From the sequence record OR413578.1: a stretch of DNA of 64,000 nucleotides, one strand, 5' to 3'. This document shows positions 1-64,000 of this stretch, piece by piece. Under the pieces are notes generated by a model, which did no database searches, had not been told where the DNA came from, and was given only the letters and a program-made list of their open reading frames with translations. The number at the start of each line of letters is the position of its first letter. The stretch's first letter is position 1. Made by a program: the position numbers and the translations under genes.

Positions 1-153
1 CCGATATACCGTATGTCGGACACGAGTCAAGAGGGCACCTGGAAACCTCCAGAGAGTTCTATCAGCGATTGTATGGCGCGATGGAGGAGTCCGCACCCAT
101 CGACTACGACGTACCACCTGAACTGTTATTAATCGACCATGAAGGAGAAGCCG

Positions 154-459
154 GTGTCTATTTCATTACGGGGACTGACTATTCACGAGATTCAGAAATA
201 TTTACTCGAGGGCGGGAAACTGACTGACGACTATCAAACCGCAGATATGTTGCTACAGTCATTTGTACCGTTACGTGCTGAGTATTACGAAATCGCGTTC
301 CTGGGCGATGAATATTGTGTCCGCACGCAAGGGCGTGAATACGAAGCAGTTCGCGTACCGCGCACACTCGGCGGGGTGATGATACTTATCGCTAATATCG
401 AAGCACTCAATGCGAAATGTGCGTTATACATCGCACAGGGAGGTCGCAATGGATTTTAA
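154..459 (+). CDS. hypothetical protein
   Basis: Track ORF 139..459; GTG at 154 follows AAGGAG (142-147) and a TAATCGACCAT leader motif. Confidence 0.6.
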   Translation: MSISLRGLTIHEIQKYLLEGGKLTDDYQTADMLLQSFVPLRAEYYEIAFLGDEYCVRTQGREYEAVRVPRTLGGVMILIANIEALNAKCALYIAQGGRNGF

Positions 460-607
460 GTGGGAACCATTATCGTTAGCAGAAGTTCGTAACAGAATCG
501 ATAGAGCTATTGCAAGGAGAAAACATGTTCGGCCTGTTTCAGGAGAAAAAACAGTTGCGTCGCCAATTAGAAATACTGGAATTGGAACTCAGCCTATCAA
601 AGACTGA
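449..607 (+). CDS. small hypothetical protein (52 aa)
   Basis: ATG 449 after GGGAGG (438-443); overlaps the next gene by 83 nt. Confidence 0.45.
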   Translation: MDFKWEPLSLAEVRNRIDRAIARRKHVRPVSGEKTVASPIRNTGIGTQPIKD

Positions 608-926
608 GTTGGAAATTTCGAAAGAAGCGTGGAAAAGAAATCTTGATGAATCTTTCGAAGAACGCCGTAAGCTTACACGACTACTTTCTGAGGAACAGTC
701 TAAGAACCGGAAACTCGAAGATGAGCTACGGGATGCCCGACGAGATGCGGATCTGCGTGACAAGATGTTAGGACGGAACCTGGGTGCCCTAATCTATTTC
801 ATAGAGCAACGTTGGGAACCAAAAACACTCCTTGAGTTGCTCTATGAAAAACTCTCCTGTGTAGGTAAACGTTCTGCGGCCATCGAGTATTTCCGTAGTC
901 ACGGTTTCGAGGTAAAAGATGAGTAA
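525..926 (+). CDS. coiled-coil hypothetical protein
   Basis: ATG 525 after AAGGAG (514-519); L/E/K/R-rich heptad pattern. Confidence 0.7.
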   Translation: MFGLFQEKKQLRRQLEILELELSLSKTELEISKEAWKRNLDESFEERRKLTRLLSEEQSKNRKLEDELRDARRDADLRDKMLGRNLGALIYFIEQRWEPKTLLELLYEKLSCVGKRSAAIEYFRSHGFEVKDE

Positions 927-1003
927 ATTAGAGGTTGGCAGGCTGTTCGTTAATCCTTAAAAGCAACAGTTTCAAATTAGTTACGACCATAAGGAGTATT
1001 AAA

Positions 1004-1444
1004 ATGTTAAAGCCACGCAAACAGAAAAGATTACAGTTTGTCAAAATAGTACATCCACAGTCCCGTCGTGTTACAGGTGGACGTCTCTACGTGGGTAAAC
1101 ACCGTAGTCGTCTTATCACCTGGTCGGCAATGGCCAACGTAGCCACCCAACTCCAGGCAATGGTTGAAGACCGTTGCCAGTTAAAAGGGGATTTCTTTCA
1201 AGAGAAGAAACCCTATCGTGATATCTTCCGTACACTAAAAGCGTGCTGGGTACTCAGCTGGGTGCCTGGCCGCGAACAACTTTATTTTCTGCGTAAGTTC
1301 CCACGCCCTATGCCGAAGGAAAACATTAGCGTTTTCTTAGACAAACTAAAACGCTTTAATGACATCGGCATTAACGCTAATAAAGAGCAAGTTTCTGCTA
1401 CAGTAGCAGCCCGGAAACTCTTACGCGATTACGTGGCCGATTGA
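1004..1444 (+). CDS. basic hypothetical protein
   Basis: ATG 1004 after AAGGAG (991-996), within track ORF 935..1444; followed by a terminator. Confidence 0.7.
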   Translation: MLKPRKQKRLQFVKIVHPQSRRVTGGRLYVGKHRSRLITWSAMANVATQLQAMVEDRCQLKGDFFQEKKPYRDIFRTLKACWVLSWVPGREQLYFLRKFPRPMPKENISVFLDKLKRFNDIGINANKEQVSATVAARKLLRDYVAD

Positions 1445-1484
1445 CTTGAGAGGCACTTATCCCAAAAGAGGTCAATAAAGCAGC

Positions 1485-1521
1485 ACCCTACTCCTTCGGG
1501 AGTAGGGTTTCTTCTTTTTTT
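1485..1521 (+). terminator. intrinsic terminator
   Basis: ACCCTACTCC-TTCG-GGAGTAGGGT followed by a T-tract. Confidence 0.9.
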
Positions 1522-1545
1522 GTCTAGTCCGATTACAATTATTTT

Positions 1546-1584
1546 CAGATATATATTACTTAGGTGAGAGTTAACCATTAACTC
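1546..1584 (+). promoter_or_regulatory. phage early promoter (TATATTAC type) plus 5' hairpin
   Basis: CAGATATATATTACTTAGGTGAGAGTTAA is 28/29 identical to 53166-53194; TATATTAC is the known phiKZ early-promoter core; GAGTTAA-cca-TTAACTC hairpin follows. Confidence 0.75.
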
Positions 1585-1619
1585 TTATCTAATCGACCAT
1601 TATCTTAAGGAGTTTTAAC

Positions 1620-2066
1620 ATGTACATTCTGAATAACGAACTTACTAAGTACGCTAGCAAAAACCCGATTATGATTTCTTTCCTAATCGTGATGGCGGCC
1701 AACAAACAAGACCCTAGCGAATTCACTACTGAGGTCTTCGAAGAGATTATCGCTAACGCCAAAGAAGCCACGTTCCAGACCACAGAGCCTACTCGCGACG
1801 AGTTCCCCCTAGGTGAAGCCGGCGATGTAATGTTTAACGACATGGTTGCTTCGTACTACATCAATAGACGTGGTATGGAAATCGAATACGATGAACTTCC
1901 TACTAGCAGCTTTGCTGAAATGATTCGTGATTATCGTCGTCAAGTTGTCTCTGACGATATCGTAAAGAAATACATGGCACAAATCAGCCCATTCAGTCTT
2001 GAATTCGAAAACCGCGCGGTTGCCTTAGCAACACATCGCCTGCGTTTAGAAAAAGAAGTACACTAA
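1620..2066 (+). CDS. hypothetical early protein
   Basis: ORF track; AAGGAG RBS; directly behind the early promoter. Confidence 0.8.
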   Translation: MYILNNELTKYASKNPIMISFLIVMAANKQDPSEFTTEVFEEIIANAKEATFQTTEPTRDEFPLGEAGDVMFNDMVASYYINRRGMEIEYDELPTSSFAEMIRDYRRQVVSDDIVKKYMAQISPFSLEFENRAVALATHRLRLEKEVH

Positions 2067-2127
2067 TAATAACCCGGCGGGCAAAGTCCCGCCAATCAAC
2101 CTGCAATCTACAAAAAAGGAATATCCC

Positions 2128-2346
2128 ATGCGCAACCTCTTCTCCAAATCTGAAATCAAACCTGTTGTTGAAACCACCGCCAAACGTAAGCCTGACATGA
2201 TTGACCTGCTGCTGAAAATGTCTGCAGCAGAAGCCAAAGCTTTCATGAAAACAATGAAAGACGGCGATAAAATGATTGACAATGTTGAAGTAACCTACGG
2301 TGTTAAAGACCGCCCAAAGAATAACGGCCTTGTGTGGGTCTGTTAA
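2128..2346 (+). CDS. small hypothetical protein
   Basis: ORF track; AAAGGA RBS. Confidence 0.65.
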   Translation: MRNLFSKSEIKPVVETTAKRKPDMIDLLLKMSAAEAKAFMKTMKDGDKMIDNVEVTYGVKDRPKNNGLVWVC

Positions 2347-2367
2347 TCGACGATTGAGGATAAAGTC

Positions 2368-2799
2368 GTGAACGTAATCAAAAAGCTGAACGGCGATACT
2401 TTCCATGCTCTGATGCCGAAGGGTGCACGTATTCGGATAAACAACAAAAACAAACCCTATAAGACGGACTACACGTTCGACACCACTGACCACGCATTCG
2501 GTATCTGCGACGAAGGGACGAACGATGTCAAATGGATTATCGTGGTATACGAAACGTCTAGTGGGTATAAGTTCTGGGATGCCTATGAACTGCAGAAGGG
2601 CTATTGGTGGTATGTCAGTTGGGAAGCTTTCAATGACAAGGTATCTTATTCGTGGAACGACTTCCCGCACTTTTGCTGGGATAGTTGGTTTCATGATTGC
2701 GGGGATAAGATTTCTGATCTTGTCCAGGAGCTCTACAAACACTACAAAGAACACAATGGAAACTTCGTCTATCCTGAATGGGAACTGCCGAAGTCGTGA
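2368..2799 (+). CDS. hypothetical protein (W/Y-rich)
   Basis: ORF track; GAGGA RBS; followed by a terminator. Confidence 0.75.
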   Translation: MNVIKKLNGDTFHALMPKGARIRINNKNKPYKTDYTFDTTDHAFGICDEGTNDVKWIIVVYETSSGYKFWDAYELQKGYWWYVSWEAFNDKVSYSWNDFPHFCWDSWFHDCGDKISDLVQELYKHYKEHNGNFVYPEWELPKS

Positions 2800-2805
2800 A
2801 GAAAA

Positions 2806-2850
2806 GGGAGCTTCGGCTCCCCTTCTTTTTTGTTTCCTTTTCTTTTTTTG
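2806..2850 (+). terminator. intrinsic terminator
   Basis: GGGAGC-TTCG-GCTCCC followed by a long T-rich tract. Confidence 0.9.
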
Positions 2851-2887
2851 TTTGCTCTTGTTCGGATTCTGGTACGCACTACGCTTT

Positions 2888-2894
2888 TAATATG
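2888..2894 (+). promoter_or_regulatory. candidate late promoter (TAnTATG)
   Basis: TAATATG between the terminator and the first structural gene; phiKZ late promoters have a TATG core. Confidence 0.35.
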
Positions 2895-2952
2895 CTGGCA
2901 GGGGGTCTAAAAATCTTACGACCTCAATAATCCCTTAACTCGAGTTAACGCG

Positions 2953-3750
2953 ATGTCTTTTACTTCAAAACAGAATCTGCTAAAACTCATCAACGAAGAG
3001 AATAAGATAAGCCCACCGCTTACCTTTGACGATGTTGATATCGGACTGCCGGAGGTTGTGTCAGTAGACGGTCGTGATTCGGAGGTAGTCCTTACCTCAA
3101 AAATGCGCGGTGATGAAGGTACGCAAGTGATTGTGGACTACCATCGTCGTCCATTAGAGGACTACCTTAAAGGCGATGTTGCCTTTGGAGACGAGGACGT
3201 GCAAACCACGCACGACTTACTCGCGGCGATTAACGAGCGTTTTAATCTGTCTATCTTACCTGAGGATATCGAAGATAACCCCATTGATGGACAGACGCAC
3301 ACAGTCGTTGCTGTTGAAACTTCCCACGAGTGGCGAAGTCAAGCGGTCATCGAGCTGAAACCTGCTACACCTCTGGCAGAAGTAGTAACCAATACAGAGT
3401 TGAGCGGTCTTCTGTACCCGGATCACCAGGACATCCAGTTGGGTCAGGCGTATATCTATTCGCGTGACATCGATTGTAGCCACATCTCTCGTTTCCTGAG
3501 CCTCTTAGCGGTCGGTATCGAGGTAGATGACACGGCGTTGGCAATCGAACTCAACAAATGTGTTCCTGAGATTTGGGTAGCTGAAGATACCCCATCCCCG
3601 TATAACCTGCGTGGTGCCACTGTCGTATTCGACGGCGTACCTGCAGACTTGCCGGGAGCAAATACGGCGTTCGCGAAAGTCGTGTCAGTGCAACTGACCG
3701 ATAAATGTACGAACTTCCAGGGCAGCCTCAACCTACACTTTAACAACTAG
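2953..3750 (+). CDS. virion structural/fibre paralog, family I (1 of 7)
   Basis: N-domain GRDSEVVL..DYHRRPL, linker LAEVVTNTELSGLLYP, C-end GSLNLHFNN shared with its neighbours. Confidence 0.75.
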   Translation: MSFTSKQNLLKLINEENKISPPLTFDDVDIGLPEVVSVDGRDSEVVLTSKMRGDEGTQVIVDYHRRPLEDYLKGDVAFGDEDVQTTHDLLAAINERFNLSILPEDIEDNPIDGQTHTVVAVETSHEWRSQAVIELKPATPLAEVVTNTELSGLLYPDHQDIQLGQAYIYSRDIDCSHISRFLSLLAVGIEVDDTALAIELNKCVPEIWVAEDTPSPYNLRGATVVFDGVPADLPGANTAFAKVVSVQLTDKCTNFQGSLNLHFNN

Positions 3751-3760
3751 GAGGGTATAG

Positions 3761-4603
3761 GTGTCTATTTACGATAAGCCCTCGAAAGAGATGTTGTTAG
3801 ATGCTATTAACCGACAGAATGGATTAACGGCCAATCCACTCACATGGGAGCAGGTTGCAACCGGCTTCCCTGAGTCTGTCCAAACGCCTGGCGCTGACCG
3901 GAATACGCGTGTGCTCTTATACGGGTTGAACGGCAAGGGCTACAAAGGCAACGTTACGCTCGAATACGACCGTATCGAAATGGAAATTCTGTTCAGGAAC
4001 GTAATACCGGTAGTCGTTGCCGACCCGGTAAATAAACTCTCTGAGTTGTTGCCGTTTCTGAATGCGAAATACGGCTTGTCTTTAGTTGCCGACGATATCG
4101 TTGACCAGTCAGTAAAAGATTTGGGAGAAAGCTGGTTAATCGATGTGACTGTTAAGCCTGGTTGCTTGGCCTGGCAAGGTGGTTTCCGTTTACGCTTTGC
4201 GAAGTTCTTCCCGAACTTGGCGGACGTGGTGACGGATGTTGACCTCAGCGCAATTATCGCGCCGTTCGTGGTTGCTAGTAAACCACAGGCTGAGTATGTG
4301 GCGTATGGTTACGATTGGACTGAACTGCAAAAACAGTTCACTACCGATTGGGCTTACAACCGCGCAATCACCGCGGCGGATGTTGAATTGCTTAACGAAG
4401 TGGTGCCATTAAAGTTTGCATATGTGACGGGGGCGACTGCGCAACCTGAACAAATTGCGCTTCAAGGTGCACGATATATGGGGATAACTTCAGTCACACC
4501 GAACGATAGTTACAACCCCGATTATCAGCGTGTGGCGATTATCAAGCTAGCTGCGGACAGCAACTACGCCGGTAATCTCATCCTTCACTATCTCCCGATA
4601 TAA
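3761..4603 (+). CDS. virion structural/fibre paralog, family I (2 of 7)
   Basis: DRNT..G.GYKG..EYDR motif; C-end GNLILHY. Confidence 0.75.
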   Translation: MSIYDKPSKEMLLDAINRQNGLTANPLTWEQVATGFPESVQTPGADRNTRVLLYGLNGKGYKGNVTLEYDRIEMEILFRNVIPVVVADPVNKLSELLPFLNAKYGLSLVADDIVDQSVKDLGESWLIDVTVKPGCLAWQGGFRLRFAKFFPNLADVVTDVDLSAIIAPFVVASKPQAEYVAYGYDWTELQKQFTTDWAYNRAITAADVELLNEVVPLKFAYVTGATAQPEQIALQGARYMGITSVTPNDSYNPDYQRVAIIKLAADSNYAGNLILHYLPI

Positions 4604-4613
4604 GGATTTTGAC

Positions 4614-5459
4614 ATGCCACTTTTAGCCACTGCTGAAAAGATTATTATCGCGGAGGTTAACGTCGAAAACAATCTCGATTTAAAAGTCGAAGATGTGGTT
4701 TTCGGCGTCCCTGCGATTCCGACGTCTGACGAAGACCTGGCAAAAGCCAATGGTCATAACGCGATGGTGCGCATTCAGGCATTGGCCACCGCTAATGCTA
4801 TCGGTGCCACTACCGTGTATTACGATCGTGTTGACTTCGCAGACATGTTTACCGACCCAGACGGGATTCAACCTCTACGTGTTCCTGCACGTCTCGACGC
4901 TGTTTACCAGATGCATGACGTGGTCGGGTTAATTAACCAGTATTACGGTCTCAGCCTTAAACCTGCAGATGTGGTGAATACCGAAATCGACAGGAAGACA
5001 TGGCGTGTGGATCTGGTTGCCACGCCCACTTCTTTAGGTTGGATAGGGCAACAACAGGTACAGCTGTTACCAGGCGATGCCTTGCTTCCTGCAAACTTCG
5101 AACCGTTAACAGTGACACCTTACGAGTACCCGTATTTCAACATCAAGGTCGGTCAAGGTGCAGTTTATTCGTATCCCTGGCGCTTTGATAATTTCGCGGA
5201 GGAATTTCAACGACTAGGTGCTGCGATAACCGCAGAACGTCTGGCACAGATTCTCAAAACGGTCACCGGTGATAACTGGACAACGTACCGTAACCCTATC
5301 GACTTTAACCTTCGTGAAGCCGTCGTCGTCTATAACGGGCGTAACAAAGCGGAATTACCAACCAACCCAGCAGTCGACAACGTGCTGATTGTGGAGCTGT
5401 CGTTGTACTGTCTGAATTTTGGCGGGCGTTTGTATTTGCATTACAACGACCCTGATTAA
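4614..5459 (+). CDS. virion structural/fibre paralog, family I (3 of 7)
   Basis: VYYDRVDF motif; C-end GRLYLHYN. Confidence 0.75.
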   Translation: MPLLATAEKIIIAEVNVENNLDLKVEDVVFGVPAIPTSDEDLAKANGHNAMVRIQALATANAIGATTVYYDRVDFADMFTDPDGIQPLRVPARLDAVYQMHDVVGLINQYYGLSLKPADVVNTEIDRKTWRVDLVATPTSLGWIGQQQVQLLPGDALLPANFEPLTVTPYEYPYFNIKVGQGAVYSYPWRFDNFAEEFQRLGAAITAERLAQILKTVTGDNWTTYRNPIDFNLREAVVVYNGRNKAELPTNPAVDNVLIVELSLYCLNFGGRLYLHYNDPD

Positions 5460-5480
5460 TCCTGAGTAAAGGAAGTAAGA

Positions 5481-6392
5481 ATGAAACCTTTAAACAAAAC
5501 GTCCGATCAGCTGGTTCTGGATTTTATTAATGAGAAAAACCCAGACGCAGAACTGGAACTTTCTAAAATAACGCTCGGCACACCGACCCCTATTAGCGAC
5601 GAAGGTGCCGATCGCAATACCAGCATGACCCTGACTGCGAAAAAGAACTCCGGGTACATCGGTACTCAGGACGTGACTTATAATCGCCTGGAAGGCGGTG
5701 CGCTGTTCCGTAATGTAACCGCATATCTCGACGTTAAACTGCCGAAAACCACCACCGACCTGCTGACGACCCTGAACACCCAATACGGATTGAAGCTGAC
5801 CGAAGACGATATCGTTCCGGCGGCTATTCCGGAAAATACCAACCCGCCGCTGACTAACCCGAACGATCCGGACCCAGCACCGGTTGACCACGTCATTACC
5901 TTCAAAGAAGACTGCTACGCTTATCTGGGCAGCATCCCGGTTAAAATCGGTGCTAAGCCTCAGGTTGGTGAACGTCTGAGTCTGGTGGTAACACAAACCA
6001 AGCTCGACGGCCTGGTTTACCCAGATGGTCCAAGCGCTGCGAAGGGTCAGGGTTACATCTACTCTTACGGTGTAGACTGCACAGCAATCGCAGCATTCCT
6101 GAAAGTACAGACGAAAGGTGTTATCGCTGGCGACTCTGCATTCCCGGTTGAGCTGAATAAAGTTGTGCCGGAACTGTGGGTTGCATCTGATGAGCCTGCG
6201 GATTATAACCTGAAAGGTGCTAACGTGTTGTATGTTGGTTCTACTGCTGACGATGGCACTGCTTCAGGCGACGAACCTAAGAAACCGGTTGAAGGTGCAA
6301 ACACTGCTTACAACCAGGTTCTGCTGCTGCAGCTGGATGACACTCTGTGCACCAACTTCCAGGGCATCATGTACCTGCACTTTAATGCCTAA
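5481..6392 (+). CDS. virion structural/fibre paralog, family I (4 of 7)
   Basis: DRNT..SGYIG..TYNRL; VVTQTKLDGLVYP; C-end CTNFQGIMYLHFN; closest to gene 2953. Confidence 0.75.
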   Translation: MKPLNKTSDQLVLDFINEKNPDAELELSKITLGTPTPISDEGADRNTSMTLTAKKNSGYIGTQDVTYNRLEGGALFRNVTAYLDVKLPKTTTDLLTTLNTQYGLKLTEDDIVPAAIPENTNPPLTNPNDPDPAPVDHVITFKEDCYAYLGSIPVKIGAKPQVGERLSLVVTQTKLDGLVYPDGPSAAKGQGYIYSYGVDCTAIAAFLKVQTKGVIAGDSAFPVELNKVVPELWVASDEPADYNLKGANVLYVGSTADDGTASGDEPKKPVEGANTAYNQVLLLQLDDTLCTNFQGIMYLHFNA

Positions 6393-6404
6393 TTAGGCCT
6401 CGCT

Positions 6405-6445
6405 GGGAGGAGGAAATCCTCCTCCCGGCTACTCCTTTCTTTTTT
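6405..6445 (+). terminator. intrinsic terminator
   Basis: GGGAGGAGG-AAAT-CCTCCTCCC followed by a T-rich tract. Confidence 0.75.
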
Positions 6446-6461
6446 GGCCGAGGAGGCTATT

Positions 6462-7301
6462 ATGGCTTTATATAGTCTGTCTCAGCGACAATATCTGTAC
6501 GATGCGATTAATGCCGAAAACCCGGATGCTGTGCTACCGATGGGTTTAGACAATGCTATCATCGGTACGCCGAAAGCAATCACACCGACAGCAAGCGGTG
6601 CCAATACTGAGATTATCATTCGTGGTCGTCAAGGTCGTGGCTATATCGGTCCCCAGACGTTCCGTTATAAGCGCTTGTCGCTGAACGACTTATTTAAGAA
6701 CATGACACCTCAGGTAACTGCACCGAATGCCTACGGTTGGTTGAACGTGGAGTCGAAACGTACTGCGTTTGCGCAGAACCTGAACGGTCGTTATGGGTTA
6801 AACCTGGTCGCAGATGATATCCCGGAACAATACGTTTATCTGAACGTAAACAACACGATGCGTATTAATGCTAGCTGCATTCAATACACCGGCAGTATCA
6901 CCTTTATGTCTATCCGGGGTAAGAATAACCTCGAAGACTTGGTGGTAAACGACATCTTGTTGGCTTTGAACCACCCTGCAGCAGCAAGCACTGGTAAGAA
7001 ATACATGGGCTTCTTGACGTACGGGGAAGACTTTACCGATGAAGTGCAGGTTATGGCCTCGTTTAAGAACGGGCGAATGGATGTAGGAAGTAACTTTGAT
7101 TTGGGTTACACGTCCAATCTGATGGCCACATTGGTCGCACGTGGGGTACCGTCGTTTGATCCGACGAACTGCACAATTACCCGCTACAAAACGAGTGAGT
7201 TGGCGACCGCCAATAAAGCGTACGATAACGTATTGCTGATTACCGGCATTCAGAACGACCCGAAAGTAATCGGCGAGTGTATGTTGCACTACAACAACTA
7301 G
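6462..7301 (+). CDS. virion structural/fibre paralog, family I (5 of 7)
   Basis: ATG 6462 after AGGAGG; ANT..GRGYIG..RYKRL; C-end MLHYNN. Confidence 0.75.
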   Translation: MALYSLSQRQYLYDAINAENPDAVLPMGLDNAIIGTPKAITPTASGANTEIIIRGRQGRGYIGPQTFRYKRLSLNDLFKNMTPQVTAPNAYGWLNVESKRTAFAQNLNGRYGLNLVADDIPEQYVYLNVNNTMRINASCIQYTGSITFMSIRGKNNLEDLVVNDILLALNHPAAASTGKKYMGFLTYGEDFTDEVQVMASFKNGRMDVGSNFDLGYTSNLMATLVARGVPSFDPTNCTITRYKTSELATANKAYDNVLLITGIQNDPKVIGECMLHYNN

Positions 7302-7311
7302 GAATTAGCGA

Positions 7312-8199
7312 ATGGCTATTTATCAACCTTCTAAAGACGTCCTGTTGGCAGCAGTGAACGCACAGAACTCGCTTGCTGTTAAGATGACTGACATCATCTG
7401 GTCCTCGCCAAAGGACATCCGTGGTACGGAAAAGGAAACGCTGACTAACCGTAACACGCAAATTAAAATTACGGCAGATGGGGTAACGGGCTCTACCTGG
7501 TCGGGTAAGAAAAATGTCTTCTACAACCGCATGAAAGTCGAAGACTTGTTAGTGCTGATTGGTGACACATTGGCGATCGGCCCATCCAACGAAACCTTGT
7601 ATGCGGCCATTCCTGGACTGAACCAACGTTACGGTTTTGTTCTGGAAGAAGCTGACCTGCAGGACGCAGATATCGAATGGAACGGTGATAAGACCGAAGG
7701 TACTGTGCGTGTTGTTGCACATCCAGAGTCTATCGGTTGGGTTGGACAGGCGACATTTAAAGTCGTGAAAGGCGATGAGTCGTTAGTCTCTGCAGTCACC
7801 ACTAACGTCCTGACCGGTCTGAAATACCCGAACGGTCAGATGGGTTCCGAAAATGTTACTGCGGTCATTGCAGAGGTTTATTCCTACCCGTACAACTTCA
7901 CCAAATACCGTGATGAGTTGCTGGCATACAAGCCGGGTATTCTGTCCGGACAGCCGTTGACGGATATGGTTAACCTGCTGAAAGATATTACGGGTACTGC
8001 ATGGGTAGCGACCACCTCCGCTTCCTACGGTTTGGCGGGCGCGGAGGTTATCAGCGTTGGTCTGAATGACCCTGTTGCAATGCCGACAAACGCGAAGTAC
8101 AAGTATGCGCTGGTGTTGAAACTGCCTGTTACCTGTACCACCATCGTCGGAACGTTGTATCTCCAGTTCAACGATCTGGACGATCCAAGCGAGGTATAA
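7312..8199 (+). CDS. virion structural/fibre paralog, family I (6 of 7)
   Basis: NRNT..WSG..FYNRM; VTTNVLTGLKYP; C-end GTLYLQFN. Confidence 0.75.
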   Translation: MAIYQPSKDVLLAAVNAQNSLAVKMTDIIWSSPKDIRGTEKETLTNRNTQIKITADGVTGSTWSGKKNVFYNRMKVEDLLVLIGDTLAIGPSNETLYAAIPGLNQRYGFVLEEADLQDADIEWNGDKTEGTVRVVAHPESIGWVGQATFKVVKGDESLVSAVTTNVLTGLKYPNGQMGSENVTAVIAEVYSYPYNFTKYRDELLAYKPGILSGQPLTDMVNLLKDITGTAWVATTSASYGLAGAEVISVGLNDPVAMPTNAKYKYALVLKLPVTCTTIVGTLYLQFNDLDDPSEV

Positions 8200-8202
8200 T
8201 TG

Positions 8203-9030
8203 ATGATCAACTATGCTAAGCCGTCAAACGAGTTGGTCTTTGACCTCATTAACCGGGATAACCCAAACCTGCCTATTAAAGCGTCGCCGGCAAACTGCTA
8301 CGTGGAGAAAGTGACACAGGTTCCCGTTAATGCAGCTTCCAACAACCGCAATACGTCGGCACGCTTGCGCGGTATTCAGGGTTCTGGATTTCGAGACGCA
8401 ATCACCGTTTACTACGACCGTGTGAACTTAGCGCGGTTATTGCCGTGGGGGCCTTCCGTCCAGGCGCAGTTCGTCACGTTTGACGCACCCAACCTCCACT
8501 CAGCCTTTTCGGTGCTCTTGGATACCTACGGAGTAAACTTCTCCGCAATCGATATCCAAAACTACTCACTGTTTGGTGCCAATACCCCAAATTACACCAA
8601 TACACAGACCATTGCAGCGCTATCGACATCTCCGGCTTATATCGGTTCTGCGACGTTGCGTTATAACCGTGGTTTACCGGTACTAGACACTTCGGTGAAA
8701 TCGGATGTCTTGAATGCGATTCAAGAGCCTATTTCACCGTCTCTCGGTAAGAAGTGCATCGACCTGTTGACGTACGGTATTGACTTTACCGCGTATAAAA
8801 ACCTACTGGCAGTAGATGCTTCTGGCCTACCGCAGTGGGCTGGTTTGCGTAAGGTGTTGGATGACCTGGGTATTCCGAACTACGCGGGGCCACTGAACAG
8901 TAACACCGTTCAGGATGTGCCGACATCCACCGCTCAGTTCGCTAACAAATCGTACGACCGTGTGGTTATCCAAACGGGTATTGATGAAGACGGCGTGAAA
9001 GGTGTGGCGTACTACCACTATAACAGCTAA
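8203..9030 (+). CDS. virion structural/fibre paralog, family I (7 of 7)
   Basis: NRNT..GSGFRD..VYYDRVNL; C-end GVAYYHYNS; closest to gene 6462. Confidence 0.75.
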   Translation: MINYAKPSNELVFDLINRDNPNLPIKASPANCYVEKVTQVPVNAASNNRNTSARLRGIQGSGFRDAITVYYDRVNLARLLPWGPSVQAQFVTFDAPNLHSAFSVLLDTYGVNFSAIDIQNYSLFGANTPNYTNTQTIAALSTSPAYIGSATLRYNRGLPVLDTSVKSDVLNAIQEPISPSLGKKCIDLLTYGIDFTAYKNLLAVDASGLPQWAGLRKVLDDLGIPNYAGPLNSNTVQDVPTSTAQFANKSYDRVVIQTGIDEDGVKGVAYYHYNS

Positions 9031-9035
9031 GTGTA

Positions 9036-9060
9036 GGGGCTCTTCGGAGCCCCATCTTTT
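9036..9060 (+). terminator. intrinsic terminator
   Basis: GGGGCTC-TTCG-GAGCCCC-ATCTTTT. Confidence 0.85.
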
Positions 9061-9077
9061 GGCGATGCGGAGTCCCT

Positions 9078-10490
9078 ATGCTATTTTACTCGAAGGAGTC
9101 GGCACTGCTTGTATACGACCAAGTCAATCGGGATAACCCTGATTTAGTTGTTAAGTTGACGCCGGCTATCGCTGCTTTAACCAGCGGCCCAACTTCAGTT
9201 ACGTTAAACCAGCGTAACACCAAAGCTGTTTTCACCGGGTATCCAGGGACAGGTGTACAAGGTAATGTTACCGTGTACTACGACCGGATTAACCTGGCCA
9301 CTTTATTTAATTTTGTGCCGACTGTGGCTATCAAAGATACAGTCTTAACGGTACGAGACGCGCTACCTGCAATAAACGACGCATTGGGGCTTACATTAGT
9401 TGCTTCTGATTTGCAGTCACCTGACGCAAGTTTACCTAAACCGAGCGTTTCGCCGCAGACGTTGAAATTAAATATCTCAGGCAATTGCCCTGCGTTTACA
9501 GGCAGCTTAACGATACGTTATACCGTCCCGAGTGGTGCAATTTACCCCGATTCTGGACCTGGCCCTAAAACGTTGCTGCAAGGTAACACTATCGCGGGTT
9601 ATTTCGGAACAACCAGAACTGCAGAGTTGTTTACACACTCTCAACTTCTTAATGCCACTATATCGGCCGGTGCGTTACCACCGGTACATTCTGGTGCCGA
9701 AGGTTGGTACAAGTTCTTTTACCAGGGTAGGGTTATTTACCTCCCGATCAGTCCTGTCGCTGGCTCCATCTCCTGGAATACGTTATATACAAACGGACTC
9801 GTTTACGGAACAGACGATAATGGTAAATACCCTGCGGCGACGCCCGTTAACCAGGGACGCATCATTAGCTTTACAGGCGCAGACAATAAAAGGTTTTACT
9901 TCCGCGTTCGTCTACCTAGTGCTGGGAAGGACCCATATGTCAGCGGCACCCCAACTGCCGCTGAGTTAGCAGGTAGTGAGTTTGAGATGTTCAACTTTCT
10001 GTATAATGGAACGTGGGACAAACCGATTAACAGTTACTGGTCGCTGTTCTGTTTATTGAAAGATACACTGAACACCAACGTCGCCAATCATCGCATGGCG
10101 ACGTTGTCTGGAGCCAGTTGGACAAACTTAGAAAAATCATCGAGTGCGGGCAACTACTACTGGTTCCCGGTGCTGGAGTTGGTGGATAAGTCCACAGTTA
10201 CCTTGGGTTTAGAAGATATCCATGGTGCGGTAGATTACAGTCTCCAACCGTGCAGCGTGTCCGCAGAAAACACATTTAGTCTCAAGCCGTTAGTGCTCGG
10301 TAATCCGGATACTACCGATTTCGAACCGGTAGTTGTTACTTCAGAAAACAGTTTCGCACTGCATCCGCCTGCTTTAATGCTGCCGAAGACAGTCGACTTC
10401 CAACCTATTGCAGCCGCCGCTGAAATGTATACGCCCCCTGACAAGACAACGTTAACGTCTCTTAACGGTGAACTGGACGGCTTTAAGTAG
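9078..10490 (+). CDS. fibre module 1, gene A1 (family-I N-domain + GPGP domain + NGELDGF tail)
   Basis: VYYDRINL; YPDSGPGPKTLLQG..GYFG; C-end NGELDGFK. Confidence 0.75.
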   Translation: MLFYSKESALLVYDQVNRDNPDLVVKLTPAIAALTSGPTSVTLNQRNTKAVFTGYPGTGVQGNVTVYYDRINLATLFNFVPTVAIKDTVLTVRDALPAINDALGLTLVASDLQSPDASLPKPSVSPQTLKLNISGNCPAFTGSLTIRYTVPSGAIYPDSGPGPKTLLQGNTIAGYFGTTRTAELFTHSQLLNATISAGALPPVHSGAEGWYKFFYQGRVIYLPISPVAGSISWNTLYTNGLVYGTDDNGKYPAATPVNQGRIISFTGADNKRFYFRVRLPSAGKDPYVSGTPTAAELAGSEFEMFNFLYNGTWDKPINSYWSLFCLLKDTLNTNVANHRMATLSGASWTNLEKSSSAGNYYWFPVLELVDKSTVTLGLEDIHGAVDYSLQPCSVSAENTFSLKPLVLGNPDTTDFEPVVVTSENSFALHPPALMLPKTVDFQPIAAAAEMYTPPDKTTLTSLNGELDGFK

Positions 10491-10501
10491 AGGTATCATC
10501 T

Positions 10502-11500
10502 ATGTCTTTTACTTTGCGTTGGAAAAATCCAAACGTAATCCCTACGGTAGTAAAAATCTACCGTAATGTTAAAGATATCACACCAAGCGCTTTGCCTGAA
10601 CCGATTGCAACGCTCTCAAATGGCGAGACAGAATGGCGTGATACCACCGCCACACCAGGCGCAACCTATTATTACCTTCTGACGGTAACCGCCAACGGTA
10701 AAACAGTGGCATCGTCTAGCCAGAAATACACCATTGAGATAAAGCGTGGGATCGGTCCAATGACTATTCTAAACGGTGACGACCGTTTAGGGTTTATGGG
10801 TGCGGTTCCTTACGACGAACAGTGGCTTCCGTCGCAAATGCCACCTGCATTTTTGGCGATGTTCCCTAACCTACTAACCGATCGTGTGGCGTTGTATAAA
10901 TTTACCCGAAACGGGAAGATCTATTACATGCTATCTAGCACGTCGCAGTTCCCGAATACGCCTGTGGACTGGGCTTCCCTCTATCAAGCTGGTTTAGTCT
11001 ATGGTACAGGCGATGCTGGCCCAGAGAACGGCCATGGAACGCTACCAGCCACTCCACAAGACGCTAAGATAGTCCACAAAGGGGATACGTACATTATGCG
11101 TCTTCCTCGCGGCCTGACGACGTCTAGCGAGTCTCCTGCGTATCCTTTCGTAGCTGACTACAATGGGAAAACCCACGATGAAATCGCTTCTCTAACCAAC
11201 CCGTGTGAGTATAACGATTTACTTTACACGATGGTTAACGAGGTGCCGTGGAAACAGCGTTGGGCTAACTGGGCAACGAACAGTTATACTTTTCTGGGGC
11301 AGGGTACTTTGGGAACCTTGGCACAGTATTTCGGCGGTGGTGTTCTCTGTATGGAACACGACACCGCGGAAGACCGTGTGCTCCATCGTGGTATTTTTAA
11401 CAATGCCGGTGGAACACCCGTATCCACGATTCAGCGTATAAACTATTTATCACCCACCACGAAAGGGCGCTACTACCCTATCTTTGAACTGGTCGAGTAA
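10502..11500 (+). CDS. fibre module 1, gene B1 (Ig/FN3-like N-domain + GPGP-type domain)
   Basis: MSFTLRWKN..IYR..NGETEW.D..YYY; RGIGP; LYQAGLVYG; C-end PIFELVE. Confidence 0.75.
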   Translation: MSFTLRWKNPNVIPTVVKIYRNVKDITPSALPEPIATLSNGETEWRDTTATPGATYYYLLTVTANGKTVASSSQKYTIEIKRGIGPMTILNGDDRLGFMGAVPYDEQWLPSQMPPAFLAMFPNLLTDRVALYKFTRNGKIYYMLSSTSQFPNTPVDWASLYQAGLVYGTGDAGPENGHGTLPATPQDAKIVHKGDTYIMRLPRGLTTSSESPAYPFVADYNGKTHDEIASLTNPCEYNDLLYTMVNEVPWKQRWANWATNSYTFLGQGTLGTLAQYFGGGVLCMEHDTAEDRVLHRGIFNNAGGTPVSTIQRINYLSPTTKGRYYPIFELVE

Positions 11501-11509
11501 GGGGCAGTC

Positions 11510-12433
11510 ATGACTATACGGTTAAGCTGGCCGTCCCAAGCCAGCAAAGGTCTTACCGCGATTGAAATCTACCGCAAGGAAGGATGGAACGCAACAATCG
11601 ACGTTTACAACCCAGGCACACCCCACGCCACCTTATCCGGTAGCGCGGTAGAGTTCGTAGATAATATCGATACCCTGACGAAGAATACAACTTATCGTTA
11701 CTGGGTAGCTGCTGTGAAAGATAATGAACGACTTATCGGCAATCCGATTACGCAAGGGTTCTATCCGGACACTGGACCGGGGCCACAAACTATTTTGCGT
11801 GGCGATTGGGCGTCAGGCTATTTCGGTACGGTATCTAATACCGAGTTCTTTAATACTGCCGAGTTAAAACTCATGTTAACCGCGCAGCAGGGAAACATGT
11901 TTACTTACGACCCTCAGGAATGGCACAAGTTTATTTTCCGTGGGCGAATTGTCTTCTTCCCAGCGACGATGCATTCGAAAAGCAACTCGGTACAAATGGC
12001 GTATCAGTACGGCATGATGTACGGGACCGATGATGTCGGAAGTATTGTTCCGCAGGGAGCCACGGCGACTAAACAAGATTGTAAGGTCACGAAGGATGGT
12101 CGTACGTACCGTATCCGATTACCTTACGCAGTCCCGTACGACGCGGCACTCTCAGGACAGGATTACAACAACGGTGAATGGCGAAACACAATGGGCCGTT
12201 TGTATCCTGTCGGTGCACAGTACGCAGCCCTCGGTCTTGGTGCGATTGACTCACTTGAAAGACAAGGCGCGACTGCGCAGCCGAATGAGTCAGGTGCCGC
12301 TGTATTAGCTCCTTTGTGGAGCAACAACATATTCGCTTATGCGTATGGCACCGTGCCTATGGGGATTAGTAACACCGCAGGTGTCGGGAACTCGGCCACG
12401 ATATTCTTTGCTTTTGAATTAGTCTTACCGTAA
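11510..12433 (+). CDS. fibre module 1, gene C1
   Basis: IEIYR..TTYRYWVAAVK; DTGPGPQTILRGDWASGYFG; C-end FELVLP. Confidence 0.75.
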   Translation: MTIRLSWPSQASKGLTAIEIYRKEGWNATIDVYNPGTPHATLSGSAVEFVDNIDTLTKNTTYRYWVAAVKDNERLIGNPITQGFYPDTGPGPQTILRGDWASGYFGTVSNTEFFNTAELKLMLTAQQGNMFTYDPQEWHKFIFRGRIVFFPATMHSKSNSVQMAYQYGMMYGTDDVGSIVPQGATATKQDCKVTKDGRTYRIRLPYAVPYDAALSGQDYNNGEWRNTMGRLYPVGAQYAALGLGAIDSLERQGATAQPNESGAAVLAPLWSNNIFAYAYGTVPMGISNTAGVGNSATIFFAFELVLP

Positions 12434-12446
12434 TGGAGTAAATACC

Positions 12447-13865
12447 ATGGGGTTGTATACAGAACCTTCAATGGAACTGCTCTGCCAACAAATTGTGCGT
12501 GACAATCCCGGTTTAGCAGGAAAAATCACCCCTGACTCCATTGGGGTCAGGGGTGTTCCTGTTGCGAAAAACGTTAACGGACGAAACACTCAGATTACGT
12601 TGGTAGGAAAACCCGGTAAAGGATTTGCTGGGGAAATAACGGTATATTACGACCGGTTGAATCTGGCCAGTCTATTTAAGTCTGGCCCGAATATGGTGAG
12701 TATTCCACGTAGCGCACAAACCCATGCGGAAGCGTTACCGGCGTTCAATGAATTGAACGGGTTGAACTTAACCGCGAGTGACATCACCAGTCCAAACGTT
12801 GCATTAATGAAATACGCTACGCCGGAAACTGTAACTCTGACGGCGCACGCTAACTCCTTGTGTTATACCGGGTCATGCAAGATGACCTATGTTTACGAAC
12901 CGATTGCGATGTATCCGAAGTCGGGTCCTGGGCCAAAAGGATTAATGGCTGGTAATGAGTTATACGGATTCTTTGGGCTGGTAAGCGCGGAAGAGTTATT
13001 CACATCTGATGAAATGGTGTATGCCCTCTATAACGGCACCAACTGGCCTAACCGCTACGCTATCAAGTGGCTCAAATTCTTTCTGAATGGGGCGGTAGTG
13101 TTTGTTCCGACCCGTGCGATTTGCAACGTTACCTGGGCAGACCTGTACAACAAGGGTGCAATATTTGATTCCGGAGACGCAGGACCTCGCCCGAAGTCGA
13201 CTTACACACCTGTCGATGTTGAACAGTTGAAATACATGGTAAAACGGGATGATGAAGGAACGCATTATTTCAGAATGTCTATCCCGTATTACACCGAGAA
13301 CGCCGCCGCGCCTGATTGGAGTAAACCGCCGTCAATCACCTCTATCCTGTCACTGACCAGCAAATTGGGGTCGGTGAACGTATATGGGGAATGGGGAACT
13401 CTTAGCACGACTGATGCTAACTTCCTGGATTACGTGTGGTTACGACACCAGTTCGGTGCCGACCAAGCGTATTACCAGTCTATCAGTGGGAGCTATCGTT
13501 CATACACCTACATCTACACCTCTTCTGGCTTTTGGCCAATCTTGGAGATGTTTGATGTTGCCAATGAACCTGTGCCGTTGATTGACGAAGGTGCAGAATT
13601 AACATGGGCACCGTCCGTGGTTACTCTGACGGACATCGACCAAAACGAATCGCTTCGTGTGGTGCCGATTACGGAAACCTCCGCTACAGCGAATCCACGT
13701 CCTCTGCTTGCCACGACGGACAATGATGAACGTGCATATTCCGTCGCGGTAACAGGCATGGCTACCGTTAAGATTAGACCGATTATTCTCACGACTGACC
13801 AAATCGCCCAACCTTCAAAAATTACTCTGGGCGATACTAACGGTGAGTTGGATGGATTCCAATAA
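12447..13865 (+). CDS. fibre module 2, gene A2
   Basis: Paralog of 9078: YYDRLNL, SGPGPKGL, C-end NGELDGFQ. Confidence 0.75.
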   Translation: MGLYTEPSMELLCQQIVRDNPGLAGKITPDSIGVRGVPVAKNVNGRNTQITLVGKPGKGFAGEITVYYDRLNLASLFKSGPNMVSIPRSAQTHAEALPAFNELNGLNLTASDITSPNVALMKYATPETVTLTAHANSLCYTGSCKMTYVYEPIAMYPKSGPGPKGLMAGNELYGFFGLVSAEELFTSDEMVYALYNGTNWPNRYAIKWLKFFLNGAVVFVPTRAICNVTWADLYNKGAIFDSGDAGPRPKSTYTPVDVEQLKYMVKRDDEGTHYFRMSIPYYTENAAAPDWSKPPSITSILSLTSKLGSVNVYGEWGTLSTTDANFLDYVWLRHQFGADQAYYQSISGSYRSYTYIYTSSGFWPILEMFDVANEPVPLIDEGAELTWAPSVVTLTDIDQNESLRVVPITETSATANPRPLLATTDNDERAYSVAVTGMATVKIRPIILTTDQIAQPSKITLGDTNGELDGFQ

Positions 13866-13877
13866 GAGGTAACGACA

Positions 13878-14867
13878 ATGGCTTTTACAATTCGTTGGAC
13901 GAACAATAACCCTGGGGCTTCGACCGTGAAGCTGTACCGCGACACCAAACCTCTGGAGCGTACGGCATTACCTGAACCTCTGGCAACGTTCACTAACGGG
14001 GAAACTGAGTATACTGACCGAACAGCGATACTGGGGACAACGTATTACTACATGACCACCGTGACAGTGGGAAGCCGGACACTGTTCAGTCCGCAGAAAT
14101 CAATTCTGATTCAGAACCGTCGCGGTATCGGCATCGTGGCTCCACAGTACGGTGATGACCGCTTTGCGTATTACGGGTATGTGGCGTACGGTGAATTGCC
14201 TAGCGCGGCTGATTATCCGCCAGGGTTTGTGGCCCTTTCTGGATTTGACCCAACTGTTAAGCCGGGCTTGATTAAGTTCCAGCTAGACGGTAAAATTCTG
14301 TATCTGTTTAGTGGTCTTCGTGTGAACGGCAACACGCTGTATAGCCGTGATGCGATTTATAACGCGGGTTTGCTATACGGTGTGGCGGGACCTGGTCCGG
14401 AAGGTGGTCATGGTGATTTACCTGACGTTGACCAGGCTGGGGAGTTTACGTGGTTGGGTGACCGCTATCGGATGCGATTGCTGCGCGGTTTAACACTCGA
14501 CAGTGAAAGTCCGGTCATGGCGCTCGATGCACAGTGGGACGGAAAAATCCATGACGCGTCACCGTATACTGCCGATAGCGAATACAACCGACTCATCTAT
14601 GGGATAAGTAGCTGGTTCCCAGCAAAGAAAAAAGTGATGTCCCTGTTAAAGTGGTCGAACATCAGCATATTCGGAAGTGGATCGGTGGTGAGTGGCCGTG
14701 GGGTGCATTGTCAGGAGTTTGACCCAGACCGTAAGTTGGGGCTGACGCGCGGAACAGCGATGACGGATTCCACTGATACCGTGAATAACCTCCAGCATAT
14801 ACACCATGTCGCGGGTGCGACCGTGGGCGGTATTTGGATTCCAGTAATCGAGCTTATCGAGGATTAA
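13878..14867 (+). CDS. fibre module 2, gene B2
   Basis: Paralog of 10502: MAFTIRW, NGETEY, IYNAGLLYG, C-end VIELIED. Confidence 0.75.
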   Translation: MAFTIRWTNNNPGASTVKLYRDTKPLERTALPEPLATFTNGETEYTDRTAILGTTYYYMTTVTVGSRTLFSPQKSILIQNRRGIGIVAPQYGDDRFAYYGYVAYGELPSAADYPPGFVALSGFDPTVKPGLIKFQLDGKILYLFSGLRVNGNTLYSRDAIYNAGLLYGVAGPGPEGGHGDLPDVDQAGEFTWLGDRYRMRLLRGLTLDSESPVMALDAQWDGKIHDASPYTADSEYNRLIYGISSWFPAKKKVMSLLKWSNISIFGSGSVVSGRGVHCQEFDPDRKLGLTRGTAMTDSTDTVNNLQHIHHVAGATVGGIWIPVIELIED

Positions 14868-14869
14868 TC

Positions 14870-15769
14870 ATGCCTATTACATTAAACTTTGCACAACGGA
14901 AGCCACAGGCGCTCGATAACATTGAAATTTATCGCAAGACGCCGGGCAACGCCACCATTGATGTTAATGCACCGGGAACGCCTCTGGCAACCCTTCCGGG
15001 TGACGCTACATCGTACGAAGACAACGCTGTGGAAAACAACACCACTTACCGTTATTGGATAGCTGCGGTTAAAGACGGTGAGCGTGTCTTCAACACCCCT
15101 ACCGCCCAAGGGTTCTTTTTAGACACCGGGCCTGGCCCCCAGAAACTGTTATACGGCGACTGGCACGCTGGATACTTTGGAACAGTAACGCCAGCAGAGT
15201 TATTCACTAACGGGGAACTGAACGGCCTCGTGGTGAATATGTTCAGTTCCGCCGTTGGTGCCTGGCATAAGTTCATTTACAAAAACCGTATTCTGTTTAT
15301 GTCCGATAACTCGATAATATACGCTAGCCCACAGTTCATTTATAACCAGGGGCTGATGTACGGCCAGGATGGCAACGGATATGTACCGGGCTGGGCTACT
15401 GCACGTAACCAACGCCGCACGGTGACGAAAAACGGTTACGAATACGTGGTGCGCTTGCCGTATTTGTTCGACTACAAATACTGGACGTCTTTCGTTGGAA
15501 GCGGTAACTCCGAGTTGTATCTTGACGGTGAGTGGTTTAACACCTTCGCGCGCCTGTACAACTACAGTGGGCAGTTTCCGCGCTTTGACGACATTCCGGT
15601 CGGTCCAATCGATTCGGTTACTGCCCAACAATCTGCATTCTTTGCGGCTATGAATAACATGTACAGTCAGTGGTACAACCGTCCACCTTACCCTGAGTCG
15701 CCGTCGTGGAGTAACTACGGTACCACTACAATACGCTCCATTGCGGTACTTGAACTCGTTCTGCCTTAA
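14870..15769 (+). CDS. fibre module 2, gene C2
   Basis: ATG 14870 after GAGGA; DTGPGPQKLLYGDWHAGYFG; C-end LELVLP. Confidence 0.75.
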   Translation: MPITLNFAQRKPQALDNIEIYRKTPGNATIDVNAPGTPLATLPGDATSYEDNAVENNTTYRYWIAAVKDGERVFNTPTAQGFFLDTGPGPQKLLYGDWHAGYFGTVTPAELFTNGELNGLVVNMFSSAVGAWHKFIYKNRILFMSDNSIIYASPQFIYNQGLMYGQDGNGYVPGWATARNQRRTVTKNGYEYVVRLPYLFDYKYWTSFVGSGNSELYLDGEWFNTFARLYNYSGQFPRFDDIPVGPIDSVTAQQSAFFAAMNNMYSQWYNRPPYPESPSWSNYGTTTIRSIAVLELVLP

Positions 15770-15780
15770 CAGGAGACTTC

Positions 15781-17223
15781 ATGGGATTGTATAGCGCACC
15801 CGAACTGGAATTACTCTGCCAACAAGTCGTAAGGGATAACCTTGAACTCGCAGGAAGAATCAGCGCTGATTCGATTGGGGTGAGGGGTATTCCTGCCGAG
15901 ACCACTAAGAATGGTCGTAACACGGTAATTACGTTGGTAGGTAAACCCGGTAAAGGTTTCTCTGGGGAGTGCACGGTTTATTACGACCGTTTAACATTAT
16001 CAGATCTATTTAAAATAGCTCCGCGCGTCTACGTACCACAAACGGCCAAGACCGTGCGGGATCTTCTCCCAGCTCTACGTGATTTATACGGTGTTTGGTT
16101 ATCTGATAGCAGTGTACAGTCGGTAGACACGCCTATCAAATCGCTGGCAACGCCAACACGTATTAATTTAACCGCGTATAATAGCGTATGCTATCGCGGC
16201 TATATCCCGGTCGATTATTTGAATGAAGCCGTAGGGTACTATCCAGATTCTGGGCCAGGCAATAAATATTTGTTGGCAGGGGACAGCACAAACGGATACT
16301 TCGGTCACGTTTCTCAGCAAGAGTTATTTACCTTTGCTGAACTAAACAACCTAATTCGTCCTGATGTTTCCCCAACGAAAATGACTTTCGAGTGGTTGAA
16401 ATTTTTCAAGGACGGTAAGATTGTTTATCTACCGACTACCGGAACGTTAACAGCAACCTGGACGGCCCTTTATCAAGCGGGTGCCATTTTCGGTACAGGT
16501 GACGCTGGTCCGTATCCAGACGGTATCGAACCTGTTGACCAGGCTTTGATTGTCACGAAAACTGAGAATAACAAGACGCATTATTACCGTGTCTCCGTTC
16601 CGGTTAGCCCTGATTTATCAAAGGCCACACCGTTGTGGCTTATTTCACAACTCGGTGACGGTTCTACGGGTGGCGACTGGGCAAATGACACCACGTTAAC
16701 CAGAACCACCGTCTTCTTCACGCAACAGCTGTTAACCGGGGGTAACCCTGTTAAAGTACAACGTTGCAATATGCGCGGTGGCTCAGTTGAATGGGTAACC
16801 CTTACAGATACCACTTACTGGTGGCCTGTTTTAGAGGAAATCAATAAGGACGACATCGTCTTACCTTTAGCTGATGTGGAAGGGGATGTTGTGTGGCGCG
16901 TTAGGGTTATTCCTAATGTACCATCACCACAACCTGATAGCATTCGCCCTCTTGCAGTCGAGGTTGCGACAACAGATGCGCCGAGACCTCTAGCAACAAC
17001 TGCGGAACAGGTGGAAGAACCTATCAGCCCGATTGTGGTGGGTGAACCAAACGTCGATACTGCGCTGCCGTTATCGACAGTGTCGAACAGCGTAGGTACA
17101 GTTAGGCCGATGGTTGTACTTGAACCACGCGTCGACGCACCGCGTCCACTACCGCCTACTCAGGCAAAACCTCCACTTAAAACAGATTTAGCAACCGCGA
17201 ACGGTGAGTTGAACGGCTTCTAA
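15781..17223 (+). CDS. fibre module 3, gene A3
   Basis: N-terminus close to A2 (MGLY..ELLCQQ.VRDN..AG.I..DSIGVRG); YPDSGPG; C-end NGELNGF. Confidence 0.75.
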   Translation: MGLYSAPELELLCQQVVRDNLELAGRISADSIGVRGIPAETTKNGRNTVITLVGKPGKGFSGECTVYYDRLTLSDLFKIAPRVYVPQTAKTVRDLLPALRDLYGVWLSDSSVQSVDTPIKSLATPTRINLTAYNSVCYRGYIPVDYLNEAVGYYPDSGPGNKYLLAGDSTNGYFGHVSQQELFTFAELNNLIRPDVSPTKMTFEWLKFFKDGKIVYLPTTGTLTATWTALYQAGAIFGTGDAGPYPDGIEPVDQALIVTKTENNKTHYYRVSVPVSPDLSKATPLWLISQLGDGSTGGDWANDTTLTRTTVFFTQQLLTGGNPVKVQRCNMRGGSVEWVTLTDTTYWWPVLEEINKDDIVLPLADVEGDVVWRVRVIPNVPSPQPDSIRPLAVEVATTDAPRPLATTAEQVEEPISPIVVGEPNVDTALPLSTVSNSVGTVRPMVVLEPRVDAPRPLPPTQAKPPLKTDLATANGELNGF

Positions 17224-17233
17224 GGAGTAACAG

Positions 17234-18232
17234 ATGGCTTTCACACTACGCTGGAAAAATGAAAATCCGGCAGGTTCAATTGTTAACATTTATCGGGGCA
17301 CGGCTAAAATAAATACAGCCGCATTACCAGCCCCTATTGCAACTTTAAGTAATGGCGAAACGGAATGGACGGACGAAACCGTTATTCTTAACACCCGTTA
17401 CTGGTATCTTTTAACAGTAACTGTTAACGGTCGTACCGTAGGTAGTCCACAAAAATCCATTGTCATTAAAAACCGTCGTGGTGTGGGTGGCGTCGACCAG
17501 ATTAACTATTCCGATACTGACGACTTGGCGTTTCTGGGGCAGTTGCCGTTCGAAGAACAGATGACCTATGACGCGTTGCCTGCAGGCTTTCGTGCATTAA
17601 CAGGGATATCGGGCACGGGCACGCTAATCATGAACAAGTTTTATCGTCATGGTAAAGTTTACTACATGATGAACAGCGGCGGACGATTTAACTCTACACT
17701 TTACTCGTGGAATGACATTTATAACGCGGGGCTTGTGTACGGTGTTGATGGATTTGGTCCTGATAACGGACGTGGGGATTTGGCAGGTGTTGACCAGAGT
17801 GGGTTGTTTGAATGGCAAGGCGACACCTATCGGATGCGATTGCTGCGCGGTTTAACCGACGGGGACGAACCGACAGTAATGACATTGGATGAATCGTTGC
17901 GAAACGCAGACCATGATGACTTGGAATATGGTCGCTGCGAATATAACGATTTTGTTTATCCGTTCGGAGAATGTATCCCTAACAAACAAATGCTCCCTAA
18001 CTGGACTAATATTAGTCCAGCGTCCATTTATGGGAGCGGTAGCGCTTACCAAGGCAAAGGTTTCTTGTGCCAAGAACGTGATCCTGAATCGGGATTAGTT
18101 CTGGTTCGCGGGTCTGCGCCTATCGATTCAAGCATAACCAATACGTCGAAACGTAACCTCTCCCAAGTTACGTTAGTTGATAGTGCTGAGAAGGTCGGTT
18201 TGTACGCATTCGTTATCGAGTTAGTGGAGTAA
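17234..18232 (+). CDS. fibre module 3, gene B3
   Basis: MAFTLRWKN; NGETEW; WQGDTYRMRLLRGLT shared with B2; C-end VIELVE. Confidence 0.75.
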   Translation: MAFTLRWKNENPAGSIVNIYRGTAKINTAALPAPIATLSNGETEWTDETVILNTRYWYLLTVTVNGRTVGSPQKSIVIKNRRGVGGVDQINYSDTDDLAFLGQLPFEEQMTYDALPAGFRALTGISGTGTLIMNKFYRHGKVYYMMNSGGRFNSTLYSWNDIYNAGLVYGVDGFGPDNGRGDLAGVDQSGLFEWQGDTYRMRLLRGLTDGDEPTVMTLDESLRNADHDDLEYGRCEYNDFVYPFGECIPNKQMLPNWTNISPASIYGSGSAYQGKGFLCQERDPESGLVLVRGSAPIDSSITNTSKRNLSQVTLVDSAEKVGLYAFVIELVE

Positions 18233-18235
18233 AAC

Positions 18236-19138
18236 ATGTCGATTATCTTAAACTGGAAACAACAGCCAGGTCAGACTTTAGATTCCATTGAAATCTATCG
18301 TTACGACAACCCTAGACAAAGTGTTAACCCAGTGGCACCGGGGGAACCTATTGTAACACTACCAGGTAACACAACGACGTACGAGGACACGACCACCGAG
18401 GCGTATAAAACGTATCAATATCGCATCGTGGCGGTAAAGGGCACTGAAAAGGTTATGGGGCTGCCGATTGTACAGGGCGACTTTCCAATGACAGGGCCCG
18501 GCCCACAGGAACTTATTCGTGGCGATTGGCATCGTGGCTACTTTGGCACACTGACAAACGAAGAATTTATTCTTAACCATGCCGAGCTGAATGGTTTAAT
18601 TGGCTTTAATGCCTGGAACCAAGCTCCAACATTGTTCCATAAATTCGTTTTCAAAGGACGCATTCTGTTCATTCCTGACACGGTGACCCGTTTAGGGACG
18701 ACGTGGAACGAACAATACCAGCAAGGTCTGGCCTGGGGAACAGATGACTACGGTTTCCCGCCACGGGGCGTCGCTACCACTAACCAGCGTCGGACATTTA
18801 ATAAAGACGGTTACGAGTATGTGGTACGTTTGCCTCGACTCGGAGACTACAGTTATGGGCACAGCACCTACCTAAGCAGCGGTGGTTATTTTCAAGATGG
18901 CGAGTGGCACAACACGTTCGCAAGCTTGTTCCGCTACGCGGGCGTCGTAAGACGTTTTGGCGACTTACCGACGCGCTCCGGCGGTAGTCCAACCGATTCA
19001 AGCGCAACATTGTTTGCCAACGGTTATGACAACGCCACCCCCTGGTACTATCGCAGCAACTCACCAGACACACCATCGTACACCTCTTCGACCAATAGCG
19101 CGTCGGTAGTCCACGTTATCGAACTGGTTCTTAGCTAA
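18236..19138 (+). CDS. fibre module 3, gene C3
   Basis: TGPGPQELIRGDWHRGYFG; NQRRT..GYEYVVRLP shared with C2; C-end IELVLS. Confidence 0.75.
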   Translation: MSIILNWKQQPGQTLDSIEIYRYDNPRQSVNPVAPGEPIVTLPGNTTTYEDTTTEAYKTYQYRIVAVKGTEKVMGLPIVQGDFPMTGPGPQELIRGDWHRGYFGTLTNEEFILNHAELNGLIGFNAWNQAPTLFHKFVFKGRILFIPDTVTRLGTTWNEQYQQGLAWGTDDYGFPPRGVATTNQRRTFNKDGYEYVVRLPRLGDYSYGHSTYLSSGGYFQDGEWHNTFASLFRYAGVVRRFGDLPTRSGGSPTDSSATLFANGYDNATPWYYRSNSPDTPSYTSSTNSASVVHVIELVLS

Positions 19139-19149
19139 CAGGAGCTAAT

Positions 19150-19272
19150 ATGGGGTTTTACTCATCCACTGCACTTGAGCTGTTGTGTCGGCTCATTCAG
19201 CGGGATAATCCCCAACACGCAGGTCGAATCAGCTGGAGTTAAAGGGATAGCGTACTTCACCATAACAGCTAA
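19150..19272 (+). pseudogene. truncated remnant of a fourth A gene
   Basis: GGAG RBS, then MGFYSSTALELLCRLIQRDNPQHAGRISWS* (19150-19242), matching the A2/A3 N-termini; GVKGI (=GVRGI of A3) continues in a shifted frame. Confidence 0.8.
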
Positions 19273-19305
19273 AAATAGGCCCTGAAGGGCCTATTTTCTT
19301 TTTTT
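19272..19305 (+). terminator. intrinsic terminator
   Basis: AAAATAGGCCC-TGAA-GGGCCTATTTT followed by a T-tract. Confidence 0.9.
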
Positions 19306-19316
19306 AGGACGTTGCA

Positions 19317-20636
19317 ATGATCAACTATAACAAACCTGTCATGCAGCTGGTTTGGGATCAGATTAATCGTGATAACCCGCAGCTCAAGAAACCACTCAAC
19401 GCAACCAACGTGGCGTTATTACAAGGTCCTTTAACCAATGCCTTGCGCGATGGCCGCAACAGCCGTATAGTGGTAAACGGATTACAGGGTGGCGGTTACA
19501 GCGGTAAGATGGACATCTACTACGACCGCTTAAACCTTTCGCAGTATTTTAAAGGCGTCAGCGTACCGGTTAAAGTACCTTATCGGGCGACGTCCTACCG
19601 CGACATCATCGACCGGATTTCCGCAGCTTGTGGGCTGGTGCTTACTGCTGACGATTTAACGTATCCTGACAGCCAGTTTGCAATGATCACTGTGGCAACG
19701 GGCGATCGGACGGTGGCGATTAAATCGGATAACCCCGCATTCACGGGTCACATTCCTATTAGCTTTATTCGTGAAGAGCCCAGCTTTGCCGACTTGTACC
19801 ACACCACCGAAACCGGAGCTTGGGAACCCATGGATGTTTACAGCACGGTCTATCGACTCGACTGGAGCATGTACACCCAACAGATAATCAATATCCCGAT
19901 GGGTACCCCGCTGCGACTAAACAGTAACTCGTACATGACCCAGTTCATCGCGGCGCTGTCGGCATGGTCGGGCATCCCGTTCACTATCGGTAATGCTGCT
20001 ACTGATAACCCGTATGACCTCTATGGGTATGTCGCTACACGCAATAACAACCCAGGCTTAGACCCTGATATGCGTGGGGAGTACAATTACTGCGTGAAGT
20101 TGACGCCACCTGAGGATATGGGTAATCTCCGCCGTCCGTTCTTCTTGCACTTTGGTCCGAAAAATAACGTGGCCTATTTGGCGCAGGAAGAGGACGTCGA
20201 ACGTTATGCGCGTTACATGAGTTTCCGGGAAACCAGCTCAAATTCGATGAGCGTCACGTTGTATCAAAACGAGTACGTGTTGACTCGGGCGGAAGCGCCT
20301 GAAACAATGGATGATTTAACGGGTTCCCCGTATGGCACTCGATACTGTACCGGGAGTATTCGACGGCTGATGCAACACGCGTTTCCGACCGAAGAAATGT
20401 TCCAAGAAAGTATTGCTAACCGGCGTCGGGTACTGTACCACACTGCTTACACCACCACGACATCAGCTATTACTTACCAGGGACTATACCGTAACGGATA
20501 CCAATCCAAACAAATGACGAGCCTCTACTCGAATTACTGTAACTATTTCATCTATTACGACCCAAGCAAAGGCGGCTATATGGTCTACAGTCCATATAGC
20601 AAAACCGCCCCGGTCCCTTGGTATCCACCGCTATAG
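19317..20636 (+). CDS. fibre-family protein (family-I N-domain, unique middle region)
   Basis: DGRNSRI..GGGYSG..IYYDRLNL; C-end YSPYSKTAPVPW shared with gene 20651. Confidence 0.75.
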   Translation: MINYNKPVMQLVWDQINRDNPQLKKPLNATNVALLQGPLTNALRDGRNSRIVVNGLQGGGYSGKMDIYYDRLNLSQYFKGVSVPVKVPYRATSYRDIIDRISAACGLVLTADDLTYPDSQFAMITVATGDRTVAIKSDNPAFTGHIPISFIREEPSFADLYHTTETGAWEPMDVYSTVYRLDWSMYTQQIINIPMGTPLRLNSNSYMTQFIAALSAWSGIPFTIGNAATDNPYDLYGYVATRNNNPGLDPDMRGEYNYCVKLTPPEDMGNLRRPFFLHFGPKNNVAYLAQEEDVERYARYMSFRETSSNSMSVTLYQNEYVLTRAEAPETMDDLTGSPYGTRYCTGSIRRLMQHAFPTEEMFQESIANRRRVLYHTAYTTTTSAITYQGLYRNGYQSKQMTSLYSNYCNYFIYYDPSKGGYMVYSPYSKTAPVPWYPPL

Positions 20637-20650
20637 ACTAAGGTGTCACC

Positions 20651-22828
20651 ATGTCCTACACTCCCGATTTAGTGGCGACCGTGATTCGGTCGCTCAACCG
20701 TAAAAACGCGGTCGCCAAAGCAGTAGACCCCGCTAACGTACGCCTGGTGTCCGTGGCGCATCGTGACGAAAAAACCCTAGACGTCACACTGACAGGGGGT
20801 CCGGGGTATTCAAATTACGGTCAAATTACGGCCCAAGTCACGAAGCAAAATATTGCTGATTATTTCGCTAAGGTTAAGTTGGATGCCATTCCCACCTGTG
20901 CGTCCATCCACGAACTGTTGCCGCATTTAGACACTTTACTGGGGATTACCTTTTTAACCGACGACTTTGAAGACCTGCCTATCACTTGGACAAACAATGC
21001 TGCGCGCATCACGTTCCAGGCGAAACAGACAAGTCTTATCTGGTACGGCAGCCAAACGCTAGATGTGATAAACGGTGACGTGGATATCAACACCGTCTAC
21101 ACTGTTACCAACATCATTCTCACGCTAAAGGCTGCGAATAAACAGCAGTGGATTAACTTCTACTCTAATGCAACCAAACGGATCGTGGATCTTGATAAAG
21201 TCGATGTCAGCGCCCCGATGTCCCCGGAGGATATAGGCCAAACCTCTGCGTATAACAGCGTCGTAGCTTTGACCGCTAGACCGGGGAGCGGGATGTTTGG
21301 AACGAAGTATGTGTTCTTCTCACGTAACAAACTCGAGACATATTCAGGCAAAACCACATACGTCCCGGATGATTTCACCGGTAGCCTGCACGATGCTCTG
21401 GCCATCGAGACACTCGGCATTCGGAGCGTTTTTGATGTAAACGAAATTGCTCCTGTAGAGAGCCTGGCAGGCGAGTGGCCGAGACAAGTGCAATTGGCAC
21501 CCGTAGAGGGTTCGTACAAAGTCATGGGCAGCGCCACGTTGAATGTGGCACGCTATCAAGATAACGAGCAAACCCTTAACCTGAACTACACAACTACGTC
21601 GCAACTTTCGGACAGCTACTGGGCCACAACGTTGACCAACCACGCGGCGTGCGGGCGTTTGTTTGTTAACGTGACCGTAGATGCGGGGGCTTTCGTTTAT
21701 CGCGACAGCAACCTGAAACCGACGTTCGTTATCGACGAATTGCCGCAAATTGGCGAGGTGGTTTGGAACTTCGTTAACCGGGGAACCATTCTTGGTCGTG
21801 GTGGTTCGGGTATGGTCTATTCTCTGCCTGCGAACACATCAGCAGACGGAGCTGACGCAATCCACATTACCGATGCCTTCCGCGGCAAAGTCACCATCGA
21901 AAACTACGGCACCATCGCCGGAGGTGGGGGTGGGGGCGACTACTATGCGTTTAGCACCACCAAGATCGGTGGAGCTGGTGGTGCGCCTCTCGGGCCAGGC
22001 GCGGCGGTACCCAGCGGCACCAATAACCGTAACGGCTTAGCTGGGTCCCGTGACAAAGGCGGTGCTACTCAGTTAGTCGTCGCACAATTTACCGGCTACC
22101 AGAGTCGCTACTATGGCGGTCCGGGTGGGGATTGGGGCCAGCCGGGACGATATACAGCGTTCGAGCAATGGAACACCCCGGCTACCGGCTCGCCGATCTA
22201 TGTCTACGGTCGTGAAGACGGGATGTCATGGACTCGCCCTGGGATGGCAGGCGAAGCCGTCGGTGGGAATAAAAGTATCGTCAACTGGGTATCCGTCGGA
22301 ACGGTGAAACCGAATGTCACCGACGAGTACCAAGAGTTCCTCGACTACCTCGCAGATTTAGATGCCAACCGATTGGCCAGTGCGGATGGGATAGATAAAG
22401 TCACCGACCCAACCAAGCCTGTAGTTGTGGAGTTCTTAGGTACGATTATTTCAGGTACGCTGTTCCAAAAGCAAAACATACCCGGCGGTTTGGTGGGAAC
22501 ACCATACGGTGATGCTGTAGCTAATTTACCGGCTACCACATTGTTTGGTATCATGGCACACAGTGTATCGGAGTTTGATATTGTGCACGACACTTGGCGT
22601 TACAACCGTGCGGTAATGTTCACCCTAAAACCCGCGCCTACCGGAGTGATTGGCCTCGCTGTGGAACGCAACCGGGTGAAATCGGCTACCAGTAGTGCAC
22701 CGGTGGAGAGGTTCTATGTCGATCGCTTCGTGTATTACGATGCGTATCTCGGTAAAATGATGGAATGTAATCCGTATACCAAATCTGCCCCTAAACCATG
22801 GGTGCGGCCAACGATACCGTTATCGTAA
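20651..22828 (+). CDS. modular fibre/receptor-binding protein with internal gp38-like Gly-rich adhesin domain
   Basis: Two family-I-like N-terminal domains; GRGGSG, IENYGTIAGGGGGG, GGAGGAPLGPG, GGPGGDWGQPG, GMAGEAVGG..WVSVGTV follow the order of the T2/S16 gp38 glycine-rich motifs. Confidence 0.7.
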   Translation: MSYTPDLVATVIRSLNRKNAVAKAVDPANVRLVSVAHRDEKTLDVTLTGGPGYSNYGQITAQVTKQNIADYFAKVKLDAIPTCASIHELLPHLDTLLGITFLTDDFEDLPITWTNNAARITFQAKQTSLIWYGSQTLDVINGDVDINTVYTVTNIILTLKAANKQQWINFYSNATKRIVDLDKVDVSAPMSPEDIGQTSAYNSVVALTARPGSGMFGTKYVFFSRNKLETYSGKTTYVPDDFTGSLHDALAIETLGIRSVFDVNEIAPVESLAGEWPRQVQLAPVEGSYKVMGSATLNVARYQDNEQTLNLNYTTTSQLSDSYWATTLTNHAACGRLFVNVTVDAGAFVYRDSNLKPTFVIDELPQIGEVVWNFVNRGTILGRGGSGMVYSLPANTSADGADAIHITDAFRGKVTIENYGTIAGGGGGGDYYAFSTTKIGGAGGAPLGPGAAVPSGTNNRNGLAGSRDKGGATQLVVAQFTGYQSRYYGGPGGDWGQPGRYTAFEQWNTPATGSPIYVYGREDGMSWTRPGMAGEAVGGNKSIVNWVSVGTVKPNVTDEYQEFLDYLADLDANRLASADGIDKVTDPTKPVVVEFLGTIISGTLFQKQNIPGGLVGTPYGDAVANLPATTLFGIMAHSVSEFDIVHDTWRYNRAVMFTLKPAPTGVIGLAVERNRVKSATSSAPVERFYVDRFVYYDAYLGKMMECNPYTKSAPKPWVRPTIPLS

Positions 22829-22874
22829 TTTAACGAGGAACTTGACGGGTTTAAAGCCTGAAGATAATCCATGC

Positions 22875-22906
22875 CCTCTTCCCCACGGGGAAGAGGCTTT
22901 CTTTTT
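22875..22906 (+). terminator. intrinsic terminator
   Basis: CCTCTTCCCC / GGGGAAGAGG stem followed by CTTTCTTTTT. Confidence 0.8.
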
Positions 22907-22933
22907 ATGACCCTATCAACTCAGGAGGTTATC

Positions 22934-23524
22934 GTGGTCGATCGTTGGAGTAAAGAGGGCATTATTCGTGCCAAAGTAAACATCGAAGCCGGTTACGTTA
23001 ATAACCCGAAAGATTTGGGCAAAGCAACGAACCGCGGTGTCACCGAACTCACTGCGCGCGAATATGGCTATAAAGGGGATATGCGTGACCTGAGCTTAGA
23101 AATCGCGTTAGACATTTACAACAAGCTCTGGTGGCAGCGGATGCGTTTAGACCAGATTATGAAAATGAATGTCCTGCTAGCTGACCGAATGTTTGATTTC
23201 GGCATTAACGCAGGACGCGGTAACTGTATCAAGTCCCTGCAACGTATTCTGAACGTATTAAACCGTCAGGGTAAACTATACGATGATATCGATGCCGATG
23301 GTGGTATCGGGCCACGTACGTTAACAGCGTTAGAAGGCTTCATCAAAGCCCGTGGGGAAGAGGGCCTGAATCGACTGATGTTCGCTTTAACCTGTCATCA
23401 GGTTGCGTATTACACGGAAATCAGTGAAGGGCGTGAGGATAACGAAGAGTTTACTTACGGCTGGTATGGCCGCGTCTATCAGGAAATGCCAGACTACGTG
23501 GCTAAGTTGGGGATGTGCAAATGA
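22934..23524 (+). CDS. glycoside hydrolase family 108 muramidase (endolysin) with C-terminal PG-binding_3-type domain
   Basis: EAGYVNNPKDLGKATNRGVT (GH108 E-G-G-Y motif), FDFGINAG, LQRILN..DGGIGPRT; GTG 22934 after GGAGG. Confidence 0.85.
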   Translation: MVDRWSKEGIIRAKVNIEAGYVNNPKDLGKATNRGVTELTAREYGYKGDMRDLSLEIALDIYNKLWWQRMRLDQIMKMNVLLADRMFDFGINAGRGNCIKSLQRILNVLNRQGKLYDDIDADGGIGPRTLTALEGFIKARGEEGLNRLMFALTCHQVAYYTEISEGREDNEEFTYGWYGRVYQEMPDYVAKLGMCK

Positions 23525-23622
23525 AACAGAATTGGTTTGCTGCCTTAATGAAAGCTATCTGGCGCGCCCTTGTTTTTGCCGCAAGGAGAAAACGTAATGA
23601 CCCACCGTCCAACTCCGCCTAA
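23521..23622 (+). CDS. micro-ORF, amphipathic basic peptide (33 aa)
   Basis: ATGA overlap with the endolysin stop; MKQNWFAALMKAIWRALVFAARRKRNDPPSNSA. Confidence 0.55.
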   Translation: MKQNWFAALMKAIWRALVFAARRKRNDPPSNSA

Positions 23623-23749
23623 GTTCCCCGAAGTACAAACCGTTCCGGAAACGTATTACGATTCTGGGTTCTTCAAACTATTACGCGCGATCTTCTGTCG
23701 GAGGGTAAAGCCATGCAATACGACAACGACGACTGGCCGAAAGGCTTAA
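23597..23749 (+). CDS. micro-ORF (50 aa)
   Basis: AAGGAG RBS (23583-88); MTHRPTPPKFPEV..FFKLLRAIFCRR.. Confidence 0.55.
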   Translation: MTHRPTPPKFPEVQTVPETYYDSGFFKLLRAIFCRRVKPCNTTTTTGRKA

Positions 23750-23805
23750 TGCCCATTTTACTGGGATTAATGGTCCTCACGATGCTCGTGCGTTATATGA
23801 CGTGA
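23713..23805 (+). CDS. micro-ORF, single transmembrane helix (30 aa)
   Basis: GGAGGG RBS; MQYDNDDWPKGLMPILLGLMVLTMLVRYMT. Confidence 0.6.
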   Translation: MQYDNDDWPKGLMPILLGLMVLTMLVRYMT

Positions 23806-23812
23806 GGTCAGT

Positions 23813-24454
23813 ATGGAAGCACTTAAGTATAAGTTGTTAGAGAAGCCGTGGTTTATCCTCACGGATGATTTCCATTTCGAGTTTACGTTGCGCAGCCTCT
23901 ATCGTGAACACGCCGGAATGGATGCGATGGTAGCATTAGCAGGTCTGCATCCGGATACCCCGTTATGGGTAACGGTACCGAAAGGATTTGTGACGGACCT
24001 GGCAAGCATTCCAGAAGCGTTACGTCCTATCCTGCATCCGGATGGGCCTTGGGCTGCTGCCGCTTGTGTGCATGATTTGTTTTACCAGAAACGTTCATCG
24101 GTAGGCTTTTACCCTGACACTGTCGAAGGTAATCTATCTCGTGCATGTGACAAAACATTCGCTGACCTGATGTTCTTACGTATCATGGAGGCATTAGGCG
24201 TTGACACCTTTATTCGTAAGTCCTTCTACCATGCCGTTCACGAGTTTGGTTGGCCGTCCTATGTAGACGATAACTCTAAGGTGGTTTATAGCCGGCCGGT
24301 AGAAAAGACGTTGTCCTATAATCGCAACTACCTGTTCTTTAGAACGTCGCGTACGTTAGCGATTCCTGAACACGAACGTGTTGACATTACTAATGGGCAA
24401 CCGGTAAACGTGCAGTATTTGAATATCAAACGTGCGTTCCTGACTACCCCTTAA
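23813..24454 (+). CDS. DUF1353 family protein
   Basis: VTVPKGFVTDLASIP..PDGPWAAAACVHDLFY..AD..F..M..GV..AV..FG pattern. Confidence 0.8.
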   Translation: MEALKYKLLEKPWFILTDDFHFEFTLRSLYREHAGMDAMVALAGLHPDTPLWVTVPKGFVTDLASIPEALRPILHPDGPWAAAACVHDLFYQKRSSVGFYPDTVEGNLSRACDKTFADLMFLRIMEALGVDTFIRKSFYHAVHEFGWPSYVDDNSKVVYSRPVEKTLSYNRNYLFFRTSRTLAIPEHERVDITNGQPVNVQYLNIKRAFLTTP

Positions 24455-24463
24455 GGAGAGAAA

Positions 24464-24979
24464 ATGTTTCATCCGAATCCTGCCAACTTCGCGTTAAAAG
24501 AGTTGATGCCGCAGGAGTACATCGCGAAATACGGTGAAGGTGCTATTCGTTTCCTTAATCCGTTACTGCTAATCTCGCTCCAACAGATTCGTAATCGTTT
24601 TGGGCGGATGGTGATTTTAACCAGTTCCCAGCAACAGCGTAGTCTGCGTACCCTGCAGTTCTTTATTAATCAAGAGAAACCAAAGGGTGGCGATTGGCAA
24701 ACTCGTGCAAACAAACTGTACGCCGAATCAGGCAGTATGCATAAATTCGGTAATGCGTTTGATGCAACAATGCTTGATACTCCGTTGCAGAAAGTACACG
24801 ACTATATTGCCGCGAACCCTAACGAGTTTCCGTTTATTCACTTTATCGAGTGCGATATTACCTGGCTGCATGTTGACGTACGCAACCAGCCTGATATCAC
24901 CTTCTGGTCACCGACACGTGGTACCGTTAAAGTGGTTAAGCAACAACCCATCGATTGGAGCAAGCTAGTTAAAATCTAA
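24464..24979 (+). CDS. peptidase M15-type Zn peptidoglycan peptidase
   Basis: F.LKEL, S.HKFGNAFD and WLHVD zinc-ligand motifs of M15 enzymes. Confidence 0.8.
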   Translation: MFHPNPANFALKELMPQEYIAKYGEGAIRFLNPLLLISLQQIRNRFGRMVILTSSQQQRSLRTLQFFINQEKPKGGDWQTRANKLYAESGSMHKFGNAFDATMLDTPLQKVHDYIAANPNEFPFIHFIECDITWLHVDVRNQPDITFWSPTRGTVKVVKQQPIDWSKLVKI

Positions 24980-25071
24980 TCCACTTTAATCAAAAGTAAT
25001 ATCATTTATCATTTGATACGTTTAATGCGCTTAGAGAGCGTTACAGAGCGTTTTAGAGGGTAAATAAAGCC

Positions 25072-25102
25072 CTTACCCACTCCCCTTACGGGAGTGGGTA
25101 AG
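25072..25102. terminator. bidirectional terminator
   Basis: 13-bp stem CTTACCCACTCCC/GGGAGTGGGTAAG with A- and T-rich flanks between convergent genes. Confidence 0.85.
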
Positions 25103-25104
25103 CA

Positions 25105-25596
25105 TTATTTATTTTCTTCTAACGGAACAATCGTAATCGGAGTAGGAACTTCACCGATAAACCCGCTGCTGCAGCGAAAGAATGTCATCCCTTTACCTTC
25201 GCCGGTATACGGGTTCACATCCGAAAAAGAATAAGTGGGGCTATCGTTTACGGTTTTATTAATACGGTAATAACGCTCACCTGTGGTGGTGTTAACATTC
25301 CCGTCGATTTTGCCAATTGTATCTTTAAACATCATCGGTGACTCTAATTTGCCACCGTCCCACGTTGCTACCCAGTTTGCACCCACATCCATTACTGTTA
25401 CTGACCGCGGCATCATCTGTAGATTGTCCAGAACCGGACGGTAGTCTATAAACTTCTCCTGCGTCCCTGTGCATGTATAAATCACCAAGTCGTGATTCTT
25501 TACTGGTGTGGCGCTAAATTGTCCTATGTTGCTTGGCGACTGAACACAACCGGCCAACAGGTTTATAATCGCGAATACGATAAATAGACGTTTCAT
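25105..25596 (-). CDS. putative lipoprotein
   Basis: MKRLFIVFAIINLLAG-C: basic N-region, hydrophobic core, LAGC lipobox. Confidence 0.75.
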   Translation of the reverse strand: MKRLFIVFAIINLLAGCVQSPSNIGQFSATPVKNHDLVIYTCTGTQEKFIDYRPVLDNLQMMPRSVTVMDVGANWVATWDGGKLESPMMFKDTIGKIDGNVNTTTGERYYRINKTVNDSPTYSFSDVNPYTGEGKGMTFFRCSSGFIGEVPTPITIVPLEENK

Positions 25597-25683
25597 AGAG
25601 TACCTTTCAGTGGTAAAAAATTTCTCGTTTAACAGCCAACTTTACTGTCATATTAAGCTCACTATGTTGTTTTTAGAACGATT

Positions 25684-25690
25684 TAGTATG
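25684..25690 (+). promoter_or_regulatory. candidate late promoter TAGTATG
   Basis: Same heptamer as upstream of genes 46153(-) and 48894(-); about 30 nt before the ATG. Confidence 0.5.
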
Positions 25691-25719
25691 CACCACAAAC
25701 CTACTATAAGGAAACAACC

Positions 25720-26247
25720 ATGGCAGTCATCTCTGCAAAAGACCAACTCGTTGCGCTGTTTAATGCTGCAAACAGCGGACTGTCTAGTCCGTTAACTTCT
25801 GCTGACGTTACATTCGGCGCTGTTGCTGACTATTCACCAGCAGATTCTGGAGACACTCGCAACTCCAAACTCACCATCACTGCCACCGCGGAATCCGCTA
25901 ACTTTACTGGCGAGAAAGAGCTGCATTATACCCGCCTCGACTCATTGAACATCATCGGTGCGAAAGCAGTTACCGCTGACCAGGCAGAATGGGATACCGA
26001 TGAAGAAGTGCTTGCTTTTGTCAACGCAGATCTAATTGCCGCCGGTAAAACGGAGGATGCGTTTGCATTGTCTGAACTCACCATTTCACGCGAGGACGGC
26101 GACAGTGGTGAGAAAATCATCACTGTTATGGTGAAAGAAGGCCACATTAAATACCAGCCTGCCAGCCTTGCAGTTTATACTGTAACGCAGCCAATCGTTA
26201 AAACTGACCTGAGCACCACCAACGGTGAACTGGACGGATTCGTTTAA
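25720..26247 (+). CDS. short fibre-family protein (N-domain + NGELDGF tail)
   Basis: DTRNSKLTI..FTG..HYTRL; C-end KTDLSTTNGELDGFV. Confidence 0.75.
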   Translation: MAVISAKDQLVALFNAANSGLSSPLTSADVTFGAVADYSPADSGDTRNSKLTITATAESANFTGEKELHYTRLDSLNIIGAKAVTADQAEWDTDEEVLAFVNADLIAAGKTEDAFALSELTISREDGDSGEKIITVMVKEGHIKYQPASLAVYTVTQPIVKTDLSTTNGELDGFV

Positions 26248-26274
26248 CAAAACAACTTAGTAGTTTCTAAGAAA

Positions 26275-26325
26275 TAAATAAAAGGTACCTACCTCCCTTC
26301 GGGGAGGTAGGGCCTTTATTTTCTT
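26275..26325. terminator. bidirectional terminator closing the rSAM/fibre operon
   Basis: CCTACCTCCC-TTCG-GGGAGGTAGG (26288-26311) with A-rich 5' and T-rich 3' flanks. Confidence 0.9.
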
Positions 26326-26328
26326 TGC

Positions 26329-27000
26329 TTACATGCCGAGTGACTCGGACAATGTTTTTAATCCAGTGTAATCGCGCTTTTCAGCTAACTCACGGATTTG
26401 GCGTTTGTTATCTGCCATTGCTGAGTGCAACACTTGGTCACGTGCAACAATAGCGGCCAGCAACGCTTTACATTGGGCTACTGTAAACGGACTGTGCTTA
26501 GTATTCAGCGTATCGAGCCAGTATTCTGGTGCGGTATCCGCCTGAATATATTGACCGAGGATGGTACGCGACGATTCATCGGCTTGAAAGTGACTACCTT
26601 CAAACTCGATATAACCATGGCGCTCATCTTCGTAGCGGTGGTCGAGTTCCAACAGCATCTTCTGCACGTCTTCGTAAATGTAACGTGCGGTAGATTTCAG
26701 ATTCCCGCGAATTTCGTCGAGGTCAATCTCCAGCACATTAGCAATAAACTCTTTCGTGCGTTTCAATGTGAAGTTAGCTTCAATCTCCGACATCTCATAC
26801 AGCTTCATGCGTGCCAGGGCTTCTTTATCAGACATCCCTTCAATGAGATGGTAATGGAGCAGAGCGCAAAATCCGGTACGGCCCTGATCCTGTGCCCCGA
26901 TTCGTTCCATGAAATTGCCGTGTCGGTCAATCGGCAAATCGCGCTGGAAATAACGGGCACGGATCTCTTCGTTCGTTAAGCTTTTGTCAGTAACAGACAT
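26329..27000 (-). CDS. DUF4376-domain protein (tail-fibre assembly type)
   Basis: C-half FEGSHFQADESSRTIL..WLDTLN..LL..I..RDQ.LH..K.QI resembles DUF4376. Confidence 0.6.
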   Translation of the reverse strand: MSVTDKSLTNEEIRARYFQRDLPIDRHGNFMERIGAQDQGRTGFCALLHYHLIEGMSDKEALARMKLYEMSEIEANFTLKRTKEFIANVLEIDLDEIRGNLKSTARYIYEDVQKMLLELDHRYEDERHGYIEFEGSHFQADESSRTILGQYIQADTAPEYWLDTLNTKHSPFTVAQCKALLAAIVARDQVLHSAMADNKRQIRELAEKRDYTGLKTLSESLGM

Positions 27001-27542
27001 TCGTCCTCCTCAATCAGGCCAAGTTCTAACAACAAACCGAAGTCCAGCATCTGGAAGTCCTGATCGAGGTTACCGGCCCACAACAGAGAAATGTTGTGTT
27101 GCTCTTCTTCTTCCAACTGCGGGAGCAGATGTTCTTCGAAGATTTGACGCTCTGTGTAATAGGCGTCGACCGGATTATTGGAGCGTAAGTTACGAATACG
27201 CATACGCGGGAAAGACAAGCCCAAAGCCACTAAACTTTCAGGACTGGCTTCATCAATAGAGTGACGTAGCAGTTCGATTTTGTGGCGTGGGTATGCGAGC
27301 AATCGCTTCTCAAAGCCAGGGTTGCGCTTTTCGATTTCCGCGACAGACTCGTGTCCTTTCTCAACGCAGTAGACCGGGATCATCACATTCAGCCCGTATT
27401 TAATCAACAGGCTTTGGATTTCGTCAGTGAAGTCTTCCCCTGCCACAATTGCGTGCACATTGTACAATTTGCTTTTGCGCAGAAAGCGATCGACCAAGTG
27501 CAGTTTACGCTTCGTAAAATTGTGAATCAGTATTGACTTCAT
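26976..27542 (-). CDS. hypothetical protein in the rSAM cluster
   Basis: ATG 27542 after GGAG; overlaps both neighbours, suggesting translational coupling. Confidence 0.7.
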   Translation of the reverse strand: MKSILIHNFTKRKLHLVDRFLRKSKLYNVHAIVAGEDFTDEIQSLLIKYGLNVMIPVYCVEKGHESVAEIEKRNPGFEKRLLAYPRHKIELLRHSIDEASPESLVALGLSFPRMRIRNLRSNNPVDAYYTERQIFEEHLLPQLEEEEQHNISLLWAGNLDQDFQMLDFGLLLELGLIEEDECLLLTKA

Positions 27543-28833
27543 TCTGGGCTCCGTTTTGTAATTTTTCTGCTTCAGCACGTTGACGTACACAACGTGAACA
27601 GTAGCACATGGATTTATCATGCAAATCTGACGCGCGGGTCGTACCAGTTTTCTGATACCAGTATTCTGCCGCCATCAATTTCGCAGTAGTCCAACCGCAC
27701 TGGCGACGCTCAGCGTGATACGCTTTACGGTCTTCCAGTGTACCTTCACCGTTTTCGTACGATGCTGCTGCGCAGCTACCGCAGCTGTGTTTCATCGGAC
27801 ACCCTAAACAGGTTTCTGGGTAGTTGGTGTACTGCGTTTGAATCTCTTCTAACAGCTTACCACCGTCCAGGCTCACAAACTCACGACCGACCAGTTCTGC
27901 TACAGCAGAGCGGGAAGTTACCGTGGACATGAAACGGTTACAACCGTAAATCTTGCGATCAAAGCCGAGACAGGTCATGTGCGTCAACGTACCGCAGTAC
28001 GGTTTCAGGCGTTCTGGGTCGAGACGAACAGAGTCGTCATGTAAGAGTTTGTCACGCCAATCCGGGTCCCAAGTTGCCATAAAGTTCAGGCCATCCGGGA
28101 TGATGTGCGTAATCGTGTTACGCGGGTTGGTGTGCAGACCCTTCTCAATCCAGTAGTCCATCACGTCCATCATCTGGTTCGCGATATCCAACGCCATATG
28201 GCGCGGCAGGATATCTTCGTACGTTACGTTACCAGAGATGGTACCACCGCCGGACATGTCAATTAACGATTTCATGCTGGCGGCATAGTGCGGCAATGTA
28301 TCGATCGTGAACGTCGCCTTTACGCCCAGCTCAGCGATGCCGACACTCTTCAGGTAATTGTAACCGCGTACCGCGGCTTCGTACGACCCTTCGCGCGTCG
28401 TGGTAAAGATACGATATTTGTCATGGACTTCAGGTAAACCATCGATGGAAACCCCAATAGACAGTTTGTCTTTCCAGCGCTCGATAATTTCTTTGTTCAG
28501 TGGACGGTCCAGTAGCGTACCGTTCGTGGAGATACTGAACATATACGGGCGATTGTGTTCTGCACATAACTTCTCTGCGGTTTCAAAGGCCGCCAAAAGA
28601 AGTTTAGGCTGCATGAACGGCTCACCACCGATGATATCGATGATGACTTCAACGTTCGGGATATCTTTATCACGCTCGAAACAAGCGTGGATAAAATCAA
28701 TCACGTCTGCTACTTTGTTGTTACGCGGATATTTACGCTCGTAGCAGTATTCGCAGTCCAGGTTACATGACAAGTTAGTCACAACCTGATACGTGCGTGG
28801 TGTGTACTGGATTTGCTGTTCGCTATTACTCAT
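27505..28833 (-). CDS. radical SAM/SPASM peptide maturase
   Basis: CNLDCEYC (CxxxCxxC), IGGEPF, STNGTLL, SIDG..HD..R; SPASM-type YCG..IYGCNRF..CLGCPMKHSCGSC..C. Confidence 0.92.
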   Translation of the reverse strand: MSNSEQQIQYTPRTYQVVTNLSCNLDCEYCYERKYPRNNKVADVIDFIHACFERDKDIPNVEVIIDIIGGEPFMQPKLLLAAFETAEKLCAEHNRPYMFSISTNGTLLDRPLNKEIIERWKDKLSIGVSIDGLPEVHDKYRIFTTTREGSYEAAVRGYNYLKSVGIAELGVKATFTIDTLPHYAASMKSLIDMSGGGTISGNVTYEDILPRHMALDIANQMMDVMDYWIEKGLHTNPRNTITHIIPDGLNFMATWDPDWRDKLLHDDSVRLDPERLKPYCGTLTHMTCLGFDRKIYGCNRFMSTVTSRSAVAELVGREFVSLDGGKLLEEIQTQYTNYPETCLGCPMKHSCGSCAAASYENGEGTLEDRKAYHAERRQCGWTTAKLMAAEYWYQKTGTTRASDLHDKSMCYCSRCVRQRAEAEKLQNGAQNEVNTDSQFYEA

Positions 28834-29740
28834 TGTTCGCCGCCCGTTTACGCTTAGCAGAAATTACACGGTTGATGTAGTTATACGCATCAACGCCGAT
28901 AGAACGCGCCAGGCGATTACAGCCGACTTCCAATATCTCTGGGGCGTTCTGAATTTGCTCCTGCGTACCGTCGGCGTTAAGCCACAGCACTTCACTGCAC
29001 GTGTTGCACTCGGTATCGAACATTTTACTGATCGCAAGCCCACATTCAGAATCGTTCTGCATGTTAAGGCGTTCGATATTGTCGAGTATTTTCCAATACC
29101 CGTACATGAAGTTCATGACGTGGTCTGGCGATAACGGTTTCGGCATCATCGCATCAAACAACAACGACACACCACCTGGACGGTAATGATAGATTGCTCG
29201 GTGCAGCTCGATGAAATCTTCGTACCAGCGTTTATCACCTAACTGGTCACGCGTCATCACACCCCAGGTGTAATAGTTGTCCAGCTCGTACAGCACTTCC
29301 AGCGCTTCGTGATTACCACCGTTTACAAAGTTCATAAACGGACGTTCCGACTTCTTGTAGCCGTCAATGGACACAAAGATAAGGTCGAACTGTTTCAGCA
29401 ACGGCAGATGTGATTTACGCATCTTTAAACCGTTGGTGTACATGTGATGACGGAGGTTCGGATGAGACTCCTTCAACTCGTTCACGAAGTCTTCAATCTT
29501 ACGCTGCGCTAACAGCGGCTCACCGCCCGTCCAATGAATCTCACCGATATCCGGATTCTTCTCTAAAATCGAGAGAATCTCTTCACGTTGAAACTCACGA
29601 GAAGTATCTTCTCTATCCATGTAATAAGCCCCTCCACAGAAGCTACAGTCTAAGTTACACTTAGAAGTTGCGACAACCGACAGAATTGACGGTTTGTCGT
29701 ACAGTTCAGACGAGATCCTGGATTCTACTTGATCTGTCAT
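28826..29740 (-). CDS. second radical SAM enzyme (short, degenerate auxiliary domain)
   Basis: CNLDCSFC, TGGEPLL, YTNG, SIDG; C-terminal CNTC..LNADG..GCNRL; ATG 29740 after GGAG (track start 29776). Confidence 0.88.
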   Translation of the reverse strand: MTDQVESRISSELYDKPSILSVVATSKCNLDCSFCGGAYYMDREDTSREFQREEILSILEKNPDIGEIHWTGGEPLLAQRKIEDFVNELKESHPNLRHHMYTNGLKMRKSHLPLLKQFDLIFVSIDGYKKSERPFMNFVNGGNHEALEVLYELDNYYTWGVMTRDQLGDKRWYEDFIELHRAIYHYRPGGVSLLFDAMMPKPLSPDHVMNFMYGYWKILDNIERLNMQNDSECGLAISKMFDTECNTCSEVLWLNADGTQEQIQNAPEILEVGCNRLARSIGVDAYNYINRVISAKRKRAANNE

Positions 29741-29762
29741 TGCAGGTTGCTCCAGTATATTT

Positions 29763-30650
29763 TTAAATATAATCAATGGCGAATAAAGGATCTTCGTCTA
29801 CATTAGCGCCAGGCACCAATAGCATCGGGTCGTGATAGGCAGCTAAAATTTTGTTCAGGTCGGCGTGTCTTTCGTTCAGGCGTTTCAAATCGGCCAACGT
29901 TACCGAACGACCACGAATCTCAGAAACAGCTTCTGCTTCTTCTTTCGTTAAATCCACCTTCGTTAAGAGGAAACTTACCAGCTTACTCAAATCCGCTTCT
30001 GTCGCCGGGTAATCCCCATATCGGGTTTGAACCAGGTGTTGCATCCACGGCTTACGAATACGTTTGGTGATTTCGAAATCGTCAGTCAGCGCATACCAGA
30101 CAGAACGCTTTTTATCCCACACGAACTTATAGCTATACGCCATCATGTCCGCTAAACGGGTGATGCCGAGTTCTTTATACCCCTCGATATCGATGTATGG
30201 TTCGGTGTCGAAATACGTTTCCGTATCGGCAGGTACCAGTACAAAGTAGTAAGGGAACGAGCCCAGATAGTCCGGACTCCACCAACGGCGCGCCATCGGT
30301 TTTGCTTCAAGTTCGTCAAACGGTGTAAACATCAGTTCTAAATCGACGCTGTTGTTCAAAATCCCTTCACTGAAGAAATACTTACCGTCGACTAACACGC
30401 CACGAGAGTTACCATCGCCGTTAAAGATAACGATGGCCTCTGCAACCATATCACGGATCTTAAACGTATTTTCTACGGTGTAGTTCTTCTTGTCGGTCAA
30501 GAAGCGACCACGAACCTTTGGCCACTCACCAGGAATCTGTGCAATCAGTCTGACTTTGTCAGCAAGGTGTGCACGCACTGAATCTGGGGAAGATAGATGC
30601 AGCGGGTGGTTGAATGTGGTTTTATACGCAAGATGCAAATCGTTTTTCAT
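29763..30650 (-). CDS. hypothetical protein between the Cys-rich peptides and the rSAM genes
   Basis: ORF track 295 aa; GGAG RBS; no recognisable motif. Confidence 0.75.
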   Translation of the reverse strand: MKNDLHLAYKTTFNHPLHLSSPDSVRAHLADKVRLIAQIPGEWPKVRGRFLTDKKNYTVENTFKIRDMVAEAIVIFNGDGNSRGVLVDGKYFFSEGILNNSVDLELMFTPFDELEAKPMARRWWSPDYLGSFPYYFVLVPADTETYFDTEPYIDIEGYKELGITRLADMMAYSYKFVWDKKRSVWYALTDDFEITKRIRKPWMQHLVQTRYGDYPATEADLSKLVSFLLTKVDLTKEEAEAVSEIRGRSVTLADLKRLNERHADLNKILAAYHDPMLLVPGANVDEDPLFAIDYI

Positions 30651-30672
30651 TTAATACTCCGAACGTTTTCTG

Positions 30673-30879
30673 TTATCGATTCCCCGCTCCACGGCTACAG
30701 CTTCCGCTGCAGGACCAGCTACACCCACCATTACAGTTATAGTGAGAAAGCGGTAAGCCAGCCAGGTTATTTGTGGTCGACACGGTGCCCTGGTTAGCGA
30801 TATAGTTGTTTGCCTGTGCGGTTGTAATGTAACCTTCTGCCGTAACGAGACGGTTTCGAATAGTCTTGAGACTGATCAC
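30673..30879 (-). CDS. Cys-repeat precursor-like peptide P3 (short, 4 Cys)
   Basis: GTG after GGAGG; leader homologous to P1/P2; core CNGGCSWSCSGSC. Confidence 0.8.
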   Translation of the reverse strand: MISLKTIRNRLVTAEGYITTAQANNYIANQGTVSTTNNLAGLPLSHYNCNGGCSWSCSGSCSRGAGNR

Positions 30880-30894
30880 ATAAGCCTCCGTCAG

Positions 30895-31299
30895 TTAGGA
30901 GTTAGGACCTGAACAACCACCAGAGCACGCACCTGAGCAGTTTGCGGAGCAGGATTTACCACAACCCCCAGAACAGCTGCCTGTGCACGTGCCGCTACAA
31001 CCACCAGAGCACGAAGAGCTACAGCCCGTGCAGCTGCTGCTACAGCCTGATACACAGTTTGCCGAACAAGTCGACCCACAACCACCTGTCGCAGATCCTG
31101 TGCAGCCGCCAGAGCAACTTGAGCAGCTAAAAGAACACGTACCACCACAGTCGTAGTGCGAACGACCTTGACCTGCGAACAAGTCAGCGTTATTCGTAGC
31201 TTTATTGCGAATGTAGTTTTGCACATTCGTGGTATTCTTTAGAGCGTTTGCATCGATCGTGTTTAATCGGTTATTCAGTTCTTTTAATCCAATTGCCAT
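30895..31299 (-). CDS. CxxxC-repeat precursor-like peptide P2 (20 Cys)
   Basis: AGGGGG RBS; about 50-aa leader, then a C/S/G/T-rich core with Cys mostly every 4th residue. Confidence 0.88.
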   Translation of the reverse strand: MAIGLKELNNRLNTIDANALKNTTNVQNYIRNKATNNADLFAGQGRSHYDCGGTCSFSCSSCSGGCTGSATGGCGSTCSANCVSGCSSSCTGCSSSCSGGCSGTCTGSCSGGCGKSCSANCSGACSGGCSGPNS

Positions 31300-31309
31300 T
31301 TAATCCCCC

Positions 31310-31702
31310 TTAGCGACCTGAACAGCCGCCGGAGCAGGCCCCGGAACAACTGGAAGAACATGAGCCACCGCAACCACCTGTGCAGTTACCGGTACAGCTA
31401 CTACTGCAACCACCAGAACAACCAGAGCAACCAGAACAGTTACCGCCACACGTCGAAGAACAGCTACCGATACAAGAAGCAGAACAGCTTCCTGAACAGC
31501 TCGAACAGCCGTGCGAGCAACCGTTAGAGCATGTCCAAGAACATGTCCCGCCGCAATCTAGCTGTGCTTTCGTCCAACCCCCAAATCGGTCTGCTGCATT
31601 ATGGGCTTTAGAGGCCACTTGCGCCTCGATGCGGGGGCCTGTCGCCATGTTAGCTTCGACTATCTGGACGCGGTTTCTGACGTCTTTAATAGATATCGCC
31701 AT
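31310..31702 (-). CDS. CxxxC-repeat precursor-like peptide P1 (21 Cys)
   Basis: AAGGA RBS; about 49-aa leader, then a CGGTCSWTCSNGC.. repeat core. Confidence 0.88.
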   Translation of the reverse strand: MAISIKDVRNRVQIVEANMATGPRIEAQVASKAHNAADRFGGWTKAQLDCGGTCSWTCSNGCSHGCSSCSGSCSASCIGSCSSTCGGNCSGCSGCSGGCSSSCTGNCTGGCGGSCSSSCSGACSGGCSGR

Positions 31703-31767
31703 TACGCTTCCTTAAAAAGTAGAACGAGCGGACTATGTCCATAAACATAGTCCGGCTCGTAAACAAG

Positions 31768-32970
31768 TTACTTAGTACCCGCTTCAGCTTGAACATCGTC
31801 GCGCGAGGTGAGGCTGTTGTTGACGTGAACAGCAGCCTGCACAACACCTCCATACTGTTTATGGAGGTAATTCGGGTGTGGGTTATCCGCAGCCGCATGG
31901 TTCGCCAGATTCTGGTTTGCCTGCGAAATTGCGTTGGTGTTGTTTATAACCTGAGTTTTAAGACTGTTGATTTGTCCTTGCAGGTTATCAATTTGCTGTT
32001 GGAAGTCTTTGCCCTGATTCTCAAGATCCGTGACGCGCTGATTTGTTTCATTCAGTGCAGACTGAAGATCGTTAACCATCTTCTGTAATTGCAACACCAG
32101 AGAATTAAGGTTAGCTAATGCTAACGACATTTTCTGGTAATTTTGAGCAACCACGTTAAGCTGGTCGTTCCACGCGGCTAACGAAGCCACAATTGCATCG
32201 ATGCGTTGCCCCAACGCCGTGTCTGCTGCTCTTAAGTCGCCGATATCTTTGATAGTGGCGTCAATGGCAGTCTGTACACTTTGAATCAGGGCACGAATCT
32301 CCGTCTCCGTCAGGCCATTAACCTGATGAATGTCGAGATTGTGTACGTTACCTTCGGCGTTGATGTGTGTATTTAAGGCGTCGAGGAAGTCGTTTCTCAG
32401 ACCGTCCAGAATACCTTTAATTTCTTCCAGCTGTACTGCAGAGCCGGAGTTAATCGCATCTTTAATCCCCGCGAGTACGGTAATGATATACTCAAAACCG
32501 TAGATATCGCCAAGGTCTTTATACGTCGGGGCGGACGGGAACGTATCGGGTACGTTTCGAAGATCCTTGAAGTCCACCACACGGTCTTCAATTTTCAGCG
32601 ACGCAATCGCTTGTCGGATGCCTTCGACGTTCGCGGACTGAAAACCACCAACGACTTGCGCAGAGACTTCGATATCAGTAGGAATGGCCGAGTTAGTTAC
32701 CACCACACCCATGACCACTTCGCGGTTCTTGGTCATTTTCTGATATGCAGTATGTGCAAAAATCAGTTCGTAGTCTGTGCCGCGTTTGTACGGGTAGACA
32801 CCTGGTTTATTCGCAGCTGCCAAGCGGAAGGTATCCGCGTAGAAAGCTCCGTCAGGAAAAGCAAAAGCCCGGTTAACTTTACCAGAACCTAACGTAATAC
32901 GCCGTGTAACGGCGTTCGACGTTAATGTCCCGGTAAGGTCGAGCGGGTACTGATGAATGATTTCGGCCAT
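31768..32970 (-). CDS. short fibre protein: attachment-type N-domain + long coiled coil
   Basis: ATG 32970 after AGGAG; YPLDLTG..R..AFY..GTDYEL N-domain shared with the three giant genes; Q/N/L heptads; HAAADNPHPNY motif. Confidence 0.7.
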   Translation of the reverse strand: MAEIIHQYPLDLTGTLTSNAVTRRITLGSGKVNRAFAFPDGAFYADTFRLAAANKPGVYPYKRGTDYELIFAHTAYQKMTKNREVVMGVVVTNSAIPTDIEVSAQVVGGFQSANVEGIRQAIASLKIEDRVVDFKDLRNVPDTFPSAPTYKDLGDIYGFEYIITVLAGIKDAINSGSAVQLEEIKGILDGLRNDFLDALNTHINAEGNVHNLDIHQVNGLTETEIRALIQSVQTAIDATIKDIGDLRAADTALGQRIDAIVASLAAWNDQLNVVAQNYQKMSLALANLNSLVLQLQKMVNDLQSALNETNQRVTDLENQGKDFQQQIDNLQGQINSLKTQVINNTNAISQANQNLANHAAADNPHPNYLHKQYGGVVQAAVHVNNSLTSRDDVQAEAGTK

Positions 32971-33017
32971 TGCCAAACTCCTTTGATTGGGGCTTCCTTG
33001 CCCCATAGCGCTATCTG

Positions 33018-36000
33018 TTAGGTACGGAACATAAGATTGACCTGGATAATATCAGGCTGTTGACGTCCTCTCTCGTTCACCCAATCGTGCGCAATCGTTA
33101 ACGTAAGATCGTCGCCATCCCACGCCACGATCGGTGGTGGGAATAAACCCTGAGCGCCCGTGGTAACAACCGGGATTGCACCTGTCACATTCGTAAACGT
33201 GTAGCTACGACTGTTCAGAACAACTGGTGTGCCGTTGGTCTCTCCCGGCTGTGGTAAGATTTGAATCTTACTATCCGAAAGATCGGTGGTGATTGGTAGA
33301 CCCCCAGCGTCCGTGAAAAGCCAAGAGCAAATATGCTGGTTAGCTGTTTCGAGCGCTGAAGAACTTACCGCCGCGACAAATGTAAAGGTGCACGGCACGC
33401 CTGCTGGCAGAGAGTGCTGTTTGTGGTGCACGGTATGTGGTGACGGCAATAACACTTCTGGATTTTCATCAATGTTAACATCCGTACCTTCCGCCTCGAT
33501 GTTGTAGAAAAAGCCATCCACCGCCTCCCATGGGGCAACGTGAACATTAAAGGTCGTTTCTACTCCCGGTGTACCTGGGACGACGAATTTACTTTGCACC
33601 ACCACCATCAGGTTTGTTGAGGTCGGAGCGAAAGCGGGCGTTGGAATACCTACCCACTCCATACCCAACGATGTCGCTTCACTGTTCTCATCGGCCGTTA
33701 CCGTCGCAATTGTTGTAGGATGTTTCCAAAACGCCCCCGACTTGTTTGCCTGAGTAAACGCCGGCAAAGTTTTCAAGCCTTCGAAACGTTTGGACACCAT
33801 CGCTTTACCACGACTCTGTGCGTCAGATACGGTATAAAGCAACTGACTATCCAGATAGCCTTTCGTAGCATCGATCGACAAAGGACCCATCGCTTCTTTA
33901 CGCAAGGGTGCCAGTCTGCCCGTTGCTGCATCCCTTCCCACTTCCACATCATGCTTATTCTCAACCGCCGCATGTTCCAACAGTTGTTTCACCGCCCCCA
34001 ATCGCTTAGCATGTACGACGTTAGTCTCGACGACTCGCGACGAGCCCGTTTTAACATACCCGATATAGAGTTCCGTTTCAGTGTCTGGATGTTGAATCAC
34101 GTCCATTACGTACTTCGGTGTACCATTTTCTACCTTGGCGTGCAGGTAGAATGTTCGGTTCTGATGGTTTGTTGGAAATGCTGCGCTGAGGTCAATATAC
34201 CACGTAGGCAGCCTATAAGTGCTCGAGCCGAAACGCAGGTCAACTTCCTCAGTCACATATACCAGCCAACCTTCGGCTGTTTCCACACCAGCAATGACGA
34301 CCGATTCAGTCGGGCCACTAAAATTAGGAGCCGCGACAAAATCACTCGACGACATTGCGATACCACCACAATAGACGTAGTCGAGAGATGAGTTGTGTAG
34401 CATCACCTGATCACGATGAGCCAGATAAGCTGGGCTGACTGGAGTGTGGGATGGTGCCATGCGTCCAATGCCGTGTGGAGCAGAAGAACGCGTCCAGGTA
34501 CCGTTAGACAGCGTAAGACCAACACCGTAGTTAAGCGCACCCAAGTCGCCAATTTGGCGCAAGGTTAACGTGTGTGGAAGATACAACCCGAACTGAGTAC
34601 CATCTACTGACACCAGTGTAGGTTGTCCCGGCCGGCGTGTTTTTCCTCCCGTTATCTCGCCCAACGTAGCATAGTTCAAGCCATAGTCGAGGTTGTTATA
34701 GAAGTCAAACAGTGCCAATATCGCTGCTGGGAATGTTACCTGCCCGTTGCTGATTGTTGGTTTCAGTGTAAAGTAGTAGATATCCAACAAGTTAACATTG
34801 TTCACAGTACGCGTACATGCTACTTGTGCTAATGTAAGCGGCGTGGCTGTACCGATACCGATGAACCAAACGGAGAACAGTGCCTTTCCTGCGTTATTTG
34901 CGGCAAGAATATATTCCGAAGCATAACCATTCGCAGCGCCTGCCGGTGCTCCGTCGATGATCATCTGCTTCATCTTATCCCATTCAGCTTGTGACAGCGT
35001 CAATCGATCGGCATGAATCGTGAAAGTGCCGGAAACGTTGTGGTAAGGGAATGTTTCTGGTCCTGTGCAATACCAGCCGTTTAACTCTGTACCAGGCGAC
35101 GTCGGTGTAACAATGTGGCACATCTGCGACAGATTCTCATACGTGAGAGAATCTACTAGACGACGATTGTTAGTTGGGCCATACCCCGCCTTACCTGAGT
35201 AAGTGGTGTTCGGATCAAACTCAACTTCAATTGCCAAGCGGGTACGCGGCTGTGACAACCAGATAAGTCTGGAATTCGCTCCCAGAGTCAGCGGATACGC
35301 CATACCCAGCTCGTAGATAGAACCACGACCTTGGTTTAACATTACCGCACTAAAACTTCTGGCAGTGAAGTTGTAGTCGCACGACAGGTACTCGTACCAA
35401 CTCACACCGTCATCTAACGTTGTAATCGTGACATAAGGCATTAGGTCGCGATCGCCTGCATGTCCTTGCGAAACGATATACTTGTCTTGCGATGTTGCAA
35501 AGGTTCGGTTATTAGCTTGACCTTCGCCCCATTTCCAGCTCGGAATCCCAATCTCAGCGCCACCGTTATAACGAACCGTGGTAAGATCGGCCACAATAGG
35601 GAATCGATCAGCACCTTCCAGCGTTATCGTCATTGAACTACAATCAACAACAAAGCTTGACACCCATTGTTTAAAGTTAATAGTTTGCCCTGTAGTAGAA
35701 GCAAACCAAACCGTTGGAGTTAAACCAACACGAAAGTTCAGCCCATCCACACCAATCGCGTGATTACATTCCGGACCATGGACGAAATTTCGCGCACTAT
35801 TCCACTTCGCCGATGCGTCTGCGTAGATTTGTGTTACTGGCGCTACCAACACATCTGTATCAGAACGTTTCTGACCCTGACGCAAGTAGATATTATCTCC
35901 CGACGTTAACATCCCACCTGTTAACACATCCGCCACAAACGTGTTGCTACCACCCAGATTAAGTTCGTCGAGTGCGATGCTACGCATACTCACGAAATAG

Positions 36001-38201
36001 TCACCGGGGGTAAGCACAGTACGGAGCAGATAAACCCGCTCGTTGCAAACGATCAAATCGTTTGTTGATGGATCAGCAACCCATGGAGCGGTTGTAATCA
36101 CACCGGCCGCGTTACCATTTCGGTAATCGCCCAACTGAACTTTAACAACACGATGATGTTTTGCATGGTCAATGGTGCCGTCAAAGATGACCAGGTAGTA
36201 CGCACCGTCACTGCCTAAGCAGATCATTGCATCTGTACCGGTAATCACAATAGCAACCAGATTCACCCCAGGATACGCCGACATTCCAGCGGGTCGATAA
36301 CGTACGGACGTCTGCTGCATGTTCGTCAGCGTGTTGTCCGCGGTTACATCTGCGTAAGCGTAATAGATAGCCCAGTCAGCAGGGGCGTTACCGTTGGAAC
36401 CATTACGCAACGAGTAAACCTTACCAGCCTCGTAACGCGCCAAACCTTTCTGCCAGGTTTGGTTTTTGGTATACCCTTCGTAGTTCCCCTGGACTGGTAT
36501 AGGCAAGAAGTTATTGTTGCCGTACGATGATCCGCCGACAGTCCATGCGGGCAACAGCGTAGCAATCTTGTCATTCAGTGTGTCAATCTTTTGTTCAAGC
36601 AAGAAGCCCTGACGCGAAGTGACCATCTTATCCGAGGTAGTGTCGATTGCATCCCACAGTTTAGCCAAACCTGTAACAGACGTGGATGCGTACGGCACGT
36701 TATCGAGATCTGCAATGGTGTGGGTGTGCGTTGTAAGCGCTTTGCCTGATAGCACGGTGCGCAACGCATTAGTAACCGGTTTCTCCAGCGGTCCGGTATT
36801 GTCCATTTTCTCAATACCGAAATCTGCCGCGGTTAAGGTCAGATGCATCTGCCCGTTTGAATCTAATACAAACCCTTTACCATTGACTGTATACGTGTCG
36901 TCCACATATCCGTCGAGTTTGTTCTTCAAGTCAGTAACAGCTTTTTGGGAAATCGCTGTGGACGCTGCAGCGGACGCCGAAAGGTTAGTAATCGCAAACA
37001 AACCCTGCACAGTTGTGGTTGCTGCAGGCAGCTCCGCATTCATGTAAACTTTGTTTGTTTCTTTACCAGAGCCATAAATCTTCAACGTGTCGCTGGACTT
37101 GAAGTAGGCGTTTGCTGGAAGTATCTTCACCGAGGTCAAGTACATCTTAACCATATCCGGCGTAACGAGATACACGCTGTTATACACAGGTGCAAGCACA
37201 CCTGCATCATAAGCGCCCCACTTGTCACCTGCTTTACCCGAGTGAACCCAAAGCGTGTTCAGACCAGCACTGAACTCCGTAGCGATACCCGGTTCGTTGT
37301 TATCCTGGTCAGCTTTTAATACCAGCGGTTTTGTCGAGGTGATGATGAACTTCTCACCTTTCATGCTGATAACGTGACCAGACGTTGTTTGGAACGTAAT
37401 CGCGTCGTTATTCAGAACACGCATACGGCCCAGTAAATCACCCAGGGTATTATCCAGAAGCATGTCAACGTGTTTCTGTTGGATGCCACTGGTAGACATT
37501 AACGTCACTAACTCTGCCAGTGTACGTCCAAACGCTTTAGTCGCATCCACGGCCTTACCGAGCACAGGGAGTGCGCCAATGTCACCGCAGGTGTAACCAT
37601 GTGCATTTTTAATCAGGTGGTGTTGATACATTTCGTCATCAAACACCTGCTTACCGTTCTGATAAATCAAATCGGTAACTTCGGCAAATGCCTCATCCAG
37701 TTCGTGAGCGCGCTCTAAAATACCCAGACGGATATCTTCCAACGCCTTTACGATTTCATCGCGAAGAATCGCTTCTTCGAGATCTTTTGGCGGGTCGATT
37801 GGCGAGATAATCGGCGGATATTTCATCAGCTCAGACCAATCGCAGTTGCGCGGGTCTTTCATATCCGTCTTAACCAGATACTTGCCGATTTCAGAAGCAG
37901 GGATGCGATACTGCCGACCAACCGACAACAACTCGTATTCTACCTCTGTGGCGTTCAGCAGCATTATGCTGCCGTATATTGCATCGTTCTCAGCCTCGGC
38001 TAATTCCTGGAAGTAATGTCCTAAGAAATAATCAAGACCTTCTATTAACTTGCGTTTGGTTCCGGTTGTTTTATCGGTAACGGTTAACGTTAACCCGATG
38101 CGATAGAACGGTGCTTCGACGGGAATGACCGTCGAATAACGGTTCGGGTAAGTAGCGGTACTGAGGGTACCGTTAAACTGCGCCGCATCTTCTCTCGGCA
38201 T
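33018..38201 (-). CDS. giant tail fibre/baseplate protein (~1727 aa)
   Basis: ATG 38201 after AGGAG; shared N-domain (APFY..GLDY), H..KNAH, ATTTVQGLF, THTHT, ASTSVTGLAKL fibre motifs. Confidence 0.75.
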   Translation of the reverse strand: MPREDAAQFNGTLSTATYPNRYSTVIPVEAPFYRIGLTLTVTDKTTGTKRKLIEGLDYFLGHYFQELAEAENDAIYGSIMLLNATEVEYELLSVGRQYRIPASEIGKYLVKTDMKDPRNCDWSELMKYPPIISPIDPPKDLEEAILRDEIVKALEDIRLGILERAHELDEAFAEVTDLIYQNGKQVFDDEMYQHHLIKNAHGYTCGDIGALPVLGKAVDATKAFGRTLAELVTLMSTSGIQQKHVDMLLDNTLGDLLGRMRVLNNDAITFQTTSGHVISMKGEKFIITSTKPLVLKADQDNNEPGIATEFSAGLNTLWVHSGKAGDKWGAYDAGVLAPVYNSVYLVTPDMVKMYLTSVKILPANAYFKSSDTLKIYGSGKETNKVYMNAELPAATTTVQGLFAITNLSASAAASTAISQKAVTDLKNKLDGYVDDTYTVNGKGFVLDSNGQMHLTLTAADFGIEKMDNTGPLEKPVTNALRTVLSGKALTTHTHTIADLDNVPYASTSVTGLAKLWDAIDTTSDKMVTSRQGFLLEQKIDTLNDKIATLLPAWTVGGSSYGNNNFLPIPVQGNYEGYTKNQTWQKGLARYEAGKVYSLRNGSNGNAPADWAIYYAYADVTADNTLTNMQQTSVRYRPAGMSAYPGVNLVAIVITGTDAMICLGSDGAYYLVIFDGTIDHAKHHRVVKVQLGDYRNGNAAGVITTAPWVADPSTNDLIVCNERVYLLRTVLTPGDYFVSMRSIALDELNLGGSNTFVADVLTGGMLTSGDNIYLRQGQKRSDTDVLVAPVTQIYADASAKWNSARNFVHGPECNHAIGVDGLNFRVGLTPTVWFASTTGQTINFKQWVSSFVVDCSSMTITLEGADRFPIVADLTTVRYNGGAEIGIPSWKWGEGQANNRTFATSQDKYIVSQGHAGDRDLMPYVTITTLDDGVSWYEYLSCDYNFTARSFSAVMLNQGRGSIYELGMAYPLTLGANSRLIWLSQPRTRLAIEVEFDPNTTYSGKAGYGPTNNRRLVDSLTYENLSQMCHIVTPTSPGTELNGWYCTGPETFPYHNVSGTFTIHADRLTLSQAEWDKMKQMIIDGAPAGAANGYASEYILAANNAGKALFSVWFIGIGTATPLTLAQVACTRTVNNVNLLDIYYFTLKPTISNGQVTFPAAILALFDFYNNLDYGLNYATLGEITGGKTRRPGQPTLVSVDGTQFGLYLPHTLTLRQIGDLGALNYGVGLTLSNGTWTRSSAPHGIGRMAPSHTPVSPAYLAHRDQVMLHNSSLDYVYCGGIAMSSSDFVAAPNFSGPTESVVIAGVETAEGWLVYVTEEVDLRFGSSTYRLPTWYIDLSAAFPTNHQNRTFYLHAKVENGTPKYVMDVIQHPDTETELYIGYVKTGSSRVVETNVVHAKRLGAVKQLLEHAAVENKHDVEVGRDAATGRLAPLRKEAMGPLSIDATKGYLDSQLLYTVSDAQSRGKAMVSKRFEGLKTLPAFTQANKSGAFWKHPTTIATVTADENSEATSLGMEWVGIPTPAFAPTSTNLMVVVQSKFVVPGTPGVETTFNVHVAPWEAVDGFFYNIEAEGTDVNIDENPEVLLPSPHTVHHKQHSLPAGVPCTFTFVAAVSSSALETANQHICSWLFTDAGGLPITTDLSDSKIQILPQPGETNGTPVVLNSRSYTFTNVTGAIPVVTTGAQGLFPPPIVAWDGDDLTLTIAHDWVNERGRQQPDIIQVNLMFRT

Positions 38202-38221
38202 TGCAAACACTCCTAATCTGT

Positions 38222-38261
38222 AATAAAACGGAGACCGCCCTCCCAATAACGGAAGGGCGGT
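38222..38261 (-). terminator. possible terminator/attenuator between fibre genes
   Basis: ACCGCCCT..AGGGCGGT stem followed on the minus strand by CTCCGTTTTATTA; a second hairpin lies at 38268-38295. Confidence 0.5.
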
Positions 38262-38296
38262 TTACCTACGGACTACCCGCCCGTAGGCAGTCCGTC

Positions 38297-41200
38297 CTAA
38301 GAGGCCCACTCACCCGAGTTGTTGCCTTCGTTTCTACGTTCAGTATCCAACGTTTGTAAAATCCAATCCCATGTCCTGGTGGGGATGTGGAATGGATTAC
38401 GCTTCTCAATGAGAATCGTCTCGCCACCAGTGCGAAGTTCCACCGGTGTCGTTTCAGTAATCACGAACGTCGGATTACCACTACTGCCCACGCCATTAAT
38501 AGTGAACTTCGCTTGCAGCGGCGGCACAGAACCTTCCGGAGGCACGAACACGATGTGAATTGGCTGCATCGGTTTCGTGCGGGCAAGAGTCCCAGATATC
38601 TGAACAGCTGTTGTCGATGCACTGAAAGGTATAACATTGCCCGGAATTTTCTCACTACCCACGATGATATATCCTGGGTAGTTAGAGAGCATTGTCCCAT
38701 TTACCGACACAAAACGCTCATTTTGAGTTGGGCGATAAGCCCGCATAAAGCCGTACTTCCATTCACCACCGTTAGACGTATAGTCTGCAGGAGCCGACTC
38801 AAGTAGCGGAGCACCACGTTTCTGCAGCCCTTTGTAAAACGGTGCGGGGAGTTTACCGTTCGGTGCAAGTTCCGGATAACCCTCACTTGCAGCAGACATC
38901 GTGATGTATTCCGTAACCGGGTTATCGACGTTATCTCCAAAGTTCGCGAACGCGACGGTTGATATCGACATCTCCTCATGCCCAGAAGACTGGCTGTCCG
39001 GAGAACGCTCAATATACGACTCAAATAGCGAGCGTAGATAATGGAAACGATTTAAATCTACTTCTGTTGTGGAAGGGTCCATCAAACCGTGGTTGATTGT
39101 GACGCCTTCACCAGTTTCGATGCCAGTAACACTAATCGATAAAGCACCACCTTTAAAATAATCAATCGCGTCAAACGGAAGGTCGTATTCTATCTCACGA
39201 ATAGTTGCCGAAGCCTGGCCGCCTATCTTACTAATCGACGATATTCGCAGTATCTGCGTATCAACAATATAGCGATAACGAATAAGCCAGCGCGAACCAA
39301 TGGCTGCGAACTCGCTAGCGATTGAAACCGGGAGATAGTCTAAACAGTCAGGCGACTGAACATCCACGCTCTTGATTACACGAGGTGCATCAACCAGCGT
39401 ATTAGTAACGCTGGATTGTGTGGTGGCAATTCTTCCGGTTGGTTTATCGTACGGCGCTGCAATAAAGCCGCAGTTTAAACTGGTGTGGGAGTTACTCCAC
39501 CGCAGGACTCTGGTTTTACCTTTCCCATCAGCAGAAGGGGTCATGAAGTTTAATGAAACTTCGACGTCCGAGGTTTTTGGGACTTCAGGATAATCAGTGT
39601 CGATTACCACCGAACCCTCGAATGTCGCCATACCATTTTCTTTCGGGTTGCTTGGTGTAAACCAGCAATACGGGGACGCGTTTTCAGTGGAAACAACCGC
39701 CGCAAGAAGAATCCTGAGCGAGGTGGCACTTACGAATTTATAATCAAATAACCCACGATCTAAACGAACGAGGTTATCCCCAGAAACAGACGGGTTAGTT
39801 GGATACGCATACAGCCATTGTTTAGGTAATGGATCAACCTTATTCAACGGCAGCATTTTCGGGTTATCCGTCAACGACCAGTCGGTGTTACTCACCCCGT
39901 GTGCTAGACGTGTTTCGAAGTGCCGTTTAAGTTCGGACGCCATGCCAAAATCAAACGTCGTTTCAAACTCGTAAGTCGTGCCTGCAACCAATCCCGCGTC
40001 AGGGACATCGATGTGGCCGATATAGCCGCGTTCCAAGTTAATACCTTCCGTGTCCACAATAGGTTCGGCGCGCGAATATAACGCATCGGTTATCATGTTT
40101 ACGTAAAGGTAATGCCTTAAACCGTTCGGAGTCTTAACAAACTCCTGAAGGCGAGCAACCTTGGTGTTTTTATCAGAGGCCCCAACCGCAAAGTCACCGT
40201 CGTAAATTGTGAAACGAATTGCGGCTGCTTTAGCGCTATCGTTACACTCGGCACGGAATGCTAAGCAGTGTTGCTTCCACCCCTCCTTGACCTTCGCCTC
40301 CAGATACCCCGCTTCTGTAATACCCGCACCGATAATTTCACCGTCCAGATAAACAGAAACAGCACCACCGCCACGAACCCAAATCCGCAGCTTACCAGAG
40401 TCGCAACGAACCCACGTTTTCGCCAAGAGGTTAACGACCGACAAATCGCCCATTCCGGTTGTCGTTAACCCAATCTGCGCACCGTAGTTCGTTTCCGGGA
40501 CGGCAACCTCAAACCCACTAAAATCAATACCGGCACCGGTATTGATTACCGCGTTCTGCCACGTTCTTTCCATACGGTTATCTGGAGAGAACCACTGGAA
40601 CATCGGCGTGGTTTGCAGGTCTATCGAACCAGATACCGTCCCCTCTTTACGTGCACCATTTAACAGATAGAAATAATTCAAATCCGTTACGGCGAGTGTG
40701 GTACGTGTAGATCCCACAGTCCAAGTCTTACCACGCACAGCGGCAAAATCGGTCACGGAATCCTCTTTCGCGTTTGCTAGCGCAGCTGCAACTACGTCTA
40801 AACGTTTTGACAAATCGTTCAGAACGTTCGGGGCAACGCCGCGATTATCCGACAAGCCGTTTAGGTTGGTAGAATATCGAGCGATACCGGGAACTGTTTG
40901 AGAAGCCGTTGGGATCTGTAAATCGGCGAAGTTGTGATGGTGGCCTTTATCACTAAGACCGGTAACTGCTTCTGCCAACGCATCAGAAAGTGGTTTATCG
41001 ACGTCAGCTGTGTTATCAGCCAAGTCCAGACCCAAATCCTTTTTCGTTAGCGTTCGGCTACCAGTGTCCATCGGCTGGTTATTCAGCAGCGTTGTCTTCC
41101 TGACGTACGAAGACAGATCACCCTCGTACGGTAAGAGCGAAGCTGGGGTGGCTGCTTGTCCTTTGACTACATCGCTCGGCTTATCAGTTAGCGTCACAAC

Positions 41201-42427
41201 GCCGGGTTCAGAGGTCGTCGCGGGTTTGGCTGTGACCTTCCCGGTGACGGGATCGGCTTTTGACCCTTTACCCGTGAAAGTAATGCCGTTCACCCCGCTA
41301 ATGTACAGTTTGTTGTCATCCGGGTCAACGGTACCACCGCCGGTACCAGGGTCTTGTTGATAGCCCATGAGAGCAGTTGTGGTCAGTAACGTCGTACCAT
41401 TAAGCGTCAGCTTATCCATCCCCAAGGCACTGCCAGTCGACTCAATACGTAATGTATTGATGCCTGCTTTCCACTCCATAAACCGGACGGTTCCAGTAGT
41501 GTCGGCATACCCACACGCCAACACAACAGAGCCATTAGATTTAAGAGTGAATGCCTCAGCAGAGAACACAATTTCGGATTCACCAGCAGGAGAACGGAAC
41601 AGGGCACGAGTACCGGATATCGTCGCATTAAACACCCCTTTGGATTCTTTCGATACCCATTTAGAAATGTACTTGTCGATATCCGATTGTTGCAGACCCA
41701 GTGCACGGACCTCGCTGGTTAACTGACGCAACGTCTTTCCATACGCCAGGAAAGTATCTGGCGTTTTCAGGTTGACAGGATGCGCACCGGCCTGCGCCGC
41801 GGTAGTCCCATGAGGGTTAGTCGACGCAATGTGTCCGGGGTAGTTAAATGCGGCGATTTCAGTTCCTAAGCCCAAAACCGCATCTTTCAGCTCAGTAAGC
41901 TTTTCACGAATCTGCTCGTTGGCCGCCCCGGCATCTAACTCCACATCATGCACTGCAGAGGCAACATACTTTTTATTCAGCATGTCTGACCAAGCTACCG
42001 CTGCAGGGGTGGCTGGGTACAGGGAGGGTCGATTACCTAAAAGCAGCCAATCTGCAGCCGTTGGATTGTTGAGTGCCTTAATTAGCTCATCCAACATCTC
42101 AATCAAACCACTGTAAAACGTACCCCCAAGCATCTGGCCTTCAAAGACCACCGCACCACGCAGTTTAGGGTTAATAAGATGCACCCCGCAAAATACCGGG
42201 GTCGTCACCGAGTCGTCCAACGGTGTTAAAGCATACTCCAGCTCATAGTCCGTCCCGCGGGTAAGCGGTATGGACGAGCCGGCGAGCCTTACCACCAATC
42301 CTTCGAAAAACGGGCGATGATCTAGCATCACCACCCGATCGTTAGGATTGTCGGAGTCGATGATACGTTCCTCGATGAAGTGACACTCAGGATTTACACC
42401 CCGAGGATCGTAAGGATACGTTTTCAT
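38297..42427 (-). CDS. giant tail fibre/baseplate protein (1376 aa)
   Basis: YPYDPRG..RPFF..GTDYEL; HIASTNPHGTTAAQAGA; ATTSEPGVVTL; GHHHN. Confidence 0.75.
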   Translation of the reverse strand: MKTYPYDPRGVNPECHFIEERIIDSDNPNDRVVMLDHRPFFEGLVVRLAGSSIPLTRGTDYELEYALTPLDDSVTTPVFCGVHLINPKLRGAVVFEGQMLGGTFYSGLIEMLDELIKALNNPTAADWLLLGNRPSLYPATPAAVAWSDMLNKKYVASAVHDVELDAGAANEQIREKLTELKDAVLGLGTEIAAFNYPGHIASTNPHGTTAAQAGAHPVNLKTPDTFLAYGKTLRQLTSEVRALGLQQSDIDKYISKWVSKESKGVFNATISGTRALFRSPAGESEIVFSAEAFTLKSNGSVVLACGYADTTGTVRFMEWKAGINTLRIESTGSALGMDKLTLNGTTLLTTTALMGYQQDPGTGGGTVDPDDNKLYISGVNGITFTGKGSKADPVTGKVTAKPATTSEPGVVTLTDKPSDVVKGQAATPASLLPYEGDLSSYVRKTTLLNNQPMDTGSRTLTKKDLGLDLADNTADVDKPLSDALAEAVTGLSDKGHHHNFADLQIPTASQTVPGIARYSTNLNGLSDNRGVAPNVLNDLSKRLDVVAAALANAKEDSVTDFAAVRGKTWTVGSTRTTLAVTDLNYFYLLNGARKEGTVSGSIDLQTTPMFQWFSPDNRMERTWQNAVINTGAGIDFSGFEVAVPETNYGAQIGLTTTGMGDLSVVNLLAKTWVRCDSGKLRIWVRGGGAVSVYLDGEIIGAGITEAGYLEAKVKEGWKQHCLAFRAECNDSAKAAAIRFTIYDGDFAVGASDKNTKVARLQEFVKTPNGLRHYLYVNMITDALYSRAEPIVDTEGINLERGYIGHIDVPDAGLVAGTTYEFETTFDFGMASELKRHFETRLAHGVSNTDWSLTDNPKMLPLNKVDPLPKQWLYAYPTNPSVSGDNLVRLDRGLFDYKFVSATSLRILLAAVVSTENASPYCWFTPSNPKENGMATFEGSVVIDTDYPEVPKTSDVEVSLNFMTPSADGKGKTRVLRWSNSHTSLNCGFIAAPYDKPTGRIATTQSSVTNTLVDAPRVIKSVDVQSPDCLDYLPVSIASEFAAIGSRWLIRYRYIVDTQILRISSISKIGGQASATIREIEYDLPFDAIDYFKGGALSISVTGIETGEGVTINHGLMDPSTTEVDLNRFHYLRSLFESYIERSPDSQSSGHEEMSISTVAFANFGDNVDNPVTEYITMSAASEGYPELAPNGKLPAPFYKGLQKRGAPLLESAPADYTSNGGEWKYGFMRAYRPTQNERFVSVNGTMLSNYPGYIIVGSEKIPGNVIPFSASTTAVQISGTLARTKPMQPIHIVFVPPEGSVPPLQAKFTINGVGSSGNPTFVITETTPVELRTGGETILIEKRNPFHIPTRTWDWILQTLDTERRNEGNNSGEWAS

Positions 42428-42439
42428 TCAAAAATCTCC

Positions 42440-45400
42440 TTAATCACGAATAATAAGTGTTCGAGCTGACGTGTTTTTCGGATTGAACGTCATCATCTTG
42501 GATGGGTGCGCCGCCGGTGGAATTTTACCTGTATCCACTGGTCGGAACGAACTGTATGAATAGTTGCACATCGCGCTGTTCATCTCATTAATCGTTGAAC
42601 CTGCATCCACCACGCCAGTAAAGAATCTTGCGCGGTTTAAGCCGGAATAGTTAATCGCATAGTCAAGGAACGTGGCGTAATAACGATTCTTCATCGGCAT
42701 CGAATTCAGGTTAGCGTAAGTCAAACGCGCTTCTGTGTCGGAACTAAACAAACCACCCACGCCGTGATAAATCGGCGTACTCGGATCGGTAATCAGTTTC
42801 GTCAAGTCGATATAGTCAGGACGGAGACGGGTAGACAAATCCTCAGTCCACGACTCGCCGGTCGACTGCAAGGTGTATTTCAGCGTCTTTGTTGTCGCGG
42901 TTAGCGTCAGCTCAAAGTTAATCGTTTTGGAATCGATGTTAATCGTTCCCTCGAACGAAATACCGTCCGCTGTTCGCGTGTGGCTGAAACGCACCGATGG
43001 ATTAAGTGCCGTCCAGTCATGGCCGGAACCAGTAACGCCGTTCAAGCCAATAACAACCTGTGCAGCACGTCCGTAGTTAACCGCGATTCCCGCATACGTG
43101 CTCACGCCGCCTGGAGTGGTAATACGCCCTGCGGTGCGTGCGACGAGTACAGAAATACGGTGCATGAACGTGGCCGAGTGATGGCAACACCCAATTACCG
43201 TTTCTAGCACACTGTCCGCTGTTGCGGTTAAAGGTGTCCACGTTGCGGTAATGCCGTTATTCTGGAACATCGGGAATGTGTTGTGGACAAAACGATAATC
43301 GGTTACAGATAAACTGGTTGTTTTAAACGTCCATTTATCAGCAGCCGGATCGTAGTCCGCTTTCAACATAGGCGTATAGCTGCTAGCCTGCGCGTAACGC
43401 CAATCGGCATCTATACGTTTTGTACCCGGTGCGCCCGTGGACCACACAGGCCCGCCCGTACCGTAAGTAAATCCGAATTCAGCTTGCGTCATGCCCCGAC
43501 GAATATGGGCGTTATCATCCTCGATATGCTCGCCTAATTCACGGAACTCACCTAAACGCGTCACGTTGCGGATTTCTACAAAAACCACACCGGTTTCACT
43601 GGTGACGATGGAACCTATTTTGGTCATCGTCTCCGTTTCTGCCGTGTTTGGATTTTCGTAGATAATGTACTTGCCATCATCGCCCGCCGCGTCAACATAC
43701 ACGCCAAACTCAGCATCTTCGTGCGTCGCTGGGAATAGCTCCGCCAAGTTAAATGTGGAGAGAGGTACTTTGTACTCGCGACCAACGAAATAATCGTTCG
43801 CTTTAATAGTAACCATCCAGTCGGTGTAAGTGATGCCGTTTTCAATGATATCCGTGCCGGGTAAACCGTAACGAATAATGTTGATTGAAGCACCAGAGTC
43901 GACTGTCTTCGCAACCTTCTCTATCTCTGTGATCGCGTCCGCCTGTCGGATAACCTCACCGCCGTCTAATGCCAGCGTGGCATCGTCAACCGCGGTGCCG
44001 AACTGTACTAAACCGAACTCCGTCGTTGTTGCACGCTTAATCCCGAGCGCAGCAGGGGTGTGTGTGTGTCCGACGACTGCATACTTGTCCAGCTCAGCTT
44101 GTTGGAGCGGGGAAATCGGCAATTGCACATCTGGGATGTTCTGTACGTTCGATAAGCCGAAGTTAGTTTTATCGATGTAAATAGAACTCGTCAGTGGCAT
44201 GTCGTTGATGTACGATTTAACGGCAACCAACTTGCCCGTAAACTGCTGATCCAATTTCTTGATGAGTGCCGGCGTTGCGGCCAAGTCCTCACGATCACCG
44301 AATTCAGTAGCCAACAAACGGACAGCCATCAGGCCAAGGTCGTCGGACTCCGGTGGAACAAAAGTACAAATGAACGGAACAGACTGAATACCGTTGCCGT
44401 TAATGGTTACAGTAGCTGTGGATGTTCCGTAAAACAGTCCATCACCACCTGACTCGTTACCCGGCAGGTACGGTCCGACCGTAGTAGGGTCCAATAGTTT
44501 CTTACCGTTGAACTCCAATCCACGGGAATCCGGATAAAGGATGAGTTGGTTAGCCCCACCTTGCCATGTAATCGGGTTATTCCCGGCGTTAACGGTTTGC
44601 GAATCGCGGCCAATAAAACGGATAACCCTCGGGTCAACCGTGAATTGTGCACCCACGCCTTCAGACTCATCGGTACCCACTGCTGACGTTATCGAAGTCA
44701 GGCCAGGCTTCATACCGAAAGTGCCGTTGATAGACTGTGCAGCCGCCGGTAAACGTAAAAGCTTATTCGCCAGCGTTGACAGTTTCGGCAACAGATTGTT
44801 AACGTAATCTGTCAGCTGCGGTTGCGTTTTTCCGTATACCAGTGTCGCGTCCGAAGCAATACCGTTATTCTCCAAAGCACGGATTGCGCCCCACGAATCG
44901 CGATGTGGGTTATCCTTGCGCGGCACGTGCGTATGTGCTGGTGCATCACGGTACAGCTTATCGACAATCTGGTGATATTTTACCAGCAGCTGGTACACGT
45001 CGTTGTTAACGTCAGGTGCCGGTGCGCCTGGTAATGAACGAATCTGGACGTAATCGTTCTCACCTGCCCACCAGTTTAGGTTGACGCCCGATTTAAACTT
45101 CAACCATTTTGCGACATCAGTTTTCTGATACCCTGGTGCAAATTCGCTCGGTGGGTTGTCAACGTTAAAGCTGTAGTTAACGGTTTGCTTGCTTGTTTTA
45201 ACGGTAATGTCGTAAACGCCGTTACCTTCGCGTCTGACCACGCTAAGCTCAATATCACCCGCCAACTCGGTATCGGTCAGGCCAGTCGTCAACGTATAGC
45301 TGTAATTAGACGAACCAGAACCAATCGCCGTCGTTAAGGTAAGATAAATCGCGCGTTGCTTCAACTGAAGACGCAGGATACTTGTCCCACCGTTTGCGTA

Positions 45401-46153
45401 ACAGAGCATCCAATCGATCAACTCGCCTGGGTTCAACGTTGTTTCCGGTGGAATGCTCGGTAAACGGTATTTTGCCGCTAACGAATACGCATCGAATGTC
45501 GTGTTCTGGTAAGATAACGAATAACGACGACGTGACGCGTTATAGGTGTAGCCGCCAGTACCGTCGTACGTCGCATACTGCTCGGATGTGATAAGCGTGA
45601 CGCCGGCGCGATATTGAAGGTCTAACGTGTTACGAGCAATCGGGTCAACACGACTGATCGCTTCACCGAGCTTAGCACCAACCGCAACAATGGCTTCCAT
45701 CAACTCGGATTCGCCACGCCAGTTTTCCCAATCGAACTTAATATCGACCGGTGGGAAATATAAATCCCCAATAACGTTATCCCATTGGCAGTCTACGGGA
45801 TAGCGATCTTTATTCGCTTCTCGTTCTGCGGCGATCATTTCTGCGGTGGCTTCACCGATGCCAATTGCGTGGTAATCGAGTGTAAAGCCACTCTGATATT
45901 TCGGGTTGGTAATCCACACACCACCATGACAAACATGGCCAGTGCGTGCCATGCCCGTAACGTACGCATGGGTGATGACGTAATCATCACCTAATGTTAA
46001 TTTCTTGCCGCCACTCTTGACCACCAGGGATGTGGTATAAAAGGGGGCGTGTGCGGGGAACAGCATCCGGTACTTAGTACCGATCGGCGTTACCGCTTCA
46101 CCGGTCTGCATATTCCCCGGTTCTTGATAGTGCGGGTCAGGGACGACAGCCAT
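42440..46153 (-). CDS. giant tail fibre/baseplate protein (1237 aa)
   Basis: APFY..GDDY N-domain; DNPH; GHTHT; ATTTEFGLVQF. Confidence 0.75.
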   Translation of the reverse strand: MAVVPDPHYQEPGNMQTGEAVTPIGTKYRMLFPAHAPFYTTSLVVKSGGKKLTLGDDYVITHAYVTGMARTGHVCHGGVWITNPKYQSGFTLDYHAIGIGEATAEMIAAEREANKDRYPVDCQWDNVIGDLYFPPVDIKFDWENWRGESELMEAIVAVGAKLGEAISRVDPIARNTLDLQYRAGVTLITSEQYATYDGTGGYTYNASRRRYSLSYQNTTFDAYSLAAKYRLPSIPPETTLNPGELIDWMLCYANGGTSILRLQLKQRAIYLTLTTAIGSGSSNYSYTLTTGLTDTELAGDIELSVVRREGNGVYDITVKTSKQTVNYSFNVDNPPSEFAPGYQKTDVAKWLKFKSGVNLNWWAGENDYVQIRSLPGAPAPDVNNDVYQLLVKYHQIVDKLYRDAPAHTHVPRKDNPHRDSWGAIRALENNGIASDATLVYGKTQPQLTDYVNNLLPKLSTLANKLLRLPAAAQSINGTFGMKPGLTSITSAVGTDESEGVGAQFTVDPRVIRFIGRDSQTVNAGNNPITWQGGANQLILYPDSRGLEFNGKKLLDPTTVGPYLPGNESGGDGLFYGTSTATVTINGNGIQSVPFICTFVPPESDDLGLMAVRLLATEFGDREDLAATPALIKKLDQQFTGKLVAVKSYINDMPLTSSIYIDKTNFGLSNVQNIPDVQLPISPLQQAELDKYAVVGHTHTPAALGIKRATTTEFGLVQFGTAVDDATLALDGGEVIRQADAITEIEKVAKTVDSGASINIIRYGLPGTDIIENGITYTDWMVTIKANDYFVGREYKVPLSTFNLAELFPATHEDAEFGVYVDAAGDDGKYIIYENPNTAETETMTKIGSIVTSETGVVFVEIRNVTRLGEFRELGEHIEDDNAHIRRGMTQAEFGFTYGTGGPVWSTGAPGTKRIDADWRYAQASSYTPMLKADYDPAADKWTFKTTSLSVTDYRFVHNTFPMFQNNGITATWTPLTATADSVLETVIGCCHHSATFMHRISVLVARTAGRITTPGGVSTYAGIAVNYGRAAQVVIGLNGVTGSGHDWTALNPSVRFSHTRTADGISFEGTINIDSKTINFELTLTATTKTLKYTLQSTGESWTEDLSTRLRPDYIDLTKLITDPSTPIYHGVGGLFSSDTEARLTYANLNSMPMKNRYYATFLDYAINYSGLNRARFFTGVVDAGSTINEMNSAMCNYSYSSFRPVDTGKIPPAAHPSKMMTFNPKNTSARTLIIRD

Positions 46154-46185
46154 TTTACACTCCTTTTCTCTGAGGGCGTCGAGTT

Positions 46186-46194
46186 CATACTATG
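46186..46194. promoter_or_regulatory. candidate back-to-back late promoters (CATA-C-TATG)
   Basis: TAGTATG on the minus strand and TACTATG on the plus strand overlap in the 67-nt gap between divergent structural genes. Confidence 0.5.
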
Positions 46195-46220
46195 ACCCGA
46201 ATCCTTAGAGGAAACAGCCA

Positions 46221-47483
46221 GTGACTACTGCTTATCAAGTGCGGGCCGACAGCGCTTTTGGCTTCTCTCGAGACACCCGAACTTGGGGAACCATCGATGT
46301 CACGCAGCCCTTAAATACCCTTTGTGCTAACTACCACTTTTTCGAAGTAGGACTAGAAGCACTAGGTGCTGAATATACCTTCTATAGCCAGTATCACCTG
46401 GCTGATTTACAAAACCGTACGGACACGTTGCAAGATTGGTTAAACACCAAGTCAGGAATCGCGATTCCAACGCTTGGGAAGGGCCTACCGAAGCTCGAAT
46501 TCGTTGAGGCACATTACCAGTCTATTAATGCAGATGTGCCCGTGGAAACGCACCTGTGCCCTCCTGGGTACCACTACACTCAGGACTTCAATCCTGATGA
46601 TGCACACGACGTTGTTGTAGTCTGCGACGATGAGTGGAAAGAGAAATACCGTACTGGGGTGCTGTACAACATCAACGGCCAGTGGGTACCTCACCAATCT
46701 GACCCAGTGGGCGTTCGCTTAACCGGCGCTGGTAATATCGTGCGGCGTGCCAATACGCCAGACATTGGCTGTCTGGTGATGGCAAATATCGGTAAAGTAA
46801 AGACCTACCCCATATCCGGTTTAACGATGAACAAACTCGATACTACGCGAGATTACTATTCTTCGTTAATGTTGACCTTACCCGATTCCATTACAGGGAA
46901 AACCGTTGGGTTCGTCATCGGAGGTATTCTGCATTGGTTGCCGCCGCAGGGCTATTTCAGCGACCGTGCGATTATGCTGAGTCTGCCAAACCTTAGCGTG
47001 GCGAAGATTGTATTGGAAACCCGTCGCTATTACGATTGGGACGCCATCGGTGTAGGTGATTTAAGTACGCCTACGTCCGTTCAACGTATTCGTAACTCAG
47101 AAACGTTAAAAGCGTTGCTGACGCACGAATCCTCGTTTATCTTTACGATAGACAACCCGTATCTCGAAAAAGAGATTCACGGAATAAGCCACAACGCTAT
47201 CTGGGGCCGGTTCTATTTAAAAGACCCGACTGACCCAGATGGGAAGAAGACGCTAGGTCCTATCTTTAACCGTGTTGGTAAATGTGTAGGGTACTGGCCG
47301 ACCTGGGAAGAAGGAGAGTGGGTATTTAATACCACATTCTTCGACCGGGAAAACTTTTTGTTGGGGAACGCGCGTTGGTATAACCAGAATTTGGTAAACG
47401 ACGCGCAGGCAATCGTCGGGCCTTTCGGGGCTTGGGGTAAGCCATTTGTTGAAATGCATCGCTACAAAGCACGAAAAAAATAA
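46221..47483 (+). CDS. putative virion structural protein (420 aa)
   Basis: ORF track; GAGGA RBS; context among tail genes; no motif recognised. Confidence 0.65.
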   Translation: MTTAYQVRADSAFGFSRDTRTWGTIDVTQPLNTLCANYHFFEVGLEALGAEYTFYSQYHLADLQNRTDTLQDWLNTKSGIAIPTLGKGLPKLEFVEAHYQSINADVPVETHLCPPGYHYTQDFNPDDAHDVVVVCDDEWKEKYRTGVLYNINGQWVPHQSDPVGVRLTGAGNIVRRANTPDIGCLVMANIGKVKTYPISGLTMNKLDTTRDYYSSLMLTLPDSITGKTVGFVIGGILHWLPPQGYFSDRAIMLSLPNLSVAKIVLETRRYYDWDAIGVGDLSTPTSVQRIRNSETLKALLTHESSFIFTIDNPYLEKEIHGISHNAIWGRFYLKDPTDPDGKKTLGPIFNRVGKCVGYWPTWEEGEWVFNTTFFDRENFLLGNARWYNQNLVNDAQAIVGPFGAWGKPFVEMHRYKARKK

Positions 47484-47490
47484 AAGGTAA

Positions 47491-47530
47491 ACCCTACTCC
47501 CAATGGGAGTAGGGTACCTATATCTTTTTT
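47491..47530. terminator. bidirectional terminator
   Basis: ACCCTACTCCC-AAT-GGGAGTAGGGT with A-rich and T-rich flanks. Confidence 0.85.
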
Positions 47531-47543
47531 GCCTGCAGGCCGA

Positions 47544-47753
47544 TTACGCGTTTACGTAATAGATCGCGTTGCCGAACATTTTGTTGTTGCCGCCGCAAGC
47601 GGTAACTTTAAATGCTACGCCGCCTTCAGCTTCGGCTTTTTTAGCCAGCGCTTCGGTAACTTCGGTAACGGTGCTCAGTCCAGAAACCTGAACGGTGCCT
47701 GCTTCTACCAGACCAGAAACGTCGCTGCCTGCGGTGATTTCACGAATGCTCAT
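47544..47753 (-). CDS. DUF1471 (BhsA/YhcN/McbA)-like protein lacking a signal peptide
   Basis: GTVQVSG..ALAKKA..GG..FKVT..GGNNK.FGNAIYY fits the DUF1471 pattern; in-frame TAA immediately before the ATG; GGAG RBS. Confidence 0.65.
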   Translation of the reverse strand: MSIREITAGSDVSGLVEAGTVQVSGLSTVTEVTEALAKKAEAEGGVAFKVTACGGNNKMFGNAIYYVNA

Positions 47754-47961
47754 TTACTTATCTCCATTAACAAATGATAGCAGAAGAACCCTATGTTCAA
47801 CTACTTGTACTTCGAGGCATATTAACTGCCCCGACTCGTAAATTAGTTGACAATAAACCGGCTTTTGTGCGAAAAAAGTGGCTAACTGTGTACAAGCGAT
47901 TCGGGTTATCGTTACAGTTAGGAGGTTTATTGTCACAATATACAGCTCACACGTAATTAAA

Positions 47962-48894
47962 TTAGTGCGGTGTGCTAGTGTCGTTGCCCGGACCATGGCC
48001 AGTATGTACGTGAAGAGTAAAGGTAATGCCGCCGATAACCGATTCGGTAACTGTGAATGTGCCCTTACCTTCACCCTTGCCGTTATAGAGGAAATCCTTA
48101 CCTACTTCCAGGTTACCGGTAAATAGATTCGTTGGGCATGTGGTCTTCCAGTCTTTAGTCGTCCATGCCATGTTTTTCGACGCTGTAGAGTTGCGAGTTT
48201 CGCACTTCTCGTTAATCGTCTTTGTCTCGAGATTAATAGAACGTTTAGCATAAATGAAAGCGTCCTCTTTATTGATATTAATCTTCGACCGGCAGGCGTT
48301 TTCAAACCCTAAGTCATCCTCTGGTGAGTTGAGGTAGAACTTACGCCCTTCGTCATCCACTAACTGGCAAAACCCGTCACGGGTATTCAGCTGGAGCAAA
48401 TAGGCATTTTTCTCGCCGTTAGTCATACTGGTACGTAAAGTAACGTGACCATCCATCGGGGAGATATTCAGTACGTAGGCGTTAGAGAGGTCATCGGCCA
48501 TCTGGTTTACTGGGTCAGCAGACCAGGCGTATACCCCATCTTCCAGTCGCTTAACGTTACTGTTGTTTAAATCTTCCCAGAAGTACATATCGGTTTCACC
48601 GATACGCCAGATTCTTACGTAGTCTTCTTTTTTCACATCCGGAGGGTTAACCCGGTTGCTGTTGGACTTCATCCATTTTGCAGTGATGGCATTACCTTGC
48701 TTTACGGTAAGGTTGTCAGTACCACTTAAACTGTTGTGTTGCTTCTCTACAGGTGTCTCTGTTGCATCGACAGCTGTAGGATTAATAAAGTTAACTTCGA
48801 TAGGGATGACTTTAACTCGAGTGGCACCACGAGGTTTATCTTCCGCGACGATACCTATCGAGAAGATGTGCAACCCTGACTTAGATTTATTCAT
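47962..48894 (-). CDS. baseplate central spike (gpV/gp138/gp5-like)
   Basis: N-terminal GIV..VKV..W..PDV..D.V (OB-fold pattern), beta-rich middle, C-terminal HVH iron-binding apex motif followed by TSTP. Confidence 0.7.
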   Translation of the reverse strand: MNKSKSGLHIFSIGIVAEDKPRGATRVKVIPIEVNFINPTAVDATETPVEKQHNSLSGTDNLTVKQGNAITAKWMKSNSNRVNPPDVKKEDYVRIWRIGETDMYFWEDLNNSNVKRLEDGVYAWSADPVNQMADDLSNAYVLNISPMDGHVTLRTSMTNGEKNAYLLQLNTRDGFCQLVDDEGRKFYLNSPEDDLGFENACRSKININKEDAFIYAKRSINLETKTINEKCETRNSTASKNMAWTTKDWKTTCPTNLFTGNLEVGKDFLYNGKGEGKGTFTVTESVIGGITFTLHVHTGHGPGNDTSTPH

Positions 48895-48907
48895 ACCACC
48901 CTCCTCT

Positions 48908-48914
48908 CATACTA
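48908..48914 (-). promoter_or_regulatory. candidate late promoter TAGTATG
   Basis: Minus-strand TAGTATG directly before the GAGGAGGG RBS of the spike gene. Confidence 0.5.
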
Positions 48915-49078
48915 CACTTTTTTACGTTTCGATCTCATCGTTTGACAATCGAGGAGAGTACGGGGGTAAGGGGGTTTATGTATTGGATGCGAACATAAAC
49001 GGAGGTATCCGTAGGATACCGACATCCTTTTGTTTTGTAGTTGACCTTGACTTTTAACCTAACGAGGAGTGCAATACC

Positions 49079-49396
49079 ATGTCTTTATTTCAAACCATTA
49101 AAAGTGCATTAGAGCGTAATGATGCAGACAGTGCCTTTACTGCGTTACAGAAAGCCAGTAACGGGAAGCTAGACAGCGTCTTTGCTAACAATCAAAGAAT
49201 GCGCTTTTACAAAGTGGGGGAAGTAGACCAATTCTACGACGAACTGTTTACGGGGGTAGTGCAAAGCGCGGTATACGCCATGCCGACTGAACAATTAAGT
49301 CAGTTTGAAAAAGGGATGCGTTACCAGCGGTTAAGTAACGACTACTCATTACTGAATCTGGCTATCGATGACTGCACCGTACTGGTTGTATACTAA
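49079..49396 (+). CDS. hypothetical protein
   Basis: ORF track; GAGGAG RBS. Confidence 0.7.
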   Translation: MSLFQTIKSALERNDADSAFTALQKASNGKLDSVFANNQRMRFYKVGEVDQFYDELFTGVVQSAVYAMPTEQLSQFEKGMRYQRLSNDYSLLNLAIDDCTVLVVY

Positions 49397-49403
49397 GTTT
49401 TTA

Positions 49404-49426
49404 CAGATAGATGTCATCTTAGTGAG
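49404..49426 (+). promoter_or_regulatory. candidate early promoter (variant)
   Basis: CAGATAGATGTCATCTTA-GTGAG aligns with the 1546/53166 elements at the same spacing. Confidence 0.55.
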
Positions 49427-49516
49427 CATTGTGTATAAACCCACAGTCGCTTAAACACCAACTGTTCTTTAGTAACAGTTTTTGGTCACTTTAGTGTACT
49501 TTAAAGGAAATACCAA

Positions 49517-50749
49517 ATGTATAACGAATTAGTTTACCAGACACCGAAAGAAGCATTCTTTAATGCAGTAATTACTAACTCAATTGTACTGTTGGGAATG
49601 CAGTTCAGTATTCGGAGTATGGCTTACAGCGACGTAACGTGGCAGGATTGTGCGTACCTGCCACAAAAGCTCTCAACCGTTGTCGAAAAGCGGCTGCTTG
49701 ACAAAGGGGAAGTAAAGTGCCGTTTAGGCCACCACGTCTCTGACTTAGCGCCGTGGGTTGAGTTAACCATGACGTTCGAAGGGGATTCGCGGGTAGTTTA
49801 CCTATCAGGTAATCAAAACATCGGACGCGCCATTGCTGAGGGTAACACAATGTGGGTGCACTACATTCTTACTCTGCTGACCGGTAAACCGGTGTTCGAG
49901 TTAACACCTGACATGCCTGCACTAAGCGATAGCAACTGGTGGACTGGCGGAGAGCTGAATACAGGGTTTAATGAGAAATTACAAAACTTTAATTCAGAGC
50001 GACTCGATGTTGATGCGGAAGTGTTGGTGCAGCAGTTCCCCGAATTCACTGCGTACCAAATTACTACCGTATGGAATAGAGCGGTAAGCAAGCGCAGATT
50101 CTACACGAAAAACGCACCGCGTGAAGCAGCCAAACCTGTGGAAATTGACGAAGACACCAAGGAAGCACTGCGTGATCTAGCCACCACTGCCAATGACGGT
50201 AATACGATGTTCTGGACATCTGATGAAAACGCTAACCATTATTTCGGTGAGATGTTAGACGCCGATGTTTGGTCAGTAATGCCGATAACAGAGCCAGGAA
50301 ACCTTAAAGATTACTATAAGGTCGAAAAGGATGAGGTGGTTAATGAGAAAGTCGTCGCTCTTCTTGCTGTTTTCCGCGAAGTTATCCAGTCAGAAATACT
50401 GTTAAGCATCTATAAACGCAAGACCCCAGCCAGTGAAAATGACACGGCGTGGGTATTTGACTGTCGACCGACAAATACAATATCGCCTGCGTTCTGGATA
50501 CAGGTGTCAGGAACGCTGCAGCGTGTGAACAGTTCCGTTGTTTCTCGCCTGCCAGATTCTGAAATGCGCTCCGTTGCCGAACCTGCTTATTTGATGTCGG
50601 CGAAGGCGGTACGGGATGCGTGGGGTACCAACGAACTGAAACAATGGCATTACGACGCTATCATCAAATGGGGTGTTAACAATGGCTGGAAAGAAGTGAC
50701 TAAGTACGGCCGTCAACTATTGTTTGTCGCTGATTTGCGTTTACTGTAA
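49517..50749 (+). CDS. hypothetical protein (410 aa)
   Basis: ORF track; AAAGGA RBS; followed by a terminator. Confidence 0.75.
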   Translation: MYNELVYQTPKEAFFNAVITNSIVLLGMQFSIRSMAYSDVTWQDCAYLPQKLSTVVEKRLLDKGEVKCRLGHHVSDLAPWVELTMTFEGDSRVVYLSGNQNIGRAIAEGNTMWVHYILTLLTGKPVFELTPDMPALSDSNWWTGGELNTGFNEKLQNFNSERLDVDAEVLVQQFPEFTAYQITTVWNRAVSKRRFYTKNAPREAAKPVEIDEDTKEALRDLATTANDGNTMFWTSDENANHYFGEMLDADVWSVMPITEPGNLKDYYKVEKDEVVNEKVVALLAVFREVIQSEILLSIYKRKTPASENDTAWVFDCRPTNTISPAFWIQVSGTLQRVNSSVVSRLPDSEMRSVAEPAYLMSAKAVRDAWGTNELKQWHYDAIIKWGVNNGWKEVTKYGRQLLFVADLRLL

Positions 50750-50759
50750 TCTCGTCATC

Positions 50760-50788
50760 GGGGGTCTTGTACCCCCTTCTTATTTTTT
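50760..50788 (+). terminator. intrinsic terminator
   Basis: GGGGGT-CTTGT-ACCCCC followed by TTCTTATTTTTT. Confidence 0.75.
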
Positions 50789-50809
50789 AACCGTAAAGAG
50801 TATTTAACC

Positions 50810-51391
50810 ATGCCACAACCAATTATTGAACAACATGAAATGAACTACGAAGAACTGACCCGCCGCTATCGCGTGAAAGCCCCACGGGTAGTAGAAGGTT
50901 GCGAGAAATACAAAGAAGCAGACTTCGTGGTATTCCAACGCGAAGGTGTTCCGACGTTGGTGTTCGTAAAACACGTCACCACCGATAACGACGACCGTCT
51001 AGTGATGCTGTATAACGTGATGGCTACCGTACTAGATACCGATATTGGACTGTTACGTCGTTATAAATCATCCTACGAACAGAAAGCGAAGGTAGTTGCT
51101 TTTGACTTACCACGCACGGTACTAGTAGATGGTTCCCGTCCGGCTATTCTTCGTTTTACGAGAAGTGAAGACGACAGTAACCCAGCGCATACCGTTCAGC
51201 CACTAACGCTGTCGCAAGATACGTTACAGCAGAACGGCGGGATGGATTGGCTAAACGTCATGTTACCGGGCCTAGCTGAAGGTCAGGAACTGCATCTGGT
51301 TTGCTACACCCCATCCGTTGAGCACACCTATGCGCGTTACCTTACCGAAGAACACGGTTTCCGTAACCACCGCGGTATTTACATTGCGTAA
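50810..51391 (+). CDS. hypothetical protein
   Basis: ORF track; tightly packed with the downstream genes. Confidence 0.7.
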   Translation: MPQPIIEQHEMNYEELTRRYRVKAPRVVEGCEKYKEADFVVFQREGVPTLVFVKHVTTDNDDRLVMLYNVMATVLDTDIGLLRRYKSSYEQKAKVVAFDLPRTVLVDGSRPAILRFTRSEDDSNPAHTVQPLTLSQDTLQQNGGMDWLNVMLPGLAEGQELHLVCYTPSVEHTYARYLTEEHGFRNHRGIYIA

Positions 51392-51400
51392 GGTGGGTGT

Positions 51401-51964
51401 ATGTTTCGTTTACTAGAAATTCGAAACGATATCTGGCAAGAGCACATCCGCAACGATCCGGAGTGGGAAGGAGTTGAACGTGATTTACCGGATAACCCCG
51501 ACCAGCTGCTGGTGTTCCTTTATAGCGATAAGGCCAAACAGATCAAGGGGATATTTGAACGCAAAACGACAAGCTTGTCGACCTTACTGAGCTGTATTTG
51601 CTGTGGCGTCAGTGAGCTTGATCCCAATCTATTCGCCAACTATCTTGCGCGTAAAGTCCGTACACCGCTACTGGAGGTTACACTCCCGCCAGATATTCGT
51701 ATCAGTAAAACCGTACCGACCGTTTTGCGTTTACAGGACGTGTCTGGTAGTAGCGACGACGGGGAAACAACGATTACTCTTTCCTCGTCAGAGAGTGAAC
51801 TCGCAACCGAATCGTTTCTTAGCGAAGTCGAGGCCGGATTAAAGCAGGACGTAATCGTCTATAATCTCGGCGGTGTGCCCATTGATCCCATTTTACACTT
51901 CTTTGAAAGCCAAACCTGCCATCTCGTAGAAAGCTTAACATACCACTTTAAAGGAGCTTTATGA
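51401..51964 (+). CDS. hypothetical protein
   Basis: ORF track; AAGGTGG RBS. Confidence 0.7.
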   Translation: MFRLLEIRNDIWQEHIRNDPEWEGVERDLPDNPDQLLVFLYSDKAKQIKGIFERKTTSLSTLLSCICCGVSELDPNLFANYLARKVRTPLLEVTLPPDIRISKTVPTVLRLQDVSGSSDDGETTITLSSSESELATESFLSEVEAGLKQDVIVYNLGGVPIDPILHFFESQTCHLVESLTYHFKGAL

Positions 51965-52491
51965 TGAAACTCGAAGGCTACGTTGTTACTGATAAACCTT
52001 TTGCTGAAGCCAACCTGTCGCGTTCACAGGTTGTTTATAAAGACATCGATGTGCCTGCCGAAATCGTTAAAGCGAATCCCAGCTGGCTAATCAACCACGT
52101 TTCTTTGGAAATCACCAATCCGTTTATCAACGATCCAACCGACCCATTTGTCGACATGGGTAATTTCCGCGATATTCTTTCCCCACATCAATACCAGACA
52201 GTGGCACAGAAAAAAGGGAAGCTGTTCACTGAAACGAATGAGTGGGAGCGTATCCAAGAGCGTCATCCTGAAAAGGGTTTGATGGAAATTTATCACCAAC
52301 ACCCTAAAGAGTTTGACAAATTACCTCTGTGGGCATCGGTGGCGTATAACTGCAGTGGGATATATGACCATCTGTTGCTGAGCGGATACGATGGCGCAAT
52401 ACACGCAGCCGAAGGCCCGCGCACGCCGGTAACTGTTTATCACACATTTCACCCAGCGCGCATCACTTTCATCGAAACGTTGAGTGTGTAG
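51961..52491 (+). CDS. hypothetical protein, possible ADP-ribosyltransferase-fold (ART-PolyVal-like)
   Basis: V.L.I.NP and L..SGYDGAI..Y..F.P..I motifs; the N-terminal catalytic His is not evident. Confidence 0.4.
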   Translation: MMKLEGYVVTDKPFAEANLSRSQVVYKDIDVPAEIVKANPSWLINHVSLEITNPFINDPTDPFVDMGNFRDILSPHQYQTVAQKKGKLFTETNEWERIQERHPEKGLMEIYHQHPKEFDKLPLWASVAYNCSGIYDHLLLSGYDGAIHAAEGPRTPVTVYHTFHPARITFIETLSV

Positions 52492-52496
52492 TTTAT

Positions 52497-52537
52497 CTCC
52501 AGTAACCACGAGGGTTACTGGAGTCCTCTTATTTTTT
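52497..52537 (+). terminator. intrinsic terminator
   Basis: CTCCAGTAACC/GGTTACTGGAG stem followed by a T-tract. Confidence 0.8.
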
Positions 52538-52570
52538 ACACTTAACTCAAATTAATTTGAGGTGTGGTAT

Positions 52571-53158
52571 ATGACAGAACGTATTTTACGACTGCAAGAG
52601 AACAGGTTAGAAGACCTGCACGTAATGCGTAGTCGTGGCTTGTTCCCAGTGGGGCTTGACGTAAGTGGGTTAATAACTTCTGCGCAGCACGGGGACAAGG
52701 TCATTACAATGCATTCGCGTGGGAACGAAGTGGTCTCTGCGATTTTCATCGATAAGGTTATTCCGGACTCGGAAAGTGGTAAGGTGGCGGGACACATCAT
52801 TTACGAATACTTTCGCAGCATTCTATACGAGGAAAAGATAAACGTCAAAACTTTTATGGAATACGCTAAGCGAAATAACTACATCGATGCGCGGCTGATG
52901 GTCACGGAAGGCACTCCAACTATAAACGGTAAAGTCCACCATCGTTTACTTGGAGCACAGTTGCCGAGACTAGGCGAGATACCAACGACGATAGAGCTGC
53001 ACCAAAAAACAGATTGGCGACACAAAATCGAAGTGCTTCACAAGCTTTACGATTTATCGATCGTTCAAATCAAACTGGTGGACTTTACGCCTGCAAATAT
53101 GCAAATCGCTAAGCGCGCGTTGGGTTTTCGTATTCTTAACACAACCTTCACATTGTAA
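52571..53158 (+). CDS. hypothetical protein
   Basis: ATG 52571 after GAGGTG. Confidence 0.7.
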   Translation: MTERILRLQENRLEDLHVMRSRGLFPVGLDVSGLITSAQHGDKVITMHSRGNEVVSAIFIDKVIPDSESGKVAGHIIYEYFRSILYEEKINVKTFMEYAKRNNYIDARLMVTEGTPTINGKVHHRLLGAQLPRLGEIPTTIELHQKTDWRHKIEVLHKLYDLSIVQIKLVDFTPANMQIAKRALGFRILNTTFTL

Positions 53159-53165
53159 AATATCT

Positions 53166-53205
53166 CAGATATATATTACCTAGGTGAGAGTTAAGAGATT
53201 AACTC
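53166..53205 (+). promoter_or_regulatory. phage early promoter (TATATTAC) plus 5' hairpin
   Basis: 28/29 identical to 1546-1574; same GAGTTAA/TTAACTC stem with a different loop (GAGA vs CCA). Confidence 0.75.
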
Positions 53206-53208
53206 AAT

Positions 53209-53237
53209 GGCTACCTTCGGGTAGCCTATTCTTTTTT
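53209..53237 (+). terminator. terminator-like hairpin just downstream of the promoter
   Basis: GGCTACC-TTCG-GGTAGCC-TATTCTTTTTT. Confidence 0.75.
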
Positions 53238-53262
53238 AAACCAATCGACTATAGAGCAAAAC

Positions 53263-53664
53263 ATGACTATCAAGAAGTTCTTACAAACAGTAGTAGTTCT
53301 GGCCGCATGTGGTATCGCAGCAACTTATGCTTTCGATAAGCCAGACGTGACTGAATACGTATCTGCGGATTCCGATTACGGTATTGCACCGAATGAAAAA
53401 CCGGAACTGATGCGTGAGGTCGAACAGTTACAAATCTACAAACTGACGGATGGTAAGAACTGCACAGGGCTGGTTATCGCTGATAAGAAACTGAAAATGT
53501 ATCAGCGGTTATTCGACATATCGTGCGATCAACCAAAAGTCACTTCGGTCAGCGTATCGCCGTTGGAATTACCAGATCTGGTTGCTGTGAGTTTTTATCA
53601 CAACGATGTGCTCGTTGGCCGCATCACCCTCATTCGTGGAGATATCAAAAATGAAATACAATAA
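53263..53664 (+). CDS. secreted/periplasmic protein with one Cys pair
   Basis: Signal-like MTIKKFLQTVVVLAACGIAATYA; two Cys in the mature part. Confidence 0.7.
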   Translation: MTIKKFLQTVVVLAACGIAATYAFDKPDVTEYVSADSDYGIAPNEKPELMREVEQLQIYKLTDGKNCTGLVIADKKLKMYQRLFDISCDQPKVTSVSVSPLELPDLVAVSFYHNDVLVGRITLIRGDIKNEIQ

Positions 53665-54142
53665 CGTTAATCACCACTTGGCCAAAGTGGTGCTTTTTAC
53701 TGTGCTGCTGATGGCACTTGTTGTTGGGCTACGGATTTCTAAGGCGCACGCTGACGAATTCAGCGGGTTCCAGGGCAGTATTAACGGCAGCATTCCAGCA
53801 TATACCCGCACCATCAATCTTAATGATAAGCCGTTCTGGTGCAACGCGCGTAAGCTGCTTAAGAAACAGTGTCGTGTAGTTGACATATCCTTCAACGGTC
53901 GTGTCGCTATCGTACACCGTCCGGGCGATAAAGATTGCCCAGGTGGTTGGTGGGGTGCAGTCGACCGTCACAACGGTGACGCGTTATGGCTTATCCCTAA
54001 TCGTGATGAACTATCAGTGGAGAAAATTTGCAGCAAAGATTTCAGGGCCGGTTTTGTACAGCGACCTGATACCAAAACTCTGGCCTCCATCGCTATGTAC
54101 TACGGTATGGAAACCATCAAAACAATCGACTATTCAGAATAA
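53651..54142 (+). CDS. secreted Cys-paired paralog 1
   Basis: ATG 53651; signal peptide ending AHA; PFWC..C.VV..S..IV..G..C.GG motif. Confidence 0.7.
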   Translation: MKYNNVNHHLAKVVLFTVLLMALVVGLRISKAHADEFSGFQGSINGSIPAYTRTINLNDKPFWCNARKLLKKQCRVVDISFNGRVAIVHRPGDKDCPGGWWGAVDRHNGDALWLIPNRDELSVEKICSKDFRAGFVQRPDTKTLASIAMYYGMETIKTIDYSE

Positions 54143-54164
54143 CTCAAAAAATTGAGGTGCTATT

Positions 54165-54575
54165 ATGAAACATTTTTTATTACCAGTTTTACTTGCTACT
54201 CTGGCCATTAGCTTCTTCGCTCGTGCTGGAAGTATCGAGTTACCAAAAGTTGTTAACGATCACGAATACGGCGGACCCTTCTGGTGCCAGAACTCTGACG
54301 TACAAGGCGGTAGCTGCCAGATCGTTGCGATGTCCGATAACAACCGTTACCTGTTAGTGAAAACTATGGGCGGCGTCGCATGTGGCGACCCTGAATACGG
54401 AGTTATTAACATGGCAACCGGGCAAGCCGAATCCATGAACTACAATGATAACCAAGCCTGCAGTGGTGAAGCCGTTGCTGAGTTTACTCGCGACCCAGGT
54501 GATAATGCCCTGACGGTTATCATGTACGACCCTACGATTAAGAAAAACGTAGGTATCAATAAACTCGACTTTTAA
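54165..54575 (+). CDS. secreted Cys-paired paralog 2
   Basis: MKHFLLPVLLATLAISFFARA; PFWC..C.IV..S..YLLV..G..CG. Confidence 0.75.
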   Translation: MKHFLLPVLLATLAISFFARAGSIELPKVVNDHEYGGPFWCQNSDVQGGSCQIVAMSDNNRYLLVKTMGGVACGDPEYGVINMATGQAESMNYNDNQACSGEAVAEFTRDPGDNALTVIMYDPTIKKNVGINKLDF

Positions 54576-54588
54576 GTAAGGAAACAAC

Positions 54589-54972
54589 ATGCGTGGATTT
54601 ATGGGTATTATCGTGGCGGTGTTCTTTACCGCTTCTGCTTCAGCTACAACCAGCGTAGAAGATTTACTACCAGGCACACCGTATCAGTACAATCCGCCTT
54701 CGTTCGAAGTCTGTACTGGCGACGATGGTAGATGTGAAGAAGTCAGCCGGCACGACGAGTATATCCTGGTCCACGCAAAGGGCGAGGAAACTTGTCCGGC
54801 AGGTTACTACTTTCTGTTGAACTCAAAGGCACAAGAGATTGTGCCTGTAGAGACAATAACGTGCGACCCGACGCTTCGCGCGTCGCTCGCATACAATACG
54901 AAAACCAAACAACGCCTCCTGGTTATTGAACAGCAAGGGGTGGTGCGTGGTTCAGTAGCGCTCGACCAGTAA
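54589..54972 (+). CDS. secreted Cys-paired paralog 3
   Basis: MRGFMGIIVAVFFTASASA; C..C..VS..YILV..G..CPAG. Confidence 0.75.
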   Translation: MRGFMGIIVAVFFTASASATTSVEDLLPGTPYQYNPPSFEVCTGDDGRCEEVSRHDEYILVHAKGEETCPAGYYFLLNSKAQEIVPVETITCDPTLRASLAYNTKTKQRLLVIEQQGVVRGSVALDQ

Positions 54973-54984
54973 CCGAAAAGTTTT

Positions 54985-55023
54985 CAGACAGATGTTATAA
55001 CGTGAGATGACGACCCATCTCAC
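54985..55023 (+). promoter_or_regulatory. candidate early promoter (variant) plus 5' hairpin
   Basis: CAGACAGATGTTATAAC-GTGAG; GTGAGATG-acgacc-CATCTCAC stem. Confidence 0.55.
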
Positions 55024-55026
55024 TTT

Positions 55027-55071
55027 GGCCCTGCGGCGATATCCCCAACACTTAGCCGCAGGGTCCTTTTT
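55027..55071 (+). terminator. terminator-like hairpin just downstream of the promoter
   Basis: CCCTGCGGC/GCCGCAGGG stem followed by TCCTTTTT. Confidence 0.6.
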
Positions 55072-55101
55072 AATCGACTATTACTCGTAAGGATTAAGCA
55101 A

Positions 55102-55602
55102 ATGAACATGAACATTCTCGACGATACCCGTTCTTCTTTCTTTACTCAGATGAACGTCAATCCCGAACGTACCCGCGCTATTCTTTCCACTGGCTGGAAG
55201 TTAAAACTGTTAGGCGAGTTAACCCTAAACCGCACCGACTGGCCAGAGGAAGCGACCGTATTGATTAACAGCATTCACAGCGAGTGGCTAGATGCTGCGT
55301 TGAATGCCCCACAGCTTCGCCCGTACTACCGGATGCTCCATGCAGGTTATGAAGTGTACCGCAAGGGCTGGTACGATGCAGCCACCTATCGTAGCACCCC
55401 TGAAGGTCGTGAAGACAACACTGTCGACCACGTATTAGTAAACAATTTCTGGGGCGACCAAATCGAAGTCTTACAACTTTCCACCGGTGACCGTATTCCG
55501 GCCTGTGAGTTATTCGAAACTAACGCACAAATGTACGAACCGTATGCAATGATACGTGGCCGAAAAGTCCCTATCATTTCCCTTATGCATATGGGGCTGT
55601 AA
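55102..55602 (+). CDS. hypothetical protein
   Basis: ORF track; AAGGA RBS; followed by a terminator. Confidence 0.75.
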   Translation: MNMNILDDTRSSFFTQMNVNPERTRAILSTGWKLKLLGELTLNRTDWPEEATVLINSIHSEWLDAALNAPQLRPYYRMLHAGYEVYRKGWYDAATYRSTPEGREDNTVDHVLVNNFWGDQIEVLQLSTGDRIPACELFETNAQMYEPYAMIRGRKVPIISLMHMGL

Positions 55603-55609
55603 ATACGAG

Positions 55610-55639
55610 AGGTAGCCTACGGGCTACCTTCTTTTTTTG
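55610..55639 (+). terminator. intrinsic terminator
   Basis: AGGTAGCC-TACG-GGCTACCT followed by a T-tract. Confidence 0.85.
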
Positions 55640-55656
55640 TTGAAGAAGGATTAAAC

Positions 55657-56283
55657 ATGAACGAAATTACCCTGATTCGTTTCATCGACGACATGGTGAC
55701 GTGTCAGAAAGCGAATCGTCAGGACACGAAACTGCGCATCAATCTGATGGAAGAAGAAGTCGAGGGGTTTCTGGAATACCCGCGGCTAGTAAAGTGGTTT
55801 AAAGAAGCATTACCACGTAGCTGGGAACAGCTCGAAGCGTGGTTTGCTCTACCTATTGCAGAACGTAATCCCAACAATACGATCTTCACCGGAACTACTG
55901 CATTAGATTTGGCTGGTTCGGTGGAGCAACCTAAACGTTTAGTTTTCTTCTACGTCAATGGCGATTCAATAATGGCTGATACAGTTAACTGGATTTCTGA
56001 TGAGTTGACTGTAAACACCACTTTGGTCGGTAGCGCTGCTGATGCCTGGGTTGTTGGCCAGCACCAATCGCAACCGTACGAAGAAATCAAAACCGGCTAT
56101 TTAATCCCGATATATCTCGACGGCGTGGCACCCGGTCGTAGTGCCGAACTGTTCAAATTCCTGCTTACTGAAACGTTAAAGGTTGTCGATTCTGATGCCG
56201 GGCGGGCGTGGTATGAATTAACCAAAGAGCGCACCGATAGTTTTTGGGAATCACTCGGACACCGTAAGTTTATTCCGCAATAA
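55657..56283 (+). CDS. hypothetical protein
   Basis: ORF track; AAGGA RBS. Confidence 0.75.
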   Translation: MNEITLIRFIDDMVTCQKANRQDTKLRINLMEEEVEGFLEYPRLVKWFKEALPRSWEQLEAWFALPIAERNPNNTIFTGTTALDLAGSVEQPKRLVFFYVNGDSIMADTVNWISDELTVNTTLVGSAADAWVVGQHQSQPYEEIKTGYLIPIYLDGVAPGRSAELFKFLLTETLKVVDSDAGRAWYELTKERTDSFWESLGHRKFIPQ

Positions 56284-56293
56284 CTCACCTCTC

Positions 56294-56326
56294 TGGAACC
56301 CTTCGGGGTTCCATTTCTTCTTTTTT
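56294..56326 (+). terminator. intrinsic terminator
   Basis: TGGAACCC-TTCG-GGGTTCCA followed by a T-tract. Confidence 0.85.
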
Positions 56327-56379
56327 ACGCATGACCTTTTGGATATGAACGACTAATACTTTCTCATTAGAAGGCAAAC

Positions 56380-58890
56380 ATGCTCAAGGTCGAACGTATC
56401 ATTTTGAAAGGATTTACCGGCATGGGGTTACATGAAATCGAAACGTTTGATTTCACCCTTAAGTCAACCGTTACCATCATCCTCGGTGGCAACGGCTGCG
56501 GTAAAACAAGCCTCCTATCTGTTTTTCTCCCCTTAGCTCCAGCAAAATCAGAATTCCGTGAAGGTGGTTCCTACACTAACTACGCGTTAGTTGGGGACGA
56601 CCGTCTTAAGTTTGAAGTCCTGCGACGCGGGTCTTCTTTGTCTTGTAGTATTTTCAATATCACTAAAGGTGTCTCCATCGTAGACTCGGTAAACGCCAAA
56701 GTTTACAACTCCATGGTGGAGCAATTAACCGGAATCACCAAAGAAATCAAAGAGTTAATTAATGGTGAGACCTTATTAACTGACGCCACTACCGAAGTTC
56801 GTCGTAAATGGTTTACGTTAATGTCAGAATCTGATCTGACGTACGTTGTTGGTTGCTATCGACGTTTGCGTAAACTCGCTTCCAGTTTAAGTGGGGCCAT
56901 TGAGCACACCGGACGAAAAATCGGCGAAGCAAAAATGCGCGTCGTTGATGATGAAGAAGATCGTGCACGTTTAGAAGTTCGTTTGAAAGAACTCGATGCT
57001 GAGCTTCAGGAATTAAACCGCACAATTGAAGCGAGACCCGGTTTAGATAACGCCGTTTCGGTTGATAGTATCCGGAAACGCATTGCTTCGTTGCAACCGG
57101 CTGTAAAACTCATTATGGAACGTTATGGCGTTCTGCCTTCTGACGAACTGATTAACGAGTTTCAAAGTCGTGTGGTTGCCTGGCGTGAGCAAGCTGCCTC
57201 TGCTGAAACTGAATGCAACATGTACAATAAAGAGTTGTCACAGCTACTGGATGAGGAGTCGCGTCAAGCGTATCTGATGCGCAACCATACCGGTCTAAAA
57301 CAAACAATCGACAGCTTAAAACAGGAACTGGCAACGTTCCAACAGAACTGGATGTTCCCGGCTCTGTTTGAAGGTACCCGCATTGATGTGGATAGCATTC
57401 AGAACGCGTTAAACGATGCCTGTAACTGGAATTTACCGTTGTCCATGCATTTGGACCAGTTAAAGACAACAGATCGCCTGGGAGCGTTAGAGAAGCGTTT
57501 ACAGGGTATGGATTTAACCTCTGCGGGTCTATCTGAAAAGCTGCAACGTTGTGAGAATGTGCTACACGGTTTATACCACGACCGTCAACACTTCTTAGAA
57601 ACTGCAGAAGTTGATTGTCCACAGTGTAACCACCGTTTCCGTCCTGGGATTCGTAAGTCGTTACCTGAAATTGAAAAGGCCATCAACGATAATGAAGGTT
57701 GGAAGAAGCAGCTGAAAGACGAAATGGATAGTCTTTTGCGTGACCGCAAAGAGATTGAAGAGGACGTCCGTAGCTTACGTACGATTCGCGAAATCGTCAT
57801 GTCGTATTCCAACCATCCTGTTGTCGGTTTGTTTTTCCGTAAACTGCAGGAGCTGGATATCTTCACCACGGCGCGTGATCGTTACGGTGCCATTGCACGT
57901 GCCTTTACTGAAGAGCTAGATTCGGCCATGATGTATCTGCGTCAATCGGCGAAGCTTGCAACAGCGGAACGGGAATGGCAAGAGGCTGTTGCCGCAGTAG
58001 GTAACGTTGATGGTGCGCTGAGCCAGAAAATTGAACATATCCGTTCACAACTGGACGGGGCTAACCGTCGACTGATAGAATACCGCAGACAAGCCAATGA
58101 GCTGGAACGCGAAACCACCCAACTGCAACAAACCAAAGAAGCAATCGAACGTTTCCAAAAAGGCTACGAACATCTGGTATCGGAAATGAACATCTCCGTT
58201 AACAACGTCGTGGTTCGCGAGTTGTTAAACCGACGCGAAGCGAAGCTCGATGCGTACACTTCCGCTCGTGAGCGGTTTCGTCAAATGGAAGGGGCTATTG
58301 CACGTTTAGCGGAATTAGAAAAAGAGCAAGCTGAGTTGCTCAAAGAACACCATCATGCCAGATTGATTATCAATGCCGTCTCACCCGAAAAAGGATTATT
58401 GCGTCGTTACTTTTATGCTGCGATTACCCGCATCATGGATTTAATGAATCGGTATATCGAAATGGTGTGGGCATATCCGATGCAGGTTATTCCATGCGAT
58501 CTAACCGACGGGGATTTGGATTATACTTTCCCGGTGCGATTAAAAGACCATGAAGAACTGGTGCCGGATGTGAAGAAAGGTTCGAAGGCACAGCGTATTA
58601 TCTTTAACATGATGTTTCGTTTAACGGCGTATAAAGCGCTTGGTTTACAAAACTATCCTTTGTTATTGGATGAACCCTCTGAAGGCATGGATGAAGAACA
58701 CAAAAATCGACTGGTCAACTTCATTAAATCGTTGGCGTTGTCGGGAGAGTTTTCTCAATTGCTGGTCGTTTCGCATGAAGCGGAAGTTCATTCTAAACTT
58801 AACGAAGCCACCTACTGTGTCGTGGAGCCAGAAGGTGTAACGCTTCCACCGGTTTATAACGAAGGGGTAATAATCAAATATGCATCATAA
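56380..58890 (+). CDS. sbcC: SbcC/Rad50-like SMC-family ATPase
   Basis: Walker A GGNGCGKT, long coiled coils, central CPQC zinc hook, Walker B LLLDEP..G.D, H-loop VVSH. Confidence 0.9.
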   Translation: MLKVERIILKGFTGMGLHEIETFDFTLKSTVTIILGGNGCGKTSLLSVFLPLAPAKSEFREGGSYTNYALVGDDRLKFEVLRRGSSLSCSIFNITKGVSIVDSVNAKVYNSMVEQLTGITKEIKELINGETLLTDATTEVRRKWFTLMSESDLTYVVGCYRRLRKLASSLSGAIEHTGRKIGEAKMRVVDDEEDRARLEVRLKELDAELQELNRTIEARPGLDNAVSVDSIRKRIASLQPAVKLIMERYGVLPSDELINEFQSRVVAWREQAASAETECNMYNKELSQLLDEESRQAYLMRNHTGLKQTIDSLKQELATFQQNWMFPALFEGTRIDVDSIQNALNDACNWNLPLSMHLDQLKTTDRLGALEKRLQGMDLTSAGLSEKLQRCENVLHGLYHDRQHFLETAEVDCPQCNHRFRPGIRKSLPEIEKAINDNEGWKKQLKDEMDSLLRDRKEIEEDVRSLRTIREIVMSYSNHPVVGLFFRKLQELDIFTTARDRYGAIARAFTEELDSAMMYLRQSAKLATAEREWQEAVAAVGNVDGALSQKIEHIRSQLDGANRRLIEYRRQANELERETTQLQQTKEAIERFQKGYEHLVSEMNISVNNVVVRELLNRREAKLDAYTSARERFRQMEGAIARLAELEKEQAELLKEHHHARLIINAVSPEKGLLRRYFYAAITRIMDLMNRYIEMVWAYPMQVIPCDLTDGDLDYTFPVRLKDHEELVPDVKKGSKAQRIIFNMMFRLTAYKALGLQNYPLLLDEPSEGMDEEHKNRLVNFIKSLALSGEFSQLLVVSHEAEVHSKLNEATYCVVEPEGVTLPPVYNEGVIIKYAS

Positions 58891-59071
58891 AGGTTGGCGC
58901 TTATGGGCTTGGTGGGGTTTTCAGTTCCTTCAGTTTGTTGTGATGGTACTGTACCTCTCCTTTTGTGCAACCGTAGTGGTTATCGCTGCGGTCGTTTATT
59001 TAGCTGCTGCTCTTAAAGAACGTCTTTTTGACACGCGTTGTGAGTGGCGAGATATAGGGGAACGGACATGA
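58880..59071 (+). CDS. small membrane protein
   Basis: Long hydrophobic stretch FVVMVLYLSFCATVVVIAAVVYLAAAL. Confidence 0.6.
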   Translation: MHHKGWRLWAWWGFQFLQFVVMVLYLSFCATVVVIAAVVYLAAALKERLFDTRCEWRDIGERT

Positions 59072-59172
59072 TTGAAGGTATCGTATTAACCGGTATTGCG
59101 CTGTGGTTGATTCGTGGTGCCTGGGGTTGGATTATCCGCACGAAAGGATGGGCGTTCCATGGCAAGACGTAA
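59068..59172 (+). CDS. membrane micro-peptide (34 aa)
   Basis: ATGA overlap; MIEGIVLTGIALWLIRGAWGWIIRTKGWAFHGKT. Confidence 0.55.
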   Translation: MIEGIVLTGIALWLIRGAWGWIIRTKGWAFHGKT

Positions 59173-59362
59173 ACCTGGTCGTTTAAAGTTTTGGGCAGTT
59201 GTGGTAATGCACACTGTAGTGTTGCTGGGTATTTTCATGTCTCGCGCCACGCCTGCCTTTTGGGGCTTAGTTGTTTTGGTGTTCTTAGAAGGGGTTTACT
59301 TCGGTAATCTGTGGAGCAAGCCCCCGCGTTTAAGGGACCCGGCTTATGACAGTCGTGAATAG
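59159..59362 (+). CDS. small 2-TM membrane protein (67 aa)
   Basis: ATG 59159 after AAAGGA; two hydrophobic segments, basic N-terminus. Confidence 0.65.
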   Translation: MARRKPGRLKFWAVVVMHTVVLLGIFMSRATPAFWGLVVLVFLEGVYFGNLWSKPPRLRDPAYDSRE

Positions 59363-59477
59363 TGTCAACGCAGCCATGATTGCAACAGGTGCGTATGATG
59401 GTGCCACCTGGACAGACCTTGGCATTACGATTATCATCTGTGCAATCGGAGCATTTCTGGCATCATGGTTATTTTAG
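59346..59477 (+). CDS. membrane micro-peptide (43 aa)
   Basis: MTVVNSVNAAMIATGAYDGATWTDLGITIIICAIGAFLASWLF. Confidence 0.5.
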   Translation: MTVVNSVNAAMIATGAYDGATWTDLGITIIICAIGAFLASWLF

Positions 59478-59572
59478 TGAAGTGGGTTGGGTGTATCATC
59501 TGTAGCCTGGTACTAGGAGCAGGCGCATACGCCCTAGGCGCAATCCTTGCATTGACGCAAGGTTGGTTTTAA
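59477..59572 (+). CDS. membrane micro-peptide (31 aa)
   Basis: GTG overlapping the previous stop; MKWVGCIICSLVLGAGAYALGAILALTQGWF. Confidence 0.45.
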   Translation: MKWVGCIICSLVLGAGAYALGAILALTQGWF

Positions 59573-59590
59573 CAGGAGGGTAATTACGAA

Positions 59591-59869
59591 GTGGGAGAAG
59601 TATCATGTGACAGTGAAACAGTCTCTGATCCCGTGGTCGTGGGTTCAGGGGCGGCCGAGCCAACCCGGCGTATCGTTCTTTCGAGCGTGGGGATGGCTAT
59701 AGGGTCTTCAAAGAACCTTCTAGCAGACATCGCGGAAGTCTGCGGGCCGGATGATTTTGCAGTTTCACGCACAGTCGGGGAAGACTGGCGTGGTAATCAG
59801 AAGCGCCATGAGCGAATGTGGCGACGGAAGGTTACCTCAGCATCGCGACGTTTTCAACGACGTTGCTGA
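59591..59869 (+). CDS. hypothetical protein
   Basis: GTG after AGGAGG. Confidence 0.6.
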   Translation: MGEVSCDSETVSDPVVVGSGAAEPTRRIVLSSVGMAIGSSKNLLADIAEVCGPDDFAVSRTVGEDWRGNQKRHERMWRRKVTSASRRFQRRC

Positions 59870-60015
59870 TTAAAGACACGGTTCCGATAGAGAACTGGTC
59901 TTTACCTGCAGCGGTATACACCGCTAAGCTTTACCGGTAAACTTAAGAAAACACAAACGCAATTCTTCGTTACTCGCTTTCATCGCAGGTGAAAGCTCAC
60001 TTAGGAATTCAGCTC

Positions 60016-60504
60016 ATGGCCGAAATTGTCATTCTTTCCTCATCCTCAGATTTAACGGAAGCACAAAATAAACAGCTGTTGGGGCTGCATTATAAATTTC
60101 TGAACCACCAACGTACCATACTCCATATCGAAAAAGGTGAGATTCCGAACCTCACTCTGGAGAAACTGTTGGCGGGGAACCGTGCCTGCGTTGCTCTGGA
60201 AGGGGGTACCCCTGTTGGTTACTGTTTGTATCGCGTAATCGCTGGGGTTCTGAAGATTCGTACGATGTTCGTGTCTGAAATGGCACGCCGCCGTAAAACG
60301 ATGACGCAGATTTTTGATGCGCTTGATGTGAATGAACAGTTCACCAGTGCGCATGGGGGAATATACGCTTGCCAGGAAGCTGGTATTGCGTTCTTTACCG
60401 CTCGCGGTTTTGACAAGACCGTCTCTACAGACGGACAATGGCTTGAATTTAAGAAGCAGGTTCCTGCGGAAGCAGATGAACCTTTAAGGCCTGCGGTAGC
60501 ATAG
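60016..60504 (+). CDS. GNAT-fold acetyltransferase-like protein
   Basis: VALEGGTPVGYC..IRTMFVS..ARRR..M..I..L and AFFTARGF motifs; ATG 60016 after TAGGA. Confidence 0.65.
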   Translation: MAEIVILSSSSDLTEAQNKQLLGLHYKFLNHQRTILHIEKGEIPNLTLEKLLAGNRACVALEGGTPVGYCLYRVIAGVLKIRTMFVSEMARRRKTMTQIFDALDVNEQFTSAHGGIYACQEAGIAFFTARGFDKTVSTDGQWLEFKKQVPAEADEPLRPAVA

Positions 60505-60512
60505 TCCTGTTT

Positions 60513-60571
60513 TAGCACTCCTTACGATTATACCTCACTATGAGTGGGGTATTTTTACGCGAGGAGTGCTA
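60513..60571 (+). promoter_or_regulatory. leader structure sequestering the Shine-Dalgarno
   Basis: TAGCACTCCT (60513-22) is the perfect complement of AGGAGTGCTA (60562-71), which contains the SD; inner hairpin at 60530-60552. Confidence 0.55.
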
Positions 60572-60574
60572 TTT

Positions 60575-60793
60575 ATGTTTCACCGTCCTGGGTTTTCAGC
60601 TTTAAACACCGATGTCTGTTGGGCCGAGTACGAGCGGGTGAAGGAGTTCTTACCCGTAAATCCAAAACACATCAACGTGGGTACTATCGGGCGTGTTGCG
60701 TTCGATGATACTCCGCTGAGTACGTGTATTAAAGCAGCGCTTGGTACGCTGCCTGAGCCTCACCACCACGACTGGGAGGCAACTTTACCCTAA
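60575..60793 (+). CDS. small protein containing an EF-Tu N-terminal-like segment
   Basis: KHINVGTIGRVAFDDTPLSTCI vs EF-Tu [22 protein letters not shown]. Confidence 0.6.
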   Translation: MFHRPGFSALNTDVCWAEYERVKEFLPVNPKHINVGTIGRVAFDDTPLSTCIKAALGTLPEPHHHDWEATLP

Positions 60794-60804
60794 GGAGCAT
60801 TAAA

Positions 60805-61227
60805 ATGGTTACCGCTATTCGCGAAACAAAATCACTATACGATCATTTATCAGAAGAAGAAACAGCCTTATTCTACGACCTGTTACCTGAAACCAAAGCA
60901 AATGTTCAGTGGTGGTTACGTTTAGCGCTACGTGATAAAGTTGGGGAAACGCCGGTTAGTATTCTCGCGCACACGTTGGACATGACGCCCATGATTGAAA
61001 TCGCGATTACCCGCCCTAAATTCTGGCGGCCTGGTATGGTGCGTGAGGCGTATCTACTCCAACGCTTAGGTGTTGACCCGGAGAAGTGTTGGCGTAAGAT
61101 GGACGACCATCGCTACCGTGAAGAAATTACGAATAGCCTCAACACTATGTTGGCAATGAAACGACTCGGTATCGAACACGAAGGTTTCGAGTCAGCGGTA
61201 AAAGCCTGGGTGAAAAGGAACAGCTAA
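60805..61227 (+). CDS. hypothetical protein
   Basis: ORF track; AAGGAG RBS. Confidence 0.75.
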   Translation: MVTAIRETKSLYDHLSEEETALFYDLLPETKANVQWWLRLALRDKVGETPVSILAHTLDMTPMIEIAITRPKFWRPGMVREAYLLQRLGVDPEKCWRKMDDHRYREEITNSLNTMLAMKRLGIEHEGFESAVKAWVKRNS

Positions 61228-61476
61228 ATGCAAAAAACAATCATCGGAATAACGGTTGGTTCTTTCTGTGGCTTCCCTACCCCACAAACAGAACCCCAAT
61301 ATTTGGGCGCAGGCAAACCTGACCCGGAAGTCCGTAAGTTGCGCGAAGAAGCAAAAGCCAGAGTTCTTACTGAGCTGGAATCGTTGCTTCAGTCTCCGGT
61401 TATTTCACAATGGGGTATGGCAATAGATGTCACTCGAACTGATCGACGAGGCCGTTATCTCCCACGACTTGTTTAA
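61228..61476 (+). CDS. small hypothetical protein
   Basis: ORF track; abuts the previous stop; AAAAGGA RBS. Confidence 0.6.
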   Translation: MQKTIIGITVGSFCGFPTPQTEPQYLGAGKPDPEVRKLREEAKARVLTELESLLQSPVISQWGMAIDVTRTDRRGRYLPRLV

Positions 61477-61927
61477 CGCGCCTGAGCGCTTCAAGGTCGT
61501 TACAGTTAACTGCGTTGGTGCAATGGGAAGGGGCATTGCCTTGGCGTGCCGAGAACGCTTCCCATCGCTTTATAATGACTATCGCCAGAAATGCCGTAAA
61601 GAGCAAATCGTTATCGGTGAGGTCTATTGTTATCCTGAGGAAGGGGTAATACTCCTTCCTACTAAAACCCATTTTCGCTATAAATCGCAGATTTACTATG
61701 TCACGTCCGGCATTGATGCGCTGGCGCGACTAGGGGAAGACTTAGAAGGAGGGATTGCGATACCGCCCCTAGGGATGGCTAACGGTTGGTTACGTTACCA
61801 TGAGCGATTGGAAATCTTTATACACTTACAGAAACGACTACAGCACACGGAGCAGACTTATCGATTCTATTTACCGGACACCCTGCTGAGGGAAGCAGAG
61901 AAAATCATCCCAAATAGTTTCAAATAG
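61427..61927 (+). CDS. macrodomain protein (DarG/Appr-1''-p-type)
   Basis: DLF..VVTVNCVGAMGRGIA..RFP..Y..C..PTK..IAIPPLG..NG motif set. Confidence 0.85.
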   Translation: MSLELIDEAVISHDLFNAPERFKVVTVNCVGAMGRGIALACRERFPSLYNDYRQKCRKEQIVIGEVYCYPEEGVILLPTKTHFRYKSQIYYVTSGIDALARLGEDLEGGIAIPPLGMANGWLRYHERLEIFIHLQKRLQHTEQTYRFYLPDTLLREAEKIIPNSFK

Positions 61928-62026
61928 ATATTATCATCAGGGCACATTACAAAGGAGCACAATGCCGTCCGCGCCGTCTTCCCGGATTGGGAACGGAAAA
62001 GTATAAATCCGTTTGGAGATACATCC

Positions 62027-62749
62027 ATGTTTCGCACCATTTTATTTCTTCTGGTAGCAATGACTACGTTCAACAGCAACGCTTCTTACCAGACCACCAG
62101 TAACAAACACCAAAAAGAATTCGTCCTTATCCAGGACCAGTTCAATGAGATTAAACCTCTCATCGTCACCGCATCTCGAAAACAAGGCGTACATGCCGGG
62201 ATGCTCGCGACCACCATTTATCGTGAATCCCGTTTTAATAAAAACGTGGGTAAGAATAAATCGAGCAGTGCTAGTAGTGTTGTCCAAATGACGACAGGCA
62301 CTAAACGCTCCATGATACGTCTGTATGGGAAACAACTTAACATCCCAAAGAATGCGGACCTTAATAAACCGAAGTATGCTGTACAGCTTGCTGCCGTTTA
62401 CATGAAACACATCGAGGATCATCTGACAAAACAACTCAAACGCAAGCCGAGCACAGCCGAAATCGCTTTAGGCTACCGCTTCGGTGAGGGTGCTGCTGTT
62501 GCGATGATTAAAAAGAAATCACCGGTCGGGAAACGCTGGATGGCCAGCTACCGAAAAGACGCAGCATTCTACGGTGCGAAAATGACACCACCGAAAGCTG
62601 AAACACGTCAGCTTGCTTTTGCGAAGGAAGACCGCGACCAACGCGTCGCCGAACTTCAGAAAATCTGGGATACGCTGTACACCAAAATATCACCTGCGGC
62701 CGGTACATTACTGGCAAATAACACTATCATGAAAGGAGCATTGCTTTGA
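62027..62749 (+). CDS. secreted lytic transglycosylase (SLT/lysozyme-like)
   Basis: Signal peptide; YRESRFN (catalytic Glu), SSA..VQM..GT, A.YM, ALGY.FG.G. Confidence 0.75.
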   Translation: MFRTILFLLVAMTTFNSNASYQTTSNKHQKEFVLIQDQFNEIKPLIVTASRKQGVHAGMLATTIYRESRFNKNVGKNKSSSASSVVQMTTGTKRSMIRLYGKQLNIPKNADLNKPKYAVQLAAVYMKHIEDHLTKQLKRKPSTAEIALGYRFGEGAAVAMIKKKSPVGKRWMASYRKDAAFYGAKMTPPKAETRQLAFAKEDRDQRVAELQKIWDTLYTKISPAAGTLLANNTIMKGALL

Positions 62750-63339
62750 CACTCGTAACACGCCCCTGGTATCCAGGTCTTAAAACAGCCGCACAAATCA
62801 CCGCCAAAGACGTTTACGAACTGATTCGCGCGGGTGCGGAACACGTTCAAACCAATCCGAACTACGTTGAGCGTCCTATCGGTGAAGTCGATGGGGAAGC
62901 TGTCGAAGCACCTGTCTACGTTGAGTACGGCGAATGGTTCGCAGAGAACCACGGTTTCTACGACGCGTTAAACGCGGCGTTTGGTGATGACGAAGACGAA
63001 GGTATCGAATTCGACTGGAACGTTAATCTGGCGCTGATGTGGATTTGTGGTTTACGTCCAGCAATTGACGAAACCGAAGCAGGTTTCGTGCTGACGTGGC
63101 GACAGTCGGCGGGTTACAATAAAGAACTCGACTTCAAACAGGCGTATATGGATGTGTCGATTGCACTGCAGAAACTGTTCTTCGGCGATCGTGCTTTCTG
63201 CCAGCTCAGCTGGTTGACCATCCTGGAAAAACTGGCAACGTGCCACAAACTGTGGCGAGCAGAAGATGCCCCAGAACATCTTTTCGTGCTCGAATATGCA
63301 GTGGTACCGAACCAGCCGTTCTTTGAGGCCGAAGCGTAA
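62746..63339 (+). CDS. hypothetical acidic protein
   Basis: TTG after AAAGGAG, overlapping the previous stop; followed by a terminator. Confidence 0.7.
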   Translation: MTLVTRPWYPGLKTAAQITAKDVYELIRAGAEHVQTNPNYVERPIGEVDGEAVEAPVYVEYGEWFAENHGFYDALNAAFGDDEDEGIEFDWNVNLALMWICGLRPAIDETEAGFVLTWRQSAGYNKELDFKQAYMDVSIALQKLFFGDRAFCQLSWLTILEKLATCHKLWRAEDAPEHLFVLEYAVVPNQPFFEAEA

Positions 63340-63344
63340 TTAAC

Positions 63345-63376
63345 GGTCAGACCTTCGGGTCTGACCACCTTTTATT
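63345..63376 (+). terminator. intrinsic terminator
   Basis: GGTCAGACC-TTCG-GGTCTGACC followed by ACCTTTTATTT. Confidence 0.85.
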
Positions 63377-63390
63377 TAATTCTTGGGTGT

Positions 63391-63657
63391 GTGTTCGTGA
63401 AACGTTTAATAAATTTTCTCTACTGGATGGAGAAACGCTATAGCCACAACATTCCGATGATGTATAGTTTGTTATTCTCCACGGTAATGTTGGTGATCGG
63501 TGCGATCGTCGCGCATCTGATGGAACTCACGTCTCCATGGGCGCAACTCTTTCTTACCATCTGGATGTTGTTCTCAGGCTACCACATACGTGGTTTCATA
63601 ACCCGATTCTTTCGCTGGCGTAGTACCTGGCACGTCTTTAATTCCGACCGTAACTAG
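63391..63657 (+). CDS. small 2-TM membrane protein
   Basis: Two hydrophobic segments. Confidence 0.55.
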   Translation: MFVKRLINFLYWMEKRYSHNIPMMYSLLFSTVMLVIGAIVAHLMELTSPWAQLFLTIWMLFSGYHIRGFITRFFRWRSTWHVFNSDRN

Positions 63658-63717
63658 TTTTTTACAGCAGTAACTAATCATCTGAAAATACCATTGACTT
63701 TTATAAGGACTATTAAC

Positions 63718-64000
63718 ATGCAATTTCCAATTTCCGTAATCGAAGATATGGCTCGTGTAGTACGTGACCGTGCGTATGTGCTTAGCTACGAGGGTATTCG
63801 TGCATATTCAGAAGCTCTGATTGCACAACACGTCACTGGCACCGGTGTTATCAACCCGGATCTTTACAATGCGCTGGTCGATAACAATGTGGAGGCTTAT
63901 CTGCCGCTGCCGCACCTGCGTAATAAGTTGTGCCTTTCTTCTCAAACTCTTCAGTTTGATAACCTGCCGCCACTGAAATATTCGCCGGATGACCGTTGGG
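63718..64000 (+). CDS. hypothetical protein, 3'-truncated by the window end
   Basis: ATG 63718 after AAGGA; open to the end of the window (MQFPISVIEDMARVVRDRAY..). Confidence 0.65.
   Translation, partial: MQFPISVIEDMARVVRDRAYVLSYEGIRAYSEALIAQHVTGTGVINPDLYNALVDNNVEAYLPLPHLRNKLCLSSQTLQFDNLPPLKYSPDDRW

Follow-up and report, generated by a model that had tools for sequence, protein, structure and literature searches.

A putative radical-SAM maturation module for fibre-type Cys-repeat proteins in the Salmonella jumbo phage SPLA1a

Gene content of the locus

The window analysed here (64,000 nucleotides of OR413578.1) belongs to Salmonella phage SPLA1a, an SPN3US-like jumbo phage. Directly behind the tail-fibre genes lie three cysteine-repeat genes (P1, P2 and P3), which are missing or mis-framed in public records, followed by genes for an accessory protein, two radical-SAM enzymes (rSAM-2 and rSAM-1) and two further proteins. 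All genes are on the minus strand, and in the order of transcription the features are:

38234..38261 (-): terminator-like hairpin upstream of gp168 (12 pairs, 8 of them G-C, followed by a T-rich tail)
33018..38201 (-): gp168-like tail-fibre protein of the phiKZ gp131 paralogue family, first gene of the unit
31768..33006 (-): gp167-like virion tail/fibre protein with a coiled coil (412 aa)
31310..31702 (-): P1, Cys-repeat protein of 130 aa (49-aa N-terminal part and 81-aa core with 21 Cys)
30895..31299 (-): P2, Cys-repeat protein of 134 aa (50-aa N-terminal part and 84-aa core with 20 Cys)
30673..30879 (-): P3, short paralogue of 68 aa with a GTG start (48-aa N-terminal part and 20-aa core with 4 Cys)
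29763..30650 (-): gp165-like accessory protein (295 aa)
28826..29740 (-): rSAM-2, radical-SAM protein (304 aa from the ATG)
27505..28833 (-): rSAM-1, radical-SAM/SPASM protein (442 aa)
26976..27542 (-): gp162-like protein (188 aa)
26329..27000 (-): gp161-like DUF4376 protein (223 aa), last gene of the unit
26288..26311 (both strands): bidirectional terminator-like hairpin closing the unit (10 pairs, 7 of them G-C)

The initial annotation had described three tandem Cys-repeat genes with 21, 20 and 4 Cys, two radical-SAM genes and three further genes in a tail-fibre operon, and this observation was confirmed in every detail. Cys residues occur mostly at every fourth position: 17 of 20 Cys-Cys spacings equal 4 in P1, 15 of 19 in P2 and 3 of 3 in P3. 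Each protein has a Cys-free N-terminal part of 48–50 aa and a core made almost only of Cys, Ser, Gly and Thr, and each gene is preceded by a Shine-Dalgarno-like sequence (AAGGAAG, AAGGGGGA and GGAGG). The intergenic gaps are 10–65 nt, or the genes overlap by 8–38 nt. The only strong terminator-like hairpins on the minus strand are those listed above, just upstream of gp168 and just after the DUF4376 gene, and the unit is transcriptionally contiguous with the fibre genes. P1 is not annotated in OR413578.1, and SPN3US 'gp166' is a 111-aa ORF in another frame of the P2 stretch. The annotated coordinates of the gp168-like gene come from OR413578.1 and SPN3US.

Several lines of evidence show that the Cys repeats are not a chance feature. 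P1 and P2 contain 16.2% and 14.9% Cys, whereas no other of the 73 ATG-ORFs of at least 100 aa in the window exceeds 7%. In orthologues from genera in which rSAM-1 is only 62–66% identical, 19–21 of 21 (P1) and 19–20 of 20 (P2) Cys positions are kept. The DNA is not a recent tandem repeat, as TRF found only short arrays of 76–90% matches.

Family assignment of the proteins

The proteins were assigned by profile searches (Pfam, NCBIfam, PHROG) and by structure comparison. Both enzymes are radical-SAM proteins, with PF04055 scores of 58.7 and 55.6 bits against a cut-off of 29.5. The best NCBIfam hits of rSAM-1 (CNLDCEYC) were the CXXX-repeat peptide maturase TIGR04115 (125.6 bits, E = 3e-36) and the ranthipeptide maturase PapB (113.6 bits, E = 1e-32), and its closest solved structures are those of the thioether-forming CteB (5wgg) and anSME. 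In an alignment of 25 relatives, some of which are cut at the N-terminus, C23, C27 and C30 of the SAM-cluster motif are kept in at least 90%, and the seven C-terminal SPASM Cys (C280, C298, C342, C345, C351, C354 and C379) are invariant. rSAM-1 did not cluster with cofactor or nucleotide families; such clustering had been named beforehand as an outcome that would speak against the peptide-maturase reading. rSAM-2 (CNLDCSFC) has the CX3CX2C motif, GGEPL and only three conserved C-terminal Cys, and is thus twitch-like with one auxiliary cluster at most. It is homologous over its full length to the 263-aa rSAM of a Deferribacter prophage module (locus L009; E = 2e-14).

P1 (E = 1e-40) and P3 (E = 2.7e-24) match PHROG 6085, and the peptides hit the CXXX-target repeat model TIGR04114 at or just under its cut-off (19.6 bits for P1 against 20). 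None of the curated cut-offs of these peptide and maturase families is reached, and the system is therefore a relative of TIGR04114/04115 rather than a certified member.

The gp165-like protein, the conserved third component of the module, matches PHROG 8030 (E = 3e-150); its AF2 model (pLDDT 89) gave no PDB or BFVD match apart from its own orthologue. The gp162-like protein matches PHROG 7988, and its AF2 model (pLDDT 90.5) is a partial (beta/alpha) barrel, which may be a cluster-less radical-SAM-like core; the best Foldseek TM matches were SkfB (6efn, prob 0.99, TMq 0.54) and ChlB, but with E-values of only about 1e-2, and hhalign against the rSAM-2 family gave a probability of 30%. The gp161-like protein matches PF14301 (E = 1.4e-9, 38.8 bits against a cut-off of 25), PHROG 8169 and, weakly, the tail-protein PHROG 2837. 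The gp167-like protein matches PHROG 2163, virion structural protein (E = 1e-108).

Published mass spectrometry of SPN3US virions (PMC5105663, Table S4) showed gp167–171 to be tail-associated: gp168 is present in virions and lost in tailless particles, and gp167, a homologue of phiKZ ORF134, was detected only in tailed particles. The enzymes and gp161–165 were absent from the virions. The phiKZ gp131–135 proteins form the fibre base (PMC13250141).

Conservation and genomic context of the module

The order fibre, gp167, P1, P2, P3, gp165, rSAM-2, rSAM-1, gp162, gp161 is kept in Seoulvirus, Wellingtonvirus, Derbicusvirus, Machinavirus and Erskinevirus, and the module is conserved across at least five phage genera; a short third paralogue is present in all five other genera read. 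Peptides and enzymes co-occur in every related genome examined. Among the 80 best IMG/VR relatives of rSAM-1, 77 have an adjacent CXXX protein on the same strand; in 62 of these 77 loci there are CXXX proteins longer than 160 aa, and in 41 the longest is over 300 aa.

The N-terminal part of P1–P3, read as a leader in the initial annotation, is not RiPP-like. Its last ~17 residues and the first Cys turns are homologous to the junction (N-A/N-x-x-L-x-G-x5-Y-x-C-x-G-x-C-S-W-S/T-C) that joins the shaft to a C-terminal CXXX-repeat tail in tail-fibre proteins of 247–568 aa from unrelated phages and prophages, and the junction could be aligned between the window peptides and six full-length fibre proteins. 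Distant rSAM-1 homologues (about 38% identity) lie next to tail genes, with the CXXX tail at the C-terminus of fibre-like proteins of 302, 568 and 258 aa. The Cys-tail fibre genes are followed by a gp165-like gene and a large SPASM radical-SAM gene, and in most modules also by a small radical-SAM gene (loci L024 and L026 show only the large one). Homologues of gp165 sit between the Cys-tail fibre gene and the rSAM genes in loci L009, L012, L023, L024, L028, L173 and L174; the match to the 250-aa protein of L009 has E = 2e-9. Distant gp165-like proteins found by a whole-library profile search are again preceded by a CXXX tail and followed by two rSAMs.

In the P2-like tail modules L023 and L028 the order is baseplate J, I, Cys-tail fibre, gp165-like and rSAM(s), then sheath and tube (supported by PHROG assignments for L028), and the module occupies the fibre/chaperone slot. 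The 401-aa protein of L028 hits tail-fibre PHROGs in its N-terminal part and the P1–P3 family PHROG 6085 at residues 270–357.

Possible function of the Cys-repeat proteins

The initial annotation had inferred that a lytic jumbo phage carries a complete RiPP-like peptide-maturation pathway in its late structural transcript, and this interpretation is only partly supported. The radical-SAM assignments, the similarity to CXXX-repeat maturases, the co-occurrence of peptides and enzymes and the contiguity with the fibre genes all agree with it, and, as it had supposed, a literature search yielded no functional study of such a system. The reading as a complete pathway for a RiPP natural product is not supported: no leader peptidase or exporter was found, nor an RRE in rSAM-1, whose cluster motif starts at residue 23, whereas CteB aligns only from its residue 106. 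The evidence points to maturation of fibre-type structural proteins rather than of a diffusible peptide.

We consider the most likely explanation, with moderate confidence, to be enzymatic (probably thioether) cross-linking of fibre-type Cys-repeat proteins. The analysis itself establishes that P1, P2 and P3 are real, conserved genes transcriptionally contiguous with gp168 and gp167, that their N-terminal part ends in the junction found in tail fibres of unrelated phages, that a gp165-like protein and a large SPASM enzyme accompany this tail everywhere, and that the enzymes and gp161–165 are absent from SPN3US virions, in which the neighbouring fibre proteins are present. The chemistry and the virion location are inferred. 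In this view, rSAM-1 would act after translation in the cytoplasm, abstract hydrogen from residues between the cysteines and close Cys-S-to-carbon (sactionine or ranthionine-type) bridges, one small ring per CXXX turn, which would turn the Gly/Ser-rich tail into a rigid, protease- and redox-resistant rod. rSAM-2, with a single auxiliary cluster, would add a second set of links or another modification; gp165 would take the place of the missing RRE and chaperone by holding the junction segment; and gp162 and gp161 would be lineage-specific helpers. The matured mini-proteins would then join the fibre apparatus, possibly as a P1/P2/P3 three-chain unit through their N-terminal helices. Thioethers would give a covalent stabilisation that, unlike disulfides, can form in the reducing cytoplasm where phages assemble. 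A precedent is CrpC, a SPASM radical-SAM enzyme that installs thioethers on CrpA, a Cys-rich protein rather than a peptide (PMC13692751).

Some observations do not fit easily with this model. Thioether formation is inferred only from the nearest characterised relatives, which are 25–30% identical. P1–P3 lack any recognisable fibre shaft or baseplate-attachment domain, and gp167 shows no similarity to the shafts of the full-length Cys-tail fibres. The cores are not more variable than the rest of the module, which is unlike most receptor-binding tips. In addition, three paralogous precursors sharing an N-terminal region is also the typical layout of a multi-precursor RiPP cluster, and short CXXX peptides of 58–88 aa occur next to related enzymes in Firmicutes genomes.

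In principle, the N-terminal part could be a true leader that is cut off, with the cross-linked cores released at lysis to act outside the virion, for example on competing bacteria, on other phages or on host defences. The layout of three precursors with a shared N-terminal region and variable cores, the similarity of the enzymes to peptide maturases, the short CXXX peptides beside related enzymes in Firmicutes and in some viral contigs, and the absence of the enzymes and accessory proteins from virions are compatible with such a diffusible RiPP. However, we regard it as unlikely, since profile searches (NCBIfam, Pfam, PHROG) revealed no protease, exporter or immunity gene in or beside the unit, rSAM-1 has no RRE, and neither the homology of the 'leader' end to the shaft-tip junction, nor the tail-fibre slot of the module in other phages, nor the length of most viral CXXX proteins fits this reading. 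Alternatively, the modified proteins could act transiently as a template, chaperone or ruler for assembly of the large gp167–170 fibres and then be discarded, as are tail-fibre assembly proteins and C-terminal intramolecular chaperone domains. The module takes the place of the fibre-assembly chaperone gene in P2-like tail modules, it is followed by a DUF4376 gene, and a gene annotated as a tail assembly chaperone lies about 2 kb beyond the end of the unit. P1–P3 have not been reported in any virion proteome, but this absence is uninformative because the genes were not in the search databases; the cores also have no tryptic sites. The assembly-aid reading is less likely still, as in full-length fibres the CXXX tail is the C-terminal end of the fibre itself, no cleavage signal was found, and covalent cross-linking is a costly investment for a part that is thrown away.

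Two other possibilities appear very unlikely. One is a superinfection or DNA-entry barrier analogous to the bacterial HXS defence, in which two radical-SAM enzymes and a small protein mature a repeat-bearing effector that blocks incoming phage DNA (PMC13128918). The architecture has the same four parts (a SPASM rSAM, a smaller rSAM, an accessory protein and a repeat protein), and rSAM-1 and rSAM-2 give sub-threshold hits to HxsB (E = 5e-21) and HxsC (E = 6e-12). These scores are far below the cut-offs (75 against 370 bits and 45 against 268 bits, respectively), P1–P3 have no signal peptide and no peptidoglycan-binding domain, a PADLOC search gave no family hit beyond generic radical-SAM N-termini, and the linkage to tail genes is left unexplained. 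The other is that the CXXX tails bind metal ions or Fe-S clusters without covalent modification, the radical-SAM enzymes acting on something else. Some tail-fibre needles hold iron through His repeats. The Cys density of 15–16% is comparable to that of metal-binding proteins, and many Cys-rich archaeal proteins are predicted to bind metal cofactors (PMC13692751). The two roles are not exclusive, because unlinked Cys could still bind metal; however, the best family hit of rSAM-1 is the CXXX-repeat maturase, and the linkage of the repeats with SPASM peptide-maturase-type enzymes is near-obligate (77 of 80 loci).

Gene content and annotation of the Cys-repeat unit

The region is 100% identical to Salmonella phage SPLA1a (OR413578.1, genus Seoulvirus) and 98% identical to the model jumbo phage SPN3US; window coordinates equal SPLA1a record coordinates minus 124000. 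The initial annotation had described three Cys-repeat genes followed by a 295-aa gene, two radical-SAM genes, a 188-aa gene and a DUF4376-type gene, and all of these features were found on the minus strand, so that the observation held in full:

31310-31702, minus strand: P1, 130 aa, 21 Cys, Cys-Cys spacing of 4 in 17 of 20 cases
30895-31299, minus strand: P2, 134 aa, 20 Cys, spacing of 4 in 15 of 19 cases
30673-30879, minus strand: P3, 68 aa, 4 Cys, spacing of 4 in 3 of 3 cases
29763-30650, minus strand: gp165-like protein, 295 aa
start (ATG) at 29740, minus strand: rSAM-2, 304 aa, CNLDCSFC
next, minus strand: rSAM-1, 442 aa, CNLDCEYC
26976-27542, minus strand: gp162-like protein, 188 aa
last gene, minus strand: gp161-like DUF4376 protein

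P1, P2 and P3 each have a Cys-free N-terminal part of 48-50 aa, a core made almost only of Cys, Ser, Gly and Thr, and a Shine-Dalgarno-like sequence upstream. The Cys content of P1 and P2 is 16.2% and 14.9%, and no other ATG-ORF of at least 100 aa in the window exceeds 7%. A recent tandem-repeat expansion of the DNA as the origin of the cores was rejected, because TRF found only short, imperfect arrays. The gp161-like protein scores above the gathering threshold of DUF4376 (PF14301; 38.8 bits against 25 bits, E = 1.4e-9).

Gaps between the genes are 10-65 nt, or the genes overlap. The only strong terminator-like hairpins on this strand are located at 38261-38234, just upstream of the fibre gene gp168, and at 26311-26288, just after the DUF4376 gene. 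The genes gp168, gp167, P1, P2, P3, gp165, rSAM-2, rSAM-1, gp162 and gp161 thus form one plausible transcription unit. A scan for sigma-70 promoters found fewer sites than in shuffled sequences (10 against 20), which is expected for a phiKZ-like phage with its own RNA polymerases and is therefore uninformative.

None of the three Cys-repeat genes is annotated in the SPLA1a record, which shows an empty stretch of 1.1 kb. In SPN3US the only feature at this position (record 143409-143744), 'gp166', is a 111-aa ORF in another frame of the P2 stretch, and a tblastn search with P1 showed no annotated feature under the match in most Seoulvirus records. Low-complexity Cys-repeat genes seem to be systematically under-annotated, as a Cys peptide of ∼70 aa was also missed by gene callers in one of the distant loci described below (L174).

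The module occurs in the same order in five further genera or groups: Erwinia phage Wellington, Phobos and Cronobacter CR5 (Derbicusvirus), Machina, Asesino (Erskinevirus), and metagenomic relatives. Each has a P1-like, a P2-like and a short P3-like gene. Where rSAM-1 is 62-66% identical and gp165 43-45%, P1 keeps 19-21 of 21 Cys positions and P2 keeps 19-20 of 20, which also settles which frame is coding. According to the CoreGenes table of Thomas et al., gp163-165 have homologues in phiEaH2 and CR5 but not in phiKZ, while gp167 matches phiKZ ORF134.

Radical-SAM enzymes, accessory proteins and their closest relatives

Both enzymes carry a CX3CX2C cluster motif, the Cys of which are kept in at least 90% of relatives, and both pass the Pfam Radical_SAM model (PF04055; 55.6 bits for rSAM-1 and 58.7 bits for rSAM-2, against a cut-off of 29.5). 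In rSAM-1, seven C-terminal Cys (C280, C298, C342, C345, C351, C354 and C379) are invariant in 25 relatives down to 31% identity, in agreement with a SPASM-type motif that binds two auxiliary 4Fe-4S clusters. The Pfam SPASM model itself gave no hit, and the assignment rests on the Cys pattern, although the PapB model aligns through this region. rSAM-2 keeps CX3CX2C, GGEPL and TNG but has only three conserved C-terminal Cys; it does not show the SPASM feature, can hold one auxiliary cluster at most and is twitch-like. The two enzymes are only distantly related to each other (26% identity over 144 residues, E = 2e-4). Cofactor- or nucleotide-modifying radical-SAM families (MoaA, QueE, NrdG, viperin) were considered and rejected, because these hits cover only the N-terminal cluster half and score below the peptide-maturase families.

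The best of 64 NCBIfam families for rSAM-1 is the CXXX-repeat maturase TIGR04115 (rSAM_Cxxx_rpt; E = 3e-36), with a score of 125.6 bits in two stretches, far below the cut-off of 350 bits. The other criterion of this family, a CXXX-repeat target protein encoded next to the enzyme, is fulfilled in the window and in 77 of the 80 best viral relatives. P1, P2 and P3 hit only the corresponding target model TIGR04114 (tSAM_targ_Cxxx), at 19.6, 17.1 and 13.7 bits against a cut-off of 20; P1 misses by 0.4 bit, and the periodicity itself is plain. This target/maturase system (with Pfam PF27846) is defined bioinformatically, and no experimental study of it was found. The phage unit differs from it by the second radical-SAM enzyme, the gp165-like protein and the tail-fibre context.

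The second family is PapB (113.6 bits, E = 1e-32, aligned over residues 22-357 of rSAM-1), followed by many other peptide maturases, and the best solved relatives are CteB (5wgg) and anSME. PapB (freyrasin) and CteB (thermocellin) are SPASM enzymes that make repeated Cys-to-carbon thioether rings in ranthipeptides and SCIFF peptides; in PapA the motif is Cys-X3-Asp. In the phage proteins the acceptor residues would be Ser, Gly, Thr, Asn or Ala, not Asp or Thr in a defined motif, and the substrates have 20 or more Cys and are, in relatives, whole fibre proteins. The cluster motif of rSAM-1 starts at residue 23 and CteB aligns only from its residue 106, so that no N-terminal RRE was found. In CrpA/CrpC of Methanococcus voltae (PMC13692751, 2026) a SPASM enzyme installs thioether (ranthionine) links on a Cys-rich protein with a C-terminal repeat region, and a conserved N-terminal part of ∼47 residues is shared between paralogues. 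The enzyme family is a different one (TIGR04463, for which rSAM-1 scores 57.6 against a cut-off of 525), the repeats are 17 residues long with C-X-X-Q/D, and the setting is archaeal and cellular without a link to virions. The HXS anti-phage system (HxsA-D; PMC13128918, 2026) also has four parts, a SPASM rSAM, a second rSAM, a small protein and a repeat-bearing protein substrate. rSAM-1 scores 75.1 bits with HxsB and rSAM-2 45 bits with HxsC, below the cut-offs of 370 and 267.9 bits; the HXS repeats are His-Xaa-Ser rather than Cys-based, the substrate is exported to the periplasm and has a peptidoglycan-binding domain, and the system is a bacterial defence rather than a phage structural module. 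Covalent hardening of a virion part by a cross-link made in the cytoplasm is seen in the HK97 capsid chainmail, but those links are autocatalytic Lys-Asn isopeptides, whereas dedicated Fe-S enzymes would act on fibre-type proteins here.

The model of gp165 is confident (pLDDT 89), but it has no structural neighbour in PDB or BFVD other than its Asesino orthologue, and neither an RRE nor a known chaperone could be recognized. The family is tiny (49 of 1.84 billion representative proteins), and its distant members share only the C-terminal helical part. Two distant members that we looked up are again followed by two rSAMs; one is preceded by a '...YYRCSGCSWTC...' tail and the other by the uncalled Cys peptide of ∼70 aa. 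The gp162-like protein was considered as a reductant partner such as flavodoxin, but it is instead predicted (pLDDT 90.5) to form a partial (beta/alpha) barrel. The best TM matches are the rSAM cores of SkfB and ChlB, with E-values of only about 1e-2 and an hhalign probability of 30%. It has no CX3CX2C motif and may be a cluster-less rSAM-like core, possibly a degenerate third rSAM; one of the distant loci (L012) has three real ones.

Cys-repeat tails on fibre-like proteins of other phages

A protein search with rSAM-1 found homologues of about 38% identity outside the SPN3US-like group. In a Deferribacter abyssi prophage (L009) a GpJ-type tail protein is followed by a 302-aa protein with classic fibre repeats and a C-terminal tail of 29 Cys, and then by a 250-aa protein, a 263-aa rSAM and the 385-aa SPASM rSAM. 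In a 213-kb phage contig (L010/L011) a 568-aa fibre-like protein, for which PF27846 (tSAM_targ_Cxxx_rpt) is on record, ends in a 30-Cys CXXX tail and is followed by further genes including two rSAMs. In a third locus (L012) a 258-aa fibre-like protein with a 13-Cys tail is followed by a 277-aa protein and three rSAMs. The 250-aa protein of L009 is homologous to gp165 (E = 2e-9) and the 263-aa rSAM to rSAM-2 over its full length (E = 2e-14). The junction between shaft and tail in these proteins is the same as the end of the 'leader' of P1-P3: an Asn-Ala/Asn-x-x-Leu-x-Gly segment and a Tyr are followed by C-x-G-x-C-S-W-S/T-C. The homology of P1-P3 to fibre proteins is limited to this junction and the CXXX tail, and no shaft or attachment domain was found.

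A scan of IMG/VR with a profile of rSAM-1 relatives returned 429 confirmed contigs, of which the best 80 were read. Under a strict criterion (at least 10 Cys, at least 40% of spacings equal to 4, same strand) 77 of 80 have an adjacent CXXX protein, and two of the three exceptions are cut at the contig end. The longest CXXX protein per locus has a median length of 303 aa and a maximum of 574 aa, with up to 92 Cys; only 15 loci have solely short ones of 160 aa or less. Two contigs (L023 and L028) hold P2-like tail modules with the order baseplate J, I, Cys-tail fibre (384 or 401 aa), gp165-like and rSAM(s), then sheath, tube and tape measure; the module therefore sits where such phages keep the fibre and its chaperone. 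PHROG searches confirmed the baseplate, sheath and central-fibre-J assignments. The L028 fibre hits tail-fibre families in its N-terminal part and the P1-P3 family (PHROG 6085) at residues 270-357, and the neighbouring 242-aa and 263-aa proteins hit the gp165 family (PHROG 8030). A second class, with an N-domain of ∼110 aa, a different junction and enzymes about 26% identical to rSAM-1, also lies among baseplate and fibre genes.

In representative bacterial genomes the closest relatives of rSAM-1 are at most 31% identical, and only about 10 of 80 loci carry CXXX ORFs, some of them short and RiPP-like. Close relatives of rSAM-1 therefore appear mainly viral. Extreme CXXX proteins were found in viral contigs (L032 and L035; 480 aa with 92 Cys) and in bacterial MAGs of Margulisiibacteriota/Termititenax (L093-L095; 661-667 aa with 112-122 Cys), which share an N-domain and junction ('...hleevrqvvdd...narC') with a further viral contig (L034).

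In the SPN3US proteome table (PMC5105663, Table S4) gp167-171 are present in virions and absent from tailless particles, whereas gp161-166 are never detected. The enzymes and helpers therefore behave as non-structural maturation factors. The table does not bear on P1-P3, which were not in the database searched and whose cores have no tryptic sites. In phiKZ the gp131-135 paralogues, to which gp167 and gp168 belong, build a hetero-hexameric fibre base with a helical bundle (PMC13250141).

Proposed role of the module and features of the surrounding region

The most economical reading is that the unit is a maturation system for fibre-type Cys-repeat proteins. The existence and conservation of the genes, the shared junction and the recurrent partner genes follow from the sequence comparisons; the chemistry, the substrate handling and the location of the products are inferred. 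In this view rSAM-1, and probably rSAM-2, would install covalent links in the CXXX tail, gp165 would supply substrate handling, and the products would belong to the fibre apparatus. Thioether formation is inferred only from PapB, CteB and the CrpA/CrpC case. In SPN3US-like phages the shaft would be reduced to about 50 residues and there are three paralogues; a three-chain unit is a tempting but speculative idea. The possibility of a split fibre, in which gp167 plus P1 derive from one ancestral Cys-tail fibre, was rejected because gp167 has no significant similarity to the shafts of the L009 or L028 fibres (E > 0.3). This lack of similarity, together with the absence of attachment domains in P1-P3, also speaks against the fibre reading.

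The proposal of the initial annotation, a RiPP-like peptide-maturation pathway, was partly supported. The multi-precursor layout and the short Firmicutes peptides fit a RiPP, but no peptidase or transporter family was found in any gene of the unit, no RRE was found in rSAM-1, and the gp165 model has no RRE-containing neighbour. A diffusible RiPP is kept as an unlikely alternative, and a transient assembly aid as a still less likely one. Metal binding by the repeats and an HXS-like entry barrier (PMC13128918) are both improbable, the latter having no PADLOC support.

In a broader and more tentative reading, tailed phages of many lineages, including jumbo myoviruses, P2-like and lambda-like prophages and gut phages, would use dedicated radical-SAM enzymes to weld the C-terminal CXXX-repeat ends of their tail fibres into thioether-laddered rods, and in SPN3US-like phages these ends would be free-standing mini-fibre subunits. 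This would be a previously unrecognized class of enzymatic post-translational modification of virion structural proteins, and much of what databases call a 'CXXX-repeat RiPP' system would really be phage fibre maturation. If the fibre reading is right, Fe-S radical enzymes take part in building a virus particle, of which we know no example and found none in our searches. It would explain how phages obtain disulfide-like covalent rigidity in a reducing cytoplasm, and would give a function to an uncharacterized database family (TIGR04114/04115, PF27846, PHROGs 6085 and 8030). It would also flag three conserved genes that are missing or mis-framed in the public records of a model jumbo phage, to which every proteomic search of SPN3US so far has been blind, and would offer RiPP enzymologists substrates with more than 20 (window) and up to 122 (relatives) potential cross-link sites in one chain. 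Literature searches on SPN3US and radical SAM, CXXX repeats, phage RiPPs, tail fibres with radical SAM and the family accessions found no description of the module. The types of enzyme and substrate are known; the second rSAM, the gp165 family and above all the tail-fibre context are new.

Next to the unit, the following features were noted:

25072-25102 and 26288-26311: two strong bidirectional terminator-like hairpins (13 and 10 pairs)
25720-26247, plus strand: small gene flanked by these hairpins, the gp160 equivalent
25105-25596, minus strand: 163-aa ORF, the SPN3US gp159 equivalent

SPN3US gp160 is an abundant virion protein (Table S4). The 163-aa ORF sits between the lysis/tail-chaperone genes and the module and has a signal peptide and a lipobox-like 'LLAGC' at its N-terminus; it may be a phage lipoprotein. 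Several records of SPFM phages (LR535901-LR535912) match the region only as about 40 short pieces at about 99.5% identity covering 46% of it, with fragmentary rSAM and gp165 proteins, which suggests many indels in those assemblies rather than real gene loss. Contigs of about 240 kb carrying the rSAM-1 of this phage are deposited as Salmonella enterica or E. coli assemblies; SPN3US-like phage genomes evidently travel in bacterial isolate sequencing sets, through a carrier state or contamination.

Follow-up and report, generated by a model that had tools for sequence, protein, structure and literature searches.

The tail-fibre region of Salmonella jumbo phage SPLA1a (SPN3US-like) raises the question of whether three small proteins with a cysteine at nearly every fourth residue, encoded between tail-fibre genes and two radical-SAM (rSAM) enzymes, are precursors of a secreted antibiotic or parts of the fibre itself. 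We analyzed a window of 64,000 nt from record OR413578.1 and examined the three proteins, P1, P2, and P3, together with their relatives in other phages. A sequence-only reading had proposed that their 'leaders' look like coiled coils, that the proteins may dock onto the coiled-coil fibre encoded directly before them and present an rSAM-rigidified thioether or metal-binding Cys-ladder tip, and that the rSAMs would act as 'fibre maturases'. Every sequence statement on which this proposal was built proved correct. Its interpretation is partly supported, in that the central idea of fibre-associated structural proteins matured by the rSAMs, rather than a secreted antibiotic, is backed by strong comparative evidence that the sequence-only reading did not have, whereas several of its details are not supported or were not tested.

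The three frames lie on the minus strand, with P1 (130 aa, 21 Cys) at 31310..31702, P2 (134 aa, 20 Cys) at 30895..31299, and P3 (68 aa, 4 Cys, GTG start) at 30673..30879. P1 and P2 consist of an N-terminal part of ~49 and ~50 aa, respectively, followed by a CXXX region, while P3 has the same N-terminal part plus only the first Cys motif. All three match phrog_6085 (1e-40, 3e-41, and 2.7e-24 for P1, P2, and P3). Their N-termini fit the pattern M(A)I(S/G)(L/I)K..(R/N)NR(L/V), and the hydrophobic residues assigned to an a/d heptad (I5, V8, V12, V15, and M19 in P1; L5, L8, L12, and I15 in P2; L4, I7, L11, A14, and I18 in P3) are correctly placed. Across 45 distinct N-termini, columns 1, 3, 5, 8, and 12 are hydrophobic in 98-100% and column 15 in 91%, indicating that an amphipathic helix is real. 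However, the conserved 3-4-3-4 pattern spans only about two heptads and single-sequence shuffles often reach the same score (P = 0.04, 0.19, and 0.38), so that a coiled coil is not demonstrated; the pattern speaks neither clearly for nor clearly against a trimeric or other oligomeric shaft, and no multimer prediction was made. In the Cys regions, about 83% of Cys-Cys intervals are 4 and most of the rest are 3, with Ser, Thr, or Gly at position +1 and mostly Gly at +2.

These frames are unannotated or mis-framed in public records, and the SPN3US annotation 'gp166' is a wrong-frame call that overlaps P2. Nevertheless, they are real genes. Each has a Shine-Dalgarno (SD) sequence, and synonymous sites are near saturation while the protein is conserved; P1 is under purifying selection, and for the P1 core against phage STsAS, pS is 0.76 and pN 0.02. 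P1 always has 21 Cys in 22 loci, P2 orthologs in 19 loci have 20-23 Cys, and P3 is conserved as a short form with 2-4 Cys in 22 loci. Each of the 19 jumbo-phage loci where all three could be scored has exactly one P1, one P2, and one P3, and the Cys regions measure 75-80 aa in P1 and 76-89 aa in P2. An apparent natural loss in ten SPFM phages, suggested by partial P2 matches and no gp163 hit, was rejected since these records read as ~60-nt blocks in reverse order, which is a database artefact.

The genes that precede P1 encode homologs of known or candidate tail proteins of SPN3US. The run starts with a gp169 homolog at 38297..42427 (-), whose SPN3US counterpart is a virion protein called a baseplate/tail-fibre candidate and is paralogous to gp168. 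It is followed by a gp168 homolog at 33018..38201 (-), a large tail-fibre/baseplate protein that is syntenic in all 21 related loci and is a tail protein in SPN3US by mass spectrometry and genetics. Next is a gp167 homolog at 31768..32970 (-), a 400-aa virion tail protein with an N-terminal domain like that of gp169, a long coiled coil, and a short C-terminal end, whose ATG at 32970 has a good SD sequence and which matches phrog_2163, a virion structural protein family (E 1e-108). Its residues 72-227 are 27% identical to gp169 residues 54-206, family hits over residues ~235-375 are only of the coiled-coil type, and it carries the H..DNPHPNY stretch near its end. In SPN3US, gp167 was detected in virions at SC/M 1.90 and was not assigned to the head. 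In contrast, there is no direct evidence that P1-P3 are in the particle. The published virion proteome, which lists gp167-170, was searched with annotations lacking P1-P3 and could not have detected them, and it neither supports nor refutes their presence in the particle; virions were not examined here for P1-P3. The same proteome did not contain gp161-gp165.

Downstream of P3 lies a set of enzymes and accessory proteins. The gp165-like protein at 29763..30650 (-) matches phrog_8030 and has no known function. Its AF2 model is confident (pLDDT 90.4) and predicts a new fold, with no neighbour in PDB or BFVD other than its own ortholog, such that a peptidase or RRE identity, which we had considered, found no support. 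It is related to the 238/242-aa proteins of the T7-like and P2-like cassettes described below (hhalign probability 78% and 93%), which match each other by blastp at 8e-35. The gp164 gene at 28826..29740 (-) encodes a short rSAM enzyme with CX3CX2C near the N-terminus (Radical_SAM 1.1e-15; phrog_1802) and no reported SPASM hit. Its counterparts are the 262-270-aa rSAMs and the N-half of a fused 668-aa rSAM of other phages. The gp163 gene at 27505..28833 (-) encodes a 442-aa radical-SAM/SPASM-type maturase that is the best-conserved gene of the cassette, with 63-100% identity across the 21 loci, and that is 34% identical over 403 aa to the C-half of the T7-like phage rSAM. The gp162 gene at 26976..27542 (-) encodes a 188-aa alpha/beta protein of unknown function (phrog_7988). 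Its AF2 model is confident (pLDDT 87.6) but gave no Foldseek hit below E 1e-3, and its best TM-scores are to beta/alpha barrels, including rSAM cores (best E 2e-3; rSAM ChlB, TM 0.54 at E 0.016), resemblances too weak to be used as evidence. The last gene, gp161 at 26329..27000 (-), encodes a DUF4376 protein (1.4e-9; 38.8 bits against a cut-off of 25) with a weak match to a PHROG 'tail protein' family (8e-4). A bidirectional terminator-like hairpin at 26288..26311, with a 10-bp stem of 7 G-C pairs and T runs on both strands, closes the operon, and no other strong terminator-like hairpin lies between it and gp167. The order gp168-gp167-P1-P2-P3-gp165-gp164-gp163-gp162-gp161 is intact in all 21 related jumbo-phage loci, which come from several genera. 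As the sequence-only reading had stated, no transporter, peptidase, or immunity family was found for any operon gene in Pfam, NCBIfam, or PHROGs. Sequence searches of PDB with gp167, gp165, P1, and the homolog P0014 gave only generic coiled-coil hits or nothing, and no relative with a solved structure exists for the Cys region.

A search for homologs in which the Cys repeat is fused to a fibre, one of the checks proposed with the sequence-only reading, came back positive. Homologs carry the same junction and Cys region behind bona fide fibre domains. Of the homologs, numbered here as in our set, P0006 and P0014 match tail-fibre family phrog_5073, P0106 is a tail fibre (6.5e-52) with collagen repeats (2e-21) and a C-terminal Cys block, P0107 has a T7-tail-type N-terminus (phrog_1640, 3.7e-31), and P0111 has a tail-collar fibre domain. 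Overall, 10 of 20 scanned N-extended homologs have tail-fibre-type domains from at least 7 PHROG families, and none has another functional category. P1-P3 themselves hit only phrog_6085 and carry no recognizable fibre domain, leaving it undecided whether they should be counted as homologous to fibre domains in their own right. The part called the 'leader' is an internal segment of the fused fibre proteins.

The gene also sits in the tail-fibre slot of five other phage types. It follows a short T7-tail adaptor in T7-like phages, lies directly after central tail fibre J in a lambda-like phage, and comes after the baseplate wedge and fibre genes in a P2-like phage. In two larger phages it is next to fibre-like genes, with weak tail-fibre/tail-assembly matches in one and a collagen-like tail fibre in the other. 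The same enzyme set travels with it. The T7-like 668-aa rSAM is a short rSAM joined to a gp163 ortholog (E 8e-57), and gp165-like proteins are present in these cassettes. In T7-like phages, the neighbouring 118/132-aa paralog has the same N-domain but a collagen-like repeat where the CXXX region would be. Two scans of bacterial genomes confirmed nothing. Literature searches found no paper linking rSAM enzymes to tail fibres or to CXXX repeats in phages, and the pSal-SNUABM-04 paper has no proteomics.

These results lead us to consider it somewhat more likely than not that P1, P2, and P3 are small structural proteins of the tail-fibre/baseplate apparatus, made from the same late fibre operon as gp169, gp168, and gp167, although expression timing was not checked against the SPN3US infection proteome (PMC6384053). 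Their first ~50 residues comprise an amphipathic helix, a conserved neck, and the invariant Cys-x-Gly-x-Cys-Ser-Trp junction, and most likely serve both as a handle recognized by the maturation enzymes and as an oligomerization or docking segment that stays on the protein. In this view, the ~77-residue Cys region of P1 and P2 is the substrate of a conserved phage cassette of gp165-like protein, short rSAM gp164, and SPASM-type rSAM gp163. By analogy with the nearest characterized enzymes, the cassette would install a ladder of covalent, probably thioether, cross-links inside the reducing cytoplasm, and the result would be a thin, rigid, redox-inert rod that takes the place of the collagen-like triple helix of paralogous fibre proteins. 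The reality of the genes, their family relations, synteny, fusions to fibre domains, and the absence of export or cleavage genes rest on the analysis itself, whereas virion location, retention of the N-terminal part, thioether chemistry, partnership with gp167, and a possible P1/P2/P3 hetero-oligomer are our inferences; neither docking on gp167 nor the choice between thioether and metal chemistry was examined. More tentatively, it is possible, though we would not call it likely, that a widespread and undescribed class of phage receptor-apparatus parts exists, namely 'cysteine-ladder' fibre rods whose shafts would be covalently laddered inside the cell by the three-protein cassette and exchanged among myo-, sipho-, and podoviruses like other fibre modules, with P1, P2, and P3 of the SPN3US group forming a defined hetero-oligomer carried by gp167.

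Other explanations are conceivable but appear unlikely. In a classical RiPP natural product, the N-terminus would be a disposable leader, removed by a host or unrecognized protease after cross-linking of the core, and the cores would be released at lysis to act outside the particle, for example as an antibacterial or a metal-binding peptide. The relationship of gp163 to peptide maturases, the several precursor-like paralogs with a shared N-terminal motif and Cys-rich 'cores', the fit of the ~50-residue N-terminal part to a RiPP leader, and the short peptides with Tat-type signals among bacterial relatives are all compatible with this, and a lytic phage needs no exporter. On the other hand, no peptidase, RRE, or immunity gene was found, and the gp165 and gp162 models give no protease or RRE fold. 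The 'leader' is as constrained as the core and is internal to fibre proteins elsewhere, the fixed P1/P2/P3 set and fixed Cys number across genera are unusual for precursor families, and the cassette lies inside tail-fibre modules in six phage types. Slightly less likely still, the modified proteins might act inside the cell as a scaffold, template, chaperone, or ruler for folding or attaching gp167-gp170 without being kept in the particle. Tail-fibre modules commonly include chaperones, and the operon also holds non-virion helpers, with gp161, gp162, and gp165 absent from SPN3US virions. However, the presence of the Cys region in the same polypeptide as fibre attachment and shaft domains in other phages is hard to reconcile with a discarded factor, unless it is cleaved off.

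It is also possible, but again improbable, that the Cys rows bind metal ions or Fe-S clusters in a fibre or in the cell without covalent modification, with the rSAMs having another or only an auxiliary role. Cys makes up about 25% of the region with small residues in between, and the Tat-type signals on bacterial relatives suggest export of a folded or cofactor-loaded domain. In contrast, rSAM genes accompany the Cys protein in every context examined, and the status of gp163 as the most conserved gene of the cassette argues that it acts on these proteins. Finally, the possibility that the frames are mere products of low-complexity GC-rich repeats, raised by the fact that other frames of the same DNA are also open, is refuted by the protein-level conservation with near-saturated synonymous change, the SD sequences, the conserved N-terminal part, the orthologs in every relative, and the dedicated PHROG family.

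If the fibre hypothesis is true, radical-SAM peptide chemistry, known from antibiotics and cofactors, is also used to build virus particles, which would be an enzyme-dependent, post-translational cross-linking step in tail-fibre assembly and probably a new use of a RiPP-like system. It would give a function to the two conserved rSAM genes of SPN3US-like phages, and to an uncharacterized bacterial family, the CXXX-repeat targets, whose members include giant surface proteins with 100-160 Cys. It would also add three missing genes to the annotation of a model jumbo phage and show that its virion proteome may be incomplete. A rationale is at hand, since disulfides cannot form in the reducing cytoplasm where phages assemble, whereas rSAM-made links can.

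Among known systems, the closest are the CXXX-repeat peptide/radical-SAM maturase systems of bacteria (TIGR04114, TIGR04115, and Pfam PF27846). These share tandem Cys-Xaa-Xaa-Xaa repeats with Ser, Gly, or Thr in between and a nearby SPASM-type rSAM; gp163, for which TIGR04115 is the best family match (E 3e-36), lies within 2 kb of its Cys-repeat target here, and the gene is adjacent in every other context read. However, scores fall below both curated cut-offs, with P1, P2, and P3 at 19.6, 17.1, and 13.7 bits against 20 for TIGR04114 and gp163 at 125.6 bits against 350 for TIGR04115, indicating distant relatives rather than equivalogs. PF27846 was not scored on P1-P3 but is precomputed on many homologs. 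The phage versions add a second short rSAM and a gp165-like protein, lie in tail-fibre modules, carry a conserved junction motif, and are often fused to fibre domains, whereas the bacterial ones have Tat-type signals or sit at the end of giant surface proteins, and no characterization of the bacterial family or its chemistry was found in the papers searched.

The thioether-forming rSAM/SPASM maturases PapB (ranthipeptide freyrasin) and CteB (SCIFF/thermocellin) also act on Cys-rich substrates. The alignment of gp163 to PapB (E 1.1e-32) covers residues 22-357 against profile positions 12-319 of 330, and Cys-rich C-terminal motifs are visible in its translation, consistent with an rSAM core plus a C-terminal SPASM region, although the Pfam SPASM model itself reported no hit. 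By sequence, the nearest solved structure is 5WGG (E 3e-10), deposited as 'Radical SAM domain protein', which is CteB. However, gp163 starts its CX3CX2C motif at residue 23 and aligns with 5WGG from residue 106, and it lacks the N-terminal ~85-100 residues that precede the rSAM core in that structure. In PapB, binding of the leader to the RRE is thought to dominate recognition (PMC12373016), but no RiPP recognition element was found on gp163 or as an RRE-like neighbour of the gp165 and gp162 models, and no leader peptidase or exporter was found in Pfam, NCBIfam, or PHROGs for any operon gene. The acceptor residue four positions on is itself Cys here, not Asp, and the product chemistry, which was not measured, is unknown. 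QhpD, an rSAM that cross-links a protein subunit (QhpC) of quinohemoprotein amine dehydrogenase, is a precedent for a SPASM rSAM making intraprotein thioether links in a protein that stays part of a larger assembly; gp163 hits this family at 3.8e-15, but the relation is distant and the substrate and context are different. Split and modular phage tail fibres (T7 gp17-type adaptors, collagen-like fibre proteins, and fibre assembly proteins with DUF4376) share the arrangement of a short adaptor with an attachment domain plus coiled coil followed by small distal fibre proteins and helpers, as seen both here, from gp167 through P1-P3 to the DUF4376 gene, and in the T7-like loci, yet no known fibre is described as needing radical-SAM enzymes. 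The HK97-type capsid chainmail shares the concept only, that of covalent cross-linking used to stabilize a virion part; HK97 links are autocatalytic isopeptide bonds in the head, whereas here dedicated enzymes would act on a tail-fibre part.

The region 26000-33100 is 100% identical to Salmonella phage SPLA1a and 97.9% identical to SPN3US, a 240-kb jumbo myovirus of the genus Seoulvirus. On the minus strand lie, in order, P1 (31702-31310, 130 aa), P2 (31299-30895, 134 aa) and P3 (30879-30673, 68 aa, with a GTG start). They follow gp167 (32970-31768) and are succeeded by gp165 (30650-29763), the rSAM gene gp164 (29740-28826), the rSAM gene gp163 (28833-27505), gp162 (27542-26976) and gp161 (27000-26329). 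In SPLA1a, nothing is annotated between the 400-aa "virion structural protein" and the next hypothetical protein. In SPN3US, the only call there is gp166 (and its RefSeq copy), a 111-aa ORF at 30891-31226 (minus strand) in a different frame from the conserved P2. P1 and P3 are not annotated in either phage, and proteomic databases built from these records lack all three proteins. Pfam searches found Radical_SAM in gp164 and gp163 and DUF4376 in gp161, while only coiled-coil-type families were found for residues 235-375 of gp167. A strong bidirectional hairpin at 26288-26311 closes the operon, and no comparable terminator lies inside it. The gp160 homolog (25720-26247, plus strand), which is one of the most abundant head proteins of SPN3US (>300 copies estimated; PMC5694885), converges on the same terminator.

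The observation made in the sequence-only reading was borne out by our analysis. Each P gene has a Shine-Dalgarno sequence, and against relatives, synonymous sites are near saturation while the proteins stay conserved (for the P1 core against STsAS, pS is 0.76 and pN 0.02). The N-terminal part is about as constrained as the Cys part. These are therefore real genes missed by annotation. The N-terminal hydrophobic pattern that had been described is also correct. In 45 distinct N-termini, columns 1, 3, 5, 8, and 12 are hydrophobic in 98-100% of cases and column 15 in 91%. However, the 3-4-3-4 run covers only about two heptads and single-sequence shuffles match it often (P = 0.04, 0.19, and 0.38). 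The segment is a conserved amphipathic helix and not a proven coiled coil. In the Cys regions, Cys occurs every fourth residue in about 83% of intervals, with Ser/Thr/Gly next and mostly Gly after that. NCBIfam places gp163 nearest to the "CXXX-repeat target" maturase family (TIGR04115, 3e-36), although its score of 125.6 bits is below the cut-off of 350, and PapB, a thioether-forming ranthipeptide maturase, comes next (1.1e-32, near full length). P1-P3 touch the CXXX repeat model just under its cut-off, and PHROGs groups them in phrog_6085, of unknown function. By sequence, the closest solved structure to gp163 is 5WGG (CteB). The alignment starts at residue 106 of 5WGG, so gp163 lacks the N-terminal extension that holds the peptide-recognition element there.

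Twenty-one loci from cultured phages (Seoulvirus, Erskinevirus, and Derbicusvirus among them) and uncultured viral contigs keep the order gp168-gp167-P genes-gp165-gp164-gp163-gp162-gp161, with gp163 as the best conserved gene (63-100% identity). Each of the 19 genomes where all three P genes could be scored has exactly one P1, one P2, and one P3. P1 always has 21 Cys in 127-131 aa, P2 has 20-23 Cys in 130-142 aa, and P3 is always the short form, with 2-4 Cys. The Cys regions of P1 and P2 are nearly the same length. In the P1/P2 pairs of the window and of loci L010-L029, the last ~24 residues of these regions are more alike within a genome (mean identity 0.57) than between genomes (0.35), suggesting gene conversion or co-evolution of the two paralogs. 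We infer that a fixed, non-redundant triad with fixed length looks more like subunits of a structure than like interchangeable precursors. The public records of ten Salmonella phages (SPFM15, LR535913.1, and, with the same pattern, SPFM1, 5, 6, 7, 8, 9, 10, 12, and 14) read as if ~60-nt blocks were stored in reverse order. The gp167- and gp165-like ORFs translate as ~20-aa blocks of the SPN3US proteins in reversed block order and the description field is "XXX.", which looks like a database artifact and not biology.

The main new evidence comes from relatives outside the jumbo phages. Homologs with the Cys repeat fused to a fiber protein had been named in advance as a test of the fiber idea, and such proteins were indeed recovered. 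A search with P2 found proteins in which the same junction (Cys-x-Gly-x-Cys-Ser-Trp) and Cys region follow a ~100-aa N-terminal domain that matches tail-fiber PHROGs. The P-family profile aligns to those proteins from profile position 8, and the jumbo-phage "leader" therefore corresponds to an internal segment of them. An exhaustive profile search gave 524 relatives. Among the N-extended ones scanned, homolog P0106 is a tail fiber (6.5e-52) with Pfam Collagen repeats and a C-terminal Cys block, P0107 starts with a T7-tail-type domain, and P0111 has a tail-collar fiber domain. In all, 10 of 20 have tail-fiber-type domains from at least seven PHROG families, and none has another functional category. 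Eight homologs (P0087, P0088, P0090, P0093, P0096, P0097, P0117, and P0150) are giant proteins (1461-1803 aa) with ~1000-aa N-terminal parts. The three scanned (P0087, P0093, and P0117) contain Listeria-Bacteroides repeats. All eight have C-terminal CXXX blocks of about 100-160 Cys and look like bacterial surface proteins with an enormous Cys ladder.

The genomic contexts of these relatives were also examined. In two T7-like contigs, the gene order is tube, nozzle, internal proteins, a short T7-tail-fiber N-terminal adaptor (180-229 aa), a 118-132-aa protein, the CXXX protein, then rSAM genes and the terminase. This T7-like gene order sits, in L004, on a contig of 87.7 kb, about twice the usual T7-like genome size, which may be a concatemer assembly or a larger relative. 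The small neighboring gene in the T7-like phages is a paralog of the CXXX protein's N-domain and carries a collagen-like Gly-X-Y run where the CXXX run would be, suggesting that the two repeat types play equivalent shaft roles. In a lambda-like contig, the CXXX gene directly follows central tail fiber J (phrog_31, 3.5e-57) and is itself followed by an rSAM. In a P2-like contig, the order is baseplate wedge, fiber gene, a 401-aa collagen-like plus CXXX protein, short rSAM, a 242-aa protein, SPASM rSAM, and tape measure. In two kinds of larger phage, the CXXX gene and rSAMs lie next to fiber-like genes, with weak tail-fiber/tail-assembly PHROG matches in one and a collagen-like tail fiber in the other. 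In locus L037, a glycosyltransferase gene (6862-7977; phrog_3408, 5e-66) lies between a 982-aa collagen-like tail fiber and a 527-aa protein with 111 Cys, followed by two rSAMs; fiber glycosylation may occur in the same module. The called genes of L031 and L033, the contexts of homologs P0025 and P0012, do not translate with code 11 because of in-frame stops, and these CXXX plus rSAM contigs probably come from stop-codon-recoded phages. In P0025, the Cys block is N-terminal and a helical domain follows.

The enzymes of these loci are related as well. The T7-like 668-aa rSAM is a fusion of a short rSAM and a gp163 ortholog. Its short rSAM part resembles those of the lambda-like and T7-like loci and weakly resembles gp164, while its gp163-like part is 34% identical over 403 aa (E 8e-57). 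The 238-aa and 242-aa proteins of the T7-like and P2-like cassettes are 35% identical to each other (8e-35) and match the gp165 family profile at 78 and 93% probability. The traveling unit is therefore a CXXX fiber protein, a short rSAM, a gp165-like protein, and a SPASM rSAM. The predicted model of gp165 is confident (pLDDT 90.4) and shows a fold with no neighbor in PDB or BFVD beyond its own ortholog. The model of gp162, an alpha/beta protein, is also confident but shows only weak barrel-like resemblances. Its best TM-scores are to beta/alpha barrels, including radical-SAM cores (ChlB and viperin), yet all E-values are above 1e-3 and the protein has only two Cys and no cluster motif; it may be a degenerate rSAM-like domain. 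Neither gp165 nor gp162 looks like a peptidase or a recognition element.

In SPN3US, gp167, gp168, gp169, and gp170 are virion proteins not assigned to the head, and gp167 has a spectral count per mass of 1.90, above the 1.00-1.41 of gp168-170 (PMC5694885, Supplementary Table 1). In addition, gp168 is a tail protein (PMC5105663). In contrast, gp161-gp166 were not detected in the virion data (PMC5694885, Supplementary Table 1). The true P frames were not in the annotation and contain few Lys/Arg, so this says nothing about them. The N-terminal domain of gp167 is shared with gp169 and is followed only by a coiled coil and a short end. In this respect, gp167 resembles the short adaptors of the T7-like loci, which are likewise an attachment domain plus a helical stretch, followed by separate small fiber proteins.

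Taken together, the reading we favor, with moderate confidence, is that P1-P3 are structural parts of the fiber apparatus and that their Cys ladders are cross-linked by the cassette before assembly. Thioether chemistry is inferred from the nearest characterized enzymes, and docking on gp167, retention of the N-terminal part and a P1/P2/P3 hetero-oligomer are likewise inferences. Among the alternatives, it is conceivable but unlikely that the proteins are a released RiPP; a discarded assembly factor is slightly less probable, and an unmodified metal-binding ladder is the most doubtful of the three. The interpretation offered in the sequence-only reading is thus supported in part: its direction is right and now rests on comparative evidence, whereas its specific claims of a coiled coil, docking, and a tip function have not been tested. 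The union of these elements as a fiber maturation cassette across phage morphotypes appears to be undescribed, as we found no paper connecting rSAM enzymes with tail fibers or CXXX repeats in phages and none characterizing TIGR04115. The enzyme and repeat families are known from bioinformatics, and so are fiber modules.
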